Part shown: in pieces, positions 1 to 64,000 of the stretch | How positions within the stretch are numbered: position 1 is the first letter of the stretch | Layout: the number at the start of each line of letters is the position of its first letter | Assembly (NCBI GenBank): GCA_963704125.1 | Contig: CAVPHA010000011.1 | Location: 3,801-67,800 of the forward strand | Direction of reading: 5' to 3' | DNA length: 64,000 nucleotides | Source of the DNA: an uncultured Acidobacteriota bacterium | GTDB lineage: Bacteria > Acidobacteriota > Thermoanaerobaculia > Thermoanaerobaculales > Sulfomarinibacteraceae | The notes under the pieces: generated by a model | What the model was told of the DNA's origin: nothing | Database searches by the model: none | The model's input: only the letters and a program-made list of their open reading frames with translations | Program-made: the position numbers and the translations under genes

Positions 1-235
1 CCTGGATCCAACGCAGGCTCTCGGGCACCAGCGTGCCGTGGCCGCGGACCTGGCGTTCGAAACTCCCACGCTCGACCGTGCCGATCCAGACGGTGTCGCG
101 GTCAACCGTCGGTGCGGCGGGATCGAGGCCGGCCAGGGCCACGGTCACCACCGCGACCGCGACGACGCCGGCGGCGATCATCAGCCACCGGTTGCGGCGT
201 TTCTTTTCGACGATGCCATGTCGAAGAATGTCCAT
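1..235 (-). CDS. efflux-pump periplasmic adaptor (HlyD/MacA-like), N-terminal fragment; the gene runs off the left edge
   Basis: Open frame from the ATG at 235-233 to the window edge: MDILRHGIVEKKRRNRWLMIAAGVVAVAVVTVALAGLDPAAPTVDRDTVWIGTVERGSFERQVRGHGTLVPESLRWIQ. This is a basic tail, one TM helix and the typical start of membrane-fusion proteins. GGAAGG lies just upstream. Confidence 0.5.
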   Translation of the reverse strand, partial: MDILRHGIVEKKRRNRWLMIAAGVVAVAVVTVALAGLDPAAPTVDRDTVWIGTVERGSFERQVRGHGTLVPESLRWIQ

Positions 236-450
236 TATCAACCTTCCACCGGCTTGACAACGCAATCCGCGTGCCAGCTTTGAATGGGTCTGAAGACGGA
301 TGGCGCGGGGATCTTCCGTCCACTCGTGGGCGGTGACTGTCCGGAATCGGACACCGAGGGTGACGATTTGGAGAGGTTCGCGAAAAGGCCGATCGTCGGG
401 CTCGCCGCCTCGACCGTGGCCCGGTTGATGACCGTGTGGATGCTTCCTTC

Positions 451-480
451 GGTCGCCTCTTCTTTCATGAAGAGGCGACC
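451..480. terminator. perfect 12-bp stem with 6-nt loop (GGTCGCCTCTTC TTTCAT GAAGAGGCGACC)
   Basis: Read directly. It lies about 120 nt downstream of the minus-strand ORF 601-807 and upstream of the adaptor gene. There is no clear U-tract, so a terminator or attenuator role is inferred. Confidence 0.4.
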
Positions 481-600
481 TTGAAGAAGTGGCACGCGGC
501 GCAACTGCGTGAGGCTCGCTGTGCATGCCCTACCGTGTGTTCATATCCGGGCCATCACCGGCAAGGTCGAACCGGCGCCCGAGAGGCCGGCCGCCGGTGG

Positions 601-807
601 TCAGAGCTCGTCGTCGAACTCTGGCTTCGGGCGCCGGTGTTTCTTTTCCGCCGGCTTGCGGCCGCGAGTGCCGCGCTCCCGGCCCCACTCTTCCTTCTCG
701 TCGAGGTCGAAGTCTTCGGCGAGATCGCGATCGGGTTTAGGTTTGCGACCGGGGACGACCACCTCGGGTTCGTCGTCGTCGATCCATTCATCGGTCTTCC
801 TGGCCAT
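601..807 (-). CDS. small highly charged hypothetical protein (68 aa)
   Basis: ATG at 807 with GGGAG 6 nt upstream. The Lys/Arg/Asp/Glu-rich product (MARKTDEWIDDDEPEVVVPGRKPKPDRDLAEDFDLDEKEEW...) does not look like a GC-shadow ORF. No family recognised. Confidence 0.4.
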   Translation of the reverse strand: MARKTDEWIDDDEPEVVVPGRKPKPDRDLAEDFDLDEKEEWGRERGTRGRKPAEKKHRRPKPEFDDEL

Positions 808-953
808 CGGTTACTCCCGAATCCGATTATATCCCGAGCGTTCGAAACACACTCGGTTCGGTTCGGTTTTGCCGTTTTTTGCATCTCGGTTCTGCGCTTC
901 GCGGAATATTTGCTGGTACCATGCCAGCGCTCGAGTGCGTCGATGGAGGAATC

Positions 954-3065
954 ATGATTTTGAGAAAGATGTTCGTTTATCGTTGGGTTCGTGTTGCTTC
1001 TTGGCTGCGGCGGCCAGGGGGTCGACCAGCCGGCAACCGACGCCAACCCATTCTTCGTCGCCTACGACACGCCGTTCAACGTGCAACCCTTCGACCGGAT
1101 CGACGAAGCGGATTTCGTGCCCGCCTTCGAGGAGGGGATGGCGCGGCAGAACGCCGAGGTCGCGGCCATCGTCGACAACCCCGAGCCGCCGACCTTCGAC
1201 AACACGATCGCTGCGCTCGACCGGTCGGGCGAACTGCTCGACGAGGTATCGCGGGTCTTCTTCGCCCTGAGCGGTTCCAACACCAACGACGAGCTCCAGG
1301 AGATCCAGAAGCAGATGTCGCCGCGGTTGGCCGCCCACCGCGACGAGATCGAGACTCAACCCCCGGCTCTTCGAGCGGGTCAAGGCGGTCTACGACGAGC
1401 GCGAGGCCCTCGATCTGAACGCCGAGCAGCTCTTCCTGCTCGAGAATCTCTACGACAACGCGCGTCCGCAACGGCGCCCTGCTCAACGACGACGACCAGA
1501 CCCGGCTCAAGGAGATCAACCAGCGCCTGTCCGAGCTGCAGGTCGAGTTCAGCGCCAACCTCCTCGCGGAGACCAACGGCTTCAAGCTCGTCATCGAGGA
1601 CGAGGCCGATCTCGCCGGTCTCCCCGACGCGCGTCATCGAGACCGCCGCCGCAACCGCGCAGCGAGAGGGACTCGAGAACGCCTGGGTCTTCACGACCCA
1701 CAAGCCCAGCATGCTGCCGTTTCTGACCTACGCCGAGAACCGCGATCTGAGGGAGCAGCTCTACACTGCCTACACGGTGCGCGGCAATCAGGACAACGAG
1801 CACGACAACAAGGCCGTCATCGCCGAAATCGTCAATCTGCGGGTCGAGAAGGCCAAGCTGCTGGGATACGAGACCTTCGCCGCACTACACCCTGGAGCCG
1901 CGGATGGCGGGCACGCCGGACAAGGTCTACGAGCTGCTCGACCAGCTGTGGGACGCCTCGCTGCCGGTGGCCAAGCGCGAGGTCGAGCGAGATGCAGGCC
2001 ATCATCGACAGCGAGGGCGGCGGCTTCGAGCTCGCCCCCTGGGACTGGTGGTACTACGCCGAGAAGGTGCGCAAGGCCAAGTACGACCTCGACGACAACG
2101 AGTTGCGGCCCTACTTCGAGCTCAACAATGTTCGCGACGGCGTCTTCTAGGTGGCCAACCAGCTCTACGGCCTGACCTTCGAGGAGCTCGAGGACATGCC
2201 CAAACCGCACCCCGACGCCCAGGTCTTCGAGGTCTTCGAGGCCGACGGCTCACACGCGGCGGTGATCTACATGGACTACCACCCGCGCGAGAGCAAACGC
2301 GGCGGCGCGTGGTGCGGCCGGTTCCGCAGCCAGAACCGGGCCAACGGCGTCGAGATCGACCCCGTCATCAACCTGGTCTGCAACTTCACCACCCCGAGCG
2401 AGGACATGCCGGCGCTGCTCAGCCTGGACGAGGTCGAGACCCTCTTCCACGAGTTCGGCCACGCCCTCGACGGCATGCTCTCGAACGTGACCTACCGGAC
2501 CGGCGTCCGGTCGCCCGACTTCGGCGAGCTGCCGAGCCAGATCATGGAGCACTGGGCCATGAACCCCGAGGTGCTCAAGGACTACGCCCGGCACTACCAG
2601 ACCGGCGAGCCCATCCCCGACGAGCTCATCGCCAAGATCGAGAACAGCTCGTATTTCAACCAGGGCTTCAACCAGGTGGAGTATCTGGCGGCGAGCCTGC
2701 TCGACATGGAGTACCACACCCTGACCGAGCCCACCGAGCTCGACATCAACGCCTTCGAGGAGGCCTACTTCGACGAGATCGGACTCATCCCGGAGATCAT
2801 CTCCCGGTACCGCACGACCTATTTCGCGCACATCATCGGCGGCTATGCGGCCGGCTACTACGGCTACATCTGGTCGGGCGTGCTCGACCACGACGCCTTC
2901 GCGGCCTTCGAGGAGACCAGCCTCTTCGACCAGGAGACGGCGAAGCGGTTCCGCACCGAGATCCTCGAGGTCAGCGGATCGAAGGACTACATGGACATGT
3001 GGGTCGCCTTCCGCGGCCGCGAGCCCGAGATCGAGCCGCTGCTGCGGAACCTCGGGCTGCAGTAG
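954..3065 (+). pseudogene. dcp: M3-family peptidyl-dipeptidase (Dcp / oligopeptidase A-like) lipoprotein, multiply frameshifted with one in-frame stop
   Basis: GGAGGA RBS at 945-950 and ATG at 954. A lipoprotein signal is split by a 1-nt shift (MILRKM / SFIVGFVLLLGCGG). Dcp-like blocks lie in three frames: DANPFFVAYDTPFNVQPFDRI, LNPRLFERVKAVYDEREALDLNAEQLFLLENLY, RNGALLNDDDQTRLKEINQRLSELQVEFSANLL, ENAWVFTTHKPSMLPFLTYAENRDLREQLY, AGTPDKVYELLDQLW and MQAIIDSEGGGFELAPWDWWYYAEK. The C-terminal 304 aa is intact and carries HEFGH (2448-2462). Frame changes occur near 972, 1365, 1460, 1625, 1890 and 1985, and there is a TAG at 2148-2150. Confidence 0.85.
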
Positions 3066-3089
3066 CTTTCGCCTTCTGACTGCAATGAA

Positions 3090-3118
3090 ACGGGCGCCAT
3101 CAGGCGCCCGTCTTCTTG
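3090..3118 (+). terminator. rho-independent terminator of the dcp-like gene
   Basis: ACGGGCGCC-ATCA-GGCGCCCGT followed by CTTCTT, 25 nt after the TAG stop at 3063-3065. Confidence 0.6.
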
Positions 3119-3137
3119 TGCCGATCTCGGCGTCGGA

Positions 3138-4679
3138 TTGCGGTTTTCCGAAGTGCTCGCCGGGGTCTTGCGCCCCGGTCCGTGCCTTGACTGTCGAACT
3201 CGACCTGGTCACGCTGGGGTGACCCGTCCACGCTGCAGCAGACCTTCAGCGCCGCTGTGGCACCCGACTGCGCAACCCCGTTACCGGGCCCGGAATCCCC
3301 GCGCCACACCCCTGTACCGCCTCGTCGAGGCGCACTTCGACGAGGTCAAGGGGCTGTGGGTGGAGCGCTTCGAGCGGCGGTGCGGTTTCTGGCGGAGCTT
3401 CATCGACGAGCAGGTGCTGCGCTACCTGGACTGCGGTCTGTTCGAAAACGGGTTTGCGCGGATCCGGTGTCCCGAGTGCGCTGAGGGGTACCTGCTCGCG
3501 TTCTCCTGCAAGACGCGGGAGCTGTGCCCGTCGTGCGCGGCGAAGCGCTCGGCGGCGACGGCGGCGCTTCTGGCCGAGGACGTGCTCGAAGAGGTCGGTC
3601 ACGCCCAGTGGGTCTTTGTCATCCCCAAGATGCTCCGGCCGTACTTCCTGCACCACTGGGAGTTGCTCGGCGGGCTCGCCCGGGCGGCGTGGGAGGCGGT
3701 GCTGGAGTTGATGCGGGCGGCGGACGGCGAGGAGGGGATGCGGCCGGGGATGGTCGCCGTCGTCCAGACCGCCGGCGACCTGGCGAACTTGCACCCGCAC
3801 GTGCACGCGCTGGTGTCGCGCGGAGGTTGGACGCTGGACGGGAAGTGGATTCCGATCGCCTTCGTGGACGAGGCCTCGGCCGAGCTGCTGTTTCGCCACA
3901 AGGTCATCCGGCTGCTGCAGGTCGTGGGGCTGCTCGCGGAGGAGCGGACGGAGCTGCTGCTGTCTTGGCGGCACACGGGCTTTTCAGTGCACAACCGGGT
4001 GCGGGTGGAGCCCGAGGATCAGCCGGCGGTGGAGCGCCGGGCGCGTTACATCATGCGGCCGCCGATCAGTCTCGAACGGATGGAGTGGGACGGGGTGGGG
4101 GAGGAGTGCTATCGGAGGAAGCGGGGGTATGAGAGTGCACGGTTGGGAGAGCGCGAGGTGGAGGCCTTCGACCCGGAAGAGTTTCTCGCCAGGGTGATCA
4201 TGCACATCCCCGCGCCGCGGCGGCACCTGGTGCGGTACTACGGATGGTACTCCAACGTTTCGCGGGGCAGTTGGCGGAAGGCGGGCCAGGAGCATGACAG
4301 GGCTGTGGACGCGGACGCCAGTGCGCCCTCTCGCGCCGCCCGGGCCGAGATCCGAGACGCCCGCGCCCTCAGGCGAAGCTGGGCCCAGCTGATCAAGCGG
4401 ATCTACGAGGTCGATCCGCTGGTGTGCCCCTCGTGCGGCATAGACGAGAACGACGGGCTTCTCGCCAGGTGGCGCAGCGCGAAACGAATGTCTGTCAGCA
4501 ATCCAGCATGGTCATTCTTCTCTGCTACTCGCCTCGAAGCACCGTCATCGGGTCAAGCCTTGCGGCCCTGCGCGCAGGCAGATAACTCGCCAGCAGACCC
4601 ACTACAGCCAGCGCCAGCACGGCCAAGACATAGGTTGGGAGGTCGGTGGCCGCCACCCCGTGGATCTGGGTGGAGATGA
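3138..4679 (+). mobile_element. IS91-family (Y2 HUH, rolling-circle) transposase gene, 3'-truncated relic; the family-like part is about 3219-4439
   Basis: N-terminal zinc-binding block RYLDCGLFENGFARIRCPECAEGYLLAFSCKTRELCPSCAAKR. Core blocks VQTAGDLANLHPHVHALVSRGGW and HLVRYYGWYSN. The family-like sequence stops right after IKRIYEVDPLVCPSCG (4439). The remaining 79 codons are unrelated and overlap the convergent permease gene. A possible GTG start lies at 3219. Confidence 0.8.
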
Positions 4680-6969
4680 AACGGGAAAGGGCGAGCGCCC
4701 CGCAGGTGCCGACACACAGGCCGACCACGACCATCCTGGCGCCCTCTGAGACGAACTGGACCACGATGTTGTGCGGGAGGGCTCCGAGGGCGTTTCGAAC
4801 CGCGATCTCGTGGCGCCGGCGGGTAACGCTGAAGCTGATCATTCCGAACAGCCCGACTGCGGCCAGCGCGACGGCCACCCCGGCGAAGACCAACATGAGC
4901 AACATATTGAATCGACGCGGAGCGAGCGCGGCGGCGAGCACCTCGTCCAGCGTCTTGACGCCGCTGACGGGCTGGGCCGGATCGACGTCGAATACCGCCT
5001 GTTGGAGAGGCAGGGCAAAGGATGAGGGATCTTCGCCGGTGCGCAGGACGAATGTCATGAACGGATACGGATCCTGAGCGAAGGGGCGGTAGGTCTCGGG
5101 CCGCGGGGGCACGTCCAGCCCCTCTACGAAAACATCGTCCACGACTCCGACGATGGTCACCCAGACCTGTTCGCCTTCGTCTGTCGTTCCCCAGGAGACC
5201 CTTCTGCCGATGGGATCCTCGCCGGGCCAGCAGGAATCGGCCGTGGTTTTGTTGATCAGCGCAACCAGGGGCGCACCGTCGACGTCACGTTCGTCCAACA
5301 GTCGACCCCGAAGGAGCGGAATGCGCATGGTTTCAAAGTAGGCGGCCTCCACCACCTGGTACCCGGCCTCGGGCGCGTTGTCTTCATTTTCAGGCTGCCC
5401 TTCGATGGAAAACGAGAGAACCCCCCTGATGTTCCAGTGCATGGGGAGCGTCAACACCGTCGATGCGGATGTAACGCCAGGCAGAGCCCGGAGCTTTTCC
5501 AGTGTGTTGCGGTGAAACGCCACGAGTGCGGCATTCTCCTGGTGAGCCGGGTCGGGCATTGCAATGTGCCCTGCAAGAAGGCCGTGGGCATCAAAGCCCG
5601 GGTCGACGGCGTTGAGGTGTGCGAACGTCCGGATGACCAATCCGGTGCCGATGACCAGGACGAGGGTCGCGGCCACTTCGGACACGACCAGCCAGCGTCG
5701 CACGCGGCTTCCCTTGCCGATCTCCGGTCCGCCACGCCCCGAGTCGACGATCGGTCGTCGGTTCCGGCGAAGTGTCTGGGCCGCCGGCACCAGGCCGAAG
5801 AGGATGCTGGTGCCGACGACGGCGAGAGCGGTGACAGCCAGAACCCTGAAATCCATCGAGATCTCGCCGGTTCGAGGCAGCCCTTCCGGCGTTGCACTCA
5901 AGAGGGCCATCGTGCCCCAGGCCGCGAGCGCGAATCCGACAAGACCTCCGGTGAGGGCGAGCAGGAGACTCTCGGTGAGAAAGAGCCGGACGATGCGGCG
6001 GCGTTCGGCGCCGATCGCCAGTCGAAGGCCGATTTCGCCCAACCGTTCGGTGGCGCGGGCCAGCAGCATGCCGGCGACGTTGACGCAGGCGATCACGAGA
6101 ACGAGCCCGGCCGAAGCCAGGAGGAGCAGGAGTCTGGGCTTGGCATCGCCCACGACGGAGTCCAACAAGGGTCGGACGATGATCCCTTCACCGGTGTTGG
6201 TGTCGGGGTACTCCCTCGCCAGGCGGTCGGCAATGGCTGTCATCTCCGACTGCGCCACTGCCAGATCGACGGAGTCGTTCAGTCTTGCGATGACGTCGAA
6301 GTAGTTCGCTCCGCGGTTCTCCGCCGGATCAGCACCAACGTTCAAGGGGGGGTCCGGCACCCGGTATGGCGATGCAGCCCAGAAATTGGAGTCGGCGGGA
6401 TAATCAAACCCGGGCGGCATGACGCCGACCACGGTGAAAGGGCGGCCATCGACCGACAGCAGGCTTCCGATCACCTTCGGGTTGGCGCTGAAGTCGGAGC
6501 GCCAGAAGCCGTCGCTGACCACGACCGAGGGTTCGGCGTCGGGATGGTCGATCTCGGGTGAAAGCGTGCGCCCCATGGCAGGTTTCACCCCGAGAACCGA
6601 AAAGAACTCCGGAGTGACCGACGATCCACGGACGCGAACCGGAAAGTCGGCTCCGGCGAGGTTGAAGCTCTTGCTCACATAGCCGGCCATGAATTTCAGG
6701 GATGTGCTCTGCGCCTTCCAGTCGAGGAAGTCCGCCCCGCTCGAGCGGTCCAGCGAACCCTCTTCGAGGTCTTCGCATGCATACACCATTACCAGTTTGT
6801 GGGAGTCAGGGTATGGCAGGGAGCGAAGGATCACGGAATCCACGACCGTGAACACGGCCGTCGTACTGCCGAAACCGAGTGCCAAGGTGAGCACGCAGGT
6901 GAGGGTGAACAGGGGGCGGCGTGCCATCGCCCTGAGGGCGGTTCGGATGTCCATGCCGAGACCAGTCAT
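4525..6969 (-). CDS. ADOP-type duplicated FtsX/MacB-like ABC permease (814 aa)
   Basis: N-terminus MDIRTALRAMARRPLFTLTCVLTLALGFGSTTAVFTVVDSVILRSLPYPDSHKLVMV. There are two FtsX-type 4-TM modules, and the C-terminus YLPARRAARLDPMTVLRGE is typical of this family. TAG stop. No cognate ATPase gene in the window. Confidence 0.9.
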   Translation of the reverse strand: MTGLGMDIRTALRAMARRPLFTLTCVLTLALGFGSTTAVFTVVDSVILRSLPYPDSHKLVMVYACEDLEEGSLDRSSGADFLDWKAQSTSLKFMAGYVSKSFNLAGADFPVRVRGSSVTPEFFSVLGVKPAMGRTLSPEIDHPDAEPSVVVSDGFWRSDFSANPKVIGSLLSVDGRPFTVVGVMPPGFDYPADSNFWAASPYRVPDPPLNVGADPAENRGANYFDVIARLNDSVDLAVAQSEMTAIADRLAREYPDTNTGEGIIVRPLLDSVVGDAKPRLLLLLASAGLVLVIACVNVAGMLLARATERLGEIGLRLAIGAERRRIVRLFLTESLLLALTGGLVGFALAAWGTMALLSATPEGLPRTGEISMDFRVLAVTALAVVGTSILFGLVPAAQTLRRNRRPIVDSGRGGPEIGKGSRVRRWLVVSEVAATLVLVIGTGLVIRTFAHLNAVDPGFDAHGLLAGHIAMPDPAHQENAALVAFHRNTLEKLRALPGVTSASTVLTLPMHWNIRGVLSFSIEGQPENEDNAPEAGYQVVEAAYFETMRIPLLRGRLLDERDVDGAPLVALINKTTADSCWPGEDPIGRRVSWGTTDEGEQVWVTIVGVVDDVFVEGLDVPPRPETYRPFAQDPYPFMTFVLRTGEDPSSFALPLQQAVFDVDPAQPVSGVKTLDEVLAAALAPRRFNMLLMLVFAGVAVALAAVGLFGMISFSVTRRRHEIAVRNALGALPHNIVVQFVSEGARMVVVGLCVGTCGALALSRFISTQIHGVAATDLPTYVLAVLALAVVGLLASYLPARRAARLDPMTVLRGE

Positions 6970-6978
6970 AGCGAACTC

Positions 6979-9393
6979 CTATTCGGTGCGAAGCACGGTC
7001 ATGGGATCGACCCGGGCAGCCCGTCGCGCCGGAAGCCAGGTTGCAAGGGCGGCAATGCTGAATACGAGGAAGGCGGTGGCGGAAAACGTCAGGGGGTCAT
7101 GGGTGGCGACGCCGTACAGGCGGCTCTCCAGGAGTCGCATCAACACTTGGGCGACGGCAACCCCGAGCGACAGTCCCGCAGCGGTCGGGACCAACCCCTG
7201 TTTCATGACGAGCCCCACCACTTTGTGGGAGGTGCCTCCGAAAGCCATGCGAATGGCGATCTCGTGGACCCGTCGACCCACCGAGTAACTGACGACGCTG
7301 AAGACGCCGACGCCTGCGAGCGCGAGCCCGGCGGCGGCAAAGAGGGCCAGGAGTTCGGTCACGACGGTGGTCCTGGCCAAAGATCGATTGACCACCTCGG
7401 TCATCGTCTGGACGTTGAAGACCGGCAATTCCGGGTCGAGCCTTTGTATGGCTTCCCTGATGGGGTTTGCAAGAGGGCCGGCGGAGGTCGTGCGGGAACG
7501 GACAACAAAGGTCGCCCATTCGAATCCGTTCTGTGCCACCGGCACGTACATCTCCGGTCCGGCGTCGTCGGCAAGGTCGATGTGGCGGGTATTTCGCACC
7601 CCACCGACAATGGTCTCCCAGTCGGCCTCCGGTTCGGCGGGGTCCCAACCGATGGTTCGGCGACCGACAGGGCTGCCGTGCCGAACCAGCTGGCGAACGA
7701 AGGCCTCGTTGACCACGACAACGGCCGGTGATTCTGAGGTGTCGGATTCGTCGACAAACCGTCCGACCACCAGGTGGAGCCCCGCCGCCTTCAGATAGCC
7801 GGGGCTGACGAACCGGAGCTCCACGAGAGGCCGTTGCGCGTCCGGTCCCGGTGCAGGGGCCCCTTTCACATAGGATCGCGTCGAGATTCGACGCCCGAAC
7901 AGGGGTAGCGGGTAGACCGTCCCCGCCGCCTCGACTTCGGGAATCGAGTCGATCTCTTCGACCGCACGGCGGATGAACTCGACCAGCGTGGCCTCTTCCG
8001 CATAGCGCTCGTCCGTGAGCGACACTTCCGCGGTCAACACCCTGTCGCTTTCGAAGACGGGATCAACGTTCAGGAGATTGAGGAAAGTCCGTGAGAGGAG
8101 CACCGCCCCGGCGAGCAGCACCACCGAAAGCGCGATCTCCGCAACCACCATGGCCGTGCCGACCGAAGAAGAACCACCGGCCACACTCCGATCCGCCTCG
8201 CGAAGCTGAACCATGATGCGGCCCTCCCGCGAGCGAAGGGCGGGCACGATACCGGAGAGAAGACCGACCGTCCCCGACACCAGGACCGCGACCCCGAGGA
8301 TTCCGGCGTCGAATCCCAGACCGTCGGTGCGGGGGATGAGCTCCGTGAAACGCAGTGCCATCATCCTCGTGCCCCAGTGGGCGATCACGAGGCCGACCGC
8401 ACATCCGCCGAGAGCCAGCATCACGCTCTCGGTCATCACCAGCCGAATCAAATGTCCTCTGCCGGCGCCGAGTGCGTGGCGCACCGCCAGCTCGCGTTGT
8501 CGAGCCGATGTTCGCACCGAAAGGAGGATCGTCACGTTTGCAGCTGCGATGAGCAGCACGCAGAGCACCGCGGTCAGGAGCACCACGAGTGAGGGTCTGA
8601 CGCCGCCGACGATGGTGTCCTTGAGGGAGGAGAGGACAACACTTCGGTCCGCGTTGGTGTCTGGGTATTCTTGCTGCATCCAGCCGGCGATGGTTTCGAG
8701 ATCGCTGCGTGCGTCGCCCAGGCGCACGTTCGGGAGCATGCGACCGACCGGAACCACCCAACCGTGGCCCCGATCCTCCGCCTCGGGATCGATGGCGATG
8801 GGAAGCCAGAGCTCGGTGTCGTTCGGAAAGGAGAAGCCCCAGGGCATCACGCCGACAATCGTGTGGGGGCGCCCGTTCGCCACGAGGACGTCGCCGAGGA
8901 CATCCGGCCGAGCGCCGAAGCTACGTTGCCAGAGGCTGTGGGAGATGACCGCAACGGGATCGCGGCCGGGCTCGTCTTCCTCGACCCCGAACGACCTCCC
9001 GACTTGAGGCGAGACCCCCATGACGGTGAAGAATGGCGCCGAAACGAGGGCGCCAGACACCCGTTCCGGTGCCCGCCCGCCGGTCAGGTTGAGGCTCTCG
9101 CGAAAGGTCGCGGCCATGGCCTCGAAGCTCCGGTTCCGTTCGGCGTATTCGAGGTAGTCGAGCGCGGACATGGGGTACCCGGCGGTCCCGCGTTCCGGTT
9201 GGTTCATTCTGATCTCGACCAGGCGATCAGCGTCGGGGTACGGAAGAGGCTCGATCAGGACCGCGTCGACGATCGACCACACCGCCACCGACATACCGAT
9301 CCCGAGACCCAGCGTGAGGACGGCGAGGAGTGTGAAACCCGGGGTACGGGCAAGCGAGCGGGATGCGAACCGAAGTTCCTTGATCAGGGCCAA
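6979..9393 (-). CDS. ADOP-type duplicated FtsX/MacB-like ABC permease (804 aa), paralogue of 4525-6969
   Basis: TTG start with GGAG upstream. N-terminus ALIKELRFASRSLARTPGFTLLAVLTLGLGIGMSVAVWSIVDAVLIEPLPYPDADRLVEI and C-terminus WLPARRAARVDPMTVLRTE. Its stop is 10 nt upstream of the next permease start, so they form one operon. Confidence 0.9.
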   Translation of the reverse strand: MALIKELRFASRSLARTPGFTLLAVLTLGLGIGMSVAVWSIVDAVLIEPLPYPDADRLVEIRMNQPERGTAGYPMSALDYLEYAERNRSFEAMAATFRESLNLTGGRAPERVSGALVSAPFFTVMGVSPQVGRSFGVEEDEPGRDPVAVISHSLWQRSFGARPDVLGDVLVANGRPHTIVGVMPWGFSFPNDTELWLPIAIDPEAEDRGHGWVVPVGRMLPNVRLGDARSDLETIAGWMQQEYPDTNADRSVVLSSLKDTIVGGVRPSLVVLLTAVLCVLLIAAANVTILLSVRTSARQRELAVRHALGAGRGHLIRLVMTESVMLALGGCAVGLVIAHWGTRMMALRFTELIPRTDGLGFDAGILGVAVLVSGTVGLLSGIVPALRSREGRIMVQLREADRSVAGGSSSVGTAMVVAEIALSVVLLAGAVLLSRTFLNLLNVDPVFESDRVLTAEVSLTDERYAEEATLVEFIRRAVEEIDSIPEVEAAGTVYPLPLFGRRISTRSYVKGAPAPGPDAQRPLVELRFVSPGYLKAAGLHLVVGRFVDESDTSESPAVVVVNEAFVRQLVRHGSPVGRRTIGWDPAEPEADWETIVGGVRNTRHIDLADDAGPEMYVPVAQNGFEWATFVVRSRTTSAGPLANPIREAIQRLDPELPVFNVQTMTEVVNRSLARTTVVTELLALFAAAGLALAGVGVFSVVSYSVGRRVHEIAIRMAFGGTSHKVVGLVMKQGLVPTAAGLSLGVAVAQVLMRLLESRLYGVATHDPLTFSATAFLVFSIAALATWLPARRAARVDPMTVLRTE

Positions 9394-9422
9394 TCAGACT
9401 CCAGTCTGTTCCCCGGTTCATT

Positions 9423-9438
9423 AGCAACGGTTGTGCCA
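9423..9438 (-). promoter_or_regulatory. sigma54 (-24/-12) promoter for the permease pair
   Basis: The minus strand reads TGGCACAACCGTTGCT against the consensus TGGCACG-N4-TTGCW, with correct GG/GC spacing. Its 3' end is about 30 nt upstream of the TTG start at 9393. Confidence 0.6.
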
Positions 9439-10014
9439 GCTCATTCGCCCTCGGCTGCTTGACTTCGACCGGCCTTCTGTCCGGTTGTGCAATCGGGCTG
9501 TTCGGAAGCGGACACCGCGGTCGGGCCGGCTGTAGGTTCGATACGTCGCCGAACGGGTCAGGTTTGGCCGCGTCGTCCTGCTATCAACGGCGTGACGGGT
9601 CCGGCGTTGGGCTACCTGATGACAGCCGAAACTCGGGTGAAGATTTAATTCATGACGTATTCGGGAGGCGGTTGCTTCCGATGGGCGGGGATGAACTCCG
9701 TCCTCACGATTCTAAGAGGTCAGCCTCCTGCAAGATTCGAAATCAGGTGGGCGAGGAATTCTCTCTTGACTTCTTATAGAGGCACCCGTAACGAGGATGA
9801 CGTTTTTCGCAACAACCTCATTGCGGGCGCCCATACGGCAGCGGAACTCAACACGCTCGTGATCGACAGGGGAGCGGGCGACACAACCGAGAAATCGTCG
9901 CTGCAGACTAATATTGGAGAGATCGAATCGGTCCCCGTGGCGGCCATCGGGATCGCTCCGCGAGGGGTGATTCGCGACCAGTCAACGGGGGGGGCTTAGT
10001 CGATCACGGAGAGC

Positions 10015-10512
10015 ATGTTGAGCTGGGTGGGGAACGGTGGCTGCGCCGAGCTCAACGGGATCGAACTGGATCCGGAGAGCGAAAGGTCAGGATTTGTCTC
10101 TGCGGCGCCGGGCGTCCACGGCATCTCGGTCTGGGGCGAGGGGGGGTGCGCGGGGTCGCCTGATCTCACGGCGGAGGAGACTGTCGTCTCGGGACCGGAT
10201 CCTGCCGGGACTCTGGATGCGGACCCGAATCTGATCTCTTCCGGTGGAAGCTCGGTCCTTTCGTGGAGCCTTCTCTCGGGCAGCCTGATCACAGGGCTGA
10301 TCTCACATGGGGTGATGGACGAGGTTACGGTTCCATCGGGTTCGGTTCAGATCATGCCCCCCAACACCGTCCAGTACAACCTGACTCTGGTGACGAAACA
10401 GGGAGGGGTCGTTCGTACGGCCTCGGTCTGGGTCGATGAAGAACCGTCGAGTCTTTTTGCCGACGGTTTTGAGTCCGGTGACTTTTCACTGTGGTCGTTC
10501 TTTTCGCCCTGA
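10015..10512 (+). CDS. hypothetical protein ending in a DGFESG..WS...P C-terminal motif
   Basis: 165-aa ORF ending LFADGFESGDFSLWSFFSP-stop. No signal peptide at this start. The same frame is open from 9652 and is interrupted only by TAG at 9997-9999, so it may be the 3' part of a disrupted longer gene. Confidence 0.4.
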   Translation: MLSWVGNGGCAELNGIELDPESERSGFVSAAPGVHGISVWGEGGCAGSPDLTAEETVVSGPDPAGTLDADPNLISSGGSSVLSWSLLSGSLITGLISHGVMDEVTVPSGSVQIMPPNTVQYNLTLVTKQGGVVRTASVWVDEEPSSLFADGFESGDFSLWSFFSP

Positions 10513-10596
10513 TTTCGCGTTTGTCCGCATGATTCCGCTATGGTGGTGGGTCCCTGGCTCAACGCAATCGCGTCGAAACCTCGTCAATTGTCAGGG

Positions 10597-11526
10597 CTAG
10601 GAAATCAACAACACAATGCCCAAAAACGCGACGATTGTGCCGACGAGGGCGCGCAGCGAGACGTGCTCCTTGTGGATGAAGACGGCGAAAGGAATGAGCA
10701 TGACCGGGGTCAGGGCCATGATGGTGGAGGCGACCCCGGCGGAAGTGTAATGCAGGGCGGCGAGCGACAGCACGACGCCGACGAAGGGGCCGAGAAAGGC
10801 GCCCACCGCGGTCAACGCGAAGGCCTTCGCGTCGCGCCGGGACTGCCAGATCTTCGGCCACCAGCCGAGGACGAAGAAGATTACGATGACGCCCAGGGTC
10901 CCGGCCAACACCCGAATGGTGGTCGCAGCGACCGGATCGAGCATCTGTCCGCCATTCTGCATACCTACCTTGCTGAAGATGTACCCGACCGCCTGGCCGA
11001 TCATCCCGAAAAAGGCCATCACCACCCCGTGCAGCGTGATCGTTTTGACGGTCCGGTTCTTCGGGATCGCCAATCTGGAGGGGCCGGCGCCGTTTCGTTC
11101 GAGAATCACCATGGCGATCCCGCTCAGAGTCACGGCGATGCCGAGACACTGAATCGGTCCGTAGATCTCCCCCAGGAAGGCCCAACCGATCAGGGCTGTG
11201 ACCGGGGCGGAGAGCGACATCACCAGCATGGCGACGCGCGGTCCGATCTCGACAAATGCCTTGAAAAGGAACATGTCCCCCAGGGTGAAACCGATCACAC
11301 CGGAGAGGGCCAACCAGCCCCAGTTGCGGAGCGGGAAATCCCACGGGACCAGCTGCCCCTTGGTGATGAGCAACGTCAGGCAGAGAAAGACGGCCGCCAG
11401 GACAAGCCGAACCAGGTTGACGGTGAGCGCTCCGACCCGTTTGCCGGCCGCCTCGAAGAACTGTGAACCGACCGTCCAGCAAAGTACGGTGAGGAAGGCG
11501 ATGATCTCGCCTTTGTAGGGTGTCAA
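10597..11526 (-). CDS. EamA/DMT-family transporter (309 aa)
   Basis: Ten predicted hydrophobic helices in two EamA-like halves (…IIAFLTVLCWTVGSQFFEAAGKRVGALTVNLVRL… and …LTAVGAFLGPFVGVVLSLAALHYTSAGVASTIMALTPVMLIPF…). Confidence 0.8.
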   Translation of the reverse strand: MTPYKGEIIAFLTVLCWTVGSQFFEAAGKRVGALTVNLVRLVLAAVFLCLTLLITKGQLVPWDFPLRNWGWLALSGVIGFTLGDMFLFKAFVEIGPRVAMLVMSLSAPVTALIGWAFLGEIYGPIQCLGIAVTLSGIAMVILERNGAGPSRLAIPKNRTVKTITLHGVVMAFFGMIGQAVGYIFSKVGMQNGGQMLDPVAATTIRVLAGTLGVIVIFFVLGWWPKIWQSRRDAKAFALTAVGAFLGPFVGVVLSLAALHYTSAGVASTIMALTPVMLIPFAVFIHKEHVSLRALVGTIVAFLGIVLLIS

Positions 11527-11534
11527 GGTTTCAG

Positions 11535-11605
11535 ATCTCGATTCTCGTTCCTCGTTCCTGGTGACTCATCCCGTTCGACGAGCCGCGAGAAACGAGCAAC
11601 GAGAT
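11535..11605. repeat. REP-like imperfect inverted repeat (ATCTCGATTCTCGTTCCTCG ... CGAGAAACGAGCAACGAGAT)
   Basis: Read directly between the SDR stop (11607) and the EamA start (11526). The arms are built from tandem CTCGTTC-type units. A hairpin/terminator role is plausible. Confidence 0.45.
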
Positions 11606-11606
11606 A

Positions 11607-12593
11607 CTACTCCTCCAACGCCGCAAGGGCTTCATCAACCATCTTCACGAGGGTGTCGCGGTCGTAGGTGTAGGGCTGGCCCTCGTTGAGCTGGACAAGC
11701 TCCTGGATCGCCTTGCCGATGGTCCAGCCGGCCTCCTCCTGATCGGGCACCACCATGTAGCGCATCTTCGGGTTGTCGCTGAAGAGGGCCTGGTAGACGG
11801 CCTCGGCGACCTCACCGGGGTCCTTTTCATCCGACCGCTCGCCGACCCTCGACACGATGGCTTCGATTTCGTCCTTGTACTGGGAGTCCTCATAGGTGAT
11901 CCCCTTGGACTCCATTCTCTTCTTCAGGCTCTGGCCGATCTGAGACTTGTAGTTTCCCGGTTCGACCAGGCTGACCTTGACGTCGAACTTCGCCATCTCG
12001 CGCGCCAGCGAGTCGCCGTAGGCCTCCATGGCGTGCTTGCTCATGCTGTAGGGCCCGAAGAGGGTGCCCGAGAGGATGCCCGAGATCGAGCTGATGATAG
12101 TGATTCGGCCCCTGGACTCGATGATGAGCGGAGCGAAGGCCTTCGTGACCCGGTAGGGGCCGTAGATGTTGACATCGAAGAGAAAGTCGAGCTCGGATTC
12201 GTCGACTTCGATGAGCGGCGCGAGGATCGCGACGCCGGCGTTGTTGACCAGGCCGTAGAGACCCCGGCCATCCTTGGAAATCCGCTTGACCGCAGCGTCG
12301 ATTTCATCCTGAACCGTGACGTCGAGGCGAATCCCAGAGACGTTCTCCATGGCGTCGAGCCGCTCGAGGTCGGCCTCCTTCCGCGCCCCGGCCCAGACGT
12401 GGACCCCGCGCTCGGCCAAGAACTCGGTGATTTTGAGGCCGATCCCGCTGCTCGCGCCGGTCACCAGCACGGATTTTTGAGGTGCGGTTGCCGTCTCGGT
12501 TTCGCCGGCTGAGCTCGCGGTCGAGAACCCAACTGCACCCACCATGACTGCTACCACTGCCATCGAAGCTATCGATCTGCGGATGAATTTCAT
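11607..12593 (-). CDS. exported short-chain dehydrogenase/reductase (SDR)
   Basis: Signal peptide MKFIRRSIASMAVVAVMVGAVGFSTASSA. Cofactor motif TGASSGIG and catalytic YSMSK (YxxxK). Confidence 0.85.
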   Translation of the reverse strand: MKFIRRSIASMAVVAVMVGAVGFSTASSAGETETATAPQKSVLVTGASSGIGLKITEFLAERGVHVWAGARKEADLERLDAMENVSGIRLDVTVQDEIDAAVKRISKDGRGLYGLVNNAGVAILAPLIEVDESELDFLFDVNIYGPYRVTKAFAPLIIESRGRITIISSISGILSGTLFGPYSMSKHAMEAYGDSLAREMAKFDVKVSLVEPGNYKSQIGQSLKKRMESKGITYEDSQYKDEIEAIVSRVGERSDEKDPGEVAEAVYQALFSDNPKMRYMVVPDQEEAGWTIGKAIQELVQLNEGQPYTYDRDTLVKMVDEALAALEE

Positions 12594-12772
12594 GGACCTT
12601 CTTCGTCTTTTTATTAGATACTGAGTCGCAATTGGCTCATATTACCACGGCGGTGTTCATCAGGGCGTTACGGTCGTCGCGCCCGCATTCTTCAGTAACC
12701 AGGCTGTGGTGTGGTATGGTGATTAAAACTGAGACGCATGATCAGAAAACGAACAAGAAGGGGAGGCGTCCG

Positions 12773-13339
12773 ATGACTCGAAACACATTGCTTTCCGTGA
12801 TGATGCTCCTGGTGGTGGTGGCGCCGGTTCTGGCGGATCCACCGGTCACGATTCTCGATCAGGTCCAGGGAGTTATTGACGACACCGTGGGCGGAATGGC
12901 TGTCGGTGGCGGGTCCGATCAGCGACTCGCCCAGACCGTGACGGTGGGTGTGAGCGGTCGGTTGGTCGGGGTGATGCTGCCCATCGCCTGCGAATCCGGT
13001 CGATTGGTCATGGAGATCCGCGATGTTGTTGGAGGCGAACCGGGACCAACGGTCTTTGCCCGCACGAGGATACCCGCCGTGCGCATCCCGGACCTCGGTC
13101 CGACGTTTCAACAGGTGCCGGTGCGGGGCGCGGTGAACTTCAGTGTCGGTGACGAGTTTGCCGTCGTGCTCGACAACCCGACCGGGGGATGTGGGATTTT
13201 CCGGGGACCGGTGGGCGACTCGTACGCCGGCGGTCAGGGGTTCTTCGAGGCGTTGCCAAATCCTCCCGGATGGGTGCCGTTTTCGGAGACCGAGAGTCGT
13301 CTCGATCTGCCGTTCATGACCGTGGTGAGGATCCCGTAG
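12773..13339 (+). CDS. exported hypothetical protein (188 aa)
   Basis: GGGGAGG RBS, ATG at 12773, signal peptide MTRNTLLSVMMLLVVVAPVLA. No recognised family. Confidence 0.6.
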   Translation: MTRNTLLSVMMLLVVVAPVLADPPVTILDQVQGVIDDTVGGMAVGGGSDQRLAQTVTVGVSGRLVGVMLPIACESGRLVMEIRDVVGGEPGPTVFARTRIPAVRIPDLGPTFQQVPVRGAVNFSVGDEFAVVLDNPTGGCGIFRGPVGDSYAGGQGFFEALPNPPGWVPFSETESRLDLPFMTVVRIP

Positions 13340-13415
13340 TCAGGCGGCGGCAGATTTGCGAGGGACCGCCACCAGGATCTTTCACGGCGGCCTGTCTGGG
13401 TCGGTAGGAAACCGA

Positions 13416-13441
13416 CCCCCACCACCCGTTTCCGGTGGGGG
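13416..13441. terminator. hairpin CCCCCACC-N10-GGTGGGGG between convergent genes
   Basis: Read directly. A related hairpin (GGCCCCAACC..GGTGGGGGCC, about 20711-20738) sits in the equivalent position downstream of the paralogous gene 20774-21217. Confidence 0.4.
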
Positions 13442-13479
13442 CCGATGAGCGATCGATCCTCAAGAAGGGAAGATCGCGA

Positions 13480-13924
13480 CTACTCGGTGGCCCGTCCGGA
13501 CCCGGTGCCTTCGGCTCTGGTCCCGCGATCGATAATCATGACCTCGGCCTCGCCGCAGACGGGCTCGCCGCCAACGGTCACGGCGACGAGTCGGAAGGTG
13601 TTGTAATCGTTCAGGATCAACCCATCGATCGTCTTGATCTCGTCCATCAGGAACTTGGCCACGAAGTAGCCGCGGTTGTCCGCCTTCCATGAGCTGATGG
13701 CGACGCCGGCCAGATAGACGGTATAGACGTCCATATCAGAGTAGAGAATATCGGTGTGAACGGTGACGACGGTCCCGTCGCTCTGGAGGTTAAGAGTCTC
13801 CGGTGCGATCCGGATGACGTTGTCACAGGCGAAGCCGATGGTCGGCATGATCATCAACGCCATCGTGAGCGCGGCTGCCACGATGTCGTGCCGGCGATAG
13901 AAGTCGTGCGTTCTTCGTGGTCAT
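13480..13924 (-). CDS. small lipoprotein, paralogue A (N-terminal signal region needs a 1-nt frame correction)
   Basis: Shares long identical runs with 20774-21217: CDN.IRIAPETLNL.SDGTVVTVHTD, GVAISSWKAD, FVAKFLMDEIK, IDGLILNDYN, GEPVCGE. The ATG at 13924 with a GGAGGG RBS is out of frame by one nt with the body, which otherwise opens with GTG at 13881. Confidence 0.65.
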
Positions 13925-14043
13925 GGGTGCCCTCCAAGGTCCTGGTTGCGGCCGATGTCGACCGGGTTGACGTGTCCGACGGCGCGGTGGCAGTTATTTT
14001 CCGCATGGCCTCCGAGATGACCGCGGGTGCCGATCCGAGCAAC

Positions 14044-14060
14044 AGCACGACTCATGCCAA
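14044..14060 (-). promoter_or_regulatory. sigma54-type -24/-12 element upstream of lipoprotein paralogue A
   Basis: The minus strand reads TTGGCATGAGTCGTGCT (TGGCAT-N5-GTGCT, with consensus GG..GC spacing). It is conserved at the same relative position upstream of paralogue B (21318-21334). Confidence 0.5.
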
Positions 14061-14261
14061 TCCGGGCGACGTACGTCGATCATGATTGCTGAAAGAGGAC
14101 TTACAGGAAACGCGCGGCTGTCGCGGTGGCGAACGACTGAGTCGTATCGCCCCGCAAGGTGTGGCTATTCGACGGTCTCTGCTCGCGAGAACCTCCCGGT
14201 TGAGCCTCGTGCAGAGTCCAAGGATCGGACACCGAGGTCTCCCGATCCTGGTCACCGCCAG

Positions 14262-14323
14262 GCCGGCGAGACGCCGGGCCTACAGGGGATCTCAGCCCTC
14301 TGCAGTGCCGGCGTCTCGCCGGC
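14262..14323. repeat. 16-bp perfect inverted repeat GCCGGCGAGACGCCGG / CCGGCGTCTCGCCGGC with a 30-nt spacer
   Basis: Read directly. It lies downstream of the aminotransferase gene fragment on the minus strand and is REP- or terminator-like. Confidence 0.5.
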
Positions 14324-14386
14324 ACAGAAACCACAAACCACCAAGTAATTGGGGGCGGGTGCAGGAGGCCGGGTTCTCAGCTGGAG

Positions 14387-14565
14387 TCAGCCGATCGACA
14401 CCTCACGCAACGCGGCCGTGAGCAAATCGATCTGGTCCTCGCTGTTGAAGACCGAGAGCGAGATCCGGAGGCCGTTGAGCCCGTGACTGCTCATGGGGCG
14501 GCAGTCGATTTGGTGTTGTTCGGCGAGCGAGGAGGCGACCTCTCGGACATCGTGGCCGGCGACAT
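14387..14565 (-). pseudogene. 3'-terminal fragment of a class-V aminotransferase / cysteine-desulfurase-like gene
   Basis: Translation HVAGHDVREVASSLAEQHQIDCRPMSSHGLNGLRISLSVFNSEDQIDLLTAALREVSIG-stop matches the characteristic C-terminus of this fold (…R.S...yN..e.id.L…). No upstream part is present. Confidence 0.55.
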
Positions 14566-15042
14566 GTCGTCGGTGGGGATGCCCTCAACGAGCTGACCGT
14601 AGGATTCGGTTCCCTCCTGGTTGATCGAATAGACCCGGGCCCAGACCTGGATCGGGGTGCCCGAGGTGTAGTGGATGGCGCCGACCCACGAACCGCCGCC
14701 GATGTCGAGGAAGTGGTCGACCACGTCCTCGATGTGGAACATCTTCTGCTCCTGCGGGATGTCGACGGTGTACTCGGTCGCGCCGGTGTTGTCGGTGTTG
14801 CTCCGGCAGAACCGCAGGGTCACCGGACCGGTTCCCGAGGTGTCGATGACGAACCACAGATCGGTCCGCCAAATTGAGCCCTCGAGACCCGGCGCGTGGG
14901 CGGCGGCGAGGATCCAGCCGTCGTAGTGCTGGGTCTGGTTGAGCTGGGCCTCGACCTGATGCGCGATCAACGCCACGACCGCCAACAGGGAGATGAGGGT
15001 CGTCGATTGGAGCCTATTGGGGATGCCTGTGACGCCTGCCAT
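14491..15042 (-). pseudogene. exported protein carrying the island repeat domain, truncated at about 14566
   Basis: Signal-like N-terminus, then AAHAPGLEGSIWRTDLWF…ESYGQLVEGIPTDD, which aligns with the first half of the domain in 15189-16652 and 17878-20436. After 'GIPTDD' the ORF reads out of frame through the aminotransferase fragment. Confidence 0.6.
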
Positions 15043-15188
15043 CTTGAACCTCCTTTTCGCGTTTCCTGGAACCAGGATGTGAATTCGTTACTTCAAGGTA
15101 TGCCGCCAGCGGGCGGTGGAGAATGGCGAAACGCGACAGAATCATGGACGGACGCGACGAGAACCCGGGGTCCTTCAGCCGGTGGGGT

Positions 15189-16652
15189 CTATTGGCCGGC
15201 CGGGGACTGCGGCGCGATGGCGATGAAGGTCGGGTCGCCGGTGGCGTTGTCCACCACCGAGAGATAGGCGCCGACGCGACCGTTCCCAGCCGTCACGGTG
15301 ACCCGGACCATCCCGTTGGCGAGCGAGCCGGTCCCGGCCACCGTTGTCGCCACCTCGTTGACCTGGAGGTTTTCGTAGGGGCGAAGCTGGTAGTCCCGGT
15401 GGCCGAGCTCGATCATCGACGAGTCCATGACTGTGACCCTGACTGCGGCGCTCTCGCCCCACACCTCGCAGAGTCCGAGGTTGGTTCGGAAGGTTGTCCC
15501 CTCCTCGACGCCGCCCATGGTGGCGGAGGCGGTCCCGGTGGCGCTGAGAACCTGGGTCGGCTGGATCGGCGGGATCCCCTGGCCGTACGAACCCGCTTCT
15601 GCGCCAGGCGTCGATGTCCGGCTGGTCACGGCGAGCTGGTGCCCCCGGATCTCGAGGGCGCCGGCGCCGGTGGCGGAAAACAGCTCGGCCATGACGTCGG
15701 ACCACGCGAGCTGCGACGAGGCGGGCACGGTCACCGTGGTGCTGGTGAAGTTCGTCAACCCGTCGACGCCCCGCGGGGTGTAGAGAACCTCGATCTGCCG
15801 TTCGTTGTCCACGAGGTTGACCACGCTCACCGCGCTCGTCCAGTAGGTCCCCTGGGCGCCGGGTGTGCCGGCGACAGCGGGAATGACCACGCCGTCGATC
15901 CGATGGATGCCGCGGCCGCCGCCCTCCGAGCTCCGCAACAGAAGCCCCCAGACGCTCGAGTCGGTGTACCGGTACACCGGGTCGTGGCAGAGATCCGCGC
16001 CGCTCGCACCGGTACAGAGGACATAGGGCTGCTGGTAGTCCTCGCCGGCGCTGCCCCATTCGATCAAGCCTGACGGCTCCTCCGAGTGGAAGTCGATCAA
16101 GCCCACCGATGCTCCGCCGGGACAGTCGAGGAGGGCGGCCCTGAACTGATAATCAACCGCCCGCGGCACCGCCTCGATGGTGAAGGTGATGGGGTAGTCG
16201 ACCACCGGCATGCCGGTGCAGTCCTGCCCCGAGCCGGCAAGCCGCAGGTCGGAGTCCACCGGGCTGAGCACCCGGTAGTTGTAACGGATTGCGAGATCCT
16301 GTTCGATTGAACCCTGTGGGGCGGTGATCTCGATGTTCACGTAGGCCTGGAGATCGCCGGCGTCCCCGACGAAGGAGGGTGAGCCTTTCCGGTCGAGGTA
16401 GATGTCGATCCCGTAACGACCCTCCACGAGCCCGCTGATGGTGTACGTCGATGTGGCCAGGTCGACCGTGCCCTCGATCTGGTCCCCGGGATCCCACGGG
16501 TTCGCGTACGCCAGCGCCACGGTGATGTCGGGGAAAACCGTCGCCACGGGCAGGTCGTCGTACAGCAGCGATCCCGAGACCTCCGCCCCGGCTCCGACCA
16601 TCGGTAGTGCAAGAAGTACACAAGGGACCAGGGCCAGGATCTTCCTTGACAT
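15189..16652 (-). CDS. exported protein of unknown function (487 aa) with the C-terminal island repeat domain
   Basis: Signal peptide MSRKILALVPCVLLALPMVGAGA. C-terminal domain blocks: IPAVAGTPGAQGTYWTSAVSVVN, LAVTSRTS, GSYGQGIP, FRTNLGL, GAYLSVVDNATGDPTFIA. Confidence 0.75.
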   Translation of the reverse strand: MSRKILALVPCVLLALPMVGAGAEVSGSLLYDDLPVATVFPDITVALAYANPWDPGDQIEGTVDLATSTYTISGLVEGRYGIDIYLDRKGSPSFVGDAGDLQAYVNIEITAPQGSIEQDLAIRYNYRVLSPVDSDLRLAGSGQDCTGMPVVDYPITFTIEAVPRAVDYQFRAALLDCPGGASVGLIDFHSEEPSGLIEWGSAGEDYQQPYVLCTGASGADLCHDPVYRYTDSSVWGLLLRSSEGGGRGIHRIDGVVIPAVAGTPGAQGTYWTSAVSVVNLVDNERQIEVLYTPRGVDGLTNFTSTTVTVPASSQLAWSDVMAELFSATGAGALEIRGHQLAVTSRTSTPGAEAGSYGQGIPPIQPTQVLSATGTASATMGGVEEGTTFRTNLGLCEVWGESAAVRVTVMDSSMIELGHRDYQLRPYENLQVNEVATTVAGTGSLANGMVRVTVTAGNGRVGAYLSVVDNATGDPTFIAIAPQSPAGQ

Positions 16653-16804
16653 TTCAGCCTCCGTCGATTGGTTGGTTTGATTGTACTCCCCACTCCACCG
16701 GCCGGACGGGTTGCCTCGACGGGACGTTCATGTGCTGTCATGCGTTTAGATCTCAGGACGTTTCGACGTCCCACTTTTCAAAGCCTGGCACCGCTACCGC
16801 GACT

Positions 16805-17140
16805 CTATGGCTGGCTCGAGCTCCAGCGCGAGAGGTTTCCGGACTCGAATCCATCGCTGAAGATCTGGCCGGTGGGCGACAGCAGCAGGTCGAGGGCCGG
16901 CAGAATGTTCGTGTAGACGCTGGCGGGTGTGTGCACTGCAACCCCCGGGGTCGTGGGGCCCGCCGGCGTCGGCGCCGGGTTCGCCGCCGGCGTGGCGGTG
17001 CTCACCTCGACCGGGGCTCCGGCGGTAACCGTGTCGCCGCCGGCTGCGGGAGTCGGCGTCAAGCACGCCAGGACGGCACCGAGCAAGCCTGCGGTGACCA
17101 TCCTCCAGCGCGTCACCTGATGGTGATTTGGATTGCTCAT
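16805..17140 (-). CDS. small exported Pro/Thr/Ala-rich protein ending in the DGFESG..WS...P motif
   Basis: Signal or lipoprotein-like N-terminus (…MVTAGLLGAVLACL), a low-complexity linker, and the C-terminus IFSDGFESGNLSRWSSSQP-stop. Confidence 0.55.
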   Translation of the reverse strand: MSNPNHHQVTRWRMVTAGLLGAVLACLTPTPAAGGDTVTAGAPVEVSTATPAANPAPTPAGPTTPGVAVHTPASVYTNILPALDLLLSPTGQIFSDGFESGNLSRWSSSQP

Positions 17141-17156
17141 GGCAGGTATTCCTCGC

Positions 17157-17585
17157 CTACTGTAACTGCTCGATGCCCCAGGCGAGGCGGCAATCGCTGA
17201 TCACACACCCGATGGTGGTTCCGCTGGTGTCGGATCCGGTGTAGTAGATCCGAACCGGTTTCGCGGTGACCACAGCGGTCAGGAACACGCTCATCGCGCG
17301 CGCTGCTTCGGATTCGTTGGCCGTGGAGACCGCCCAGTAGTAAATGGTGTAGGGCGGCACCGAGACCCCGTTGGTGCACCTCAGGTGGACCCGCTGGTTG
17401 AAAGTCGCAGCCGAGGCGGGAGTGCAGTCGAAAACCGACTCAGGCGCTTCGCCGGGTTGGCCCTGCCCGTCGGAAACAACGCCGTCGGGCGTCATCGGTT
17501 CGTCCGCGGCGGCGGTGGCTGCGGGTACGCCAGCAATCGCGATCAACACCAGGGTCGTCAGCAGCACAAATCTCGTCATGGTCAT
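17157..17585 (-). CDS. small exported 4-Cys protein (142 aa), unknown function
   Basis: GGAGG RBS and signal peptide MTMTRFVLLTTLVLIAIAGVPAATAAA. Cys positions: FDCTP, LRCTNG, IGCVISDC. Confidence 0.6.
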   Translation of the reverse strand: MTMTRFVLLTTLVLIAIAGVPAATAAADEPMTPDGVVSDGQGQPGEAPESVFDCTPASAATFNQRVHLRCTNGVSVPPYTIYYWAVSTANESEAARAMSVFLTAVVTAKPVRIYYTGSDTSGTTIGCVISDCRLAWGIEQLQ

Positions 17586-17877
17586 TTCGAACCTCCTTCG
17601 GAAATCGAGCCGTGTCGATGCTGCCGATCGGATCTACCTCGGCAGCGCCCTTCACACTGCAAACAAACTCGTTCATGAGTCGTGGGACCCGGCACGATAT
17701 TACTCCTGTTGAGGGTGGTCCGTCTCCTGTTTCTTCGAAGTTTCGAGCACGGGCGTTGATCGACGCGAATGGCTCTCCCTGAAGCTGTGGACGGGAGGCC
17801 TCGGGCCCTTTTTTGGGACCATTGACGAGCGAGCTCCAGGACTATACGTTCATTGAAAATCCCGAATTCCCTGGGAG

Positions 17878-20436
17878 GTGGTCGTGTCATCATCACGAGT
17901 ATCTTCAACCGGTCTAGGGCGATGTTCGATGGTGTGGCCGAGTGCGGTGGCCGCAGCCACGTTTGCCTGCATTGCCTTCGGCGCCGGAGCTCAGGGCTCG
18001 GAGACCACGAGCGAGGGTCCACCCGCGACGAAGACCGCGGTCGGGTCCGAAATGCCGCTGTTCATTCCGGCGGTCGCTCACGTTTCCGGTGCGGCGGGAA
18101 CAAACTGGCGAAGCGATGTCGAGATTTACAACCTTGGGCCCGGTCAGGCCTTTATCGATGTCGCGGTTCTGGAGAAGGACCAACCCAACCCGTCGCCCAC
18201 CACGCGGGCATTCGTCATCAGCCCAGGCATGTCGTACCGGTACCGGGACACGCTGTACAGGATGTTTGGCGAATCCGGCTCCGCCGCGCTGCGGATCGAC
18301 GCCGCGGATGACGCTCTGGTCGTGACCAGCCGGACCTTCAACGAAACGGACTCGGGGACTTACGGCCAGTTCATCGGGGCCCTCGCCGAGAGCCGCGCGA
18401 TTCACACTGGCGAGCAGGGTCGGATCGTGCAGCTGTCGCAGCACGGCTCGTCCGACGCCGGGTACCGGACCAACGTCGGGTTCCTGAACTGCTCGGACCG
18501 CGAGATCTCTGTGGCGGTGGATCTCTTCCGGGGATCCGGCGATCAGTTGGGGACCAGGCTCTACACCCTCGGACCCGCCATGTTCAAGCAGATCGACAGG
18601 ATCTTCACGACGGTGACCGGCGATGACGTCGAGGACGGTTTCGCGGTGGTCTCGACTTCCACCGCAGGAGGAGCGTTCTTCGCCTACGGATCCGTGGTGG
18701 ATAACCGAACCGGTGACCCGGTTTATCTTCCGGCGGCCATCGTCGCCTCGGAGCCCGTTTTCATCCCGGCGACGGCGCACGTGTCCGGAGCGGTGGGAAC
18801 CGACTGGCGCACCGACCTCGAGCTGCACAACTCCGGGAGCGTGGACGCGCAGTTCGAGGTGTCGATGCTCGAGACCGGCCAGGACAACTCGACGCCCGTT
18901 TCCTCGATTGAGCACGTGAGTGCCGGTGCCGGCGTCCGCCTCGACGACGTTCTGCACTCGACCTTTGGTTTCGATGGCACGGCGGCGCTTCGAATCACGC
19001 CAATGGCAGGGGCACACGGATTGGTTACCAGCCGCACCTACAACCAGACTCCGGGTGGAACCTACGGTCAGTTCGTGGGGGCGGTTTCCGCGTCGGACGC
19101 CATCGCGTACAGCGAGCAGGGACTCATCGTTGGGCTCACCCACAACCGGGCCGCCGCAAGCGGCTATCGCACCAACCTGGGCTATCTCAACTGCACGGGC
19201 TCGGAAGCAGTTGTTAGGATCGACCTGTACCGATCATGCGGAGTCCTGCTCGGGACGATCGAGGACACCCTCGGGCCGTACATGCACCGGCAGCAGAACA
19301 GGATCTTTCAACAGGTGACGAACGACGACGTGGCGGACGGCTTCGCCGTTGTCGCCGGCACTACGCCGGGATCGAGGCTGATAGCCTATGCATCGGTCGT
19401 CGACAACGCAACCGGCGATCCGATTTACGTTCCGGCAACCACGATCGTGGCCCGATCGTCGGATCCGCTGATGGACCCGCGCGCGACGATGCACCTCCTG
19501 TTTCGATCGCTGGAGGTCGTCGCTGCCGATCTCGACGTCGAAGACATGATCACTATGCTGCAGATGTTCGGCCTGCAGGCCGCGCTCAACCAGTTGGCGG
19601 CGTTCTATCCGGACATCGTGTCGCTGGGTCAGCACTCGTTCACCCTGGACTACGGCAGCGAAACCAGGCTTCACGACGGAAACCTGGTGAGTGGGCGGGT
19701 GGAGGCAGATTTCGCCGACATCGTCATCAACTCCACGACCATCTCCGGGCAACTCACCTTCACGTTCGACGAGCTTCAATGGAACCACCAGGCGCCACCG
19801 GTCGATACGATCGTCGCGACGGTGGACCTGGCGGTCGATCCACAGGGACACGTGACCGGAACCACCTCGTTCTCCGGAACCGGATCGGTCCCCGTCAAGT
19901 CGGATCCGGTCACGCTGGGGGGCGAAGCGCTCTGGGACACTTTGCTGTGCGACCGCTTCCCGGTGGGAGGAACGATCACGCTCGAGGTCGGGGACGAGCT
20001 CTTCACCTTCACCTTCACTCCGGTTTGCGACGGGACCTTCAGCTACCTGGGGCCGGGCGACGTCGATCTGTCCGGCTACCAAAGGGTAACCGTCCGGGTT
20101 CTCAATCTCGGGCTCCGGCTGCGCTCCGAGAGCCCGGCCTGCAGCGACATCGGGCCGTACACCGAGAGCTTCATCTGGAACGCCTTCAACGGCTCGTGGG
20201 AGGGTTCGACCTATCACGACGCCTGGCAGGAAGATTTTGGGGGTGTTGTGGTCAGCGTCGATCTCGTGGTCGCGGCGCGCCCTGCGGCCGGAACGGCCGG
20301 CTTCACCGCGTGGCAGCAGACCGTCGACTCCCAGGACCCGAACCACGCCATCACGACCACCCTGACGATCACCGGCCACAACCTGCCGCTGGTGTTCACG
20401 GGGGGCGGTCTACGAGAGCCTGCTGCCGGGGGCTGA
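17878..20436 (+). CDS. large exported protein (about 850 aa) with two tandem island repeat domains and a unique C-terminal half
   Basis: GGGAGG RBS with a GTG start at 17878 or 17884 and a signal-like N-terminus. Repeat 1 (about 18052-18748): FIPAVAHVSGAAGTNWRSDVEIYN…GTYGQFIGA…GYRTNVGFLN…FFAYGSVVDNRTGDPVYLPA. Repeat 2 (about 18754-19455): FIPATAHVSGAVGTDWRTDLELHN…GTYGQFVGA…GYRTNLGYLN…LIAYASVVDNATGDPIYVPA. Confidence 0.8.
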   Translation: MVVSSSRVSSTGLGRCSMVWPSAVAAATFACIAFGAGAQGSETTSEGPPATKTAVGSEMPLFIPAVAHVSGAAGTNWRSDVEIYNLGPGQAFIDVAVLEKDQPNPSPTTRAFVISPGMSYRYRDTLYRMFGESGSAALRIDAADDALVVTSRTFNETDSGTYGQFIGALAESRAIHTGEQGRIVQLSQHGSSDAGYRTNVGFLNCSDREISVAVDLFRGSGDQLGTRLYTLGPAMFKQIDRIFTTVTGDDVEDGFAVVSTSTAGGAFFAYGSVVDNRTGDPVYLPAAIVASEPVFIPATAHVSGAVGTDWRTDLELHNSGSVDAQFEVSMLETGQDNSTPVSSIEHVSAGAGVRLDDVLHSTFGFDGTAALRITPMAGAHGLVTSRTYNQTPGGTYGQFVGAVSASDAIAYSEQGLIVGLTHNRAAASGYRTNLGYLNCTGSEAVVRIDLYRSCGVLLGTIEDTLGPYMHRQQNRIFQQVTNDDVADGFAVVAGTTPGSRLIAYASVVDNATGDPIYVPATTIVARSSDPLMDPRATMHLLFRSLEVVAADLDVEDMITMLQMFGLQAALNQLAAFYPDIVSLGQHSFTLDYGSETRLHDGNLVSGRVEADFADIVINSTTISGQLTFTFDELQWNHQAPPVDTIVATVDLAVDPQGHVTGTTSFSGTGSVPVKSDPVTLGGEALWDTLLCDRFPVGGTITLEVGDELFTFTFTPVCDGTFSYLGPGDVDLSGYQRVTVRVLNLGLRLRSESPACSDIGPYTESFIWNAFNGSWEGSTYHDAWQEDFGGVVVSVDLVVAARPAAGTAGFTAWQQTVDSQDPNHAITTTLTITGHNLPLVFTGGGLREPAAGG

Positions 20437-20773
20437 GGCCTGCGACTATCTCGCGGTGAGCGTCCGTCGGACCATGGTCGGCAGTCCTTGTGTGTGGGTC
20501 CTCGACAGCGTGACCTGCGGCGAATGGAGCGGGATCGCGGTGCTGATCCGGTAGCAGGCGATGCGACCCGCTGGCAGCCCGAAGGACGTGTCGGTCGGTC
20601 ATGACTTGGCTTCGTTACCGCGAATGACAATGGGTGGCAGGACAATCGGTGGCACCTATTCGGCACCTGTTCGTTTGGAGCAGGGGGAAGGGGCCGGTGA
20701 AACAAAGTACCGGCCCCAACCGTGTCCGGTGGGGGCCGATGGAAATTCTGCGATCGGGCGGGGTGGCTGGTGG

Positions 20774-21217
20774 CTACCGAGTGGATTGTTCGTGCTCGAC
20801 TCCACTTGCGCTCGATCCTCGATCGATCACCATGACCTCGGTTTCACCACAAACGGGTTCGCCGGAAACCGTCACGCCGACGAGTTGGAAAACGTTGTAG
20901 TCGTTGAGAATCAGCCCGTCGATGGCCTTGATCTCGTCCATGAGGAACTTGGCCACGAAAAAGCCGCGGTCATCCGCCTTCCATGATGAGATCGCAACGC
21001 CGCCCAGATACACCGAGTAGACATCCATTTGCGAGTAGGGAACATCGGTATGGACGGTAACGACCGTTCCGTCGCTCCTCAGATTGAGAGTCTCCGGTGC
21101 GATCCGGATCTCGTTGTCGCAGGCCGAGCCGGAAGCCGGTGCGGCCAGGATGGCGATGGCCAGCCCGAGCGCTATCAGGATGTCGCGGCCGATTGTCCGT
21201 GTCGTGAGAGTTGTCAT
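20774..21217 (-). CDS. small lipoprotein, paralogue B (147 aa)
   Basis: Lipoprotein signal …LGLAIAILAAPASGSAC, with the body highly similar to paralogue A. GGAGGG RBS. Confidence 0.75.
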   Translation of the reverse strand: MTTLTTRTIGRDILIALGLAIAILAAPASGSACDNEIRIAPETLNLRSDGTVVTVHTDVPYSQMDVYSVYLGGVAISSWKADDRGFFVAKFLMDEIKAIDGLILNDYNVFQLVGVTVSGEPVCGETEVMVIDRGSSASGVEHEQSTR

Positions 21218-21317
21218 GGTTGCCCTCCAGATTCCAGGTTGTGGTCGATCCCGACCGGGTTGAACATCGGTTCACAGTGGCGCTCACCAACGACCACGAG
21301 TCACCGAACGGACCTAA

Positions 21318-21334
21318 AGCACGACTGATGCCAA
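21318..21334 (-). promoter_or_regulatory. sigma54-type -24/-12 element upstream of lipoprotein paralogue B
   Basis: The minus strand reads TTGGCATCAGTCGTGCT, about 100 nt upstream of the ATG at 21217. Its counterpart is 14044-14060. Confidence 0.5.
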
Positions 21335-21497
21335 CTCGGCTGGTTGGAATCAAGTGTTTGCTAACTGGATGTTTAGATGAGGATGAGCGGTGCCGACCGG
21401 CCGGTCGGAGTTTCTGAAGATCGAGTCGGCGGGTCACACCCCATGGGTCGTTTTGACTCGCCCGGTGCCATGGGCGGGGCCGCATGCTTCATGGCGC

Positions 21498-21648
21498 GAG
21501 ATTCGAAACGCAAAGACGCGAAGACGCAAAGATCATCGCAAAGTCATCGCGTTTTTGAATTGGCAACGCATCGCCCACTTTCAGTTGCGATGTTTTGCGC
21601 CCTTTGCGTCTTCGCGGTTCAAACTTACGTGAACCGCGAGACGCGTCC
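21498..21648. repeat. REP/MITE-like repeat family A, hairpin-type copy (two inverted arms)
   Basis: The left arm AACGCAAAGACGCGAAGACGCAAAGATCATCGCAA and right arm TTGCGATGTTTTGCGCCCTTTGCGTCTTCGCGGTT are near reverse complements. They are followed by CAAACTTACGTGAACCGCGAGACGCGTCC. Confidence 0.75.
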
Positions 21649-21652
21649 TGTC

Positions 21653-21877
21653 CTACTGGTGCGGACAGCCGTTGGGTTCAGGCTTCAGGAAGCTCAATTT
21701 CCCAACTTCCAAACGTCTGGCATCGATATAATACCGTAATACCGTGCCTGGCACCTTTTTCCCTTTTTCCTTTTCCTTTTCTTTCCTTTTCTCGGCTGCG
21801 GTCGGCGACGCCAGCAACAGAAAGAGGGCAACCCCGGCGACGACCCGCCCGGTCCGCGTTTCATTTTCGGTGATCAT
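21653..21877 (-). CDS. possible small exported protein with a KEKEKEKGKK tract (74 aa)
   Basis: ATG with no clear RBS and a signal-like RVVAGVALFLLLASPTAA. The ORF contains a polypurine tract and abuts a repeat. Weak. Confidence 0.25.
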   Translation of the reverse strand: MITENETRTGRVVAGVALFLLLASPTAAEKRKEKEKEKGKKVPGTVLRYYIDARRLEVGKLSFLKPEPNGCPHQ

Positions 21878-21982
21878 CCGACCAATAATACAATGTCGTT
21901 ATCGTATCTGCTCGAGTGAGAATAGATCGAAACGCATGACCCAAGGACGGGATGTTTGAACCGCAGGATTCGAAGGGTCTAT

Positions 21983-22045
21983 GTCTTCGCGAACTTTGCG
22001 CCTTCGCGGTTCAATCCTGAGTGAAGCGCGACACGCGTCCCTTGC
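21983..22045. repeat. repeat family A copy
   Basis: GTCTTCGCGAACTTTGCGCCTTCGCGGTTCAATCCTGAGTGAAGCGCGACACGCGTCC parallels the right half of 21498-21648. It overlaps the last 10 or so codons of the RND gene. Confidence 0.7.
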
Positions 22046-25000
22046 GGCTCGTCAGGAACGAGCACATGGCGGGGACGACGAAGAGGGTCAGAAAGGTCCC
22101 GATGACCATCCCGCCGATGACCGCGACCCCCATGGGGATCCGGCTCTCGGCGCCGGCGCCGAGACCCAGAGCGATGGGCAGGATTCCGAGCACCGTCGAC
22201 AGGCTGGTCATGAGCACCGGCCGGAACCGCGAGGTGGCTCCTTCGATGATCGACTCGGTCACCGAGGCGCCCGCCGCCTTGCGCTGGTTGGCGAACTCGA
22301 CGATGAGGATGCCGTTCTTGGTGACCAGCCCGATGAGCATGATCATCCCGATCTGGCTGAAGATGTTGAGGGTCTGGTTGAAGTACCAGAGCGAGAGCAG
22401 GGCGCCGGCGAGGGCGAGCGGGACGGTGAACATGATGATGAACGGGTCGCGGAAGCTCTCGAATTGAGCCGCCAGAACGAGGTAGACCAGCACCAGGGCC
22501 AGCACGAAGACAAAGACCAGACTGGTGGCGCTCTCGGCGAAGTCGCGCGACTCGCCGGCGAGCGTGGTGGAAAAGCTGTCGTCCAGCACATTCTCGGCGA
22601 TGCGGTCCATCGCGTCGATGCCATCGCCGATGGTCCTGCCCGGGACCAAGGCGGCCGAAACCGTGGCCGATGCATAGCGGTCGAAGCGGAAGATCTGCGG
22701 CGGGCTCGAGGTCTCGGTGACGGTGACGAGCTTGTCGAGCAGCACCGGCGACCGCCCCGCTGAGGTGACGTAGAGGTTGCGGAGGTCGACGGTCTCGTCG
22801 CGGGCGTCGGGGAGGACCTGGCCGATGACCTCGTACTGTTTGCCGTCCATGACGAAGTAGCCGAGCCGCTGTTCGCTGAGTGCAAGCTGCAGGGTCTGGG
22901 CGATGCGCAGCGCCGAGATCCCCTGGTCCTGGGCCCGCTCGCGGTCGATGGCGACCCGGAGCTCGGGCTTGTCGAACTTGAGGTCGACATCGACGAAGTC
23001 GAAGGTCGGGTCGGTCTCGGCCGCGGCGAGGAAGGGCGGCAGCACCTCCTGCAGCTTCTCCATGTTGGGCGCCTGGATGACGTACTGGACGGGCAGCCCG
23101 CGGCGGCGGCCGACGGCGATGGTCGGTGTCTTCGGAGAGAAAGGTGCGCGCTTCGGTCAGCAGCTTGATCTTCGGCCCCAGAGCGGCGACGATTTCGGTC
23201 TGGGTTCGCTGTCGGTCCTCACGATCGGTCAGGTTGATGCGGCCGAACCCCGAGTTGACCGACGACGCCGCGCCGAACCCGGGCGCGGTCACCGTGACCA
23301 CGTTGTCGATCTCGGGTACCTCCTTCGAGGATGAGGGCGTTCATCCGATCCATGAAGTGGTCCATGTAGGCGAAGGTCGCGCCCTCGGGACCGCGGGCGT
23401 TGATGCTGATGGAGCCGCGGTCTTCGAGCGGCGCCAGCTCGCGCGGCAGGATCTGGAGGAAGAGGGCGACCAGAGCCATGCAGACGATGACGATGGGCAG
23501 CGCCAGCCAGCGCCGCCGGAGCATGCCAGTCACCAGCTCCCGGTAGCCCGTGGCGAGAGCGGCGAAAAAAGGCTCGGTGGTCCGGTAGAGCCAGGGCTGC
23601 CGCGCCCGTTTCTTGAGCAACCGGGTCGAGAGCATGGGGGTCAACGTCAGGGCGACGAAGGACGAGATGACCACCGCCCCGGCGAGGGTCAGACCGAACT
23701 CGCGGAAGAGCCGGCCGACGAGCCCGCTGAGAAAGAGGATCGGCATGAAGACCGAAACCAGCGCCACCGTCGTCGCCACAACTGCGAAGAAGATCTCGCG
23801 GGTGCCCTCGACCCCGGCCGTCATGGGATCGAGCCCGCCCTCGATCTTGGCGTAGATGACCTCGACGACGACGATGGCGTCGTCGACCACCATCCCGATG
23901 GCCAGCACCAGGGCGAGCAGGGTGAGCACGTTGATGGTGAACCCGGCGAGATACATGACGAAGAAGGACCCGATGAGCGAAACCGGGATCACGAGCAACG
24001 GGATGAGGGTCGTTCGCCAGTCGCGCAGAAAGACGAAGATGATCAGCATCACGAGGCAGAAGGCGATGAAGATCGTCTGTTGGACCTCGGCTACCGATTT
24101 TCGGACATAGCGACTGGCGTCGAAAGCCCAGGCGACCTCGATATCGGCCGGCAGCGTGCGTTTGATCACCTCCACCCGGCGGTAGAACTCATCGGTGATG
24201 GCGATGTAGTTGGCGCCGGGTTGCGGGCTGGCGACGACCAGGACCATGGGAACGCCGTTGCGTTTGAGCACCGTGCGCTGGTTGCGCGGGCCGAGTTCGG
24301 CGATTCCGACATCGCGAAAACGGATGATCCGGTCGCCCTCGGATTTGAGGATCAGATCGTTGAAAGCCTCGGGGGTGTCGAGGCGGCTCATGGTCCGCAC
24401 CGGGAGCTCGACCTCGGTGCCTTCGATGCGACCCGACGGGAGCTCGACGTTTTCCCGTGCGACCGCGTCGCGGACATCCATGGGCGAGAGCCGGTAGGCG
24501 GCGAGCTTGTGCGGGTCGATCCACAACCGCATGGCGTAGGTCTTCTCGCCCCAGATGTCGACGCTGGCGACGTTCGGGATGGTCTGCAACCGCTCGACGA
24601 ACATCTCCTGGGCGATGCGGCTGAGCTCGAGCAGGTTGCGGCCGTCGCTGCGCACCGAGACCCCGACGATGGGCCGGGCATCGGCGTCGGCCTTGGACAC
24701 GATGGGCGGCTCGACATCCGACGGCAGGCTGGACTGGGCCCTGGAGACCTTGTCGCGAACATCGTTGGCGGCGCGCTCGAGATCGGTGCCGAGGGCGAAC
24801 TCGGCCTGGATGGTGCTGCGGCCGTCGCGGCTGGTGGAAGTCAGGGTGCGGATCCCGTCGACGCCGTTGATCGACGCCTCGAGCGGCTCGGTGACCTGAG
24901 ATTCGATGACATCAGCCGAGGCGCCCCGGTAGTCGGTGGAGACGGTGATATTCGGGGGATCGAGCGAGGGGAACTCGCGAACCCCGAGAAACGAGAAGCC

Positions 25001-25081
25001 GAGCAGACCGAAGAGCACGATGGTGATGGACAAAACGATCGCCAGCACCGGGCGCCGGATGCTGAGGGTGTAGAGCGTCAT
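22011..25081 (-). pseudogene. RND-family efflux permease (AcrB/HAE1-like), interrupted by two frame changes
   Basis: Three collinear frames. N-terminal 620 aa: MTLYTLSIRRPVLAIVLSITIVLFGLLGFSFLGVREFPSLDPP…. Bridging piece: VTVTAPGFGAASSVNSGFGRINLTDREDRQRTQTEIVAALGPKIKLLTEARTFLSE. C-terminal 350 aa: …GMIMLIGLVTKNGILIVEFANQ…. The shifts lie near 23310 and 23130. Confidence 0.85.
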
Positions 25082-26166
25082 TGGACTTCGACGCCTGCGG
25101 CGGCGGTTTCGTCGAGCTCGACCGTGATCCCGGGTTGGAGCTGGAGGATGCCGCTGATGATGACCAGATCACCCTCGGCGAGCCCGTCCGTGATCTCGAC
25201 CTCGCGTTCGTTGCGGATCCCGGTCGTGATCGAAACGGCTTTGGCGAGACCGCCACGGTAGACGTAGACTTTTTTGCCGCCGAGCTCGGGGATCACGGCC
25301 ATGGCGGGGACCGTCAGCGCGTCGGAAACCGAGCGAACGGTGAGATCGACGTTGGCGAAAGTGCCGGGGAGGAGGAGGCCGTCGCTGTTCGAGCTTTGGG
25401 CGCGCATCCGCAGCGCCCGGCTGGCGGCGTCGACATTCGGCTCGATGGCGTAGATCCTGCCGGTGAACACGCGGTCGACGCCCTCGACGGTGAAGGAGAC
25501 TTCATCGCCGATTCGCATCAGGGCCGCGTACCTCTCGGGGACGGAGAAGTCGAGCTTGACCGGATCGAGATCGTGGAGCGACGCGATGCGGGTCTGCGAG
25601 GAGAGATAGCTGCCCGGGCTCACCCAGCGCAGACCGATGACGCCGCCGAAGGGGGCGCGGATCTCGGTCTTGAGCAGCTGCGCCTCGATGAGCTGGAGCT
25701 CGGCGCGGAGCACGTTGAGCTGACCGAGGGCGACATCGTAGGTCTCCGATGAGATAACGCCGTCGTCGAGGAGCTGCTGCTGCCGGGCCTCGGCGCGCTC
25801 GGCGAGCTCGACCCGGTAGACGGCCCGTTGCCGTTCGGCCGTGAGCTCGGAGTCGTCGATCTCGAGCAGGAGCTGACCGGGTTCGACCCGGGCGCCTTCG
25901 TCGAAGTGGATGGCGGCGATCTTGCCCGAAATCTCCGAGACGATCTCGACCGATTCGTTGGCGCGAACGGTGCCGATGGTCGCCAGGCGCTCGGCGATCT
26001 CCACCGGAGCGACCCGGTGCACCTTGACCCGCAGCTTTTGCTCCGACGCCGGGGTCGAGGCGGGCGCATCGGTGCCGCGAAGCTGCATGAGCTTGGGAAC
26101 GGCAAGGGCTGCAACCAGGGCGAGCGCGATGGTGAGGGCGAGGCCCCATCGTGGAAGAGTCAGCAT
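25078..26166 (-). CDS. RND efflux periplasmic adaptor (membrane fusion protein)
   Basis: Signal/TM N-terminus, a coiled-coil hairpin (AERQRAVYRVELAERAEARQQQLLDDGVIS…LNVLRAELQLIEAQL) and beta-barrel domains. Its stop overlaps the permease start (ATGA at 25078-25081). Confidence 0.85.
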   Translation of the reverse strand: MLTLPRWGLALTIALALVAALAVPKLMQLRGTDAPASTPASEQKLRVKVHRVAPVEIAERLATIGTVRANESVEIVSEISGKIAAIHFDEGARVEPGQLLLEIDDSELTAERQRAVYRVELAERAEARQQQLLDDGVISSETYDVALGQLNVLRAELQLIEAQLLKTEIRAPFGGVIGLRWVSPGSYLSSQTRIASLHDLDPVKLDFSVPERYAALMRIGDEVSFTVEGVDRVFTGRIYAIEPNVDAASRALRMRAQSSNSDGLLLPGTFANVDLTVRSVSDALTVPAMAVIPELGGKKVYVYRGGLAKAVSITTGIRNEREVEITDGLAEGDLVIISGILQLQPGITVELDETAAAGVEVQ

Positions 26167-26248
26167 GAAGTTCTCCGGTCCGCCGGGCGCGGCGACGACT
26201 ACCGGCCCGATCGGTCAACGGTTATACCACGGGGACCACCGCAGGAAT

Positions 26249-26345
26249 AAACCGCAAAGACGCGAAGGGCGCAAAGACATCGCACCATCGCAGAGTTTTA
26301 ACGCAGAGGCGCAGAGGCGCAGAGGCGCAGACACATCGCATTCAA
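26249..26345. repeat. repeat family A copy (minus orientation) plus GCAGAGGC x3 tandem
   Basis: AACCGCAAAGACGCGAAGGGCGCAAAGACATCGCACCATCGCA is the reverse complement of the 26659-26732 copy (shared TGCGATGGTGCGATG core). The tandem GCAGAGGC GCAGAGGC GCAGAGGC lies at 26303-26326. Confidence 0.7.
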
Positions 26346-26458
26346 GAGTGGGCAACTCGTTGTTGGGAGGCCATCCCGGTGCCAGAAGCGGGATCGATTC
26401 TCGATCGCCCGAAAACGGCGCCCATCGCGTGAATGAAGTGACAATGTCACTTAGTTGC

Positions 26459-26562
26459 TGTCATTCTGAGCACCGCCACGCCGTGGAGCAGCGCCTACTC
26501 ATGCTATGACAAAGCCCGCCAATACCTGTCATTCTGAGCGAGCGTAGCGAGTCGAAGAATCC
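26459..26562. repeat. repeat family B: two copies of the (C)TGTCATTCTGAGC unit
   Basis: CTGTCATTCTGAGCACCGCC (26459-) and CTGTCATTCTGAGCGAGCGTAGCGAGTCGAAGAATC (26527-). A third copy GGTCATTCTGAGCGGGCGGAGCGAGC lies at 33822-33847. Confidence 0.6.
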
Positions 26563-26658
26563 CCCAAAGCTCAGAGCGACGATGAGGAAAGCAGCGTGCG
26601 TCCGACCCGATGGGGAGCTCCGACTCCGCAGCCTCGGAGGCTGCTCTGCTCAGGGTGA

Positions 26659-26732
26659 CGTGCTTTGCGTTCTTTGCATTTCAATCATGCGATGGTGCGA
26701 TGCTTCGCGAACTTGGCGCCTTTGCGGTGAAA
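26659..26732. repeat. repeat family A copy (plus orientation)
   Basis: …TGCGATGGTGCGATGCTTCGCGAACTTGGCGCCTTTGCGGTGAAA is nearly identical to the 32439-32480 copy (GCGATGGTGCGATGCTTTGCGTACTTGCGCCCTTGCGGTGAAA). Confidence 0.75.
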
Positions 26733-26742
26733 ATACCGGCCG

Positions 26743-29125
26743 TCAACCGCCGCTTGGTACGAGGGTCAGGGTGGTTTCCGTCTCGCCGGGCAGGAACGGC
26801 GTCGGTTCGCCGTTGACCCAGGCCTCGTGGCCGGCGCGATAGATACGGCGACATTGGGTGACCGCTCTGGCCACCGGGCATGTGGAAGTAGCCGTCCTCC
26901 TCGCGTCCGGGCGAGACCGCAAAACGCTCTGAAGCGCCGAACCCCGGGCTCTGAACCCGCGGCATGAGACTGTCCCCGGGCAGCTGAACGGGCGGCATGT
27001 TCAACCAGCCCGCGAGTTGGGGAACCGCCAGGCTGAGGGGATGCTGGATCCTGACCGTGTTGCGCTCTCCCCAGGTCCAGAGTTCGGGGTTGGGCCCGAT
27101 CTCGGTTTCGAAGTACGCCATTACGTTGTCCACCGCCGTCAGTAGGACCTGGTTCCACGCGGGATCATCAGGCCCCAGAAGCTCATCCGGGCGTTCGGTG
27201 ACCATTCGCCACAGGGAGTCCTCCCACTGGACGAAGCGGTAGATGCTGAAGCGCTCGTCGGCCTCGAGGAGCGGCGCCAGGAATCGGCCGTAGACGAGTT
27301 CGAAGGTCTCGATCCGGAAGGCGCGGACCAGACGGTAGGCTTGCGAGTCGATGCCGGCGTGGCCGGTCCAGGTGCTCTCGATGAGCTCGCGGAGGGTCTG
27401 CCGCGATGGGTGGCCGGCAACCGCCTCGTCGCTGAGGACCACGAGGGCGAGGTCCCGCCAGCGCTCGAGAAAGAGCGCCCGGTCGTCGAGCTGGATCGCG
27501 AGCATGTCCTGCTCATCGGCCGCCGACAGGGCCCTGAGGTCATCGCGGATCTGTTGCGCCCGGGCGCCGAGATCGAAGCCGCCGTCACCGAGGATCTCGA
27601 GGAACTCACCCGAGACCTGGCGGTTGTTGGCGGTCCATAGGATGCCGTCTTCCGGGTCGACGATCCGCGGGTAGGCATCGGGGGCGAGCCAGCCGTCCCA
27701 CGAGCGCGAGCCGTCGGCCCAGGAGGTCGGCACCAAGCCGCTGAATCCCTGTCGGTTCGGGATGCTGCCGATGATGGTCCAGCCGATCCGTCCGGTGGAG
27801 TCGGCGCAGACGAAGTTCTGCGGTGGGATGGCGGTCCGGTTGGCCGCCGCCATGGCCTCGTCGATGGTCGAGGTTTCCTCGATCTCGAAGAGGCCCATGT
27901 TGGCGCCCTCGACGGAGTGGGCGATCCAGCACAGGGCGCGCGGACGTCCGAGATGATCCTCGTCGACGACGGGTCCCCAGATCGTCCAGCGAGTTTCGAT
28001 GATCGCGGGTTCGCCGCCCCGGACCTCGATGGTCTCGGTGCGGATCTCGAAATCGCGTGGCCCGTCGGGCGTCAGGTACCTCACACCGTCCATCTCCAGG
28101 ATCACGAGATCCGACCAATCGCCGTAGGAATTGGTGAAGCCCCACGCGACCCGGGAGTTGCTCCCGGCGACGAGCGCCGGCGAGCCGGGGAGGGTGACGC
28201 CCGTGATGCGGCGGTCACCATCGCCGCCGCCGGCGGGCCACTCCATGCTGACCCGGAACCAGGTGTTGGGCAGACCCAGACCCAGGTGCATGTCATCGGC
28301 GAGAATGGCCCTCCCGTCGGCGGTTCGGGATCCGGCCACCGCCCAGTTGTTGCTGCCCACGACGGCGGCGGTCTCTTCCTCGGCGGCGATCACACTTGCC
28401 GGCGGCTTGTGGAGGCCGGTGATTGGCGGACCCGGGAGAGGTGGAGCGTCAAAGCGCTCGCCGTCGAGGGCGGCGTCCCAACTCGTCCCCGCCGGAACCA
28501 GAAACGCGGCAAGCTCGGGATCGATGAGATCGGCGAGCAGCCCGCGGGCGGATTCGCGGCTGCCGGTGGAGTCGTTGAGCTCGAAGTACATGGCGTAGAG
28601 CACGAGGACCGAGTCCTCGTCGCGCCAGGGTTCGGGGTCGAGACGGAGCAGCAGATACTCGAAGGGACTCTGGTCGAGGGCCGCCAGCCCCGCGTTGACG
28701 CCGTCGACATAGGCGCCGAGGAGCCTCCGGTGCTTCTCGGGCAGGCCCTGCACCAGGTTTTGGGCCAGGGCTCGGAAGGCGTGCACCCGGGATTCGCGAT
28801 CGGCCTCGACGGCGGCCGCACCGAAGAGCTCGGAGAGCTCGCCGGCGCCTTTGCGGCGAAGGAGATCCATCTGAAAGAAGCGTTCCTGGGCGTGGACGAA
28901 ACCGAGCCCCCGGGCGACATCCGCCCGGTTTTCCCCGCGGATGGTCGGCACCCCGAGGGCGTCGCGCTCGATGGTGACCGCGGCCGCAAGCCCGGCGACC
29001 CGAACCTCTCCATCGAGCAGGGGAAGGCTGCCGATGATGGCATTGCGGACGAACAGACCGGCGGCGAGAGCGAGCAGGAGCAGCGCAACCACCACGATCA
29101 GGACGATCTTGAGCCAACGACGCAT
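26743..29125 (-). pseudogene. penicillin-acylase-family Ntn hydrolase (S45; possible acyl-homoserine-lactone or beta-lactam acylase) with one 1-nt frameshift near the 3' end
   Basis: N-terminal TM, then ERDALGVPTIRGENRADVARGLGFVHAQERFFQMDLLRR and the nucleophile context GSNNWAV. After GGQSGHPMSPY the family-like C-terminus YRAGHEAWVNGEPTPFLPGETETTLTLVPSGG-stop (26743) is in the +1 frame, with an extra base near 26846. Confidence 0.85.
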
Positions 29126-29187
29126 GCGACCTCCTTTGGAACCTCAACACCCTAGCAAATGAACGGGGTTTGCGTGTCATCGCTGAT

Positions 29188-29236
29188 TCGAACCGCAAAG
29201 GCGCGAAGGGCGCCAAGTCGTCGCAACGTCGCAACC
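29188..29236. repeat. repeat family A copy
   Basis: TTCGAACCGCAAAGGCGCGAAGGGCGCCAAGTCGTCGCAACGTCGCAACC. It shares CGTCGCAACCAC with the inverted copy at 30034-30092. Confidence 0.65.
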
Positions 29237-29313
29237 ACGGGTTCCATGATTGTGGGCACCACCGGGGACAGCGTGGGCGAGGCGGCTTCGGCAGCTGAGA
29301 TCGAGCGGTAGGC

Positions 29314-29983
29314 CTATGACTGATTTGAGTCCATTTCGTAGCGATCGACGCGCATGGGTTCAGCGTGGGCTTTCTCCACCCAGTCGCGCATGGCGGGCAG
29401 CGCCCACACGGCTTCCATGTACTCCGCGGCGACGCCGGCCACTTCGACGCCATAGGTGCGGAACCGGCTGACGATCGGCGCGAAGAAGGCATCCGCAATG
29501 GTGAAGCTCCCGAAGAGGAGCTCGCCACCGGCGCCGAATTCACGTCGGCAGGACTCCCACACCGAGGTGATTCGCTGAATGTCGTCGTCCACGCCCGGGC
29601 CGCGACCGGCGCCCGGATATGAGGCTCGGATATTCATCGGCATGTTGCCGCGCACCGCCATGAAGCTCGAGTGCATCTCGGCGACCACCGAGCGGGCGAT
29701 GGCACGCGCACGATGAATCGGCGGGCCAAAGACCCGCGTCGGGAAAGCGTTCGGCGAGGTACTCGCAGATGGCGAGGGAGTCCCAGATGACGAGGTCGCC
29801 GTCGCGCAGCGCGGGAACCCGGCCGCTCGGCGACCAGCGCAGGATCTCGGCAGCGGTCTCGGGCCGGCCGAGAGGGACCACGACCTCGTCGAATTCCGCC
29901 CCGGTCGCCGTGAGCGCGAGCCAGGCCCGGAGCGACCACGACGAGTAGTTGCGGTTGGCGATGATGAGGGTGAGCTTGGCCAT
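29314..29983 (-). pseudogene. glutathione S-transferase, split by one frameshift near 29700
   Basis: N-terminal thioredoxin-like half: MAKLTLIIANRNYSSWSLRAWLALTATGAEFDEVVVPLG…VPALRDGDLVIWDSLAICEYLAE. The C-terminal helical half is in another frame: …FGSFTIADAFFAPIVSRFRTYGVEV…. Confidence 0.8.
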
Positions 29984-30033
29984 GCGGTTCCTCCAAACGA
30001 AGAAGATCGAGTGTAGACGAAGGCCGCCGAAAT

Positions 30034-30092
30034 TTCTTCGCGGCTTCGTGGCTTCGTGTCTAGGTGGTTGCGACGGTGCGATACCGCGATGT
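30034..30092. repeat. repeat family A-related copy, inverted relative to 29188-29236
   Basis: TTCTTCGCGGCTTCGTGGCTTCGTGTCTAGGTGGTTGCGACGGTGCGATACCGCGATG. Confidence 0.6.
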
Positions 30093-30108
30093 CCGCTGCG
30101 GTGCTCGT

Positions 30109-32288
30109 CTACGTCCGATCGAGGGTGCGCCGGATGGCGGTCTCCAGATCCACGAGGGAGTAGGGTTTTTCAAGCACGAGTCTGATTGGTGTCGGTCTGG
30201 CCATCGACGGGGAGGTCCTGGGGATAGCCGCTGACAAAGAGCACGGCGGTGCTCGGACGATCCGAGACCAGGGTGTCGGCCAGTTCGCGGCCGCCGATCT
30301 TCGGCATGACGACATCGGTGACCAGGAGATCGATGGTTCCGTCGAACGACCGGGCCTGCTCGAGCGCCGCGGCGCCGTCGGCGGCCTCGATCACCCGGTA
30401 GCCGAGACCGCTCAGGTACTCGGCGGTCAGAGACCGAACGGTGGGTTCATCTTCGGCGAGCAGGATCGTTTCGGCCCCGCCGGAGCCGGTCCGCGCCGAT
30501 TCGATTTTCGTCGGGCTGTTCTGCCTTTGGCCGGTGGCTGCGCGGCAAGTGAATGCGAAAGGTCGTGCCCTGGTCTTCGGCGCTCTCACAGGTGATGTAG
30601 CCGCCGTGCTGTTTGACGATGCCGTAGGCGACCGCCAGACCGAGACCGGTTCCGCGGGTCGGTGAACGTTTGCTGAAAAAAGGCTCGAAGACCCTCGATC
30701 GGGTCTGCTCGTCCATTCCGCGACCGTTGTCCGCGACCTCGATCTGAACAAACTGGTTTGGTTCGTCGGACTCGCTCCCACCGTGATCGATGACGACGTT
30801 GCCGACTCCGATGTCGAGTCGACCTCCCTCGGGCATGGCTGCTCTGGCGTTGAGCGCGAGATTGATGAGAATCTGGGTGAGTTGCCCCGGATCGATGGCG
30901 ACCGGCCATACATCAGGGCCGGTTTTCAAGGCCAAATCGACATGCGCCCCGAGTGTGCGTCGGAGCAGTGATTGAGTTTCCTCGACAGTCTCATCGGGGG
31001 CGATGACCCGTGTCCGGCTCACTTGCTTGCGGCCGAACGCGAGGAGTTGGCGTGAAAGATCGCTCCCCCGGCGAACGACGGTTTCGACTTGGGAGATGAA
31101 GTCGTGGCCGTCAGGAAGGGTTGCGAGCTGGTTTCGGCGGATGTCTATCTCGCCCTGGAGGACCATCAGAAGGTTGTTGAAGTCGTGCGCGACGCCACCG
31201 GCGAGACGCCCGAGCGCCTCCATTTTCTGAACCTGCTGCTCCTCATCCTCGACGATGGTGATCCGAGGTTCGCGGATGAGGTCTTGCGCCGCCGACGTTC
31301 CCTCGCCTGGATACTCAACGCGATTCCGAAGAGGATCACAAGCCCGACTACGACCGTCAGCTCCCGTCTGAATCTCGATCTCCCGCAGCCACCCGGAACG
31401 AAAGACCACAAGGTGAATGATCGGGATGACCGAGGCGTAGGCGTAGGCCGAGACCACCAGGGTGGCGCTGTGGGTGGTGGTCGCCGGAATCGGAGCCGCA
31501 CGTCTCGACGCTTCGATTCCGATAGGTCGCCGCGGCGATGATGGCGAAGTAGGGCAGCGACCACACGACATCGAGGGGAGTTCCGTAGCTCACGACGTCG
31601 ATGCCGACCAGTCCGAGGGCATCCAGGAGATCGGTGACTCCCCAGACAAACATCGCCGCGCCGAAGAGGGCGTAGATCACCTGCCAGCGCCCGCGGGCGA
31701 TGAACATGCGAATCAAGAAAACGGCGGCGAACACGAAATCCAGCGGTGGCAGAAGAACACGTAGGATGGGGCTGCACTCAAGAACGCGGCGGGTTCGAAG
31801 ATCAGGGTGAGTCCGACAAAATAGAAGTACGACCACAGGACGACTCCGAGCCCCGCTGCCGCGCACAGCCAGCGCGAGCCCCAGCCCGTGATCGGCCAGT
31901 GATATCTGCAGGGGCGCTGTTCGACCGCGATCATCAGCAGGGGATAGAAGAGAAGAAACGCACCGTCCTCGAGGAGACCCAGCAGGAGTGATCGGTCTCC
32001 TTCGGGTTGGAACGCGATATCGGCGATGAACCACGCCGAAAACGCCGCCAGCGTCAGCGCCCAGAATCGCCGTTCGGACGGGGTTGAAAGCTGGGAAATC
32101 CCGTCCGCCAGGGCAAGGACAAGCAATGCCCGAAGGGGCAGATCGAGGAACACACCAGACCGCCTCCGTGTTTCCTCGCTGAACAATCCGTTCAGGTGAA
32201 CGACGAGGTTGAACACGAAGAGCGCCATCGCCGCCGATGGGATCGCGTTCTTCGGATCATGTTGAGCGTCGGTTTCTGTCGACGTCAT
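30109..32288 (-). pseudogene. membrane-bound hybrid sensor histidine kinase / response regulator, at least 4 frameshifts
   Basis: The multi-TM N-terminal region lies in two frames. Kinase core: H-box GGVAHDFNNLL, N-box LINLALNARAAM, DNGRGM, GTGLGLA. Receiver: ILLAEDEPTVRSL…DLLVTDVVMP…FVSGY, with the tail VLEKPYSLVDLETAIRRTL. The pieces change frame near 31740, 31520, 30545 and 30185. Confidence 0.8.
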
Positions 32289-32417
32289 TCGGGCGTCTCC
32301 GATCTAGCGGATGATCGCTCCTCTCCAACTGTCGATGGCTGGTGAGATAGTCTACGCGGTTCCGTCGCATCGACAGATGGCGCCGATGATCCCCGTGGTT
32401 CTCCGTGATCTCCGTGT

Positions 32418-32527
32418 TTCAAACGCGAGGTCGACGTCGCGATGGTGCGATGCTTTGCGTACTTGCGCCCTTGCGGTGAAAGTGCGATGTGTCCGTGACG
32501 TCTTCGCGGTTCATTCCCGTGTGACGT
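32418..32527. repeat. repeat family A copy (preceded by the CTCCGTGATCTCCGTG unit)
   Basis: AAACGCGAGGTCGACGTCGCGATGGTGCGATGCTTTGCGTACTTGCGCCCTTGCGGTGAAAGTGCGATGTGTCCGTGACGTCTTCGCGGTTCATTCCCGTGTGACG. Confidence 0.75.
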
Positions 32528-32568
32528 TACAATGTGGCGCCCGGCGGTGATGTCGGGATGGAGGGCAT

Positions 32569-33817
32569 GTGACGATCGATCGTGACGCAACGAGCTTCGC
32601 GACCGGATTCGAACCGCCTTCCCGGCGCTGGCCGGCGACACCGTCTTTCTCGAGAACGCCGGCGGGTCCCAGGTGCCCGCCGTCGGTGGCCGACGCGCAT
32701 CCGCGACTACATGGTCTCGAGCTATGTCCAGCTCGGCGCCGGCTACCCGCTGTCGCAGCGGGCCACGGCCATGGTCGACGAGGCGCACGATTTCGTGCGG
32801 CTGCTCTTCAACGGCACCGATGGCGAGGTCATCCTCGGCCCGTCGACCTCGGCGCTGCTGCAGATGCTGGCCACCAGCTACTCGAAGGTCCTGATCACCG
32901 GGTGACGAGGTCGTCGTCGCTCAGATCGGTCACGAGGCCAATGTCGGTCCGTGGAAGAAGCTCGCCGAGCACGGGATCGAGCTGAGGTGGTGGAAGATGG
33001 ATCCGACGGATTGCTCCTCGCCGCATCGAGGATCTCGAGGAGCTCCTGAGCGACCGAACGGCGCTGGTCGCTTTCCCGCACGTGTCGAATCTGCTCGGTG
33101 AGATCCTCGATGTCCCGGCGATCACCGAGACTCGCCCATCGGGCCGGCGCCGGGTGGTGGTGGACGGGGTCGCCTACGCCCCGCACCGGGCGATGGATGT
33201 CGCTGCGTGGGACGTCGATTTCTACGCCTACTCGACCTACAAGGTCTACGGACCGCACATGGCGGCCCTGTGGGCGAGCCGGGACGCGCTGGCCGAACTC
33301 CAGGGCCCGAACCACTTCTTCATTCCGGACGACGAGGTGCCCTACAAGTTCGAGCTCGGCGGTGTCAGCCACGAGGGTTGCGCCGGGATCCTCGGTCTGC
33401 GCGACTACCTCGCGATGCTCGCCGGGGTGGGGGAGCCCGAGCGCCCTCGATCGGGCGGCGGTGGAGAGGGCGTTCGAGCTCATGACCGCGTGCGAGCTGC
33501 CGCTCCAGGAGCGGTTGGTGGACTATCTGCGGTCGCGGTCGGATGTCCGGATCATCGGGCCCGGCCACGCCGGCCCGTCACGGGTCGGGACCATCAGTTT
33601 CGTCCACGAGACCAAGACCTCGCGCGAGATCACCGAGGTGGTCGACCGATCGGGAATCGCCATCCGCCACGGCCACATGTACGCCTACCATCTGTGCGAG
33701 GCCCTCGGGATGGATCCCGACGACGGCGTCGTGCGGGTCAGCCTGGTCCACTACAACACGCCGGAGGAGATCGAGCGGCTGATCGAGGTTCTCGACCGAG
33801 CGCTGGGGACCACCTGA
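32569..33817 (+). pseudogene. class-V aminotransferase / cysteine-desulfurase-like PLP enzyme, at least 6 frameshifts
   Basis: Collinear blocks in alternating frames: ELRDRIRTAFPALAGDTVFLENAGGSQVPAV, IRDYMVSSYVQLGAGYPLS…EVILGPSTSALLQMLA, DEVVVAQIGHEANVGPWKKLAEHGIELRWW, LVAFPHVSNLLGEILDV…VDGVAYAPH…DFYAYSTYKVYGPH (PLP-Lys context) and …VVRVSLVHYNTPEEIERLIEVL. Confidence 0.8.
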
Positions 33818-33905
33818 GGATGGTCATTCTGAGCGGGCGGAGCGAGCTCGGCCAACCCCCGCGAAGCTGCCCGGAGCGTGACAGGGTGAGAACCGGCGAC
33901 CTGTC

Positions 33906-36622
<2,717 letters not shown>

Positions 36623-36808
36623 GCGTACCTCCCACCCCTCGTTCGACCCTGCGGTTCGGATCGGGGGCTCATCGAACAACTCAGCCAGTCAGTGTCTCGG
36701 CTGTCGATATCTTCAACCTCATTTTTTCGAGATGTATTCTCAATTCATATCCGGAATCGTGTGCTACCTTTCCCCTACGAGCGAGCCTTTCGGCTTTGGA
36801 GGAAATCG

Positions 36809-37141
36809 ATGGATTGGCCGCGGTGCATCGTGCTCGGTCTCATCTTTGTGGTTTTCCATTCGCCCGCCCCCGCCGCCGAGGTGATCGAGGTTTCCGAAGA
36901 CGCCCTCGAGCGGGTCGTACTGGTTGCCGGCGAAGCGCCGTCGACCTGGCGGCGCGGCGCCGATGTGCCGTACCCGCTCACCGCCGACTGGAGCAACACC
37001 GGCGAACCGCCGCTTTTCGTCGATGGTTTCGAGTCGGGGACACGAGCGGTTGGACCCTCACTTTTCCCTGATTTGACACCGGATCGCAATTCGGATACGG
37101 TTTTCGCACAAGATTGGAAATTGTCCATCCGGATGCGATAA
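36809..37141 (+). CDS. small exported hypothetical protein (110 aa) with an internal degenerate FVDGFESG motif
   Basis: GGAGG (36798-36802) lies 6 nt before the ATG at 36809. Signal peptide MDWPRCIVLGLIFVVFHSPAPAA. Its stop is about 30-40 nt upstream of the radical SAM gene on the same strand. Confidence 0.5.
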   Translation: MDWPRCIVLGLIFVVFHSPAPAAEVIEVSEDALERVVLVAGEAPSTWRRGADVPYPLTADWSNTGEPPLFVDGFESGTRAVGPSLFPDLTPDRNSDTVFAQDWKLSIRMR

Positions 37142-37170
37142 CCGACGGGTGGTCGCGATAATCGGCGAAG

Positions 37171-38424
37171 GTGGTGTTTATGGCGATCGTCGAGACCTGG
37201 GGTCGCGTCCGTGACCGATACCGAATTCTGGCATCGGTCGAGCCCGAGCTCAAGCCGGCTTCTGCTTACCTCAACTGGGCCCGAACCAACTGGGAAATGT
37301 GGCGGCGAACCTCGAAGATCGGCGCGCGGCCGCTCAAACTGACCTTTGACCCGATCAGCGTCTGCCAGCTACGATGCCCGCTCTGCCCGACCGGGCGCGG
37401 ACTCCAGGACCGCGGTGCTGGGCACGCGAAGTTTCATATATTTCAGCACCTCATGGACGAGATAGGTGACCAGATCTTCTTTATCGACTTCTACAACTGG
37501 GGCGAACCGTTGCTCAACAAGCACCTCGAGGAGATGATCGAGCTCGCCACCCGCAAGCGGATCATGACCGCGATGAGCACGAACCTCAGCTTGCCGCTGA
37601 CCGACGAGCGCGCCCGCAAGCTGGTCGGCTCCGGTCTCGGCGAGCTCATCTGTTCGCTCGACGGTTCGAGCCAGGAAACCTATGAGACCTACCGGCGGCG
37701 CGGCAACTTCGCGCTGGCGGTGGAGAATCTGCGCCGGATCGTGCGGGCGAAGGCCGAGCTCGGCAGCAGCCGGCCTTCGATCATCTGGCGGATGTACGTT
37801 TTCAAATTCAACGAACACGAGGTCGAGAGCGCCCGCGCGCTCGCCGCCGAGGTCGGGGTTGACCGCTTTGTGCTCGGCTCGCCCTACCTCGAGAACGATC
37901 AGTTCGCGATGACCGAGACCGAGCGCGCCGAGGCCCGGTCCTGGGCGCCGTCTGATCCCGCCAGAAACCGCTACAACATGTCGCACCCGGACTACGTCGA
38001 GCCGGAGGGCAACACAGCCGTGCGCAGTCGTTGCGATTGGCACTACCTTTCGACCGCCATCAACCCAGACGGCGGCGTCGCCCCGTGTTGTGCAGTCTTC
38101 AAGAAAGCCCATGATTTCGGCAGTCTCGAGGAACCGGGAGATCCGTCCGGTGCCGTCGCCTACATGGACGTCGTCAACAACCCGAGTTTCGTCAGCATCC
38201 GCGACCGCTTCGCCGGACGTCGCAGCGAGCCGACAGGCCTCGTCTGCGAGACCTGCCCGACGCCGGATCTCATGTCCTACGGCCGGACCATGAACCGGCA
38301 GGTCGCATTTCTGACCTTGGTCAGCTTCATCGAGATGATCCGCCGCCTCGGACGACCGGGGGCAGCGTCATGGCGGCAGGCCCCGCCGCTGGTGGCCGAT
38401 CCGGACCAGCTGCCGGTGGCCTGA
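37171..38424 (+). CDS. radical SAM enzyme with a Cys-rich SPASM/twitch-like C-terminal extension
   Basis: CxxxCxxC cluster CQLRCPLC (37363-37386), NWGEPLL, and the C-terminal Cys set RCDWHY…GGVAPCCAVF…LVCETCP. The likely start is ATG 37180, preceded by GAAGG. Confidence 0.8.
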   Translation: MVFMAIVETWGRVRDRYRILASVEPELKPASAYLNWARTNWEMWRRTSKIGARPLKLTFDPISVCQLRCPLCPTGRGLQDRGAGHAKFHIFQHLMDEIGDQIFFIDFYNWGEPLLNKHLEEMIELATRKRIMTAMSTNLSLPLTDERARKLVGSGLGELICSLDGSSQETYETYRRRGNFALAVENLRRIVRAKAELGSSRPSIIWRMYVFKFNEHEVESARALAAEVGVDRFVLGSPYLENDQFAMTETERAEARSWAPSDPARNRYNMSHPDYVEPEGNTAVRSRCDWHYLSTAINPDGGVAPCCAVFKKAHDFGSLEEPGDPSGAVAYMDVVNNPSFVSIRDRFAGRRSEPTGLVCETCPTPDLMSYGRTMNRQVAFLTLVSFIEMIRRLGRPGAASWRQAPPLVADPDQLPVA

Positions 38425-38582
38425 CCGGTTCGCGACCGATCCGCCTCACCCACTGGCGGTGCGGGGACCGGATCTGCTGAACCGGTGGAGAGTGGGATGA
38501 CACAGACATTGGCCCGGGAAGCGATCCCCGGGCCACGGTCTGATTGATTGTCTTCGAACCAGGTCGGAGCGGGCCCGACCGG

Positions 38583-39053
38583 TCAGCTGGTGACGAGTTC
38601 CATCCCGCAGGCGCAGTTGCCGGGCTCGGATGCGACGAAGTTGCATGTGCACGAGCCACCGCAGTTGCAGTAGTAGAGACCCTTGCCTTCGAGGTTGACC
38701 TGTTTGACCTCTTTGCCGCAGGTACACTTGGTCGGATCCTCGGAATTGAGTTCACAGGTGCAGTCCCCGCCGCACGAGCACAGCGTGGCCACATTTCCGT
38801 CCATCTTGAGCAGGTGGGCCTGGGCCAGCTCGCTGCCGCAGCCGCAGGTTCCGGGTTCCAGAGCGACGGCTCCGCAATCGCACTCGGGGCCGCAGCTGCA
38901 AACGTAGACAAGATCGTTGCGCGCCTCGACGACGGGCTGCTCTTCGACGACGTCAACCACCACTTCTTCGACCGGGGCTTCGGTCGCAGAGCCGCCGCAA
39001 CCGAGCGCCGCCACCATGGCAAAGATCACCACCGCAAGACTCACGTTCTTCAT
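38583..39053 (-). CDS. exported Cys-rich lipoprotein with three CxCGxxCxC-x9-CxCG repeats (metallothionein-like, putative metal binding)
   Basis: GGAGGG RBS and ATG at 39053. Lipoprotein signal MKNVSLAVVIFAMVAALGC, then an acidic linker. The three repeats are YVCSCGPECDCGAVALEPGTCGCGSEL, TLCSCGGDCTCELNSEDPTKCTCGKEV and YYCNCGGSCTCNFVASEPGNCACGMEL (18 Cys). Confidence 0.7.
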   Translation of the reverse strand: MKNVSLAVVIFAMVAALGCGGSATEAPVEEVVVDVVEEQPVVEARNDLVYVCSCGPECDCGAVALEPGTCGCGSELAQAHLLKMDGNVATLCSCGGDCTCELNSEDPTKCTCGKEVKQVNLEGKGLYYCNCGGSCTCNFVASEPGNCACGMELVTS

Positions 39054-39354
39054 AATTTTCCCTCCATCGGCCTCCCGGACGGTGGCCGCATTGAAGGGGT
39101 GAGAATAACACGCGTAGATTCGACTTGTGGCGCAACGGAGGATAAAGTCGTCAACGGTTTCGAAACCGGCCCTCTCCAATCGGCGAGCCGGGCGTGGTTG
39201 ATTTCGTTATGGGGAGATAGTCAGATGATGGTGGTGAGTTGAGAAGATCGAGCACCGAAGGGAACCTCCCGGCGTTCAGATGAAATCGGCCCATGGTATC
39301 CTCGCCGCGTTGAGCCGGATTCAAACTCATCCGAGCCGTCGACCGCATGGGCCG

Positions 39355-39726
39355 ATGCGAAGGTCGGGCGTCAAACCTGTGAAGGCGGTCGCCGTGGCTG
39401 CCGTGATCGTGATCTTCCTGCTGCCATCGATCCCCGTGACCGTCGACTCGGGAAACGGGGTTCCGACGATGTGCAGGTGCGGATGTGGGAACCCCGAGGG
39501 GAGATGCTGCTGCACCGCGCCCCGGACCTCCCAGTTGGCGCTTGGCTGCGCTGAGCAGCAAGACCCGAAATTCTCGATCGACACCGCGGGCGGTGGCAAG
39601 CTCATCGGTCCGCCGGAGCCCATCGATCTGACTCGTCCCATGCCGGTCTTGGCGGATCTGGCGGATCTCGAATTCGATTTTTCCGATCTCGATCCCCGGC
39701 CTGAAGTCCCGCCTCCAAGAGTCTGA
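39355..39726 (+). CDS. small membrane-anchored protein with a CRCGCG-x6-CCC cluster
   Basis: MRRSGVKPVKAVAVAAVIVIFLLPSIPV (TM) followed by MCRCGCGNPEGRCCCTAP. It sits immediately upstream of the TonB-dependent receptor on the same strand. An alternative start lies at 39280. Confidence 0.5.
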   Translation: MRRSGVKPVKAVAVAAVIVIFLLPSIPVTVDSGNGVPTMCRCGCGNPEGRCCCTAPRTSQLALGCAEQQDPKFSIDTAGGGKLIGPPEPIDLTRPMPVLADLADLEFDFSDLDPRPEVPPPRV

Positions 39727-39817
39727 GCCGCCCTTTCTGTCGCAAGAAATCTACGCCCGCTCCGCGGGTCGACCAGGCGTGTGGGGACGATGCCGACGCG
39801 CCGAAAGAGGAACGCTC

Positions 39818-41932
39818 ATGATTTTGAATTCCCTTCCAGCGGGGGGGCCGGTGGCTGTCTGGCTTGCCCTGATCCTGTGTCCCTTCGTGGCGGCCCAGGA
39901 GGCCGCCGATCCACCCTCAAACACCGAAAAACCCGTCGTCCACGGCAGCATCGACGTGACAGCCGAGGCGATCGCGATATCGACTGTGACCCTGGTGAAC
40001 CGTGAGGATCTCCAGTCCACCACCCCTTTGGGCGACGGCTCCGAGGTCCTCCGCGATGTCGCCGGAGCCGACCTCGGCCGGATGGGCGGTCACGGTCTCG
40101 AGCCCTTCGTCCGTGGGATGAGCCAGGGTGATCTCACCGTGCTTGTCGACGGGGCCACCGTCCACGGCGGCTGTCCCAACCGCATGGACCCGGCGACGTC
40201 CTACGCGGCCACCGAAACCACCGACAGCGTAATGGTGATCCGTGGGGTCCAGACGGTCCGTTACGGCCCGGGGGCGCCCGGCGGCACGGTGATCTACGAC
40301 CGCGTGGTCCCTGATTTCCACGATTCGACGTGGGAAGCCGATCTCTCCACCGGTGGTACCAATTGGTCGGCGAGGCCCGATTTCACCCTTGATGCCGCCG
40401 TCGGCGGCGGAAGCTGGGGTCTCAGGGTTCTCGGGTCGTACCGCGACACCGACGACTACAACGACGGCAATGGCGAGGAGGTACGTTCAGCTGCCGAGAG
40501 CACGACCGGATCCCTCATGGGCGGCTGGCGGCCGGATGAGGCGACCATGCTCGAGCTGAGCTACGAGCATTCCACCACCATCGACGCGCTCTTCGCGGGT
40601 GCCGGTATGGACTCGCCGGAATCCACCTCCGACATCCTCCGATTTCAGACCGAGCGGGATTCGATCGACGGCAGCCTGGGATGGCGCGTGGATCTCTTCG
40701 CCGACCGTGTCGACCATCTCATGGACAACTACTCTCTGCGGCCGCTGACGGCGCCTTCGGCCATGCGGGTCCCGTCGGACACGTCCACCTGGGGTCTCCG
40801 CGGCCAGCTCGAGTTTGGCCGCGCCCACCCGATGCTCGTCGGTGTGACCGTGGTCTCGGCCAACCTCGATGCCACCCGGTATTCGGGACCGAACCCGGAC
40901 ATGGTCAACATCAAGCAGTCCATCATGTGGGCCGATATCACCAACGATCAGGCCGGCGCCTTTGTCGAAGGCTCCGTCGGGATCGGCAACAGGACGCGGC
41001 TCGTCTACGGCGCCAGGGTGGACTATTTCACCGCCGAGGCGGCCCGCGCCGGCGAGACGACGCTCGGCGGAAACGGCCCCGCGCCGCGGCAGCTGTGGAT
41101 CAGCTACACCGGCGACGGTGACGACTCGTGGTCGAGCACCGATTTCGGTGGGCTTGTCCGGATCGAACACCGCCTCGGAGCATGGCAGCTCTTCGGGGGT
41201 CTGAGTCGCACCGTGAGGGTTGCCGACGCCACCGAAAGGTTTATCGGCGTCAATAGCCCGATGGCCGCCGTGCGATGGGTCGGCAACCCCTCACTGGCGC
41301 CGGCTCGAAACCACCAACTCGATCTCGGCGCCAGCTGGCAGGCTCGATCGTCGACGGTCAACCTCAGCGTCTTCGCCGCCGACATCGACGACTTCATCCT
41401 CCGTGATCGCGCCCACGGCCAGCCCGGGATTCTGCAAGACGACAACGCCACCATCTATCGGAACGTGGCCGCGCAACGCTTTGGTTTCGAGAGCGATGCG
41501 ATGGTCCGGATTTCGGACCCGTTGATGTTCACCGGCGCTCTCGCCTGGGTCTGGGCCGAGAACACCACCGACAGCCGGGCGATCGCCCAGACCCCGCCGC
41601 TGCACGGCAACATCAGCCTTGCCTGGAGCCGGTCACGGTGGTCGGCTGCAGGCCTCATTCGTTTCGCCACAAAACAAACCCGGGTCGATGACGACCCGCT
41701 CACCGGCAGCGGTCAGGATGTCGGTCCGACCCCCGGTTGGGCGGTTTTCGACCTCGAAGGTACCGTCGAGCTCGGGGCCGGGTTCGGGATTCGGGTCGGG
41801 GTCGCCAACGTCTTCGACCGGGCCTATGCCAACCACCTCAACCGAGCCAACCTCTTTGAACCGGTGGAGGTCCAGGTCAACGAGCCGGGCCGGACCTACT
41901 GGCTTCGCGTGAGATGGAACGGCAGCGGCTGA
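39818..41932 (+). CDS. TonB-dependent outer-membrane receptor, OprC/NosA-like copper receptor
   Basis: Signal peptide, plug domain and 22-strand-type barrel length. HGGCPNRMD supplies the CxxxM motif (Cys 40172-40174, Met 40184-40186). DHLMD supplies HxM (His 40715-40717, Met 40721-40723), 181 residues downstream. Confidence 0.8.
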   Translation: MILNSLPAGGPVAVWLALILCPFVAAQEAADPPSNTEKPVVHGSIDVTAEAIAISTVTLVNREDLQSTTPLGDGSEVLRDVAGADLGRMGGHGLEPFVRGMSQGDLTVLVDGATVHGGCPNRMDPATSYAATETTDSVMVIRGVQTVRYGPGAPGGTVIYDRVVPDFHDSTWEADLSTGGTNWSARPDFTLDAAVGGGSWGLRVLGSYRDTDDYNDGNGEEVRSAAESTTGSLMGGWRPDEATMLELSYEHSTTIDALFAGAGMDSPESTSDILRFQTERDSIDGSLGWRVDLFADRVDHLMDNYSLRPLTAPSAMRVPSDTSTWGLRGQLEFGRAHPMLVGVTVVSANLDATRYSGPNPDMVNIKQSIMWADITNDQAGAFVEGSVGIGNRTRLVYGARVDYFTAEAARAGETTLGGNGPAPRQLWISYTGDGDDSWSSTDFGGLVRIEHRLGAWQLFGGLSRTVRVADATERFIGVNSPMAAVRWVGNPSLAPARNHQLDLGASWQARSSTVNLSVFAADIDDFILRDRAHGQPGILQDDNATIYRNVAAQRFGFESDAMVRISDPLMFTGALAWVWAENTTDSRAIAQTPPLHGNISLAWSRSRWSAAGLIRFATKQTRVDDDPLTGSGQDVGPTPGWAVFDLEGTVELGAGFGIRVGVANVFDRAYANHLNRANLFEPVEVQVNEPGRTYWLRVRWNGSG

Positions 41933-41946
41933 CCGCGGATGATACA

Positions 41947-42123
41947 TGAGCCTCCTGCAAGACCCCGATTCTCGGGGAATCGTGGTCTGTAGCATTTACG
42001 CCGGCGAGGGCGCCGGCGCTACAAAGGCCGGGTTGCATTGTGGGGCCGGCGCCCCCGCCGGCCTGGTGTTGTGGATGATCGGTAGACCATTGAGGTCGAT
42101 TCCCGAATCTTGCAGGAGGCTCA
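41947..42123. repeat. 16-bp perfect terminal inverted repeat TGAGCCTCCTGCAAGA / TCTTGCAGGAGGCTCA enclosing 145 bp
   Basis: Read directly (41947-41962 and 42108-42123). It is intergenic between the receptor stop and the pirin stop. The interior has GC-rich palindromic segments. Confidence 0.6.
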
Positions 42124-42137
42124 CAGAGTGGCGACGA

Positions 42138-42167
42138 AACGGCCGGGGTGGATTCGCCCCGGCCGTT
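42138..42167. terminator. hairpin AACGGCCGGGG-N8-CCCCGGCCGTT between convergent genes
   Basis: Perfect 11-bp stem, 20 nt downstream of the pirin stop (minus strand) and about 200 nt after the receptor stop. Confidence 0.55.
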
Positions 42168-42186
42168 TGCTTCCCTTGATCACCGT

Positions 42187-43092
42187 TTACCGGTGTTTAA
42201 GAAATGTGCCGTCGCGGTATTCGGCGAAGGCCTGGCGGAGCTCGGCGTCGGTGTTCATCACGATGGGTCCGGCCCACGCCACCGGTTCACCGAGGGGTTT
42301 GCCCGAGACCAGCAGGAAGCGGATACCCTCCTCGCCGGAATCGACCACCACCTCGTCGCCGCGGTCGAAGATCACGAGCGATCGGTCTTCGATCGCGGAG
42401 AGCGTGGTGGCCTCGCCTATTCCGACCGTCTCGGTGGCGACCGGACGATTTTCGGACGCGTTGCCGAACACGCCCGAACCGGCGAAGACATAGGCGAAGG
42501 CGTGCCGCGTGGTCTCCACGGGAAGCCGCTTCCGCGTCAGCGGCGGCACCCAAACATCGAGGTACTGGGGCTCGGCTGCGACTCCGTCCACCGGACCGGT
42601 GGCACCCCAGAAGCTGCCGCAGATGACCCGCACCCGGGTCTCGTCGTCGTCGACGACCTCGGGGATGTCGGCCGAGGTTACATCCTGGTAACGGGGTTGG
42701 GTCATCTTGAGCGACGCCGGCAGATTGGCCCAGAGCTGGAAGCCGTGCATCCGGCCCCGGTCATCGCCGTGCGGCATCTCCTGGTGGATGATCCCCGAGC
42801 CCGCCGTCATCCACTGGACATCGCCGGCGCCGAGGCTGCCCATATTTCCGAGACTGTCGCCGTGCTCGACGTTGCCGGCGAGCACATAGGTGATGGTCTC
42901 GATCCCGCGGTGGGGGTGCCACGGAAATCCCGCCAGGTAGTCGTCCGGCCGGTCGTTGCGGAAATCGTCGAAGAGCAGGAACGGATCGGTCTCGCCGGTG
43001 TCGCCGAAACCGAAGGCCCGGCGGAGGTGGACCCCCGCGCCCTCGATGGTGGGTTGGGAAATGGATTGCTTTTTGACGGGTCGAATGGACAT
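42187..43092 (-). CDS. pirin-family bicupin protein
   Basis: MSIRPVKKQSISQPTIEGAGVHLRRAFG…FPWHPHRGIETITYVLAGNVEHGDSLGN…GDVQWMTAGSGIIHQEMP are hallmark pirin motifs. Confidence 0.9.
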   Translation of the reverse strand: MSIRPVKKQSISQPTIEGAGVHLRRAFGFGDTGETDPFLLFDDFRNDRPDDYLAGFPWHPHRGIETITYVLAGNVEHGDSLGNMGSLGAGDVQWMTAGSGIIHQEMPHGDDRGRMHGFQLWANLPASLKMTQPRYQDVTSADIPEVVDDDETRVRVICGSFWGATGPVDGVAAEPQYLDVWVPPLTRKRLPVETTRHAFAYVFAGSGVFGNASENRPVATETVGIGEATTLSAIEDRSLVIFDRGDEVVVDSGEEGIRFLLVSGKPLGEPVAWAGPIVMNTDAELRQAFAEYRDGTFLKHR

Positions 43093-43202
43093 GTGGCCCC
43101 CAACTTGTCGTGTGACAACGATGTCGCCAGGGACAACAGGGACCGCAAACCGGGGCATTCCAGACCGGCATCAGAATGTTGGTGTTGGCGCGCTAGGATC
43201 TG

Positions 43203-44262
43203 TCAGATCGGCGAACCCGATCGAATGAGCCGCCGGCACCGAAGATCGAGATACCAGACCAGGAACCAGAAGTTCTTGAAGGCTGCGTTCCTCGTTTGCC
43301 TCAGGAAGTACCGACGATAGATCTGTTGCACGATCACCGCGAGCCGAAAGACGCCGTAGACCTCGTAGAAGACCCAGTTGTCGGGGCGGGACCGGCCCGA
43401 GCGCTCGAAGTAGGCGGCGACGATTTCGCGTCGGGTCAACATTCCCGGCAGGTGGGTCGGTTGCCGCCGCGTTGACCGGGCCACCCGGTCGTCATCGGAC
43501 TGGACCCAGTAGGCGAGGCTGTTGCCGAGATCCATCAAAGGGTCCCCGAGGGTGGCCATTTCCCAATCGAGGACGGCGCGGATCGAGGCGGGATCGTCCG
43601 GGTCGAGGACCAGATTGTCGAGCCGGAAGTCGCCGTGGATGACGCAGGTGTCGACATCTTCGGGGGTGTTTTCGTTGAGCCAACGGCGCACCCTCCGGCA
43701 GCTCGGGACATTCCACGTCCGGGCCCTGAGATAGCGGTCGTACCAACCGTTGATCTGGCGTTTGGCATAACCTGCGCCTTTGCCGATGGTCTCCAGATCG
43801 GTTCCGGTGGGGTCGACGGCGTGAAGCGCCACGAGCGCGTCCACCGCGTTGAGGCAGAGGCGGCGGGCCGTCGGCGGGTCGAGCCGAACACCTTCCGGCG
43901 GGCGGCGGTGGAGAACGATCCCGGGCACCCGGCGCATGAGGTAGAACTCGGCGCCGAGGACTTCGGGATCGCTGCAATAGGCGAGTACCTCCGGCACGAG
44001 GGGATACACCGACCGGAGCGCACTCTGAATGGAGAACTCCCGGCCCATGTCGTGCGCCGACTTCGCCTTGGTCCCGGCCGGGGGTCGGCGCAGCACCAGA
44101 TCGTGGTCCGGATAGGCGAGTCCGATAGGTCCAGTTCGATGCCCCGCCGGAGAACTGCGTCACTCGCGGGGTGCCGGTGATCTCCGGCAAGTTGCTCCGC
44201 AGCCAGCGTCCCAGCGCATCGAGGTCGAGTTCTTCACCGGGGCGAACGCGTTCCCTCGTCAC
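43203..44262 (-). pseudogene. APH-like phosphotransferase (aminoglycoside/choline-kinase fold), one frameshift near 44110
   Basis: The N-terminal part (…VTQFSGGASNWTYR) is in one frame and the body in another. Catalytic loop HGDFRLDNLV and DWEMATLGDPLMDL. Confidence 0.8.
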
Positions 44263-44283
44263 CCGCGATCGGTGCCTTCGAAC

Positions 44284-45493
44284 TCACGACCGGGGTTCGA
44301 GCCCGTAGGACCTGAGGATCCGACGCGCCACCACCTGCTTGTGGACCTCGTCGGCGCCGTCGTAGATCCGCGCTGCGCGTTCGTGCGCCCACCACAGGGC
44401 GATAGGCGTGTCGTCGGTCATCCCGAGCCCGCCGAGGGTCTGGACGGCCCGGTCGAGGATCCGCTGCAGCGTGCCCGCTACTGAGAACTTGATCAGCGAG
44501 ATCTCCTCGCGCGCGGCGTGGGCGCCCTCGTTTTCGATCCGCCAGGCGGCGTGCAGCACCATGAGACGCGCGGCCTGGATCTCGGCCCGGCTCTCGGCGA
44601 TCCACTCCTGCACCGTCTGTTTTGTTCCGAGCGGTTTGCCCGGCGCGAGCTCGCGCTCCACCGCGTGCCGGCACATGATGTCGAAGGCGCGTTCCGAGAC
44701 CCCGATCCAACGCATGCAGTGGTGGATCCGGCCGGGCCCGAGGCGGCTCTGGGCCAGCGCGAAGCCCGTGCCCTCGCCGCCGAGCAGGTTCCCGAGCGGG
44801 GACCCGGGCTCCGTGGTACGCGACTTCGCCGTGGCTCGCCCAGTCACCGCCGCGGTGGCCCATGATCGAGAGGTTGCCGATGAGTTCGTAGCCCTCGGTG
44901 TCGGTGGGAACGATGAGCATGCTCGCCCGCCGGTAGCGGTCGTCGTGATCGGGGTAGGTGATCGCCATGCAGATGGCGAAGGCGGCGCCGTCGGCGCCGG
45001 TGGCGAACCACTTGTGGCCGCGGATGACGTAGTCGTCACCGTCCCTGGTGGCGGTGGTCCCCATCCACACCGGGTTCGAGCCGGCGAACTCGGGTTCGGT
45101 CATGGTGAAGCAGCTGCGGATCTCACCGCGGACGAGGGGCGCCAGGTAGCGTTCCTGCTGCTCGGCGGTGCCGAACTCCATGAGCAGCTCCATGTTGCCC
45201 ACATCCGGCGCCTGGCAGTTGAAGACATAGTGGCCGAGTGGGCTCCGCCCGAGCTCCTCGGACATGTGGGCGAACTCGGTCAGGGACAGCCCGGCGCCGC
45301 CGAATTCTTCGGGCACGTGGGCGGTCCAGAGACCGGTTTCGCGGGCCCGCGCCCGGCAGGTCTCGAGCTCCGGCAAGATCGCGACGAAGCCCTGTCGCAG
45401 AAAAGCCTGCTCGAGGGGGTGGACCTCCTTGGCAAGGAAATCGCAGACGAGTTCGGTGATCGACTGGACCCGAGGCGAGGTGGAAAAGTCCAT
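44284..45493 (-). pseudogene. acyl-CoA dehydrogenase, one frameshift near 44810
   Basis: N-terminal and middle domain: MDFSTSPRVQSITELVCDFLAKEV…FTMTEPEFAGSNP…. The C-terminal helical domain is in a second frame: …GGEGTGFALAQSRLGPGRIHHCMRWIG…RIYDGADEVHKQVVARRIL. Confidence 0.85.
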
Positions 45494-45588
45494 GAGGTCT
45501 CCTCGATGGAATCTAGCACACAGGCGCCCAAAGTCCCATGAGATGTGACGGTGGTGACTGTTTGGCAGTTGATTCACCCAATACGGGA

Positions 45589-45617
45589 TTGACACATCCA
45601 TCCTCGCGCAATACGTT
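45589..45617 (+). promoter_or_regulatory. sigma70-like promoter candidate (TTGACA-17 nt-TACGTT)
   Basis: Read directly. It lies in the intergenic region and faces the LuxR-family gene, about 235 nt upstream of its ATG. Confidence 0.3.
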
Positions 45618-45852
45618 GATCAAAGAGGTATCCCAATCCAAACGGCGCCGCGATGAAAACGCGGACGTCCGAACCGGCAAGGGGCCAAGCATCTCGTTAG
45701 AAGTGGGCGAGCTTCAAGGAGGGCCGGATGCTTGAGTGCGGCTATTTGTCGAAAAGTCTATGTTCCTCAAGGGGACCTGCGCCGATCGTGCGTTCGGTCC
45801 CAACGATAAGAAGAAGCCGTCGAATGTGCGGGCCGGTGAGAAGGGTACGGGG

Positions 45853-47160
45853 ATGACCCATCATCTCCGACCGGACGGCGTCGTCGAACGAATCTACGAC
45901 GCGGTTTCCAAGGTCGATATGTGGGCCGATGCGCTCAACGCGGCTGCGGAGTTCTGCGGGGCCGACGCCATGTTGTTGGTATACGGCAACCTGTCAGGAG
46001 GAGACCCCGTGGTCGTCGGGGCATCGGGATTCAAGACCGAGGTCTTGGACAGGTACGCAATGAACCACCTCAAGGACGACGAGCTGGTTAGGGAGTCCAT
46101 GTTGGGGCCGGTTGGAATCGTGATCTCGAGCGAGCACCGACGAAGAGGGTGGGATTTTCTCGACACGTCCATGTATCGCCGGCTGCTGTGGCCCTGCGGG
46201 CTCCGCTATTTGGCCGGAACGGCGGTCATCAACACGCCAAAGGTTTACGCTTCCCTGTGGATGAGTTGTTCGGAGGGAGCAGGGGATTGTTCCCCGGGCA
46301 GTCTCCAGAGGTTTTCCGAGCTCGTGCCCCACTTCGGCAGGGCGATGGCCATCCACCACCGGTTGCGTCTGGCGGAAATGCAGGCGGAGTTGGCGACCGG
46401 CGCCTTCGATCGCGTCTCGGTGGGCGTCGTGCTCCTCGGGGTGGATGGCGATCCCATTTTGGCGAATCGCGAGGCTGTGCGGATCGCCTTGCGGCGAGAC
46501 GGGCTCGTCTTTTGCGATCGGAGCCTCGCAGCCGAGCACCCAGGGGATTCGAAACGCCTGCGAAAGTTGATTCGGCAGGTTGGTCAATCAGCGTCACTGA
46601 CCGAGGATTCCACACACACGTGCGGTGGCGCGATGCGGATCACGCGATCATCGGGGCAATCCGACTACCACGTTGTGGTGATGCCTCTTCCCATGCGTTG
46701 TCAGCCCGGTGACGGCAGCGGGGCGGTGTCGGTGCTCTTTATCACCGACCCGGACAAGGCGAATGATGCGGTGAACTTTCTGTTCGGCGATCTCTATGGC
46801 CTCACCGATGCCGAGTCTCGTCTGGTGTGCGAGCTCCTCGAGGGTCGTGGCCTGACTGCTGCCGCCGAGCAGCTCGGTCTGTCGCGCAACACCGTTCACT
46901 CGCAGTTGTCGTCGGTCTTCCAGAAGACCGGCACTCGCCGTCAGGGCGAACTTCTTCGACTCCTCCTCGGAGGTGTCGCCCCGATCGAAGCTACCGGATG
47001 TCACGTCGGGATTCCACAAACCCATGCCGGGGCCCGGGGATCTGACTCACTAGGCTCACCCGTTTGGGTGATGCGCATCGGATTCGACGCTCCGAAGTTC
47101 AACCATAAGAGCAACATCATTGCTGGCCGACGGCCGATTGACATGGTGGTGGTCGGATGA
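45853..47160 (+). CDS. LuxR-family transcriptional regulator with a long non-receiver N-terminal domain
   Basis: C-terminal HTH: LTDAESRLVCELLEGRGLTAAAEQLGLSRNTVHSQLSSVFQKTGTRRQGELLRLLL. About 60 extra residues follow the HTH, which is unusual, so the native stop may be lost. The ORF is open from 45736; ATG 45853 has a GAAGGG RBS. Confidence 0.75.
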   Translation: MTHHLRPDGVVERIYDAVSKVDMWADALNAAAEFCGADAMLLVYGNLSGGDPVVVGASGFKTEVLDRYAMNHLKDDELVRESMLGPVGIVISSEHRRRGWDFLDTSMYRRLLWPCGLRYLAGTAVINTPKVYASLWMSCSEGAGDCSPGSLQRFSELVPHFGRAMAIHHRLRLAEMQAELATGAFDRVSVGVVLLGVDGDPILANREAVRIALRRDGLVFCDRSLAAEHPGDSKRLRKLIRQVGQSASLTEDSTHTCGGAMRITRSSGQSDYHVVVMPLPMRCQPGDGSGAVSVLFITDPDKANDAVNFLFGDLYGLTDAESRLVCELLEGRGLTAAAEQLGLSRNTVHSQLSSVFQKTGTRRQGELLRLLLGGVAPIEATGCHVGIPQTHAGARGSDSLGSPVWVMRIGFDAPKFNHKSNIIAGRRPIDMVVVG

Positions 47161-47172
47161 GAGGAGCGCGGC

Positions 47173-47420
47173 ATGACACCGACAATCGATGTCCGCACCC
47201 ACATCTAGGGAATGGTGAACCCCGACGGTCAGCTTGAAAAGAACCGGCCTTTGGCACTGGTGAAGGAAGCCATCGAAAACAAGGGGTTCATCGGCGTCAA
47301 GCTCTACAACTCCCTCGGATACCGACCGCTCGGCAACGCCGACACCGAACTCGCCCTGAAGCGGCGTCACATCGCTGTCCGCAACCAGAAGCTGCCCTAT
47401 CTCTTCGAGACGGGAGTGGT
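47173..47420 (+). pseudogene. amidohydrolase-like gene relic (in-frame TAG and internal deletion)
   Basis: MTPTIDVRTHI (metal-binding D.H.H-type start) is followed by TAG (47206-47208) and then, in the same frame, VNPDGQLEKNRPLALVKEAIENKGFIGVKLYNSLGYRP. Too little sequence separates the two blocks for an intact amidohydrolase. Confidence 0.4.
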
Positions 47421-47459
47421 TCGACCTCGACAACGGAGACCCGAACAAGGAAAGAGAAC

Positions 47460-47768
47460 ATGGAAGCCAAAGCTCTTTCACACTTTCATGGCCCCGGGAA
47501 CGATCGAAAGGAGCTCGCCTACAAGGTCGGGCTCTACACCGCCGCGGCGCCGACCTATTTCCCCGCGGTTGACGGCTACGTCGATGGGGGAGTCTACGCC
47601 AACAACCCGTCCATGTGCGCGCTCGCGCAGACCCAGGACCAGCGCTAAATACCTCACGCCCCGCCGAAGATCTCCGAAATCGTGCTGCTTTCCCTCGGCA
47701 CCGAACCAGCCTCTTCCACATTGAAAAAGACAGCCGATTGGATGAACACGTTTTGGATGACCGACTGA
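47460..47768 (+). pseudogene. patatin-like phospholipase gene relic (C-terminal part only, frameshifted)
   Basis: YTAAAPTYFPAVDGYVDGGVYANNPSMCALAQ (catalytic Asp DGG block), then in another frame ISEIVLLSLGTEP…TADWMNTFW. The N-terminal GxSxG half is absent. Confidence 0.55.
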
Positions 47769-47844
47769 TCGGCGGCGATCTGAAGCAGCGCAGTCTTACG
47801 GAGTAGGTGAGACTCCACGACGGTGCTGAAGGCGCTCATTCCCT

Positions 47845-48171
47845 CTAATTACCGACTGGGTTCCTCCAGTCGTTCGAGCCGCAATCGGGCCACCTCATCA
47901 TTCCAGGAGCGCAATCGGGTCCTGGCCCGCCACTTCCCGCTGCCGTGGACGTCCGATGCGCTGAAACGCACCTGCGCGGTACGCCGCCCCCCGGCGTAGA
48001 TCTCGGGAATGCGAGCGCGAGATCCGTCAGTACCCCACAGACCAGCCCGCTGCAGTCGCGGCCGAGCTCCTTGCGACCGGAGACTCCGTCGCCTCCCCAC
48101 CAATAGAGCGAACTTCCGACTTCACGTTGGGCGAGAAGACACATGGCGACTCGTGCGTTTTCGGTGTTCAT
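47845..48171 (-). CDS. NlpC/P60-like (C40) protein, short and possibly truncated
   Basis: SSLYWWGGDGVSGRKELGRDCSGLVCGVL (catalytic Cys context). No signal peptide, and the downstream His/polar half is not recognisable. Its start overlaps the stop of the upstream gene (ATGA at 48168-48171). Confidence 0.5.
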   Translation of the reverse strand: MNTENARVAMCLLAQREVGSSLYWWGGDGVSGRKELGRDCSGLVCGVLTDLALAFPRSTPGGGVPRRCVSAHRTSTAAGSGGPGPDCAPGMMRWPDCGSNDWRNPVGN

Positions 48172-49460
48172 TGGAATCCCCTCTCAGTTTGTTCCCAGTC
48201 TTGGCCTCCGGTGGAAGAACGTTCGTTGGATCGAAGAGAGTCTGTAGGAGGGACCATCATCCAGAAGAGGCAGTGAGAGAGACCCACACTCCTAGAGAGC
48301 CACTGAAATAGAGGATTTTCCGCGGGAATCGGTGATTTGACCTCGAAGGGCTTTCCCGCATCCTTGTGCTGGTCGAGAAGTAGCTGGAGATCCTCTTTGG
48401 GTAACCATGACCCACTGGCCGCCGCCGGGTAGGTCATGTGGATCGTGAACGGGTCGTTGCCGCGGGCGGTGAAGATCATCTCGAAGGTCGCCACCTCGGG
48501 GTTGCCGTGCTTGCCGTCACCGGAGATGACGTAGTGATCGGCGGTGATGATGCGGAAAAAGTCGGTGTCGACGTTGCGGTCGCTCCCGTGGTGGGGCATC
48601 TTCAGCAGATTGACGTGGAGCTTGCCGTCGACCAGGAGTCCGGCATCCCGGACCGCGGCGAGGATGTGGTCGCCGCGGGCGTCGCCGGTCAGCAGCATCG
48701 TCTTCCCCTCGGCCGAAGCCAGAATCACGAGACTTGCGAGGTTGTAGGCCGACCTGTCGAGCATCTCGGCCACGCCGGCTTCGCCCGCCGCGACCACCGC
48801 CAGACCCAGACGCTCGAGCTCGTTGTCCCATTTCTTCTGCAGGGCGTCGATTTGATCCTGGCGGGGACCGAGGATTCGGAACTCGAGGCCGTCGCCGAGA
48901 TCGACGGTGTCGGTGTCATCGCCGTTGGCGGCGATCAGACCGCCACCGGGCATGTTGACCGGCAGACCGAGCTTCTCGGCGTCCTTGCGGAGCTGTCGCC
49001 CCTGACGGACGCTCGCGACCACTGCCGCCGCCTCACCGCTCAGCCCGCCGACGCTCGGTGTGATCTCCTCCAGCGAGGCGGCGCCCACCTCGGCCATCCC
49101 GGATGAAAAGAACTCGGCGCTGTGGGCGCCGACCACATCGTCAAAGGCGTTGTGCCACAGGGTCTCGAACTCGTAGCGGAGAGGCTCGTGATCCTCGTGC
49201 GCCTCCACCAACTCCTTGGTCATGTCAAGAGCGCCGTTGATGTGATCGTCATCGATGTGGCTCACCATCAGCATCCGGATCGGCAGCGTCTCACCCGGTG
49301 TCAGATCATCACGGATGGCCTCGAGACGAGGCTTCAGGGTGGGGATCCAGACCTTGTTGGGCCCTCCGTCGATGACCACGAGCTTCGGGTCGGCCGGATC
49401 GCCATAGTGGAGCAGGAGGAAGTCGCCGTGCTTGGCCTGGAGCGCTTCCAATGTAAACAT
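48168..49460 (-). CDS. cytoplasmic MBL-fold (ComEC-like metallo-beta-lactamase superfamily) protein, 430 aa
   Basis: MFTLEALQAKHGDFLLLHYGDPADPKLVVIDGGP, MLMVSHIDDDHINGA, MLLTGDARGDHI and LLKMPHHGSDRN are MBL/ComEC-type metal motifs. No signal peptide. Confidence 0.75.
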   Translation of the reverse strand: MFTLEALQAKHGDFLLLHYGDPADPKLVVIDGGPNKVWIPTLKPRLEAIRDDLTPGETLPIRMLMVSHIDDDHINGALDMTKELVEAHEDHEPLRYEFETLWHNAFDDVVGAHSAEFFSSGMAEVGAASLEEITPSVGGLSGEAAAVVASVRQGRQLRKDAEKLGLPVNMPGGGLIAANGDDTDTVDLGDGLEFRILGPRQDQIDALQKKWDNELERLGLAVVAAGEAGVAEMLDRSAYNLASLVILASAEGKTMLLTGDARGDHILAAVRDAGLLVDGKLHVNLLKMPHHGSDRNVDTDFFRIITADHYVISGDGKHGNPEVATFEMIFTARGNDPFTIHMTYPAAASGSWLPKEDLQLLLDQHKDAGKPFEVKSPIPAENPLFQWLSRSVGLSHCLFWMMVPPTDSLRSNERSSTGGQDWEQTERGFQ

Positions 49461-49488
49461 GGTTTTTCCTTTCGCAGGTGGTCATCGG

Positions 49489-51368
49489 TCACACGGACTG
49501 CAGAGCTCGAAGGACATCGAGCATCCCGCTGCCCTGAAAAAAGCGTTCTCTGCCGAGGTCGGTGGCCGTTTCGCAGAGAATCCGTTTGATCTCGTTCGCC
49601 TCGCCGATGAACTCGCTGTGACGGGCCATCAACATGGCCGCGGCGCCGCTGACGTGCGGGGCGGCCATGCTGGTTCCGTCCTTTCGTCCTTTGGCCTCTC
49701 CCGGAATCGGTGCGGTGATCTTCTCCCCCGGCGCCACGAGATCGGGCTTGTCGCTCCCGTCCCCGGTGGGCCCGCGACTCGAAAAGTAGCTCACGCCGTA
49801 GGTGTGGGGCCGATTGCGGTGGGTGGCGCCGACCGTGATCACGCTCTCGGCGTTTCCCGGGATCGGTGACGCTCATGGCGTTGTAGCCCTCGAGGAAGCC
49901 TGTGTCGGTTCGGTATTTGACCGTGCCAAGGTTTCCGGCAGCTGCCACCACAACGACACCGTTGTTCACGACCCGCTCACATTCGTCGCAGACCGGAGTC
50001 CGACCGCAGGCGTAGTTGGTGACATCGTGTTTGATGGAAAGGCTGAGGTTGGCACCGTGGACCACGATGTAGTCGTGGTGAGCATTGAGATAGCGGATGA
50101 ACTGGAGAGCTGCGATGATGCTGAACTCGGTACCCTTTCCGTTGTCATCCAGAACCCGGAGGTCGTACAGCTTGAGGTCCGGACAGACACCTTGGAGAGG
50201 GGGTCCATCCTGACCGTCGGGCTTTTCCCAATCACCGGCGAGGATTCCGGCAACGTGGGTGCCATGGGTGTGTTGAGGCTCGTGGTAGTCGGGCTCGCTG
50301 TGTTCAACCTCGAGGAACGGCTCGAGGAGAACCCAGTCGACGTCCCGGCCGGTCTGGAGGCTTCGCTGGAGACTGTCGAGAAGATCCTCGACCCTGGTCC
50401 ACTGCGCCTCCCCGATGTCCGGGATCTTTTCCCGTAGTTTCTCTTTCGTGAGATTGTCGGGATTCAACAGATTGCGTATTCGGTTGAAGTCGTAGGTCTT
50501 GACCACTCGGGTTCGGTTGAGCCAGCGCGCGCCGTCGAGTTCGAAGGGATCGTCAAACAACGAGCCGTCCCTGTCCTTCGCTCGAAACGCGGGGTGCGTC
50601 GCATCGATTCCGCTGTCGATGACCGCCCAGGTCAGCTTGGCGCAACTGACCTTGAAGAGCAGCCGAGCCGCATCCGCCTTGATGGCAAGAGTCGACTTCT
50701 TGACCGCGGTGGTAGCCTCACGATTACGGCCGACGAGCCACACCAGCTGCTCCTCGTCCTTTTCCGGAACCTTGAGATCCGCAATCAGGCGTTTGATCTG
50801 GTCGACGGTCTCGGCCGGTGTCGACGGCTCAGCTCTCGCTCCCTTTTTCTTGGTTCCCCTGGTCATCCCGGCGATCGCTCCGACGATTCGGGCCATCCAG
50901 AGGAGATCCGGGGACAGTGGGAGCTTGTCCTCGCTTTCCTCGTTTGCGAAGACCTCGAGCGCCTCTGCCAACATCTGTTTTGCGTCTGAATCTTTGTCGA
51001 ACCGGCGGAGGTATGTCCCCGTTCCCTTCCACACGTATCGCTGCCACCAAGGCGTCATGGGAAGCACAACTCGAATCAGTTCCTTGAAATAGAGACGTGC
51101 GACCACAGAACCTTGGGCAAAAGCGATTTCCGGGATCCTCCTTTCGTTTGTGCTTCTTCGGCTCGAGGCTGAGTCGATTGCGGATCGCATTCGCAAGTTG
51201 GCCGGCGCTCATATCCCGATGAGGTGTCAGCAGCAAATCGACAGGTTCGTTCGGTGTTTTCGCATACTCGAGCCATACGTCCGGCAGAATCGGGGAGTCC
51301 TGCGTGTAGCGTCGATCGTTCTCGGTTCCGAAAATCAATCCCTCGAAATTCTCCGGCGTATCGGCCAT
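49489..51368 (-). pseudogene. cytoplasmic S8 (subtilisin-family) serine peptidase with a 250-aa N-terminal region of unknown function; two frameshifts
   Basis: Asp AVIDSGIDATHPAF, His HGTHVAGILAG and Ser GTSMAAPHVSGAAAM. GGAGGA RBS before ATG 51368. No signal peptide. Frame changes lie near 51140 and 49850. Confidence 0.8.
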
Positions 51369-51640
51369 CAGTGCTTCCTCCATTCAGGTCGTCGGATGCG
51401 GTTAGGGTTGAAACGTGACGAAAAACTCAATGGCCGCAGCAGTATCGAGACCACCCAGAGGCACCAGGATGGCGCGAAGCGCCGGCTGCTGGGGATTTCG
51501 ACGGGCAGGATGAGCGTGGGTTCTTCCTCGGCGGTGGCATCGCGAAATTCGCTGGGCGTTTCACCGGGTTGTTGAAAATCCGTGGTCTCATTGTAATGCT
51601 GAACGGCAAAAAGAGAATCCTGCCAGAGCCGGGCATCCAC
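51368..51640 (-). CDS. small ORF (90 aa) translationally coupled to the S8 peptidase gene
   Basis: GTG start at 51640. Its TGA stop overlaps the ATG of the S8 gene (TGATG at 51370-51366). No recognisable family. The overlapping alternative ORF 51427-51681 makes the frame uncertain. Confidence 0.3.
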   Translation of the reverse strand: MDARLWQDSLFAVQHYNETTDFQQPGETPSEFRDATAEEEPTLILPVEIPSSRRFAPSWCLWVVSILLRPLSFSSRFNPNRIRRPEWRKH

Positions 51641-51693
51641 AACTGCCCCGTGGTCGGAGCGCGACCACGGGGCTTTGACATCCGGCGTCGAAC

Positions 51694-54393
51694 CTAGGGC
51701 GTTTCAGGCGTTAGTGCGAAGGCGTACACATGGCTGCTGTCCAGGCTCGAGATTCGATGTCCCCAACCACGAGTCGCTTTTGCGTAGACGTACAGAACCT
51801 GAGCGAACGCGGCCTCGTCGGGACAGGTCTCGAGCAGCTCCGCGACCGTAAAGGTCCGCGTGAAATTGCCGAAACCGTCACCGACATACGGCCCGCTCGC
51901 GCCAGGAATACCGGCCGTCGGCGCGGCGACCTCGGCGTTGGTCACCGGCGACAGGGTCACCGTGTTGGGGCCGCGCGCGATGCGGAAGCTGAAGATCGCC
52001 CGGTTGTCGGGATGAGTCGCGTGAAAGGCCACATCGACGGGATCCGGGCCCAGGGGATCGTAACGCAGGAAACCGCAGTCTCCGGCGCCGACGGTGCCGA
52101 TCATCGGCTGATCGATCACGGCCCCCGTCGGCCGGTTGTCGATGTGCAGACTGAACTCGAAGCCGCCGCCGAGGACGCTCGCTCCCGGTGCGAAAGCCGT
52201 GAGGATGGTGCCGTCTGCCGCCTGGCTGGTGGGTACGACAAACTGGAAACTACCGCCCCCCGGCGAGACCTGGACACCGGCCTGGTCATAGATCTCCAGC
52301 CGGATCAGGTAGCTTCCCGGGGAGAGGCTCTCGCCGACGGTGTTGAGCAAGCCTCGATAAATGTCACCGACCCAGCCGGTTGTGGGCCAGCTGACGGTCT
52401 CACCCGGGGCCAGGGGCGGCACCAACGAGGGCAGCTCGGTCTCGTGCGGCTGGAATCGATAGAGCTTCTTGCCGGCGATGTCGTGCGGCCCGAGTTCGAG
52501 GGTTGGGAAGACCGGTGGATTCCCCGGCGCCTCGAACTGATAGTGGACCGATATGGTCTGTGAAAAGTCCGTCCAGGTCGGCACGGACTCGTGCCGGTAC
52601 TGGAATCGGTAGTAGTAGAGCTGCGCCGTCGGGATGACGTTGGCTCGGCCGAGCCGGAAGCCCAAATACCCGCCGAACGGAGCATCGATCATGGAGCGGC
52701 CGCCGTCGTTGTAGTCGGTCAGGCCGGTTGGTTTGATGCGGTAGAGCGGCGTGCCTCCAACCCCGTACGGCATGATCCAGGTGCCGGTGGCATCAACCCC
52801 CGGCTGTTCCGTGAAGCAGATATTGTCGACGACGAGCTCCTGACCGCCGAGAGCGAAAGAGTGCACCTCGCCGGTGAGCATCAAAGTTCCCTGATCGTCG
52901 CCAAACCCGCTGGTGACCGTGGCCAGAGCGCCTCCGATCATCGTATTGTGGATCTCGGCCATGTTGCCGAAGTTCTGGAAGTCGCCGTTGACCTCGAGGT
53001 TGAGGTTGCCGCCGTACTCACCAAATCTGAGGTGAACGACGTTTGGTGTCGCTGGGAACCCTACATTGACATTGACGTTGTTGGTCGCCAGCTCCTGACC
53101 GGAGCCTCCCGCCATGCCGGTATTGCCGATCGAAGCGTGGCCGCCGCTCGTCCAATTGCTGTTCGACCACTGGAACGACCCGATCGTCATGGTCGCGCCG
53201 GAGTCCGTGAACACGTCCCCGACGTTGTAGCTGGTGCCGAGCGCCGGGCTTTCGAAGTCGATGCAGGTCGGCCCGAGGCCGGTGATCGGCGCGCAGGTCG
53301 ATGTGTAGCTCTTCGCACACCGTCGGTCGGTCAAGGTCACCGACACGCAGTCCGGGGGCGGTGTACCCCGCGGGAGTGCAAACCAGAGGCTGCCGAGATT
53401 GTCGGCTGTGCCCAAGGCGCAGAAACCAAAGAGACGATGACCGTCACCGTCGTGGATGTCGACCCAGGTTCTGGAGGAGTTGGCGTTGAGCCCGCATGGC
53501 GGCAGATCCGGCGCGGCGGCGAACAGCGAATCCGGGTAGGCCGCCCGGTTCGTGACGGAGATGCTGTATCTCGTGAAAGCCAGACCTCCGGTCTCATCGT
53601 CTTCCGATCCCGTGATCTGGATCTGTGGGTCGGGAAGACCTGGGGGACAGATGATCCCCCAACCGAGAATCGCCTCGTTGACGAATCGGCTGACGATCCC
53701 CTCTCTGGATCTGACGATGTACCGGACCAGCACGGCCTCATCTCCGGCGGTGGCCGGGATCTTGAGCACGGCCCTCTCACCCGGGCCGAGAGTCTCCGGA
53801 TCGGAGCCCTGCCACCCGCGCCGCATCCGGCGGACGAGGTTGTCGACCTCATCCCAGTTGAGACGCTCGAGCTCCACCTGTTCGGGCAGGGTCACCCATT
53901 CCCGTTGAACCTGGACGCGTCCGGCCTCGAGCTCCCGGGGCATCTGGACGATGTCCCAGATCACCCCGTCACGGGCTTCCCAAACCTGCCAGGGGAGTGG
54001 GACCTCGTTTGCCGGTCTGCCGTCGATCGACCAGAAGCCGCGGGCCGTGATGGGGCCCTGGCAGGTCAGCCGAACGCCGAAATGCTCGGTGCGGCCGGGT
54101 TCGATCGGATCCTCTCGGTTCTGCCAGGTGATGGTCACACCGGGGCCGAAGGACGTGCGTGGACTGATCTTGGGCGGACCGCCCCAACCGGGATAGAAAC
54201 CACGAATGCACTCGCGGTCGATTTCCCCGATCAGAACCAACTCGAAATCGTTGTATGGACGCTGGTCGGTGTTTCGGACGTCGAAGTTGCTCAACGAGCC
54301 GACGACCTCCTGTGCGAACGCCGGGAGCGCCCCGCACACGAGAATCAGAACGGCCGTCACTGCCACGAATCTCGATCTTGATTGAGCCATCAT
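51694..54393 (-). CDS. large exported protein of unknown function (about 900 aa)
   Basis: Purine-rich GAAGGGAAGGGG stretch (RBS-like) immediately upstream, ATG ATG at 54393. Signal peptide MMAQSRSRFVAVTAVLILVCGALPAFA. Uninterrupted ORF with non-shadow composition. No family recognised. Confidence 0.7.
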   Translation of the reverse strand: MMAQSRSRFVAVTAVLILVCGALPAFAQEVVGSLSNFDVRNTDQRPYNDFELVLIGEIDRECIRGFYPGWGGPPKISPRTSFGPGVTITWQNREDPIEPGRTEHFGVRLTCQGPITARGFWSIDGRPANEVPLPWQVWEARDGVIWDIVQMPRELEAGRVQVQREWVTLPEQVELERLNWDEVDNLVRRMRRGWQGSDPETLGPGERAVLKIPATAGDEAVLVRYIVRSREGIVSRFVNEAILGWGIICPPGLPDPQIQITGSEDDETGGLAFTRYSISVTNRAAYPDSLFAAAPDLPPCGLNANSSRTWVDIHDGDGHRLFGFCALGTADNLGSLWFALPRGTPPPDCVSVTLTDRRCAKSYTSTCAPITGLGPTCIDFESPALGTSYNVGDVFTDSGATMTIGSFQWSNSNWTSGGHASIGNTGMAGGSGQELATNNVNVNVGFPATPNVVHLRFGEYGGNLNLEVNGDFQNFGNMAEIHNTMIGGALATVTSGFGDDQGTLMLTGEVHSFALGGQELVVDNICFTEQPGVDATGTWIMPYGVGGTPLYRIKPTGLTDYNDGGRSMIDAPFGGYLGFRLGRANVIPTAQLYYYRFQYRHESVPTWTDFSQTISVHYQFEAPGNPPVFPTLELGPHDIAGKKLYRFQPHETELPSLVPPLAPGETVSWPTTGWVGDIYRGLLNTVGESLSPGSYLIRLEIYDQAGVQVSPGGGSFQFVVPTSQAADGTILTAFAPGASVLGGGFEFSLHIDNRPTGAVIDQPMIGTVGAGDCGFLRYDPLGPDPVDVAFHATHPDNRAIFSFRIARGPNTVTLSPVTNAEVAAPTAGIPGASGPYVGDGFGNFTRTFTVAELLETCPDEAAFAQVLYVYAKATRGWGHRISSLDSSHVYAFALTPETP

Positions 54394-54572
54394 GAACCCC
54401 TTCCCTTCGGTGGAGAGACAATGTCGTTGTTTGCAGGTATCGGGATCGCCGGGTCGATTTACATCACCCATTTGGGTGATGCAGCCGCCGGAGACGAGAC
54501 CGACCCTGTTCGTTGGCATCTAACTCCGGAACGATGAATGCCGAAAAACCGGCACACCCAAGGAGGGCTGCG

Positions 54573-55103
54573 ATGGCTGATGAACGAGTGCGCGGCGCGA
54601 AGGTCAGGGGCGGGGGATCAATCCCAAAAAACACGCACACCCCAGCAATCTTCAATGTGATCTGGGATTCCGATGGGTATTTCCGGCCGACGATCGACAA
54701 TGGTGTGCTCACCATCCCAAGACCGAGGCGCCGCGGCAGATACCAGATCCGGGTGGCGGTTCGCTGGATGAACCCTTGGGGTCTGCCCGGCGGCGCGCGA
54801 CCGTCTTATGACGACTACTCCAAAATGAACTACTACACCTGCATCACCGTCAACGACAGCCTCCTCGGAAATGAAGCTAGGGCAACCGCCGCCCCGGTTC
54901 TGGCTGCGACGGGAACGACCCAGTACTTCGCCGTCGATGAAAACCTGGGTCTCGGTGACTCCGTTGGGGTCAGACTGTGGCAGTCCGTTGGCGACGACGT
55001 CATGGCTAATGTATTTCTTGAAATACGACGTCTCGGTCCGCGGGCGTCCGCGTTGACGACATCTGCGACCGGGTCTTCGGATTCGGCATCCGACACCGGT
55101 TGA
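54573..55103 (+). CDS. hypothetical protein (176 aa), possibly a C1q/TNF-like jelly-roll
   Basis: AGGAGG 6 nt before ATG 54573. Beta-rich body (…AIFNVIWDSDGYFRPTIDNGVLTIPRPRRRGRYQIRVAVRW…YYTCITVND…GVRLWQ…FLEIRRLG). The fold assignment is only an impression. Confidence 0.45.
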   Translation: MADERVRGAKVRGGGSIPKNTHTPAIFNVIWDSDGYFRPTIDNGVLTIPRPRRRGRYQIRVAVRWMNPWGLPGGARPSYDDYSKMNYYTCITVNDSLLGNEARATAAPVLAATGTTQYFAVDENLGLGDSVGVRLWQSVGDDVMANVFLEIRRLGPRASALTTSATGSSDSASDTG

Positions 55104-55323
55104 ACGAGCATCGATAATCGGTGAATTGCACTTTTGACCGACCTGCCCGACGACTCGACGCCGTGAGGGGTCTATACCGAGAGCGCAGACTTGAGTCATT
55201 CGATAGCCAATTGCCGACTGACTCATGGTTCTTTGATTCCGCCTGATCTCGCCACCCGGTGCCAATTGCGACGTGATATCGTATCGCCAGAAGCTTCGCG
55301 CGCGACAAAAAGGGGGAGAGACC

Positions 55324-55779
55324 ATGGTTGCTGCAGAATCGGGTGGCGGTGTTTCGATGAGGACCCCGGTCCACCTGTGGATCATCGGCGTGCTGGCGCT
55401 GCTGTGGAACGCGATCGGGGCTTTCGATTACTTGGCCACGCAGTTCAAGCTCGAGTTCTACATGGGGAAATTCGAACCGGAGATGCTTGATTACGTCTAC
55501 AACGGCATCCCCGCATGGGCGATCGCCGGTTGGGCGATCGCCGTTTGGTTCGCGTTGGCGGGCTCCATCGGGCTGCTGTTGCGCAAGCGGTGTTCGATGT
55601 GGCTCTTCGGCATTTCCATCGTGGGGATGGTTTTCAGCACCGTTCACGGGTTCTTCCTGTCCAACGGTCTCGAGATCATGGGCAACAGTTACCTGTACAT
55701 GTCGGCCCTCGTCTGGATGATCGCCTTCGGGCTGTTCTTCTATGCCCGCGCCATGTGCAAGCAGGGTGTTCTCACCTGA
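55324..55779 (+). CDS. 4-TM membrane protein of unknown function
   Basis: GGGGGAG RBS and ATG at 55324. Four hydrophobic helices (HLWIIGVLALLWNAIGAF…, WAIAGWAIAVWFALAGSIGLLL, WLFGISIVGMVFSTVHGFF, LYMSALVWMIAFGLFFY). Confidence 0.65.
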   Translation: MVAAESGGGVSMRTPVHLWIIGVLALLWNAIGAFDYLATQFKLEFYMGKFEPEMLDYVYNGIPAWAIAGWAIAVWFALAGSIGLLLRKRCSMWLFGISIVGMVFSTVHGFFLSNGLEIMGNSYLYMSALVWMIAFGLFFYARAMCKQGVLT

Positions 55780-55852
55780 GGTCCGGCATGGGCAGCTTGT
55801 TCCGACCGCCGACGTTGACGCCGCGGAGCAGGGCGATGTGCGAACCGGTCAT
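55772..55852 (-). pseudogene. 5' fragment (26 codons) of a DUF1697-family gene
   Basis: MTGSHIALLRGVNVGGRNKLPMPDLR-stop is the characteristic DUF1697 N-terminus as I recall it. Its ATG overlaps the stop of the upstream gene (ATGA at 55849-55852). The rest of the gene is replaced by the convergent 55324-55779 gene. Confidence 0.5.
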
Positions 55853-57913
55853 TCCGGTGTTTCTTCGTCGGCCGCGCCGGCACGACGGTCGCGCAACCGG
55901 ATCACGACCGAGTACACCAGGAAGACCGCGGTGAGCACCCACGCGACGACTCGGCCGGCGGTTCCGGTAAAAAGAAAGATGAAGTCGAAACCCCAGGTCC
56001 AGGTGAAGACGCCGACCCACATGGTCAGGAGCACGACGGGCAACAGTCGTGCGACCGGAAAACCCCATGAGCAACCCGACGAGGGCGCCGATAAAGGCGC
56101 CCGTGAACGGCAACGGAAGCCAGATGAAGATCACGAGGCCAAGGATGCCGTAGGTTTGCAGACGCTGATTCTGCGATCGGGCGCGCTGATCGGCGCCGCG
56201 GAAGAACGAGGCGAGCCATCGTGGCGGGTCCACGCGCTCGGTCGCCATCCGGAAGATCGGAAGCGCGAGCAGGAGAAACCCGGTGTTGAGCAGGAGGATC
56301 ACCATGGCGGTGAGTAGATTTCCCAAACCGAGCTCGAGACCGGTGAGGATCCCCGCCATCCGGCCGCCGACATAGGCCGCGCCGAGAACAGCCATGACCT
56401 TGGCGAACAGGGCCGTGTCGGTGGCCCAGAGCACACCCAACGCCGTCAGATTTCCGACGGTCACCAGCAACCCCGCCGCCAGCAGGATTCGAGTGATCTT
56501 TCGATCCGGCGCCGAGGCGGTGGGCACGGGGCTACTCCGGGTACGATCTGCTTCGACCTCGGTCGAGGCTCGGTTCGATTTGCTGATGGCCTGGCGAGCC
56601 TCCCCTCCTTCGACCAGCCGATCGTGGCAGCTCGGGCCTCCGAAAACCGCGACCGGCTCGAAGCCGTCGCCGGCAAGGGCGAGGTCGAGGAGATCTTCGG
56701 CCGAGAGCGTCGGCCGGCCGGACCGCTCCTGGAGGGGGATTTCGATCGGGCCGAGTCCGTCGAAGGCGCGGTAGACGACCTCGGTGCAGACCAACCTGTC
56801 AGAACGGAAGAAGTCGAAGTCGAAGTTGTAGAGCTTGCCCTCGTGTTTTGCGGCGCGAGCAAGACCCTGCGCAAGCTGAGCTCGATTGAGCTGCGGCCGG
56901 ATCACCGCCACCGCGTCGACCGCCAGGGTCTGCTCGAGGGGCCGGAAGAGAACCCCATCCTTGAGCGCCTCGAGGACCCGCCGATCGCCGCTCCATCGTC
57001 GTGCTCTGTCCTCGTCAAGCTCGACCCCCAGATGCCGGCGGTCGTCCTCGGAGCCGATGTAGAGCGCGGCGTGCGGCCAGAAACCGGGGAGAAAGAGGTT
57101 GGTCAGCGCCCGTTCATGACGACAGATCAGAACGTCTCCAGGTTGCAGCAGGTTGTCAATCTGGTGGCGGAGATCGTCATCGACCCGGCAGGGCGACCAC
57201 TGGTCCCGCAGCTCCGAGGCCAATCGCCCGCCGGTTTCGAGGGCCGCGAAAACCGTCTGCTGGCGGGCCGAGGCGCCGCGGCGCCGGAAGGTATGAACCA
57301 GATAGTTGATCAGGAGCTTGAGGTACCTCCGCCGACTGGGCTCGAGCACCTTTTCCCGCTCTGAGAGATGGACCACGAACTCGCCGACGATGGGGTCGTC
57401 GGCCATGGCGTTCAACAGCCGCCGTTGGCCCCGGGCGAGGCGCATGGCCTTCTCCATCTGCCGTGCCTTGGCGGGGTCGGTGAAGGACTCGAAGATCTCG
57501 GTGTACTGCTTTCGGGGAATTCGATGGAGTGCGGATCCCTCGTTGAGCTTGCGTTGGGTCAGCGATTCGCGAGCGACAGTCTCGAGGAGCAATCGGTCGA
57601 GGCGGACGACCAGGCAGGCTGCGGTGTAGCCGAGAACGAAGCAGCGCCATTCCTCGATGTCGAAGATGCCCTCGACTCGTCCACCCACCGGGGCGGAAAC
57701 CTCACCGATGACCTCCCAGAGCTCGGACCGGATGGTCAGAAAACGGGCGAACCAGGACAGCAGTTCGGCTTCTTCCGCCGGGCGAAAATGACCTCGGGCG
57801 ACTGCAGCCGCAATGATCTCCTCGGAAGGAGTCGCGTGGTCGAGCTCATCGACTGCTTCGGCAAGCGCGGTGACCGCGCGGCGGCAACCGGTGAGATACT
57901 CCTCGAACGGCAC
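55849..57913 (-). pseudogene. YiiX-like permuted papain/NlpC-P60 superfamily domain fused in frame to a small-multidrug-export-like membrane domain; one frameshift near 56040
   Basis: QPGDVLICRHERALTNLFLPGFWPHAALYIG … DRLVCTEVVYRAF (Cys/His permuted hydrolase pattern). Then the TM region …IFIWLPLPFTGAFIGALVGLLMGF, whose last helices (…VVLLTMWVGVFTWTWGFDFIFLFTG…) are in another frame. Confidence 0.6.
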
Positions 57914-57955
57914 TCCCAGAATCTACCACGCGGCGGGGTTTTTACCCGCCCGTGC

Positions 57956-59386
57956 CTAGATGTCGATCGAGAGGAGGGTGTCGATCACGTCTTTGGCGGT
58001 GTACGAGGTCTGCCCTTCGGGGATAAAACGGGCGATCTCCGCGAGATCGTCGCCCGAGGTGAGTAGCGGTCGTTCGAAGGTCCCGTCCTTCTGGATCTGG
58101 GGCTGGCCGGCGTTGACCAGCAGCGCGTTGCAGATGCATTTTCGGCCGGTTGTGTCCGCTTCCGACCCGCCCTTGCTGAGATAGGTCGCGATCGGTTCGG
58201 AGGCGCAGCGGTATCCGATGGACCCGTCCTCCTTCCGGTAGACCTCGCGTAAGTAGCCGAGATTGCAGATCCGAGTGCGCGCGAGATAGACGTCCTCGTC
58301 TGAAAGACTGCCCTCGAGCTGGGCGACCTTGAACGGGAACCCCGTTGGCGAGGCGAGGCGATCCGTGACCACCCGAGCCGTTCCGGCAACCGCTTTGGCC
58401 AGCAGGCCCCGCCGGTACTCCGGCGCCAACCCGGAATCCTCGCAGAGCGCGAAGGCCGTCCCGACCTGGATGCCGTTGCCGCCGGCCGCCAGCACCTCCT
58501 GCAGCTTCTCGGCGGACGCGGAACCGCCGGCGACCCAGAATGGGAGTCCCAACTCCCTGATCTTTTCCAGATCCACCACGTCCTTTTCGCCGTAGACCGG
58601 TTCGTTTTTCTCGTTGAGCTGCAGCTTGCCGCGCGGCGGTGCGTTATGGCCGCCGGCGGTCGGACCCTCGATGACGAATCCGTCGACGGTGCCGTTGGAT
58701 CTGCGCAGCATGGTCACCGCGAGAACGTTGGACGCGATGATCGGGAGGAACCGTGGCCGCTGAAGCGGCTCGTGATCGCTTTCCATGAAGTCCCTCGGAT
58801 CGAACCGCGCCAGGGTGTCGTCGTCGGGCTTCGATCCGACGACGTTGATGCCGTAAGAGACCGCCTCGTGACGCGAGAGACCCTCAAGGACCCCGGGAAT
58901 CGTGGTCGGGATCCCGGCGCCCATGATGACGTAGGCGACGCCGGCCAGCATGGCGCCGTAGATCGACGGAAGGTGGGGGAGCTGGATCTTCTCGAGATAG
59001 TTGATGCCGACGGGGTGGTCGTGTCCCTCGCGGGCGAGAAACACCTCGGCGAAATTGCCCAGGATGCAGAGCTCGTAAAGCCTCTTGGCCCCGACCATCT
59101 TGTGCAGCGGAACGGTCGCATAGGGCTCGTCATCGGCTTTGCCGCCGGGGATGAAGAATCCACTCAGGGCGCGTTGCGCCATCTCGGGGAAGGGAAAGGC
59201 CTCAAACGCGCGGCGAATGTGGCCGCCTTTGTCGCCATCCTGGAGACGCCTCGTCATCACGATCTCGAGCGCGACTCCGGAGACGACCCCGAGCTGCCCC
59301 AACTTCGAAACCGTCCGCGCGAGGCGCCAGTCCGAGATCGCCACGCCCATCCCGCCCTGAATGATCTTTGGGTAGTCGACTTTCAC
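57956..59386 (-). CDS. nitronate monooxygenase / NAD(P)H-dependent flavin oxidoreductase family (476 aa)
   Basis: IIQGGMGVAISDWRLARTVSKLGQLGVVSG … GPTAGGHNAP … FWVAGG are typical NMO TIM-barrel blocks. Confidence 0.85.
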   Translation of the reverse strand: MKVDYPKIIQGGMGVAISDWRLARTVSKLGQLGVVSGVALEIVMTRRLQDGDKGGHIRRAFEAFPFPEMAQRALSGFFIPGGKADDEPYATVPLHKMVGAKRLYELCILGNFAEVFLAREGHDHPVGINYLEKIQLPHLPSIYGAMLAGVAYVIMGAGIPTTIPGVLEGLSRHEAVSYGINVVGSKPDDDTLARFDPRDFMESDHEPLQRPRFLPIIASNVLAVTMLRRSNGTVDGFVIEGPTAGGHNAPPRGKLQLNEKNEPVYGEKDVVDLEKIRELGLPFWVAGGSASAEKLQEVLAAGGNGIQVGTAFALCEDSGLAPEYRRGLLAKAVAGTARVVTDRLASPTGFPFKVAQLEGSLSDEDVYLARTRICNLGYLREVYRKEDGSIGYRCASEPIATYLSKGGSEADTTGRKCICNALLVNAGQPQIQKDGTFERPLLTSGDDLAEIARFIPEGQTSYTAKDVIDTLLSIDI

Positions 59387-59484
59387 AGATCGAGAAGCGT
59401 ACCAGCCGTCGAGATCACCGAAAAGTCGGCCTGCGGCAATTCAGAAGTCGTTGTCGAGCATGGAGAGATCCGAAACCTACAGAG

Positions 59485-59550
59485 ATTTCCGTGCAGATCC
59501 GTGTTCATCCGTGTCCCATTCCACTGCGATGTTGCGGTGGTTGCGGCGAG
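59485..59550. repeat. REP-like repeat related to family A (ATCCGTG units plus TGCGATGTTGCGGTGGTTGCGGCGAG)
   Basis: TTCCGTGCAGATCCGTGTTCATCCGTGTCC…CTGCGATGTTGCGGTGGTTGCG. Compare CTCCGTGATCTCCGTG at 32401 and GTGGTTGCGAC at 30064. Confidence 0.5.
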
Positions 59551-59558
59551 GGTCTGAA

Positions 59559-60692
59559 CTACCTTCGGAGCAGGGCAAGGGACTCCACCTGCCGGGTCTG
59601 GGGCATCATGTCGATGGCCTGAACCGAGACGAGCGCGAAGCCGCCGTCCACGAGGACGGCCAGATCACGGCCAAGGGTCTCGGGATCACATGAGAGATAG
59701 GCCACCGAGTGGGCCGTCGATGTCACGACCCCTTGAAGTGCCGGAGGATCCGCGCCGACCGCCGACGGATTGAGGATGATGGCGTCGGGTTTCTCCGACC
59801 CCAGGCGACGCAGGGTGCGGTGGATCGGATCGGCCAGGGTCTCGACGTTGGTGACCTTTCCGATCTTGATGGATGCGCGAGCGTCGGCCACCGAGCTTCT
59901 CACTCCCTCGACACAAAGAACCTGCCGGAAGAGGCGGCGCAGGGCGAGACCGTGGGTCCCGACCCCGGCGTAAAGATCGATGAGCAGGTCTCCCTTGCCA
60001 AAGAACTCACCCATCCGCGAGTGGATCTCGGGCAGGAGACCGAGATTGACCTGGAAGAACGAACCGGGCGAGACCCGCAGCGACATCCCGGCCGACTCGA
60101 TAAAGACCTCGCGGGCGCCGAATACGGGTTCGATCGGGCCCTTGATGACTTGAGCGCCGCCCTTCGGATTGAGATTGACCCCGATGCCGACGACGTGCGG
60201 GCAGGCCTCGGCGATCTCCTCGACAGGCAGGCGGGGCATGGTCTCGGCCTTGACCACCAGGGTCAGGTGCTGGCGCGTCGGGTCGGTGCCGCAACGAAGA
60301 TCGATGTGGCGCAGATTGAACGGGAATTTCTTGGACGCGTTGAGCAAACGGCGCAGGTGGCGGGTGGTCTCGAGCAGTTCCGGGATCAGAACGCCGCAAT
60401 CCGGCGCGTCCACCACCGTGCGGCTCTTGCGTTGAAAGTAGCCGAGCGAGGACTTGCGTTCGCGATCGCTGGAGATCGTCATCTTGGCCCGGTTCCGGTA
60501 GCCCTCGACCCGCGGTGACGGCACGGTGGGCAGGACCTGACGTTTGTCCAAGCGCAGGGTTTTGCCGAGCACATCGAAGATCCGTTGCCGCTTGCGCTCG
60601 AGCTGGATACCATAACGCTGGCCCAGGAACGAGCAGGCGCCGCACGTGTCGCGATGTGGACAATCGACCGTTCGGTCGTCGAGGGATTTCAT
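59559..60692 (-). CDS. RumA/TrmA-family SAM-dependent RNA (uracil-5) methyltransferase
   Basis: N-terminal Cys cluster CPHRDTCGACS, SAM motif DLYAGVG, and the catalytic-Cys block VAYLSCDPETLGRDL. Confidence 0.85.
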   Translation of the reverse strand: MKSLDDRTVDCPHRDTCGACSFLGQRYGIQLERKRQRIFDVLGKTLRLDKRQVLPTVPSPRVEGYRNRAKMTISSDRERKSSLGYFQRKSRTVVDAPDCGVLIPELLETTRHLRRLLNASKKFPFNLRHIDLRCGTDPTRQHLTLVVKAETMPRLPVEEIAEACPHVVGIGVNLNPKGGAQVIKGPIEPVFGAREVFIESAGMSLRVSPGSFFQVNLGLLPEIHSRMGEFFGKGDLLIDLYAGVGTHGLALRRLFRQVLCVEGVRSSVADARASIKIGKVTNVETLADPIHRTLRRLGSEKPDAIILNPSAVGADPPALQGVVTSTAHSVAYLSCDPETLGRDLAVLVDGGFALVSVQAIDMMPQTRQVESLALLRR

Positions 60693-60783
60693 GATGGCCA
60701 GTGTACTCCGCACGCCCATATCCGCGATCAAGCCGGGCGTTGTGTCTTTCGCTAGCCGCGGTGGGTGCCGGACAGGGATTCCC

Positions 60784-61248
60784 TCACGAGGACGCCATTT
60801 CCTCTTTGAGAAAACGCTGGTGTTCGCGTTCTTCCTCTGCGAGGCCCTCGAGGATTGCCACCGTCTGCGGATCGGAAATGTAGTCCACGGCCTGGCAAAA
60901 GTAGGCTTCCGCCCGCTCCTCGGCGCCGAGCGCCAGCAAATACGCCTGTTCGAGAGTGAACGATGTGCCGACCGCATCGAAATCGGGCACCTCCACCTCC
61001 CATGGTGCGCTGTCGATGTAGCGGGAGGGTTGATCGCCGAACAAGGCTCGCCGTCGCTCCTCGATCTGACTGTCGTGCTGACCCTCGAGTCGAGCCATCC
61101 TCTGAAAGAACTTCGCTGCACCAGGGCTGTTTTTCTCGGCCCACGAGGCGAGAAGGAGGTAGTTTTCCGCCGCCTCTCGTTCGATGAAACACGCGAGATC
61201 AAGCACATCCATCGCATCGAGCATGGAAAAATCGAATTCAACGGCCAT
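60784..61248 (-). CDS. ferritin-like / rubrerythrin-family diiron protein (154 aa)
   Basis: Two E…ExxH pairs: EREAAENY…LEGQH and AEERAEAY…EEEREHQRF. Confidence 0.75.
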   Translation of the reverse strand: MAVEFDFSMLDAMDVLDLACFIEREAAENYLLLASWAEKNSPGAAKFFQRMARLEGQHDSQIEERRRALFGDQPSRYIDSAPWEVEVPDFDAVGTSFTLEQAYLLALGAEERAEAYFCQAVDYISDPQTVAILEGLAEEEREHQRFLKEEMASS

Positions 61249-61473
61249 CAGTACCTCCTACGAGATGCAACGTTGCAGGCGGCTTCCATAATCCACCCGG
61301 CGGCCGCTGGCCAAATCCTGACACCATGAACCCACTCTTGGAATAGGACCTTGGATGGCCATCAGTGCCACCCACCGCACCCATCAGTGTGAACGTGGCA
61401 TCGACCGGCACCCGTCCGATGCCGTCATTGACGGAGTGGAAGCCGTCGCCCCCGACGACCTTCATCTGAGTGG

Positions 61474-63390
61474 CTACCAGGCCACACCGTAGTCCTCGCC
61501 ATAGTCGCTTGCACCGCCCCACATGGTGCCGGTCTCAGGATCGAAGAAGATGGCGGTGATGGGGCTGTAGGTGCGCGTCGACCGTCTCCACCGAATATCC
61601 CATCCGACCCAGTTCGCCGCGTGCCCATTCGGAGACCTTCGGCTGTCACCTGCAATCGTCCGGGTTCGGCCTGTGTGGGCGCCGAAGGAACTCTGCATCT
61701 GATAGCTGGTGATGTTGTGGGCCTCGGCCGCCTGCTGCACGTTCATGTCGAACTCGACCATGTTGAGGAAGAACTGCAGGAGATTCTGCTCCTGGGTGTC
61801 GCCGCCCTGCACCGAAAAGGCGATCAGGGGCTTGCCGTTCTTGACCGCGATACTCGGTGTCAGCGTCGCTCGCGGACGTTGACCCGGTTGCACCACGTTG
61901 AACGGATTCATCGTCTCGCTGAGCACAAAGCTCTGCATGCGTTGCGAAAGACCGATGCCGGTGCTGCCGGCGATGAATGCGGGGATCCAGCCGCCGCTGG
62001 GAGTGACCGACACGACCCAGCCTTCGGCATCAGCGGCCTGAATCGAAGTCGTGCCGGCGACAAAACTCTCGTCATCGGTCATCAGGCTCGCCTGTTGAAA
62101 TCCGTCGACGCCATCCGCGTCGGCGGTCGGCGGGATCGGACTCCAGTTCTTCAACAGGTCGAGAAACGGATTCGCCTCACCCTGGAAGGGATAGGGGTCG
62201 CCCGGGTGGACGTCCGGGTCGTTTCGCTGCGTGTTCATCTCCTCTCGGCGCTGCTTCGCATACTCCTTGGAAAGCAGACCCGCGATGGGTTCCTCGGGCG
62301 GCACATACGGGTCGCCGTAGTAGAAGTCCCGGTCGGCGAACGCGAGATTCATGGCCTGATACAAGGTGTGGATATAGCGGGCGCTGTTGTAGCCCATTGC
62401 CCTGAGATCGATGGCCTCGAGGATGTTCAGCGCCTGCAGCAGAGCCGGGACCTTGAACCCAGGTCGTGAGTTTGTAGACATCGATGCCCTTGTAGTTGGT
62501 CGTCACGGGTTCCTCGATGTGGACCTGCCACTGATCCAGATCTTCCATGGTGAACAGACCGCCGTGCTCCCGCGATGAGCGGACGATCTCCTCGGCGATA
62601 TCGCCGCGATAGAAGCGATCGTAGGCCGCGTAGATCGCTTGCTTGCGGGTCTTGCCGGCCTTGAGAGCCTCGGCCTCGGTGGCGACCAGTTTCCTCAGCG
62701 TTGCGAGCAGATCCGTTTGGCGAAACACTTCGCCCGCCACCGGGGCTGCTCGCTGATCGCCGTTCTCCTCATCGAGGTGGGGGAGGAACACGCTCTCTGA
62801 ATACGGCCACCGCGACAGGATGTCGCGGTGGCGTTCCATGTTGTCGGCCTGCGACTTCTCGATGGGATAGCCCGCGGCCATCTCCATCGCCGGCGCCAGA
62901 ACCTGGGCGAGGCTCAGACGGCCGTACTCGGCCAGCATGACCATGAGCCCACCCGGCGTACCCGGAGTGACCGCCGCAAGTGGGCCGTACTCCGGTGGAT
63001 AGACCATGCCCCGTTCCTTGAAGAACTCCGCCGTCGCTCCTGTGGGCGCGACACCGAGGGCGTTGATCCCCTTGACCTCGCCGGTGTGCGGGTTGTAGAT
63101 CAGCGCCTGGGTTTCGCCACCCCAGCCCAGGGTGTCCCACATCGTCGACGTGGCCGCCAGCATGGCGCAGGCCGCATCCACCGCATTGCCGCCGCGAGTG
63201 AAGGTCATCGCTCCCGGCGGTCGCGGCCAGCGGTTTTCCGGTCACGGCCACCCAATGGGAGCCGTGCAGCACGGGCTTCGCCAGTTTTCTGCGCCTGTGC
63301 CGTCGTCGGGAACCAGAGCAAGCCGACCAGGAATACCAACGCAATCGAAAACGCGTCGCGGGCATTGTCAAGACATCGAGGGTGCGGCAT
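61474..63390 (-). pseudogene. ggt: gamma-glutamyltransferase, at least 6 frameshifts
   Basis: Signal peptide MPHPRCLDNARDAFSIALVFLVGLLWFPTTAQA. Collinear GGT blocks in alternating frames: LAKPVLHGSHWVAVTGKPLAATAG, FTRGGNAVDAACAMLAATSTMWD…, FKVPALLQALNILEAI…, nucleophile context VAGTTSIQAAD, EPGRLQVTAEG, SEWARGELGRMGYSVETVD and ITAIFFDPETGTMWGGASDYGEDYGVAW-stop. Shifts lie near 63290, 63210, 62470 and three within 61560-61680. Confidence 0.85.
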
Positions 63391-64000
63391 GAAAGACTCC
63401 TTGTTGCGATGCCATCGAGGGATGGCGAAGAGACGCTTTCGGTTTCCAAGTGCAATAGTAGCCCGCTCTTCTGCCCTCAGCTCGATGACCTGGCCGAGAC
63501 GGGCCACCACCGCGATGTCGAGGCTGACTGCCGGAGGCTGTGCGAGTGGTACGGCGAAACGAGCGATGGCCCGCCTGTCCTCCGCGTCGTGCTGTTGGTC
63601 GATGTTGCGCCGTAGGGCGAGGTTTTCGGGCAGGTGGGGACCGCGGCCGGCAATTCGAACGGCACACTGCCACCGGCCCTCGCCGTCCCGCCGGGAATGG
63701 GTGATCAGAAAACCACCCTCGGCGCCATCGGCAAGAACGTATGCGAAACCATGACCGGCGCGGATCTCCTGATCGCTTGCCAGCACGGCGGTGCCCTTGG
63801 AGCGCGACACTCGAAGCAACCGCGCATCCGGCTCGGCAGACGGCTCCGCTCCGATCACCCTGCAGCCCTCTCCCAGCTCGCCGTTCATGGGTCCGGTCGT
63901 AAACGGGCGGGCAAAGACCTCGCGCAGGCGTCGCTGCCAGGGCGCGCTGTCCAGGGCGGCGCCTTGTTCCCATGCCGTCCGCTCCGGCTTTCGCCACCGC
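63391..64000 (-). CDS. partial hypothetical ORF running off the right edge
   Basis: The frame is open from the window edge (…LLRVSRSKGTAVLASDQEIRAGHGFAYVLADGAEGGFLITH…). There is no stop before the GGT start codon, which is in the same frame, so its 3' end is unclear. No family recognised. Confidence 0.25.

Follow-up and report, generated by a model that had tools for sequence, protein, structure and literature searches.

The stretch of DNA analysed here, hereafter the window, comprises 64,000 nucleotides of an uncultured member of the Sulfomarinibacteraceae (Acidobacteriota), namely positions 3,801-67,800 of contig CAVPHA010000011.1 in assembly GCA_963704125.1. It carries a strain-specific block of 7.4 kb that encodes five exported proteins together with a second, diverged copy of what we call the bracket gene (Table 1). 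Signal peptides were judged by eye from the N-termini.

Table 1. The block, its bracketing copies and the adjoining genes, with positions in the window (a point in the strand column marks a feature without orientation).
Feature	Position	Strand	Description
Terminator-like hairpin, copy A	13415..13447	-	14-bp stem, -28.1 kcal/mol
Bracket gene copy A (lipA), resident orthologue	13480..13924	-	mature domain intact, ORF 13480-13881
Copy A upstream region, common to copy B	13925..14065	-	repeat families D3 and D6, alignment
Long GC-rich hairpin, terminator or REP-like element	14262..14323	-	inverted repeat I2, downstream of aminotransferase remnant
Class-V aminotransferase 3' remnant, last 59 codons	14391..14563	-	ancestral upstream neighbour of bracket gene
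p183, truncated single-domain member of the double beta-sandwich family	14491..15042	-	first 161 codons kept
Left island joint	14557..14564	.	about 7 nt of microhomology, GTCGCCG; novel joint at 14563/14564
p487, exported all-beta protein	15189..16652	-	two sandwich-like units N-terminally; shared domain at residues 250-487
p111, small Pro/Ala/Thr-rich exported protein	16805..17140	-	possible lipobox VLAC; C-terminal tag IFSDGFESGNLSRWSSSQP
p142, small exported protein, four invariant Cys	17157..17585	-	phmmer family, alignment
p852, exported protein	17878..20436	+	two tandem shared domains, residues 55-288 and 289-522
Terminator-like hairpin, copy B	20709..20741	-	-27.0 kcal/mol, z -4.3
Bracket gene copy B (lipB), intact, different sub-clade	20774..21217	-	best matches P0087, P0096
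Copy B upstream region, common to copy A	21218..21339	-	repeat comparison, alignment
Second copy of the pump 3' end	21594..21665	-	last codons, stop and downstream hairpin; 75% identical (repeat family D2)
RND (AcrB-type) pump gene	22011..25081	-	right flank, ancestral neighbour; 3' end 93.8% to L014; two frameshifts

The bracket gene and its two copies

The original prediction, made from the sequence alone, described two paralogous genes in the same orientation about 7.3 kb apart, each with its downstream hairpin and about 130 nt of common upstream sequence, and this architecture was confirmed throughout. The copies lie 7294 nt apart from start to start and share 72% amino acid identity over 132 residues (E 2.5e-69), the DNA being 75-79% identical; their hairpins are 85% alike and both fold; and the upstream similarity extends over about 150 nt with one indel (13917-13970 with 21210-21263, 81%; 14030-14065 with 21304-21339, 78%). 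The ancestral ATG of copy A (13924) shares a GGAGGG ribosome-binding site with copy B and stands out of frame with the mature domain, owing to one extra base near 13895-13900. This frameshift in the signal region, also noticed beforehand, recurs as the same frame problem in L014, a 99%-identical relative.

The two copies differ in their closest relatives. Copy A is best matched by P0158, the gene of L014 (97%), and copy B by P0087 (86%) and P0096 (84%), which come from other genomes. In a neighbour-joining tree, copy A groups with the L014 gene (bootstrap 91) and copy B with P0087 and P0096 (bootstrap 90), and the common ancestor of both copies spans 31 of the 37 family members sampled (bootstrap support 87-91). 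In their own genomes, both sub-clades are found at one and the same aminotransferase-linked locus, as seen for P0111 (L011) and P0096 (L010).

The bracket-gene family, of about 105 amino acids, is found in several phyla, and the label of lipoprotein first given to it did not survive. Only 76 of 121 members have the cysteine that follows the signal peptide, about 40% lacking it. Before it stands (I/V)(G/A)SA, with G, A or S in place of L, V or I at position -3, a context that resembles a signal-peptidase-I site. Two cysteines covary in the family (73 members with both, 45 with neither and three with the first only), a pattern that suggests a disulfide. Thus, going by these residues, the bracket gene is probably not a lipoprotein gene. 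A PDB sequence search with the bracket-protein (lip) profile gave no match, and no conserved neighbour that would explain the gene was found around it, just loosely recurrent regulators and efflux components.

The cargo and its shared double beta-sandwich domain

Every gene between the two copies encodes an exported protein of no named family, as had been proposed: Pfam and NCBIfam scans of all eight proteins returned nothing usable, and for the cargo no match beyond noise at E<=1. Each cargo ORF has a Shine-Dalgarno site, and GC3 in these genes is 0.72-0.88 against 0.78-0.89 in the flanking genes. No sigma-70 promoter was found by scanning, and none of the RNA runs searched contains the region. 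Homologues of p487 (85, typically of 486 aa) come from Thermoanaerobaculales and Sulfomarinibacteraceae MAGs. For p852, the homology search gave 743 matches, with none in a scan of JGI metagenomes and none for its C-terminal region of 330 aa. The family of p142 has 376 representatives at E<=1e-3 in an exhaustive phmmer search, the best non-self match being 46-49% identical; p142 has no Pfam match, pattern scans of genome and metagenome contigs found no relatives of it, and its homologue alignments are too variable for scanning. PDB sequence searches with the p487 profile, p852 and p142 returned nothing.

Self-similarity within the window revealed that three of the cargo genes (p183, p487 and p852) belong to one large Thermoanaerobaculia family. 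The domain that they share, of about 230 aa, is modelled with a pLDDT of 94.7 and a pTM of 0.89 and is an internal duplication of a beta-sandwich of about 110 aa; the two halves of the domain align with each other in hhalign (probability 94%, E 1e-7). Its invariant motifs are W-R-T-D, S-R-T-x-N, G-x-x-G-Q, R-T-N and Y-x-S-x-x-D-N-x-T-G-D-P. In other members of the family it is fused to CARDB, PKD, cohesin, CBM_4_9, BACON, BNR/sortilin, FGE-sulfatase and RskA_C; as it also occurs in N-terminal and internal positions, a C-terminal sorting domain was ruled out.

Searched as a whole, the domain has no fold match above a TM-score of 0.26, and arrestin/VPS26, birnavirus VP2 and XepA, which Foldseek proposed for the domain alone, were rejected (TM <=0.26). 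The full AlphaFold2 model of p487 (pLDDT 88) retrieved from PDB and BFVD nothing but generic beta-sandwich arrays of the Ig, FnIII, MG-domain and phage-tail kinds (TM <0.2), at which level complement-like, adhesin or phage-tail readings of this protein would be over-interpretation. The sole credible match is that of the half-domain to TM1070, a Thermotoga maritima beta-sandwich from structural genomics (PDB 1NC7) whose function is unknown, on which it superposes with a TM-score of 0.66-0.67 over about 119 columns (probability 1.00). Sequence identity with TM1070 is 13%, and the domain in the window differs from it in being a fused pair of sandwiches with invariant motifs of its own.

Similarity scores make a distant relationship to Pfam PF18986 (DUF5719) possible: relatives of p852 score borderline against this profile (23.6-32 bits against a cut-off of 26.2, at profile positions ~58-310), one of the ten scanned passing the gathering threshold, and p487, p852 and p183 themselves have no match to it at E<=1. 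In contrast to DUF5719, the family described here is centred on Acidobacteriota and has a clear two-half architecture. Several precomputed DUF5719 matches exist among the homologues of p852, and no mention of DUF5719 was found in the literature searched.

A candidate C-terminal tag

The protein p111 and the product of an ORF at 10000-10512 end in the pattern F-x-D-G-F-E-x-G-x(3-4)-W-x(3-5)-P-stop, and all 14 occurrences of this tag in the loci fetched fall within the last 30 residues. Like PEP-CTERM, the T9SS C-terminal domain and GlyGly-CTERM, it is short and conserved, stands at the very C-terminus and is carried by many unrelated signal-peptide proteins in one lineage; unlike these sorting tags, the tail of p111 has neither a transmembrane helix nor a basic tail. 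Against the curated sorting models of NCBIfam and Pfam (PEP-CTERM, T9SS C-terminal domain and LPXTG), p111 gave no match beyond noise, and the motif string was not found in the literature searched.

Comparison with island-free relatives

The gene order seen in L010, L011, L012/L013, L014, L018 and L034 shows the ancestral locus to be MFP, RND pump, class-V aminotransferase, bracket gene, SDR and EamA, with the aminotransferase gene intact at the orthologous position in L010, L011 and L014. The most informative of these relatives, L014, matches the window at 14583-3480 (98.9% identity) and at 22610-22000 (93.8%), and between the two matches carries just about 1.14 kb with a full-length aminotransferase gene, against 7.4 kb in the window. 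In steps of 500 nt, identity is 99.2-100% over 3480-13585 and 91.0-91.4% over 13586-14583. L014, otherwise 99.2-100% identical, lacks the block, which is thus strain-specific. A gain of the island in the window's lineage, and not its loss in that of L014, is what parsimony, the only basis for this choice, would suggest. The step in identity falls near 13586, inside copy A, the 5' two-thirds of which lie in the tract of 91% identity; from there to at least 22610, in the pump gene, the haplotypes with and without the island differ by 6-9%.

At the left end of the block, a public contig with an intact aminotransferase gene tracks the window up to 14563 and then continues like L014. The remnant in the window corresponds to residues 366-424 of the enzyme (83% match, tblastn with the L011 aminotransferase as query). 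On the other side of the joint, p183 had been described as truncated and is so: it aligns only to residues 38-167 of orthologues of 296-297 aa and then ends, homology to the orthologue stops at residues 161-162, and its last 21 codons are the aminotransferase remnant read out of frame. The hairpin downstream of the remnant folds at -61.1 kcal/mol (z -6.5), and in two runs (X1 and X2) read depth over it was 68-108x, against about 2x elsewhere. At the other end, the second copy of the pump 3' end, with a hairpin that folds at -28.6 kcal/mol (z -4.6), probably marks the right limit of the imported block. A dispersed, REP-like pump-end hairpin was considered and discarded, a pattern search having found no further copy in the window.

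Unitigs from four runs of different samples cover the left flank and the island alike, at 2-3x depth and at least 99% identity, which suggests that both belong to the same population. Among the reads, unitigs and independent contigs searched, none crosses either 14563/14564 or the identity step at ~13586.

Discussion

Recombination in the core genes on either side, which includes homology-facilitated illegitimate recombination during natural transformation, can create flexible genomic islets or exchange them. The block resembles such islets in being present in the window and absent at the same site in the near-identical L014, in its native-like composition, in that one of its sides is homologous and the other an illegitimate joint with a few nucleotides of microhomology, in its lack of integrase, transposase and tRNA, and in the raised divergence of the genes that flank it. 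Unlike typical flexible islets, it adds to a resident gene a second allele that has diverged from it, and the two together look like a direct repeat. We consider it moderately likely that the islet is DNA imported by recombination into a Thermoanaerobaculia chromosome and later exchanged between lineages, carrying exported proteins that are probably independent of one another.

The import would have joined a block of about 7 kb between the pump and the aminotransferase in one lineage. Read along the minus strand, this block consists of a pump 3'-end remnant, copy B, then p852 (which runs the other way), p142, p111, p487 and the first half of a gene for a 297-aa protein. The left joint is illegitimate: with about 7 nt of microhomology it fuses this half gene to codon ~366 of the aminotransferase gene, about 1.1 kb of which was lost. 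Its source could have been a related genome in which an allele of the bracket gene lies just downstream of the pump. No such arrangement turned up in the searches. For copy B, p852 and p487, the nearest homologues reach only 69-86% identity and are located on short contigs or in a different setting. The tetranucleotide distance of the island (z +1.4) is within the range of other 7-kb windows and its GC content (62-67%) and GC3 are flank-like, so that a comparison of composition and k-mers with the flanks, proposed with the original prediction, does not set the island apart and suggests a donor that was native-like in this respect. Since then, homologous recombination in the genes on either side appears to have moved the whole locus from one lineage to another, as is indicated by a haplotype of 6-9% divergence beside a left flank that is otherwise at least 99.2% identical. 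Of the two 'direct repeats', one thus appears to be the resident allele of a gene and the other its imported allele; they would be a side effect of the join and not a duplication that mobilises the cargo.

What the cargo does is a separate matter. Because the shared domain is fused to extracellular binding and enzyme modules in relatives, a role as variable cell-envelope or secreted binding proteins is deemed most likely and is our best guess, while the invariant polar residues of the domain could mean catalysis instead of binding. A wider reading, possible though doubtful, is that the islet samples two uncharacterised export-related systems of Thermoanaerobaculia, in which the polar constellation of the double-sandwich family (S-R-T, G-Q, R-T-N, D-N-x-T-G-D-P) would be a new ligand-binding or catalytic site and the lineage-wide C-terminal tag a new signal for sorting or surface attachment.

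The original prediction saw in the block a self-contained extracytoplasmic module. The island is discrete, being absent in L014 and bounded by a novel joint, and to that extent the description was apt; conservation as a module is another matter, as none of the lip loci compared carries the cargo. It is unlikely that these genes form a co-functioning unit inherited as such (e.g., a surface complex that serves adhesion or the capture of polymers), with or without the bracket gene. Their arrangement would be consistent with one: p142, p111, p487 and p183 point the same way, are separated by just 16-152 nt and each have a Shine-Dalgarno site. Shared-domain paralogues also cluster elsewhere, with p487-like beside p852-like genes (L007/L008), p852 beside p183-like genes (L015/L016), and at least two shared-domain genes in five of eight independent anchored loci. 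However, it is just such pairs of paralogues that recur together; no other locus pairs lip, p142 or p111 with shared-domain genes, and no homologue of a cargo gene lies within 10 kb of lip at any of the 41 loci taken from species-representative genomes. The p487 and p852 orthologues stand in unrelated neighbourhoods, those of p487 having different neighbours in almost every genome, and p183, a would-be member of the module, is broken at the joint. For the cargo we infer a set of exported proteins that probably work independently of one another.

A metagenome assembly artefact, in which the contig would join two related organisms and the two-copy bracketing would exist in no single genome, is decidedly unlikely. 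The window looks like a MAG contig, its match to L014 drops near 13586 from at least 99.2% identity to about 91%, unitigs fail to span this step and the left joint, and the two frameshifts in the pump gene could be assembly flaws or gene decay. On the other hand, the parents of the joint at 14563/14564 share only about 7 nt, too little for an assembler to bridge, and it is improbable that a chimera would fall exactly inside an orthologous locus with synteny kept on both sides. Flank and island, moreover, co-occur at the same depth of 2-3x and at least 99% identity in the four runs. The assembly may switch between strains at ~13586, but even then copy B, the cargo, the remnant of the aminotransferase gene and the greater part of copy A would share a single haplotype.

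Segmental duplication in situ of the bracket gene together with promoter region and terminator, followed by divergence of the copies and accumulation of cargo between them, which the original prediction favoured, is very unlikely: the copies do lie on the same strand and have coding sequence, hairpin and upstream sequence in common, and a tandem lip pair is present in another genome (L017), but they are not each other's closest relatives (72% mutual identity against 97% and 86% to genes elsewhere, with an ancestor spanning most of the sampled family), which argues for import; L014, at least 99.2% identical in the flank, has neither copy B nor cargo; and a second pump 3'-end remnant stands upstream of copy B, as expected from an imported homologous locus.

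Import by recombination would make this locus a clean example, in uncultured Acidobacteriota of marine sediment and soil, of a variable set of exported proteins added by an illegitimate join and then spread by homologous recombination, and a reminder that what look like 'direct repeats' may be a pair of alleles of a single gene. The locus also draws attention to three families of unknown function that are abundant in the group (the double beta-sandwich family, the small four-cysteine exported proteins and the bracket-gene family of about 105 aa), and to the candidate C-terminal tag. Current understanding is unchanged until a function is shown for these families or the tag.

The block lacks the features of a classical mobile island. 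Pfam detects no integrase, transposase or recombinase in it, there is no tRNA or tmRNA in the window and no Rfam match, the composition is not unlike that of the host, and the repeats on either side consist of entire, diverged genes in place of att-like sites. The nearest transposase gene, of the IS91 family (3138-4679), lies about 10 kb away and is also present in the island-free relative.

Origin of the islet

Apart from its direction and the read support for its joint, our analysis establishes the history of the locus (see table). The islet is real and tidy, varies between strains, encodes hypothetical exported proteins and is of an ordinary kind. Its main interest is that it directs attention to large families of uncharacterised proteins, and to a candidate C-terminal tag, in Thermoanaerobaculia.

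Features of the locus, in order along the window
Feature	Position (nt)	Strand
IS91-family transposase	3138-4679	+
Two MacB-type permeases	4525-9393	-
Small exported protein	10000-10512	+
EamA transporter	10597-11526	-
SDR	11607-12593	-
Exported protein of unknown function	12632-13339	+
Islet with bracket genes	13413-21350	
Bracket gene, copy A	13480-13924	-
p183	14491-15042	-
p487	15189-16652	-
p111	16805-17140	-
p142	17157-17585	-
p852	17878-20436	+
Bracket gene, copy B	20774-21217	-
RND pump	22011-25081	-
Membrane-fusion protein	25078-26166	-
Penicillin amidase	26681-29125	-

The bracket ORFs form a pair with 72% identity (132 aa, E 2.5e-69; DNA 75-79% identical, spacing 7294 nt), each with a GC-rich hairpin on its 3' side (13415-13447, -28 kcal/mol; 20709-20741, -27 kcal/mol) and about 150 nt of related sequence on its 5' side, which confirms the paralogy and the shared flanks of the original prediction. 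The segmental duplication that it proposed is contradicted by the nearest relatives, since copy A is closest to the gene of the islet-free relative L014 (97%) and copy B to the proteins P0087 (86%) and P0096 (84%) of other genomes. In a neighbour-joining tree the copy A and copy B groupings have 87-91% bootstrap, and their common ancestor includes 31 of the 37 family members. Genes of either sub-clade are found at this same aminotransferase-linked locus in the genomes they come from (P0111 in L011, P0096 in L010), which argues that the copies are alleles of different lineages brought together, not in-genome duplicates. Compared with the flanks, the composition of the islet did not set it apart but proved native-like (z +1.4), and the donor was therefore probably a related Thermoanaerobaculia. 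A Pfam scan and a tRNA search of the window found no integrase, transposase or tRNA involved in the islet.

In relatives (L010, L011, L012/L013, L014, L018 and L034, from which the ancestral order was read) the bracket gene lies directly downstream of a class-V aminotransferase gene and upstream of SDR and EamA genes; the RND pump and the fusion protein are encoded a few kb farther upstream. In the window, the last 59 codons of the aminotransferase (14391-14563, minus strand; 83% to L011) are followed by that gene's strong hairpin (14262-14323) and then by copy A, an order that marks copy A as the resident gene, still at its ancestral position. Contig L014 matches the window at 3480-14583 (98.9%) and again at 22000-22610, the 3' end of the pump gene (93.8%); between these matches it has about 1.14 kb with a full-length aminotransferase gene, against 7.4 kb in the window. 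Measured per 500 nt, identity to L014 stays at 99.2-100% over 3586-13585 and is 91% over 13586-14583, the step falling inside copy A. By this profile the islet haplotype is 6-9% diverged from L014 from the interior of copy A to at least 22610, against near-identity in the rest of the left flank, a pattern that fits homologous recombination exchanging the whole locus, one crossover being in copy A. The step at about 13586 could also come from an assembler switching strains there, which we consider less likely than recombination.

The hairpin at 14262-14323 (27-bp arms, -61 kcal/mol, z -6.5) has a unitig depth of 68-108x, against about 2x in its surroundings, in two marine-sediment runs, and looks like a multi-copy REP-like palindrome common to many genomes.

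Breakpoints and adjoining sequence

The predicted truncation of p183 was borne out: it aligns to orthologues of 296-297 aa (L015, L016; 61-66%) only up to residue 161. A public contig with an intact aminotransferase gene matches the window as far as 14563 and from there on agrees exactly with L014; the two parents overlap by only about 7 nt (GTCGCCG, 14557-14563). The alignments indicate that both genes were truncated by an illegitimate join of the microhomology type, with an overlap too short for an assembler bridge; no read or unitig across this left joint was found in the public data searched. On the right, the window and L014 remain alignable to about 35 nt past the pump stop codon. About 390 nt further on (21594-21665), the last pump codons, the stop codon and the downstream hairpin occur a second time, in a 75%-identical copy that is followed by copy B. 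Our reading is that this second copy would be the end of an imported block starting at the very 3' end of the donor pump gene, in agreement with the linkage of pump and bracket gene across the clade.

The intergenic stretch 21300-22010 has low GC (56%). A 74-aa ORF (21653-21877, minus strand) has a signal-like N-terminus and a KEKEKEKEKGKK run, and GCGAAGACGCAAAG motifs in both orientations lie at 21510-21531, 21602-21615 and 21994-22007 (6 matches in the window, 0.7 expected). Frameshifts near 23323 and 23135 split the AcrB-type pump gene over three frames; it is 88-95% identical throughout to an intact 1020-aa orthologue and is either decaying or affected by residual indel errors of the assembly. 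Several single-base frame changes also occur in L014 at 3-1951 (pump 3' end and aminotransferase), a contig whose naming suggests long-read assembly, where frameshifts need caution.

The bracket gene

The signal-region frameshift of copy A was confirmed: one extra base near 13895-13900 puts its ancestral ATG (13924), preceded like that of copy B by a GGAGGG site, out of frame with the mature domain, and the L014 gene has the same defect. Counted from the alignment, differences between copy A and L014 in the mature part are mostly synonymous, which suggests that the product may still be made, perhaps from GTG 13881 or ATG 13863 and with a weaker signal peptide. The second allele would be a passenger that might make up for the impaired copy A start.

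Family members have in common a domain of about 105 aa, 40-86% identical, that is found in Acidobacteriota, Desulfobacterota, Bacteroidota, Ignavibacteriota and others. Because its two cysteines covary, the protein appears to be periplasmic or secreted and stapled by a disulfide, and not the lipoprotein it had been labelled. Its neighbours vary; sigma-54 response regulators, hybrid kinases, ECF sigma factors, Ser/Thr kinases and efflux components recur loosely, any single one at 8 of 41 loci at most. Outside Acidobacteriota (L020, L023, L033, L047, L049, L052, L055-L057), a sigma-54 response regulator, a Reg_prop/Y_Y_Y hybrid histidine kinase, an ECF sigma factor or an outer-membrane efflux protein is often within 4 kb. 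In L017, another Thermoanaerobaculales MAG, tandem paralogues (749-1156 and 1477-1896, 75% and 58% identical to copy B) follow each other with nothing in between, which shows that local duplication of the family occurs elsewhere.

Cargo proteins and the C-terminal tag

All five cargo genes have Shine-Dalgarno sites and hydrophobic N-termini, their GC3 (0.80-0.88) resembles that of the flanks, and scans of Pfam and NCBIfam gave no match for any of them, in agreement with the original description as exported proteins of no named family. They do not form a conserved module: a cargo homologue lies within 10 kb at none of 41 bracket-gene loci of species-representative genomes, the neighbours of p487 orthologues (85 matches, almost all 486 aa, 35-73% identity) differ in nearly every genome, and p852 orthologues (67-69%) have unrelated contexts. 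What synteny there is concerns paralogues of a shared domain, p487-like beside p852-like (L007/L008) and p852 beside p183-like (L015/L016), with two or more domain genes at five of eight independent anchored loci; the four domain copies of the 64-kb window are all inside the islet. The cargo would give the strain extra exported binding or surface proteins, of families variable between strains, acting independently and not as one machine. The homology search returned 100% self-matches for copy B, p852 and p142 and none for p487 (best match 71%), perhaps a gene-calling or clustering quirk.

The shared domain (about 230 aa) occupies p487 250-487 and p852 55-288 and 289-522, with its first half only in p183. 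A search with p852 alone yielded 743 proteins. Other members have one or two copies, N-terminal, internal or C-terminal, fused to CARDB, PKD, Big_2, fn3, cohesin, CBM_4_9, BACON, BNR/sortilin, FGE-sulfatase, MAM-like or RskA_C. Confident AlphaFold2 models (p487, pLDDT 88; domain alone, pLDDT 94.7, pTM 0.89) predict an all-beta fold of two similar halves, which hhalign also aligns with each other (probability 94%, E 1e-7, 102 columns; W-R-T-D...N with F-R-T-N...N, T-S-R-T-Y-N with Y-A-S-V-V-D-N). In the fold search one half matches TM1070 (1NC7) at TM 0.67, and Foldseek found no PDB neighbour of the whole domain (TM 0.26 or less). For some relatives the score is borderline for Pfam DUF5719, itself uncharacterised. 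Polar residues that are (near-)invariant at 25-30% pairwise identity (R96, Q109, N142, S216, D219, D224, with P225 in the list; domain numbering) hint at a functional site.

The protein p142 is a genuine member of a family with 376 cluster representatives at E<=1e-3 (72 at E<=1e-10), which matches no Pfam family. Members (110-160 aa) combine a signal or anchor segment with a domain of about 90 aa in which four Cys are invariant and the motifs R-V-H-V-R-C and G-C-x4-D-C-R occur. The low-complexity exported protein p111, with a possible lipobox (VLAC), ends in 19 residues whose motif, approximately [IF]-F-x-D-G-F-E-x-G-x(3-4)-W-x(3-5)-P-stop, recurs at the very C-terminal end of numerous unrelated secreted proteins of the clade. 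The carriers are signal-peptide proteins at Thermoanaerobaculales loci, PA-domain, S8 peptidase, FG-GAP and Kelch proteins included, and the tag lies within the last 30 residues in 14 of 14 occurrences in fetched loci. It is carried in the window by p111 and the small exported protein at 10000-10512, and also occurs in L001, L004, L009, L011, L014-L017, L020 and L025. None of 479 bracket-gene, p142-family or domain-family proteins examined has it, and no curated model or paper matching it was found.

Genomic and environmental context

The GC content of the window is 60-69%, and it has no tRNA or Rfam match. Located about 10 kb to the left of the islet, the IS91-family (Y2) transposase gene is shared by the islet-free relative and so has no link to the islet. 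Nearly all homologues of the window genes belong to MAGs named Thermoanaerobaculales, Sulfomarinibacteraceae, Holophagae or Acidobacteriota, and metagenomes of marine sediment, sediment and soil contain unitigs at least 99% identical, at 2-3x depth.

Follow-up and report, generated by a model that had tools for sequence, protein, structure and literature searches.

Organization of the locus and export of the protein

The window, i.e., the whole stretch of 64,000 nucleotides analysed in this work, contains a gene for a small Cys-rich lipoprotein that lies between a convergent radical SAM/SPASM gene and a divergent pair of genes coding for a membrane protein and a copper receptor. The following features were located:

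38583..39053, minus strand: complete gene of a 156-aa Cys-rich lipoprotein, stop codon included (open reading frame and translation)
39060..39065, minus strand: Shine-Dalgarno sequence GGAGGG, read from the sequence, 6 nt 5' of the ATG
38997..39053, minus strand: signal peptide and lipobox, residues 1-19, ending in VAALG followed by C19
38922..38996, minus strand: acidic Ala/Val/Glu/Pro tether, residues 20-44, predicted disordered
39355..39726, plus strand: single-TM protein with a MCRCGCGNPEGRCCC cluster (context), upstream partner of the receptor; alternative start at 39280
39779..41932, plus strand: OprC-type TonB-dependent copper receptor (context)
37171-38424, convergent to the lipoprotein gene and 160 bp from it: radical SAM/SPASM gene
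38503..38542, unstranded: stem-loop between the two convergent genes (16-nt inverted repeat, 88% complementary; terminator-like match)

The product begins MKNVSLAVVIFAMVAALGC and the start codon is the ATG at 39053-39051 of the minus strand. A longer reading frame of 198 aa opening with TTG was rejected; the 156-aa reading is right because the homologues, more than 110 with the same length and start, begin at the same Met.

The N-terminus reads MK-NVSLAVVIFAMVAALG-C19, with a basic residue, a hydrophobic core and a lipobox Cys within the first ~35 residues, and fits a PROSITE PS51257-type pattern. The original prediction of an exported lipoprotein with an AALGC lipobox and an acidic Val/Glu linker was borne out by the sequence and by the homologues' own signals, as 73 of the 110 carry a lipobox and 31 a plain signal peptide (104/110 with either). 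Matches of family members to LPAM_1 and lipoprotein models were weak, and the signal peptide of the window protein displayed no twin-arginine motif. Judged by these signals, the protein is a lipoprotein exported via Sec and lipid-anchored. The tether had pLDDT values of ~45-53 in the AlphaFold2 (AF2) model; across the family the linker is composed of 17% E, 21% A and 14% V, although in about 10 members it is rich in His/Met/Cys instead. RNA runs containing the gene were not found, and the DNA traces all came from metagenomes of marine sediment, wastewater and soil; no homologue was found in a plasmid collection.

Three Cys-rich units with identical spacing

Besides C19, the protein presents Cys at positions 52, 54, 58, 60, 70, 72, 92, 94, 98, 100, 110, 112, 129, 131, 135, 137, 147 and 149. 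These 18 residues are distributed over three units with the same spacing, C-x-C-x3-C-x-C-x9-C-x-C (2,4,2,10,2):

38799..38921, minus strand: unit 1, residues 45-85, R-x-D-x-x-Y-x-CxCGPxCxC-x9-CxCG-x-E-L...H80, the most HMBD-like over its full length
38691..38798, minus strand: unit 2, residues 86-121, LCxCxxxCxC-x4-DPTK-CxCG (unit-to-unit hhalign 97%)
38586..38690, minus strand: unit 3, residues 122-156, GLYYCNCGGSCTCN-x-VS-x-xPG-x-CxCGMxL, keeping the C-terminal knuckle of HMBD, including the ligand Met (M151)

The three strings previously singled out (CSCGPECDC-x9-CGCG, CSCGGDCTC-x9-CTCG and CNCGGSCTC-x9-CACG) were all found with this identical spacing, and so was the string GLYYC. Profiles of the units matched each other with 97-99% probability (hhalign), and in 91 of 110 homologues the spacing is preserved exactly in all three units; together with the conservation of the Cys columns, this indicated that the repeat spacing is not due to chance. 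The AF2 model was all-beta, with pLDDT ~90 over residues 45-156, and unit 3 modelled alone (pLDDT 82) gave a strand, a loop, a short strand, the knuckle and a final strand. Foldseek matched the full model to no known fold (best E 0.83) and returned zero matches for the single unit.

Conservation and distribution of the family

The homologue search gave 112 matches, and the alignment comprised 110 sequences. Twelve of the 18 repeat-Cys columns were invariant in these 110 sequences and the other six differed in only one to four of them; D47 was also invariant, R45, Y50 and H80 were nearly so, and M151 was kept in 109 members. The second Cys of unit 2 (C94) was replaced by His in three members and by Met in one, no other substitution type occurring at a Cys column, and the remaining Cys were not lost alongside it. 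Such His/Met swaps without loss of a partner Cys are the pattern expected, at the level of sequence, of a metal ligand and not of a disulfide. The window protein was 74% identical to its counterpart in the close relative L097, versus 96% for a neighbouring gene, and dN/dS between the two lipoprotein genes was ~0.2. This low ratio, the near-invariant Cys and the more than 110 homologues argue that the gene is real and constrained. In the closest relative, the gene was split across two gene calls (P0036 and P0119), on contigs of the same length (23,522 bp).

A profile of the unit searched against 1.84 billion proteins retrieved 292 clusters (50% identity), each with one to four recognisable units. 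Members were found in Acidobacteriota, Desulfobacterota, Nitrospirota, Methylomirabilota and Verrucomicrobiota, and the homologues come from uncultured bacteria of sediment and groundwater. Prominent among these taxa, and dominating them, are bacteria that respire sulfur and metals (Sulfomarinibacteraceae, Desulfobulbales, Desulfuromonadales, Thermodesulfovibrionales). Scans of the protein and all 110 homologues against Pfam and NCBIfam gave no family above threshold, and the sequence-profile search of the PDB matched nothing. No paper was found in the literature on a 'periplasmic metallothionein', broader searches yielding general reviews only, and the search on PF19335 gave one unrelated use only. 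The protein had been presented as undescribed, and it is indeed absent from Pfam, NCBIfam, PDB and the literature searched.

Probable remote relationship with the HMBD domain

The small HMBD (PF19335; 'heavy metal binding domain') fits as the closest known relative of the units by sequence comparison, the relation being remote or derived rather than one of membership. The window protein had no HMBD match even at E ≤ 10, and those of eight of the 110 family members were all below the Pfam gathering threshold of 23.6 bits (best E 0.0027). The unit profile, in turn, retrieved with E 4e-12, across its positions 16-34, a protein that consists of six canonical HMBDs and also matches many zinc-ribbon models. 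By hhalign, unit 3 matched HMBD with 95% probability over only 18 columns, unit 1 with 65% probability over the full length and with exactly one 4-residue insertion, and unit 2 not at all; the likeness is strong only in the C-terminal half of the unit. An intermediate form, YACPMGCPELSDKAGKCACGMDM, is present in the family member P0259. Canonical HMBDs (Y.CPMH...CP.CGM) were sought in the window and in all loci, and none was found.

HMBD is a beta domain of ~30 residues with a rubredoxin-type knuckle, and the units are predicted to resemble it in this. Both follow the layout Y-x-C-x-(M/C)... loop ...(V)S(D)xPGxC(P)xCG(M)xL and often occur in tandem, and the published HMBD topology (three-stranded sheet, two loops and knuckle) agrees, in qualitative terms only, with the strand order predicted for a single unit. 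The differences were also clear. The units contain six Cys in contrast with three Cys plus Met/His in HMBD; they bear a 4-residue insert with a CxC that is missing from HMBD; their knuckle is CxCG instead of CPxCG; and Cys takes the place of the ligand Met found in the 'CPMH' loop of HMBD. Moreover, the units are exported and lipid-anchored whereas the characterised HMBD is a cytosolic regulatory sensor of one ion, and the window protein is a stand-alone protein of three modules.

The solved HMBD (PDB 8OVL) is the metal-binding core at the N-terminus of CopA from Legionella pneumophila; it binds Ag+/Cu+ through three sulfurs (M44, C59 and M61) and is described as favouring Cu(I)/Ag(I) over Zn(II) (PMC11970713). 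Their counterparts in unit 3 are C131, C149 and M151, and the position of C94, where the His/Met swaps occur, is equivalent to M44 of 8OVL.

The same data bear on the possibility that the protein is a metal-free, disulfide-rich structural or adhesive domain of the envelope, its 18 Cys forming nine disulfides. An even number of Cys in an exported protein, the confident folding by AF2 in the absence of metals and the lack of metal-related context at most loci would agree with such a domain. However, single Cys were exchanged for His/Met while their partner Cys stayed, the remote homology leads to a knuckle domain that binds metal and whose ligand Met is retained in unit 3, and the family occurs only in anaerobic sediment and groundwater lineages. 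In addition, CxC pairs have a poor geometry for disulfides and are typical of metal clusters. We thus regard a disulfide domain as improbable.

Comparison with known metal-binding systems

The window protein had been likened to metallothioneins, and loosely to SmtA. The Cys density supported the comparison; the link with SmtA did not hold, as PF02069, the model of a zinc-finger-containing Zn4Cys9His2 fold, was unmatched in 110 of 110 members at E ≤ 10. Identity with SmtA/BmtA was consequently rejected, GLYYC being the sole shared string. The plant Ec family (Metallothio_PEC, PF02068) was discarded at 12.9 bits versus a cut-off of 31.8; its sub-threshold matches in 74 of 110 members (best E 0.03) are consistent with a likeness in Cys composition. 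MymT (NF052418) was matched by ten members at E ≥ 0.055 and was also rejected, the best score, that of a single-unit relative, being 19.9 bits versus a cut-off of 80 bits. The remaining metallothionein models (PF02067, PF01439 and family-5) stayed far below their gathering thresholds.

SmtA/BmtA, MymT and plant Ec share with the window protein a small size, a very high Cys density, CxC and CxCGxxCxC-like strings and a fast divergence at non-Cys positions, and they form multi-ion thiolate clusters as we propose here. In contrast, metallothioneins are cytosolic and lack a signal peptide whereas the window protein is exported, and for the latter, unlike metallothioneins, a defined beta fold is predicted without metal.

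An all-Cys site does not discriminate among Cu(I), Zn(II), Cd(II), Hg(II) and Ni(II). The units might therefore form Zn2Cys6/ZnCys4 sites that buffer Zn/Cd (or Ni, Hg), or hold structural zinc in a protein with another function, e.g., envelope docking. The all-Cys CxC/CxxxC spacing resembles that of plant Ec and other Zn/Cd metallothioneins, and sub-threshold Metallothio_PEC matches are common in the family. Zinc ribbons and treble clefts have the same knuckle-plus-loop layout, the canonical HMBD protein matches zinc-ribbon models, and a NikR-type regulator adjoins one member. On the other hand, Cu(I)/Ag(I) is what the nearest characterised homologue binds, with a described preference over Zn(II) (PMC11970713); M151 and the Met/His substitutions favour soft Cu(I), and the neighbours that recur encode copper chaperones and a copper receptor rather than Znu, Zur, Czc or Znt. 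A metal other than copper is in our opinion unlikely, though with an appreciable chance of being the right one.

Csp1 (PMC7558416), an exported, Cys-lined, high-capacity Cu(I) store proposed to supply periplasmic and membrane cuproenzymes, would be the nearest functional analogue of the role proposed here. As Csp1 is Tat-exported (PMC7558416), exported copper stores are not unprecedented. The two proteins differ in their export route (Tat versus Sec/lipoprotein) and in their fold, Csp1 being an all-alpha tetramer of four-helix bundles and the window protein a predicted series of all-beta repeats; no sequence match to Csp proteins was found and an all-alpha bundle was not predicted. NosL and Sco1/SenC (PMC8457098; PMC7558416) are, as we propose for the window protein, Cu(I)-handling proteins of the envelope and often lipid-anchored, but they are single-site chaperones (NosL fold and thioredoxin fold, respectively) unrelated to it by homology.

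Neighbouring genes in the window and in other loci

The divergent, back-to-back arrangement of the lipoprotein gene with a Cys-cluster membrane protein and an OprC-like copper receptor, as originally described, was confirmed. The receptor is a genuine OprC homologue (TIGR01778, 451 bits with a cut-off of 472; OprC 6FOK, E 6e-72), and its motifs CPNRMD and DHLMDN align with the copper ligands CxxxM and HxM of OprC (PMC11836926; PMC8610252), which are kept. The single-TM protein belongs to a family of 12 members that Pfam and NCBIfam leave unmatched, and its gene also precedes that of the receptor in loci L113 and L114. No palindrome resembling an operator was reported by the repeat finder for the region of the divergent promoters.

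The weight originally placed on the adjacency with OprC did not stand. By tblastn, receptor, single-TM and radical SAM genes were absent from the first 87 family loci, with the exception of a weak receptor match in L040. Among 21 later metagenome loci, the single-TM gene appeared only in L092, ~1.3 kb from the family gene and at the contig end, and the radical SAM gene only in the close relatives L097 and L111. The pairing with the OprC-type receptor was likewise not conserved in relatives, since L113 and L114 keep the receptor and single-TM genes without the lipoprotein gene and L097 keeps the lipoprotein gene without the receptor. Synteny in close relatives breaks exactly between the lipoprotein and receptor genes, and the adjacency is, on this comparison of loci, a lineage-specific junction.

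With a radical SAM/SPASM gene at 160 bp, the protein could also be the precursor of a ribosomal peptide whose Cys are cross-linked by that enzyme (sactipeptide/ranthipeptide-like), and the pairing is kept in L097 and L111. However, the two genes are convergent and the stem-loop between them is probably a terminator separating two transcription units; the product carries a Sec/lipoprotein signal and not a leader peptide; and between the window and L097 the dS of the two genes differs sixfold, suggesting separate histories. The absence of the radical SAM gene from the other family loci examined largely refutes this reading at the sequence level, and we consider it very improbable.

In the survey of 101 non-redundant loci, the sole recurrent metal-related neighbour was a NosL-MacB-type ABC(-Sco1) cluster, which adjoins the gene in eight loci from at least four phyla (NosL and/or the linked ABC genes near eight loci, Sco1 near five). 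About 90% of the loci had no metal-related neighbour and the immediate neighbours were heterogeneous. Efflux, detoxification and metal-sensing regulator genes were not consistently linked, a NikR-like gene appearing once (L006). De novo clustering of neighbours recovered only generic histidine kinases and sigma-54 regulators, present within 5 kb at 20/87 loci and so near background, together with ABC ATPases and items unrelated to NosR, and the Pfam survey of 189 immediate neighbours gave 86 and 93 families in two batches, none of them dominant. Scanning upstream of 88 homologues for sigma-54 promoters gave no strict matches. Multihaem cytochromes were found beside a few members.

Those cytochromes, along with a taxonomy dominated by sulfur and metal respirers, would suit a protein that carries reactive sulfur or selenium in the periplasm of sulfur-cycling anaerobes, with persulfide, polysulfide or selenide bound to its Cys. 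Nevertheless, no sulfur or selenium genes recurred in the 101 loci, the matches to ExtH/ExtJ were weak and covered signal peptides only, and homology points to a metal domain; we hold such a carrier to be quite improbable.

Proposed role and significance

The envelope role in handling soft, copper-type metals put forward originally gains support. The remote homology of the units to a Cu(I)/Ag(I)-binding HMBD, the His/Met swaps, the His/Met/Cys linkers and the presence of NosL/Sco1 at some loci and of the OprC neighbour in the window all point to it, whereas the OprC adjacency, not being conserved, lends it less than was thought. We consider, with a probability of roughly 0.55, that the protein buffers, stores or hands off Cu(I) in the envelope by way of several Cu(I)-thiolate sites; metal binding, metal identity, stoichiometry and direction of transfer are inferred here.

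The lipid anchor and the flexible acidic linker of ~25 residues would hold the protein at the envelope membrane, and the folded part would consist of three homologous beta-rich modules of ~35 residues each. The 4-residue insert would add a CxC to each module and, with the CxCG knuckle, followed in unit 3 by the ligand Met, would bring the thiolates to six per module. Each module may hold a small metal-thiolate cluster instead of one ion; with six Cys, the classical options are Cu(I) clusters of the Cu4S6 type and sites of the Zn2Cys6 type. The function of the protein could then be to buffer or store a thiophilic metal, most likely Cu(I), at high capacity in the periplasm. It could take up metal that enters the envelope, here possibly via the adjacent OprC-type receptor, and hand it on to chaperones of the periplasm, e.g., NosL and Sco1. 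Oxidation of the Cys is conceivable where the periplasm has an active Dsb system.

A bolder version of this role, possible but doubtful, is that the protein is the founding member of an unrecognised class of Sec-exported, lipid-anchored metallothionein-type proteins of anaerobes. Each Cys6 module would be an HMBD turned into a cluster site for a tetranuclear Cu(I)-thiolate cluster, with ~12 Cu per protein, and the whole would be a beta-fold Sec counterpart of Csp1, serving as the periplasmic copper reservoir from which chaperones of the NosL/Sco type draw in sulfidic habitats poor in copper.

The holding and routing of copper and other soft metals in the Gram-negative periplasm are only partly understood, the known copper players being single-site chaperones (CusF, CopC, NosL, Sco and PCuAC) and, in methanotrophs, the helical Csp1 stores. 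Even if no metal is bound, the protein would represent an unannotated, confidently folded beta-repeat domain that merits a family entry. If the proposed role is true, HMBD, which senses a single ion, would have become a multi-thiolate module through the insertion of four residues and an exchange of Met for Cys, a tractable case for metal-site evolution and design, and the compact 35-residue module may interest metal-capture engineering. This widespread family would also add metal buffers of a new type to the envelope, the first known in the uncultured anaerobes dominating sediments, in which copper is scarce owing to sulfide.

Gene, protein and family

The Cys-rich gene of the window encodes a three-unit protein.

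38583-39053, minus strand: Cys-rich gene; ORF of 156 residues, ATG start, GGAGGG six bases upstream of the ATG

A longer reading, a 198-aa ORF starting at TTG, was rejected because homologues share the start Met of the 156-aa reading. Translation bore out the sequence details of the original prediction (lipobox, linker, three Cys strings and GLYYC). The N-terminus, MKNVSLAVVIFAMVAALG followed by C19, combined a basic start, a hydrophobic core and a lipobox, and residues 20-44 formed an acidic Ala/Val/Glu/Pro stretch. The Cys spacing (2,4,2,10,2) was identical in units 1, 2 and 3 (residues 45-85, 86-121 and 122-156; CSCGPECDC-x9-CGCG, CSCGGDCTC-x9-CTCG and CNCGGSCTC-x9-CACG, respectively), each unit being trailed by a short (E/K)(L/V) segment.

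When 5.8 billion proteins were searched, 112 homologues came up, every one labelled hypothetical and none with a Pfam domain; the closest relative seemed to have been called as two separate genes (P0036 and P0119). In the alignment of 110 sequences, 12 of the 18 repeat-Cys columns were invariant and the other six varied in only 1-4 sequences. D47 was also invariant, R45, Y50, H80, D106, N130, N138 and M151 were nearly so (M151 being kept in 109/110 members), and three copies of the exact spacing occurred in 91/110. The unit profiles matched one another at 97-99% hhalign probability, thus indicating a true internal triplication. The dN/dS of the gene was 0.20 against a close relative (locus L097).

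One scan of GTDB species representatives yielded 80 loci, all from MAGs: Acidobacteriota (Thermoanaerobaculia/Sulfomarinibacteraceae, Holophagae), Desulfobacterota (Desulfobulbales, Desulfuromonadales and others), Thermodesulfovibrionales/Nitrospirota, Rokubacteria/Methylomirabilota, Verrucomicrobiota and one Myxococcota MAG. Traces of the window DNA were found in metagenomes from marine sediment, wastewater and soil; no RNA runs with window sequence were found.

A lipobox was present in 73 of the 110 members and a plain signal peptide in 31, the starts of the remaining six being unclear. Judged from these predicted N-termini, the family is one of envelope proteins, mostly lipid-anchored. In about ten members the acidic linker was replaced by His/Met/Cys-rich linkers (e.g., GIHSHHDGTHRHHGSMADCGCCCNM and HGPMGHGMHHHPGCASCC), a composition characteristic of Cu(I)/Ag(I) binders in the periplasm.

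Probable remote relationship of the units to a heavy metal binding domain

Pfam and NCBIfam libraries gave only sub-threshold, composition-like matches for the 110 members: Metallothio_PEC in 74 (best E 0.03), Metallothio_5 in 15 and MymT in 10. The suggested resemblance to SmtA was not borne out, as PF02069 matched none of them; a PDB sequence-profile search with the Cys-rich protein also gave no match.

The search with a single-unit profile that the original prediction had called for (HMMER, 1.84 billion representative proteins) returned 292 clusters at E<=1e-3, consisting of small exported proteins with one to four recognisable units each. An additional match (E 4e-12) was P0233, a protein carrying six canonical copies of PF19335 (Pfam's heavy metal binding domain, HMBD; E 7.8e-87). 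Unit 3 (GLYYCNCGGSCTCNxVSxxPGxCxCGMxL) resembled the HMBD motif YxCPMHPE...PGxCPxCGMxL and aligned with the HMBD repeats at 95% hhalign probability over the C-terminal 18 columns only. Unit 1 aligned over its full length at 65% probability with exactly one 4-residue gap (bracketed in YVCSCGPE[CDCG]AVALEPGTC-GCGSEL). Weak matches to PF19335 came from eight members of the family and from several relatives with a single unit, and an intermediate form between unit and HMBD occurred in the protein P0259 (YACPMGCPELSDKAGKCACGMDM). The modules of the Cys-rich protein failed the PF19335 threshold; by these profile comparisons, the units appear to be remote, derived relatives of PF19335. The latter is a one-ion copper-sensing domain, whereas the modules described here are Cys6, triplicated and exported.

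One solved HMBD was found, 8OVL, which is the metal-binding core at the N-terminus of Legionella CopA. It has a three-stranded sheet with two loops plus a rubredoxin knuckle, and binds Ag+/Cu+ via M44, C59 and M61 (PMC11970713). These ligands aligned with C131, C149 and M151 of unit 3. The only substitutions observed at any Cys column were His (3 members) and Met (1), all at C94, the unit-2 equivalent of CopA M44, with the remaining Cys kept in the substituted members. Such a pattern suits a metal ligand and counts against a disulfide at C94. Together with the HMBD homology, it makes a metal-free disulfide-rich domain improbable.

The AF2 model of the mature part was confident (pLDDT of about 90 for residues 45-156, pTM of 0.64), with beta hairpins joining the units, whereas the acidic linker was predicted to be disordered (pLDDT about 45-53). 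A single unit was modelled as strand, loop, short strand, knuckle and strand (pLDDT 82), in qualitative agreement with the description of 8OVL. Foldseek gave no significant match for the full or the single-unit model, so the structural link to the HMBD lacks independent confirmation.

Neighbours in the window and their conservation

The genes flanking the Cys-rich gene were the following.

37171-38424, plus strand: rSAM, a radical SAM/SPASM gene convergent with the Cys-rich gene, with a stem-loop between them
39280/39355-39726, plus strand: Cys-TM, divergent from the Cys-rich gene; small, single-TM protein with a MCRCGCGNPEGRCCC (MCRCGCGNPEGRCCCTAP) cluster, followed by the receptor
39779-41932, plus strand: TonB-dependent receptor (OprC 6FOK, E 6e-72; TIGR01778, 451 bits)

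The receptor is, by sequence, a genuine OprC homologue. The CxxxM and HxM copper ligands of OprC (PMC11836926, PMC8610252) were kept in it as CPNRMD and DHLMDN. Cys-TM had no Pfam or NCBIfam match and belonged to a tiny family (12 matches); it lay directly upstream of an OprC-type receptor in loci L113 and L114 and was also present in L092, and may be a partner of such copper receptors that has so far gone unrecognised.

The proposed linkage with OprC stood for the window itself but proved lineage-specific: tblastn with receptor, Cys-TM and rSAM in 87 family loci gave only one weak receptor match. In close relatives, synteny broke exactly at the Cys-rich gene/Cys-TM junction. L097 (89% nt identity) matched window positions 37393-39111, comprising rSAM and the Cys-rich gene, and diverged beyond. 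L113 (79-92% nt identity) matched from 39294 on (Cys-TM, receptor, pirin, APH and acyl-CoA dehydrogenase), with a sigma-54 activator in place of the Cys-rich gene, and L114 had pirin, Cys-TM and receptor and lacked the Cys-rich gene; these two relatives keep the receptor in the absence of this gene. In L092 (76% nt identity) the Cys-rich gene was followed by pirin and Cys-TM at the contig end. Of the four loci in which the Cys-TM/receptor module, or at least its Cys-TM gene, was seen, two thus had the Cys-rich gene abutting it, in two different arrangements, a suggestive within-lineage hint and not a conserved link.

Pairing with rSAM was restricted to the close relatives L097 and L111 (rSAM identity of 96 and 84%, respectively). 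The best similarities of rSAM, to tungsten-cofactor oxidoreductase and metalloenzyme maturases, were weak (TIGR04317, 82 bits vs. a cut-off of 380). Between the window and L097, dS was 0.78 for the Cys-rich gene (38586-39053 vs. 1509-1982; 74% aa identity) and 0.13 for rSAM (37171-38424 vs. 2144-3115; 96% identity), both under purifying selection (omega 0.14-0.20). This indicated different histories for the two genes; perhaps the Cys-rich allele was replaced via recombination, or its history was separate. That the protein is a RiPP precursor modified by the rSAM enzyme is extremely improbable, since the two genes converge and show no family-wide co-occurrence, and the Cys-rich protein has a Sec signal.

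Elsewhere in the window, a Ser/Thr protein kinase (35747-36679) was followed by propeller pieces in different frames.

35176-35610, minus strand: PD40/TolB-like beta-propeller piece
34665-35153, minus strand: PD40/TolB-like beta-propeller piece
33751-34503, minus strand: PD40/TolB-like beta-propeller piece

The region 33751-36679 (minus strand) has the look of a single long kinase-propeller gene interrupted by frameshifts, whether as a pseudogene or through assembly indels. An intergenic element of ~135 nt (CTGTCATTCTGAGCGAGCGTAGCGAGTCGAAGAATCC...; 26526-26662), single copy beside a penicillin-amidase gene, is repetitive, with five tandem and two dispersed copies in L113 (19621-20323 and 13829-14239).

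A recurrent NosL/ABC cluster

Immediate neighbours were highly heterogeneous across 101 non-redundant loci. One conserved cluster recurred (NosL, a 110-aa unknown, a MacB/FtsX-type permease, an ABC ATPase and a 336-aa unknown), frequently accompanied by Sco1/SenC and a 550-aa periplasmic-binding/cytochrome-like protein.

5195-12160 of locus L070: example of the NosL cluster

It adjoined the Cys-rich gene, or lay no more than a few kb away, in 8/101 loci (L018, L029, L035, L041, L045, L070, L077 and L092), from Thermoanaerobaculales, Desulfuromonadales, other Desulfobacterota and Verrucomicrobiales. NosL was immediately downstream of the family gene on the same strand in L029, L034, L045 and L070. 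Both NosL and Sco act as copper chaperones in the periplasm (PMC8457098; PMC7558416). By a rough, uncomputed estimate, well below 1% of genomes would have a single-copy cluster <=8 kb from any particular gene; against this, 8% across several phyla indicates an association that is real, though in a minority of loci. NCBIfam had no name for the cluster as a whole or for its unknowns; the cluster may be a type VII ABC system that handles copper.

Neither copper efflux/detoxification genes (CopA, Cus, CueO) nor a consistent metal regulator were seen in the 101 loci. The only metal-sensing regulator adjoining any family member was a NikR-type gene (RHH_1 plus NikR_C; L006 8514-8933, minus strand), convergent and immediately downstream of the family gene P0091.

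Proposed role

The pre-protein would be Sec-exported, lipidated at C19 and held by a flexible acidic tether. Each of the three HMBD-derived modules would offer six thiolates, with M151 and H80 in addition, and bind a small cluster of thiophilic ions, the thiols presumably staying reduced in anoxic, sulfidic habitats. For six Cys, the classical alternatives are a Cu(I) cluster of the Cu4S6 type and a Zn2Cys6 site. Cu(I) would be favoured by the specificity of the homologue, by retention of the Met, by His/Met substitutions and linkers, and by the neighbouring copper-trafficking genes; Zn/Cd binding or structural zinc is accordingly considered unlikely. A sulfur or selenium carrier, for which no supporting context was found, is very improbable. 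As the genes nearby serve uptake and chaperoning and not efflux, a role in buffering, storing or handing off metal seems more likely than pure detoxification. In its proposed working the protein would come nearest to Csp1, an exported Cu(I) store, and would also be like a metallothionein, although it falls outside both the Csp and the metallothionein families.

The envelope metal-protein reading thus loses its SmtA link and keeps the OprC link within one lineage only, but a soft-metal role in the envelope is plausible and now better grounded in sequence comparison. The Cys-rich protein would represent a family so far without annotation, in which a copper-sensing domain for a single ion became a Cys6 module that was triplicated and exported.

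Follow-up and report, generated by a model that had tools for sequence, protein, structure and literature searches.

To judge from its sequence, the core of the locus analyzed here is a conserved two-gene cassette, in which a gene for a cytoplasmic S8 protease is followed by one for a ComEC-like MBL-fold protein with two predicted gating loops (Table 1). The pair appears to belong to a recently described kind of defence module, in which a protease activates a nuclease, and fits the S8-associated "Clade 3" MBLs as they are described in the available text of Evans et al. (2025; 10.1101/2025.11.14.688446). We consider it moderately probable that the locus is a self-contained protease/pro-nuclease cassette acting by abortive infection and that the copy in the window (the whole 64,000-nucleotide stretch of DNA from an uncultured Acidobacteriota bacterium that was analyzed) is intact. 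Both genes are real and lie on the minus strand at the positions given in an earlier note, which was made from the letters of this DNA without database searches. They are flanked in the window by genes for an exported 941-aa protein and a LuxR-like regulator and by gene relics, and no defence genes were found in these flanks. A hairpin directly 3' of the stop codon of the exported-protein gene sets that gene apart from the S8 unit; it has no T-run and was left unscored by a terminator scan.

Table 1. Features of the S8-MBL locus and its immediate surroundings, in window positions.
Feature	Position	Strand	Remarks
Hairpin, GC-rich	51646..51672	-	11-bp stem; read from sequence
"Small ORF"	51368..51640	-	90 aa, GTG start; no family match (Pfam, PADLOC, NCBIfam)
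S8 subtilisin-like serine protease gene	49489..51368	-	ATG 51368 to TGA 49489, split over three frames
S8 N-terminal domain	50640..51368	-	about 245 aa; own profile, structure model
S8 frameshift 1	51133..51137	-	window short of 2 nt relative to intact relatives (L007; X3 and X4 contigs)
S8 frameshift 2	49856..49862	-	1 extra nt in CCCGGGAAAC
S8-MBL spacer	49461..49488	-	28 nt, contains AAGGA ribosome-binding site
MBL-fold, ComEC-like putative pro-nuclease gene	48292..49460	-	start ATG 49460
Predicted gating loop 1 of MBL	49020..49127	-	about residues 112-147; low pLDDT, column variability
Predicted gating loop 2 of MBL	48765..48806	-	about residues 218-231; low pLDDT, indel-rich columns
MBL 3'-end indels	48321..48415	-	+2 at 48321, -1 at 48398, +1 at 48415 (X1 and X3 contigs)
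NlpC/P60 N-terminal relic	47900..48171	-	sub-threshold Pfam match

When its two indels are read through, the S8 gene encodes a product of about 625 aa, with the start codon set by alignment to an intact allele (L007); thousands of full-length relatives measure 615-670 aa. Pfam Peptidase_S8 matches both pieces, and so does the PADLOC "subtilase" model match the protein. The catalytic Asp, His and Ser codons lie at 50617-50615, 50257-50255 and 49671-49669, respectively, and D252, H372, N480 and S567, invariant in 119 homologues, are all present in the window. The MBL product has about 388 aa, as do its relatives (388-389 aa, not 430). Its SHIDDDH motif (49262-49242) and its LLTGDARGD and PHHGS motifs are intact, and the window retains H69, D71, D73, H74, D261, H283, H291 and H292, which are likewise invariant in 119 homologues. 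By inspection, neither protein begins with a hydrophobic signal, in agreement with the earlier note, whose 28-nt distance between the two genes was also recovered.

The pairing itself, on whose conservation the earlier note had made its proposal depend, recurs widely. A full-length S8 gene lies directly upstream of the MBL gene on the same strand in 79 of 80 genome loci, mostly with a spacer of 5-60 nt, and no third conserved gene accompanies the pair in the 80 loci. One natural fusion protein (P0340) joins the parts in the order MBL-N-domain-S8. The S8 and MBL trees are correlated (Mantel r=0.73, reached by 0 of 999 permutations). The MBL is encoded in at least 570 species genomes and the pair spans at least 12 phyla, with 21-24 phylum changes on trees that hold 12 phyla. 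These sequence comparisons indicate that S8 and MBL co-evolve and that their patchy distribution has been shaped by horizontal transfer.

As assembled, the S8 frame is broken by two frameshifts, which the earlier note had reported and which were seen again in comparisons with short-read metagenome contigs and with L007, an intact allele of 97% identity. Removal of the extra nucleotide in CCCGGGAAAC brings back the PGNAESVITVGATH motif. The three indels near the 3' end of the MBL gene had been overlooked; they lengthen its ORF by about 42 codons, to 48168 as assembled. The true stop is the TAG at 48294-48292 (C-terminus ...KSSISVAL), about 120 nt ahead of the next ATG. Six indels in 3.1 kb relative to close relatives, next to true relics (a patatin fragment and an NlpC/P60 fragment that a stop codon interrupts in a sister contig), could mean that the pair is truly decaying in an eroding accessory region, with both genes inactivated by at least six indels. 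We regard this as unlikely. Compared with a near-identical contig, the assembly carries 51 small indels in 11 kb (about 4-5 per kb), some of them inside stretches of 100% identical DNA, and unrelated genes (APH, acyl-CoA dehydrogenase, pirin and Sm_multidrug_ex) are broken up likewise. Of the two indels in S8, one lies in a homopolymer context (GGGAAAC). The S8 dN/dS against the intact 97% allele is 0.10, a sign of constraint on the copy in the window, and the frame is free of stops when the indels are skipped. Because indels pervade the assembly and S8 dN/dS is low, the frameshifts in both genes are probably assembly errors. The organism thus probably has an intact pair, and it is doubtful that this copy is decaying; were the frameshifts real, it would be dead. 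In so indel-rich an assembly, apparent frameshifts, overlapping codons or fused genes should not be taken as biology.

The N-terminal region of the protease (about 250 aa), which could not be assigned in the earlier note, has no match in Pfam or among PDB sequences, and these searches yielded no recognizable sensor fold or fold family and no known ligand. It carries the conserved motifs RRFTQDSPxLPDVW, LPxTxWW and NR...S...KADAA..F, and its profile recovers 1,104 representatives of clusters at 50% identity; among the listed matches of sufficient length for a protease domain, it always precedes one. The domain is highly conserved across phyla, unusually so for a phage sensor, which counts against a sensor reading. 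Its model shows an alpha/beta module and, after it, a helical bundle. That an N-terminal extension can hold a subtilase latent is an established principle, and we take the Bacillus intracellular subtilisin proteases to stand with the pro-subtilisins as the nearest latent-subtilase systems. The best structural matches of the full-length S8 model are unprocessed pro-subtilisins, namely Pro-Tk-SP (3afg) and pro-subtilisin E (3whi). Unlike the I9 propeptides, to which it has no sequence similarity, the N-domain is three times longer and bears an additional helical bundle.

A search of defence-system catalogues, as had been proposed in the earlier note, places the MBL close to known immune effectors. 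Among the PADLOC models it matches LmuA (1.4e-46), Avs1a (8.8e-27) and the RT-associated MBL (RTasMBL; 4e-24), and hhalign relates it to an ABC3C-associated MBL (probability 99.6, E 6e-25). Known systems with related components were considered and rejected for the locus as a whole. For AVAST type 1 (Avs1a/b/c), the match to the NCBIfam Avs1a model (1.5e-36) reaches 126 bits against a cut-off of 420, and there is no STAND gene in the window or the related loci. The Lamassu hydrolase-protease subtype matches at LmuA, but no LmuB/LmuC-like gene adjoins the pair in the window or the 80 loci. For IetAS, the IetS matches are marginal (E 1e-3 to 1e-8, catalytic core) and IetA is missing. In a Foldseek search, the best PDB match of the MBL is the MBL domain of ComEC (9ic4, E 6e-13, TM 0.69 over the target), followed by phosphocholine esterases including Pce; these second matches raise the possibility that the substrate may be something other than DNA. 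The protein shares the H-x-[HD]-x-D-H and PHHGS-type motifs with the C-terminal nuclease domain of ComEC. However, ComEC is a membrane protein of competence that has neither insertion, whereas the MBL described here is a soluble protein with about 120 more residues and a protease partner.

The two insertions are of particular relevance to how such an enzyme could be controlled. In the AF2 model of a homologue (pLDDT 87.7), residues 126-141 and 223-229 are disordered (pLDDT <50). Both segments are collinear with the loops of the trypsin-clade MBLs in the hhalign alignment and match the published cut sites I118/I218, I134/I234 and I133/I233. The first loop is variable, rich in Ala, Ser, Gly and Pro, and lies between WHNSFDD and SVxQGRxLR, as it does in the trypsin-clade MBL. 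The alignment columns contain no conserved single residue (P1) that would mark a cut site in either loop. We predict from the model that these segments are gating loops at positions homologous to those of the known cleavage loops.

MBLs homologous to this one are pro-nucleases activated by partner proteases (Tuck et al., 2025; PMC12799240; Evans et al., 2025). Within the available text of Evans et al. (2025), the mechanism is demonstrated for protease classes other than S8; there and in Tuck et al. (2025), experiments concern the trypsin- and caspase-linked versions only. The pair displays three features of such protease-gated modules: a ComEC/Avs1a-like MBL with intact metal-binding motifs, two predicted loops near residues ~120-140 and ~220-235 relative to ComEC, and an adjacent, co-oriented, co-evolving protease with an intact catalytic site. 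In HamMAB, Avs1 (Avs1a-Avs1b) and VcAvs2-MBL, the MBL is homologous and has two disordered insertions at mapped cleavage-loop positions, and in our pair, too, the adjacent protease co-evolves with it. In contrast to these systems, however, the protease is of the S8 rather than the trypsin-like class, it precedes the MBL instead of following it, the pair has no Hachiman, STAND, Lamassu or RT sensor, and the loops lack a conserved Ile. Canu (CanABC; Tuck et al., 2025) is likewise small and stand-alone, with its nuclease gene downstream of a non-trypsin protease, but that protease is of the caspase family and is accompanied by a CanB subunit and by partners of the Ig-like or TPR type, whereas here a single S8 protease has its own N-domain and no third gene is conserved. 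Closest in kind, to judge from the text of Evans et al. (2025), are the "Clade 3" modules, in which a conserved and widespread MBL effector also sits beside an S8 protease. That text, as available, places the clade on a tree only and contains no architecture, experiment or description of the ~245-aa N-domain.

The homology, the conserved pairing and co-evolution, the intact catalytic motifs, the loops at homologous positions and the mobile or defence contexts were all obtained here. From them, and by analogy with trypsin-linked HamMAB and Avs1/Avs2-MBL and with caspase-linked CanABC, a mechanism can be proposed. The N-domain probably serves as a latch on the protease, as a sensor of the trigger, or as both, while the MBL would be a ComEC-like DNase whose active site is covered by two disordered insertions that keep the enzyme inactive. 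A signal of infection or stress could then activate S8; cleavage of both loops by the activated protease would release the nuclease, which would degrade DNA and halt phage spread by abortive infection. We thus infer loop cleavage, DNase activity, the trigger and an anti-phage phenotype for the pair from its better-studied counterparts.

The genomic surroundings bear on whether this function is immune at all. Among plasmids bearing relatives of the MBL, 58 of 78 are conjugative, and plasmid copies in cultured bacteria adjoin Pycsar, SIR2, FRG, NERD, toxin-antitoxin genes, IS elements or phospholipases. The pair lies next to Pycsar in Methylorubrum (M. extorquens CM4 pCMU01) and near FRG, SIR2 and NERD genes in R. 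phaseoli; in S. meliloti M270, a patatin-S8-MBL cluster is flanked by IS elements, and at a further locus (L004) PemK/MazE, PIN and Mrr+AAA_22 are nearby. At 28 chromosomal loci, most immediate neighbors are genes for transport, regulation or metabolism and few match defence genes, in a tally that has no control set. Such housekeeping-type neighbors could point to a non-immune pair, either a stress- or starvation-triggered hydrolase of self-DNA or phosphodiesters or a protease and phosphoesterase acting on the envelope or on lipid head groups. The strong conservation of the N-domain over phyla, the fold match to the phosphocholine esterase Pce and the recurring phospholipase partners (patatin and Tle1-like) would be compatible with this, and stress-response roles for protease-effector modules are raised in the available text of Evans et al. 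(2025). We nevertheless find a non-immune role rather improbable, given that the nearest sequence relatives of known function are anti-phage pro-nucleases, that the distribution is patchy, horizontally transferred and plasmid-borne, and that plasmid copies occur in defence-island contexts; an envelope substrate is unlikely because both proteins are cytoplasmic.

The earlier note had described a four-gene, translationally coupled conflict or defence module. The conflict or defence reading is supported for the S8-MBL pair, given its PADLOC matches, its pairing and its plasmid contexts, and does not extend to the small ORF, NlpC/P60 or the local relics. Homology with relatives (L007, X1, X3 and X4) ends exactly upstream of the S8 ATG. 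The small ORF is missing from L001, L007 and metagenome contigs of close relatives, with only a 33-nt spacer in its place in L001, and its GC3 is 0.64 against 0.79-0.84 in neighboring genes, which is weak evidence. Sequence comparison thus indicates that it is most likely not a gene; since it is unconserved in relatives, the letters TGATG at 51370-51366 are present but form no gene junction. The ATGA at 48171-48168 is also there, but the overlap is an artefact, because the 3' indels hide the true MBL stop. NlpC/P60, formerly counted as a third enzyme, scores 16.2 bits in Pfam against a gathering score of 23 (E 0.011, profile positions 4-35 of 105); its frame breaks after about 60 aa and the copy in the sister contig L003 has an in-frame stop, so that it is a relic, neither an enzyme gene nor a member of the module. 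The patatin relic, offered as a hint of defence, is a fragment with a sub-threshold match (E 2.4e-4) and is not related to the patatins found with the pair at other loci, and an amidohydrolase relic was not confirmed. That small ORF, S8, MBL and NlpC/P60 act together as a coupled operon is therefore hardly credible, although both overlaps are literally there, as one owes its existence to the frameshifted tail of the MBL gene, the small ORF is unconserved, NlpC/P60 is a disrupted sub-threshold fragment, and 0 of 80 related loci contain either outer gene.

Returning to the protease/pro-nuclease cassette, it is possible, as a more tentative proposal, that S8-MBL is a minimal autonomous abortive-infection system in which the N-domain serves as both sensor and latch. 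Release or autoprocessing of S8 would be the first step of a cascade and double cleavage of the MBL pro-nuclease the second, and in some lineages the same S8 could also license phospholipases, be it a patatin from an upstream gene or a Tle1-like enzyme from a downstream one.

In summary, protease-licensed nucleases emerged in 2025 as a recurrent effector logic of bacterial immunity that parallels the eukaryotic caspase-activated DNase. The S8-linked branch is large, with the MBL in at least 570 species genomes, about 1,100 N-domain clusters at 50% identity and at least 12 phyla. Conjugative plasmids of cultivable Methylorubrum, Sinorhizobium and Rhizobium carry the pair as well. The branch appears to work as a bare two-gene unit with an uncharacterized N-domain, which makes it a simple system for studying how such proteases are triggered. 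If the pair is indeed minimal and autonomous, it would extend bacterial protease-gated immunity by a third protease class with a distinct mechanism and by the licensing of multiple effectors, and such immunity would be a common trait of soil and sediment phyla barely sampled by experiment.

The gene for the cytoplasmic subtilisin-like protease (S8) and that for the ComEC-like metallo-beta-lactamase-fold putative pro-nuclease (MBL) form a conserved pair. The pairing holds beyond the window: full-length S8, N-terminal region included, lies immediately upstream of MBL on the same strand in 79 of the 80 best loci, the single exception having an S8-family gene downstream of MBL, and no third conserved gene was found across these 80. 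In the neighbourhoods of six relatives, S8 is followed by MBL after spacers of 10-30 nt and the flanks are otherwise unrelated; the 28-nt gap described for the window was confirmed, and it contains AAGGA. With each species represented by a single genome, MBL was encoded in at least 570 of the genomes scanned, the hosts belonging to Acidobacteriota, Gemmatimonadota, Methylomirabilota/Rokubacteria, Planctomycetota, Verrucomicrobiota, Actinomycetota, Nitrospirota, Pseudomonadota, Thermodesulfobacteriota, Myxococcota and Hydrogenedentota. Patristic distances of S8 and MBL are correlated (r=0.73, reached by 0 of 999 permutations), and phylum labels change 21-24 times on the two trees, where 11 changes would be sufficient. 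The correlated distances and the excess of phylum changes indicate that both genes have been horizontally transferred together.

A second S8-MBL subfamily, with a 4-nt gene overlap and an MBL only ~28% identical, occurs on the Sinorhizobium (S.) meliloti RRI128 plasmid (L091, 5905-9350) and on other Rhizobium plasmids. Its S8 aligns from residue ~209 only, so its N-terminal region differs, which suggests that several N-domain types may exist on the S8 branch.

The MBL ORF is unrecognised by Pfam. A search of defence catalogues gave matches to the PADLOC models LmuA (1.4e-46), Avs1a (8.8e-27), RT-associated MBL (4e-24) and PDC-M48B, and the NCBIfam match is MBL Avs1a-like (1.5e-36) at 126 bits, with the equivalog cut-off of 420 well above. 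Among solved structures, the ComEC MBL nuclease domain matches best (9ic4; E 6e-13, TM 0.69 on target), although it is ~120 residues shorter; a profile alignment with the ABC-three-component-linked MBL of a Providencia plasmid stays collinear across both loops (probability 99.6, E 6e-25). Confidence in the predicted model (pLDDT 87.7, pTM 0.89) drops only at residues 126-141 and 223-229, and both segments are variable, Ala/Ser/Gly/Pro-rich, indel-prone alignment columns. Loop 1 is flanked by two invariant blocks, WHNSFDD and SVxQGRxLR, and loop 2 by the invariant W212 on one side and, on the other, by D236, which belongs to the 'D-x-S-x-x-N-L-x-S' block. These positions correspond to cleavage sites mapped experimentally in trypsin-linked relatives, given in the accessible texts as I118/I218 of HamM, I134/I234 of EpiAvs1a and I133/I233 of VcMBL (PMC12799240; 10.1101/2025.11.14.688446). 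No single loop residue is conserved among the aligned homologues, and the S8 cut sites are therefore not predictable.

Peptidase_S8 (Pfam) matches both catalytic pieces of the S8 gene (2.8e-16 and 5.7e-19), and GGAGGAAG precedes its ATG. All catalytic residues of S8 and MBL are intact in the window, full-length relatives with 50-58% identity number in the thousands for each protein, and a hydrophobic start is absent from both, in agreement with the reported lack of signal peptides. The S8 N-terminal region, previously described as unassignable, has indeed no sequence match in Pfam or the PDB. The predicted S8 structure (pLDDT 82, pTM 0.89) falls into four parts, listed in the table, and the solved structures it most resembles are pro-subtilisins in their unprocessed form (3afg, 3whi); this resemblance is at most a hint that part of the N-region may act like a pro-domain. 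A profile search with this N-domain returned 1,104 cluster representatives, of which 377 reach E<=1e-30. Its place is N-terminal, and the majority of the listed proteins are 600-790 aa long, as an S8 fusion would be; matches below that length are consistent with truncated fragments of the S8 protein. As other architectures, the search yielded solely such fragments and a single fusion with MBL. The metagenomic representative P0340 (1,107 aa) carries the MBL domain, the N-domain (residues 450-696) and the S8 catalytic domain in one polypeptide and is a natural fusion of both partners.

Coordinates of the S8-MBL pair, parts of the predicted S8 model, and associated features
Feature	Position	Strand	Detail
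S8 subtilisin-like protease gene	ATG 51368-51366 to TGA 49491-49489	minus	three reading frames as assembled
S8 model part 1	~residues 1-95		N-terminal alpha/beta module (predicted structure)
S8 model part 2	~residues 95-196		helical bundle (predicted structure)
S8 model part 3			short beta hairpin and disordered, sequence-conserved linker (N216, R217, S226, K231, D233, A234, F239)
S8 model part 4			catalytic domain, long Asp-His insertion (predicted structure)
MBL ORF	start ATG 49460	minus	directly after 28-nt spacer
GC hairpin	51672-51646		11-bp stem (CCCCGTGGTCG / CGACCACGGGG), 5-nt loop; directly after stop of 941-aa exported-protein gene
Patatin upstream of S8	L012, L013, L020, L037, L039, L042, L046, L047, L077	as S8
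Patatin-like phospholipase gene	L089 6038-7081; L093 6668-7831

The MBL nucleases of Hachiman (HamM) and AVAST (Avs1a) are gated proenzymes from which trypsin-like partner proteases, by cutting both loops, release an indiscriminate DNase, and the same gating has been proposed for Lamassu and DRT variants (Tuck et al., Science 2025, PMC12799240). That study also described caspase-nuclease 'canu' systems and, as a radiation, nuclease homologues co-occurring with other protease families. Evans et al. (bioRxiv 10.1101/2025.11.14.688446) likewise arrived at loop cleavage as the mechanism; the accessible text of the preprint divides protease-associated MBLs into trypsin-like, caspase-like and S8 subtilisin-like clades and mentions 'additional, distinct sensor associations' in the latter two. 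By that partial description, the window pair fits their S8-linked third clade. Membership of AVAST, Lamassu or IetAS was rejected, the partner genes being absent.

We are confident that this locus is homologous to protease-gated MBL modules, and the defence-type reading put forward earlier stands for the S8-MBL pair. We also favour, with less assurance, the view that the pair works in defence by a subtilase-cleaved pro-nuclease mechanism. The N-terminal domain would control a latent subtilase, the subtilase would cleave the two gating loops of the ComEC-like pro-nuclease, and loop cleavage would lead to DNA degradation and abortive infection.

The wider claim of a coupled operon of four genes falls, as the small ORF and the NlpC/P60 gene are rejected and both codon overlaps are spurious. 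The TGATG taken for a gene junction draws its TGA from a 90-aa GTG-initiated ORF upstream of S8, for which Pfam, NCBIfam and PADLOC gave zero matches. As a coupled gene this ORF was discarded, since homologues are absent and the relatives' homology ends at the S8 ATG: the alignment with L007, which carries an intact S8 allele, begins at 51368 with none upstream, contigs from three independent marine-sediment runs diverge exactly at that position, and in L001, a more distant relative, only 33 nt separate S8 from the upstream gene. The ORF is described as overlapping the GC hairpin, and from these alignments we regard it as a probable non-coding spacer. The ~310-nt spacer upstream of S8 is 99% identical in L003, a near-identical syntenic contig, and missing in L001 and in the upstream flank of L007; an Rfam search of it returned zero RNA elements, and a scan for sigma-70 promoters and terminators found nothing exceeding chance.

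The second overlap, ATGA at 48171-48168, joins a frameshifted MBL tail to the next ORF and is biologically meaningless, because the corrected MBL stop is TAG 48294-48292. Relative to close-relative contigs, the window's MBL 3' end shows +2 nt at 48321, -1 at 48398 and +1 at 48415; the indel-corrected protein ends '...KSSISVAL*' (L003 counterpart, 'EKSISVVL*'), and homologues measure 388-389 aa, versus 430 for the assembled ORF. The supposed third enzyme matches NlpC/P60 at 16.2 bits, short of the gathering score (23), over profile positions 4-35 of 105 only (the Cys-motif region), its frame is lost after ~60 codons, and L003 has an in-frame stop ('GRGCSGLIC*'). It is thus ruled out as an enzyme and is a relic common to window and L003. 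The reported patatin relic is likewise a fragment (47460-47648) whose match is sub-threshold. The amidohydrolase relic went unconfirmed.

The two S8 frameshifts already reported are present relative to both L007 and short-read contigs. At the first (~51133-51137) 2 nt are absent, and at the second (~49856-49862) there is one surplus nucleotide in CCCGGGAAAC, deletion of which restores the canonical PGNAESVITVGATH motif. The intact L007 allele, on a short-read contig, has 97% protein identity to the window, and with indels ignored the two differ by 55 synonymous and 20 non-synonymous changes (dN/dS 0.10) with zero in-frame stops. The frame splits are not confined to S8 and MBL: proteins of the syntenic contigs L001 and L003 for the unrelated genes Sm_multidrug_ex, APH kinase, acyl-CoA dehydrogenase and pirin map to the window in two or three frames, and pairwise alignment of 45500-56500 with L003 gave 51 small indels in 11 kb, several within otherwise 100%-identical stretches. 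The L003 comparison replaced an indel rate from short-read metagenome contigs over a neighbouring 12.7-kb stretch, which was too noisy because other organisms' contigs pile onto conserved genes. The metagenome assembly that contains L003 also includes a contig recorded under the name of a Microflora Danica (MFD) MAG; we take MFD assemblies to be long-read based. Assembly error is probably the source of the window frameshifts, and a genuine recent inactivation of this copy seems unlikely. Given the 51 indels and the many frame-split genes, any frameshift in the window is suspect. At 55772-57913, a 713-aa ORF combines a YiiX-like domain with an Sm_multidrug_ex membrane domain; in L003, otherwise 100% identical, the latter is a separate 194-aa gene. 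Indels at 56431 and 56058, one of 2 nt and one of 1 nt, are the sole differences between the two assemblies at this place, and the 'fusion' may be an indel artefact.

Divergence from L003 is local. The flanks are 94-100% identical (100% over 54,600-56,400; 99% in the spacer that immediately precedes S8), versus 62-87% for S8 and 73-91% for MBL; the S8 of L007 is 97% identical to that of the window, and its upstream flank is different. Judged by these identities, the mosaic at 48200-51400 suggests that strains have exchanged alleles of the cassette, as is typical for immune genes. The mosaic could also be a chimeric consensus of co-assembled strains.

The pair in the window is flanked by the exported 941-aa protein, a LuxR-like regulator and relics, with no defence genes, and no notable flanking direct or inverted repeats mark mobile-element boundaries of the cassette. 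A tally, without a control set, of the three nearest genes per side at 28 chromosomal loci returned mainly permeases, TonB/ExbB, response regulators and sigma factors, with a few defence-type matches (ThsB-like TIR, DpdF/PsyrT-like helicase, PD-T4-6-like kinase, antitoxins). At the chromosomal locus L004 the pair adjoins PemK/MazE, PIN and Mrr+AAA_22. Compared with this tally, the defence context is clearer on plasmids of cultured bacteria. On pCMU01 of M. extorquens CM4 the pair WP_012606264/WP_012606265 comes after a Pycsar system (PycC 2e-220, E2, PycTIR), near VapC, an integrase, ImmA/IrrE and IS21; the R. phaseoli R630 pair is surrounded by FRG, SIR2 and NERD-kinase genes; and in S. meliloti M270, IS elements bracket a patatin-S8-MBL cluster. 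Conjugative plasmids make up 58 of the 78 that bear MBL relatives, and 50,697 phage genome records contained no real MBL relative.

Phospholipase genes accompany some pairs. A patatin-like gene occurs upstream of S8, on the same strand, at 9 of 80 loci, which come from several phyla; at all of them with a called S8 start the two genes are immediate neighbours, and in three a 4-nt stop/start overlap joins them. It is found likewise on an S. meliloti plasmid and, with one more gene in between, on a Paroceanicella plasmid. Such a patatin may be a second effector of the S8 protease. The window's patatin fragment was rejected as a remnant of it, tblastn of ten upstream patatins having found no similarity in the window. 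On a Miltoncostaea oceani plasmid, a Tle1-like phospholipase gene (L092, 10895-12202; PF09994, 9e-61) lies 8 nt downstream of the MBL of an S8-MBL cluster.

The accessible texts of Tuck et al. (PMC12799240) and Evans et al. (10.1101/2025.11.14.688446) report no experiment on the S8 clade, and this branch, being large, minimal and present in cultivable hosts, is worth attention. Protease-gated MBL modules have only recently been recognised as a kind, and the window pair adds an S8-linked example.
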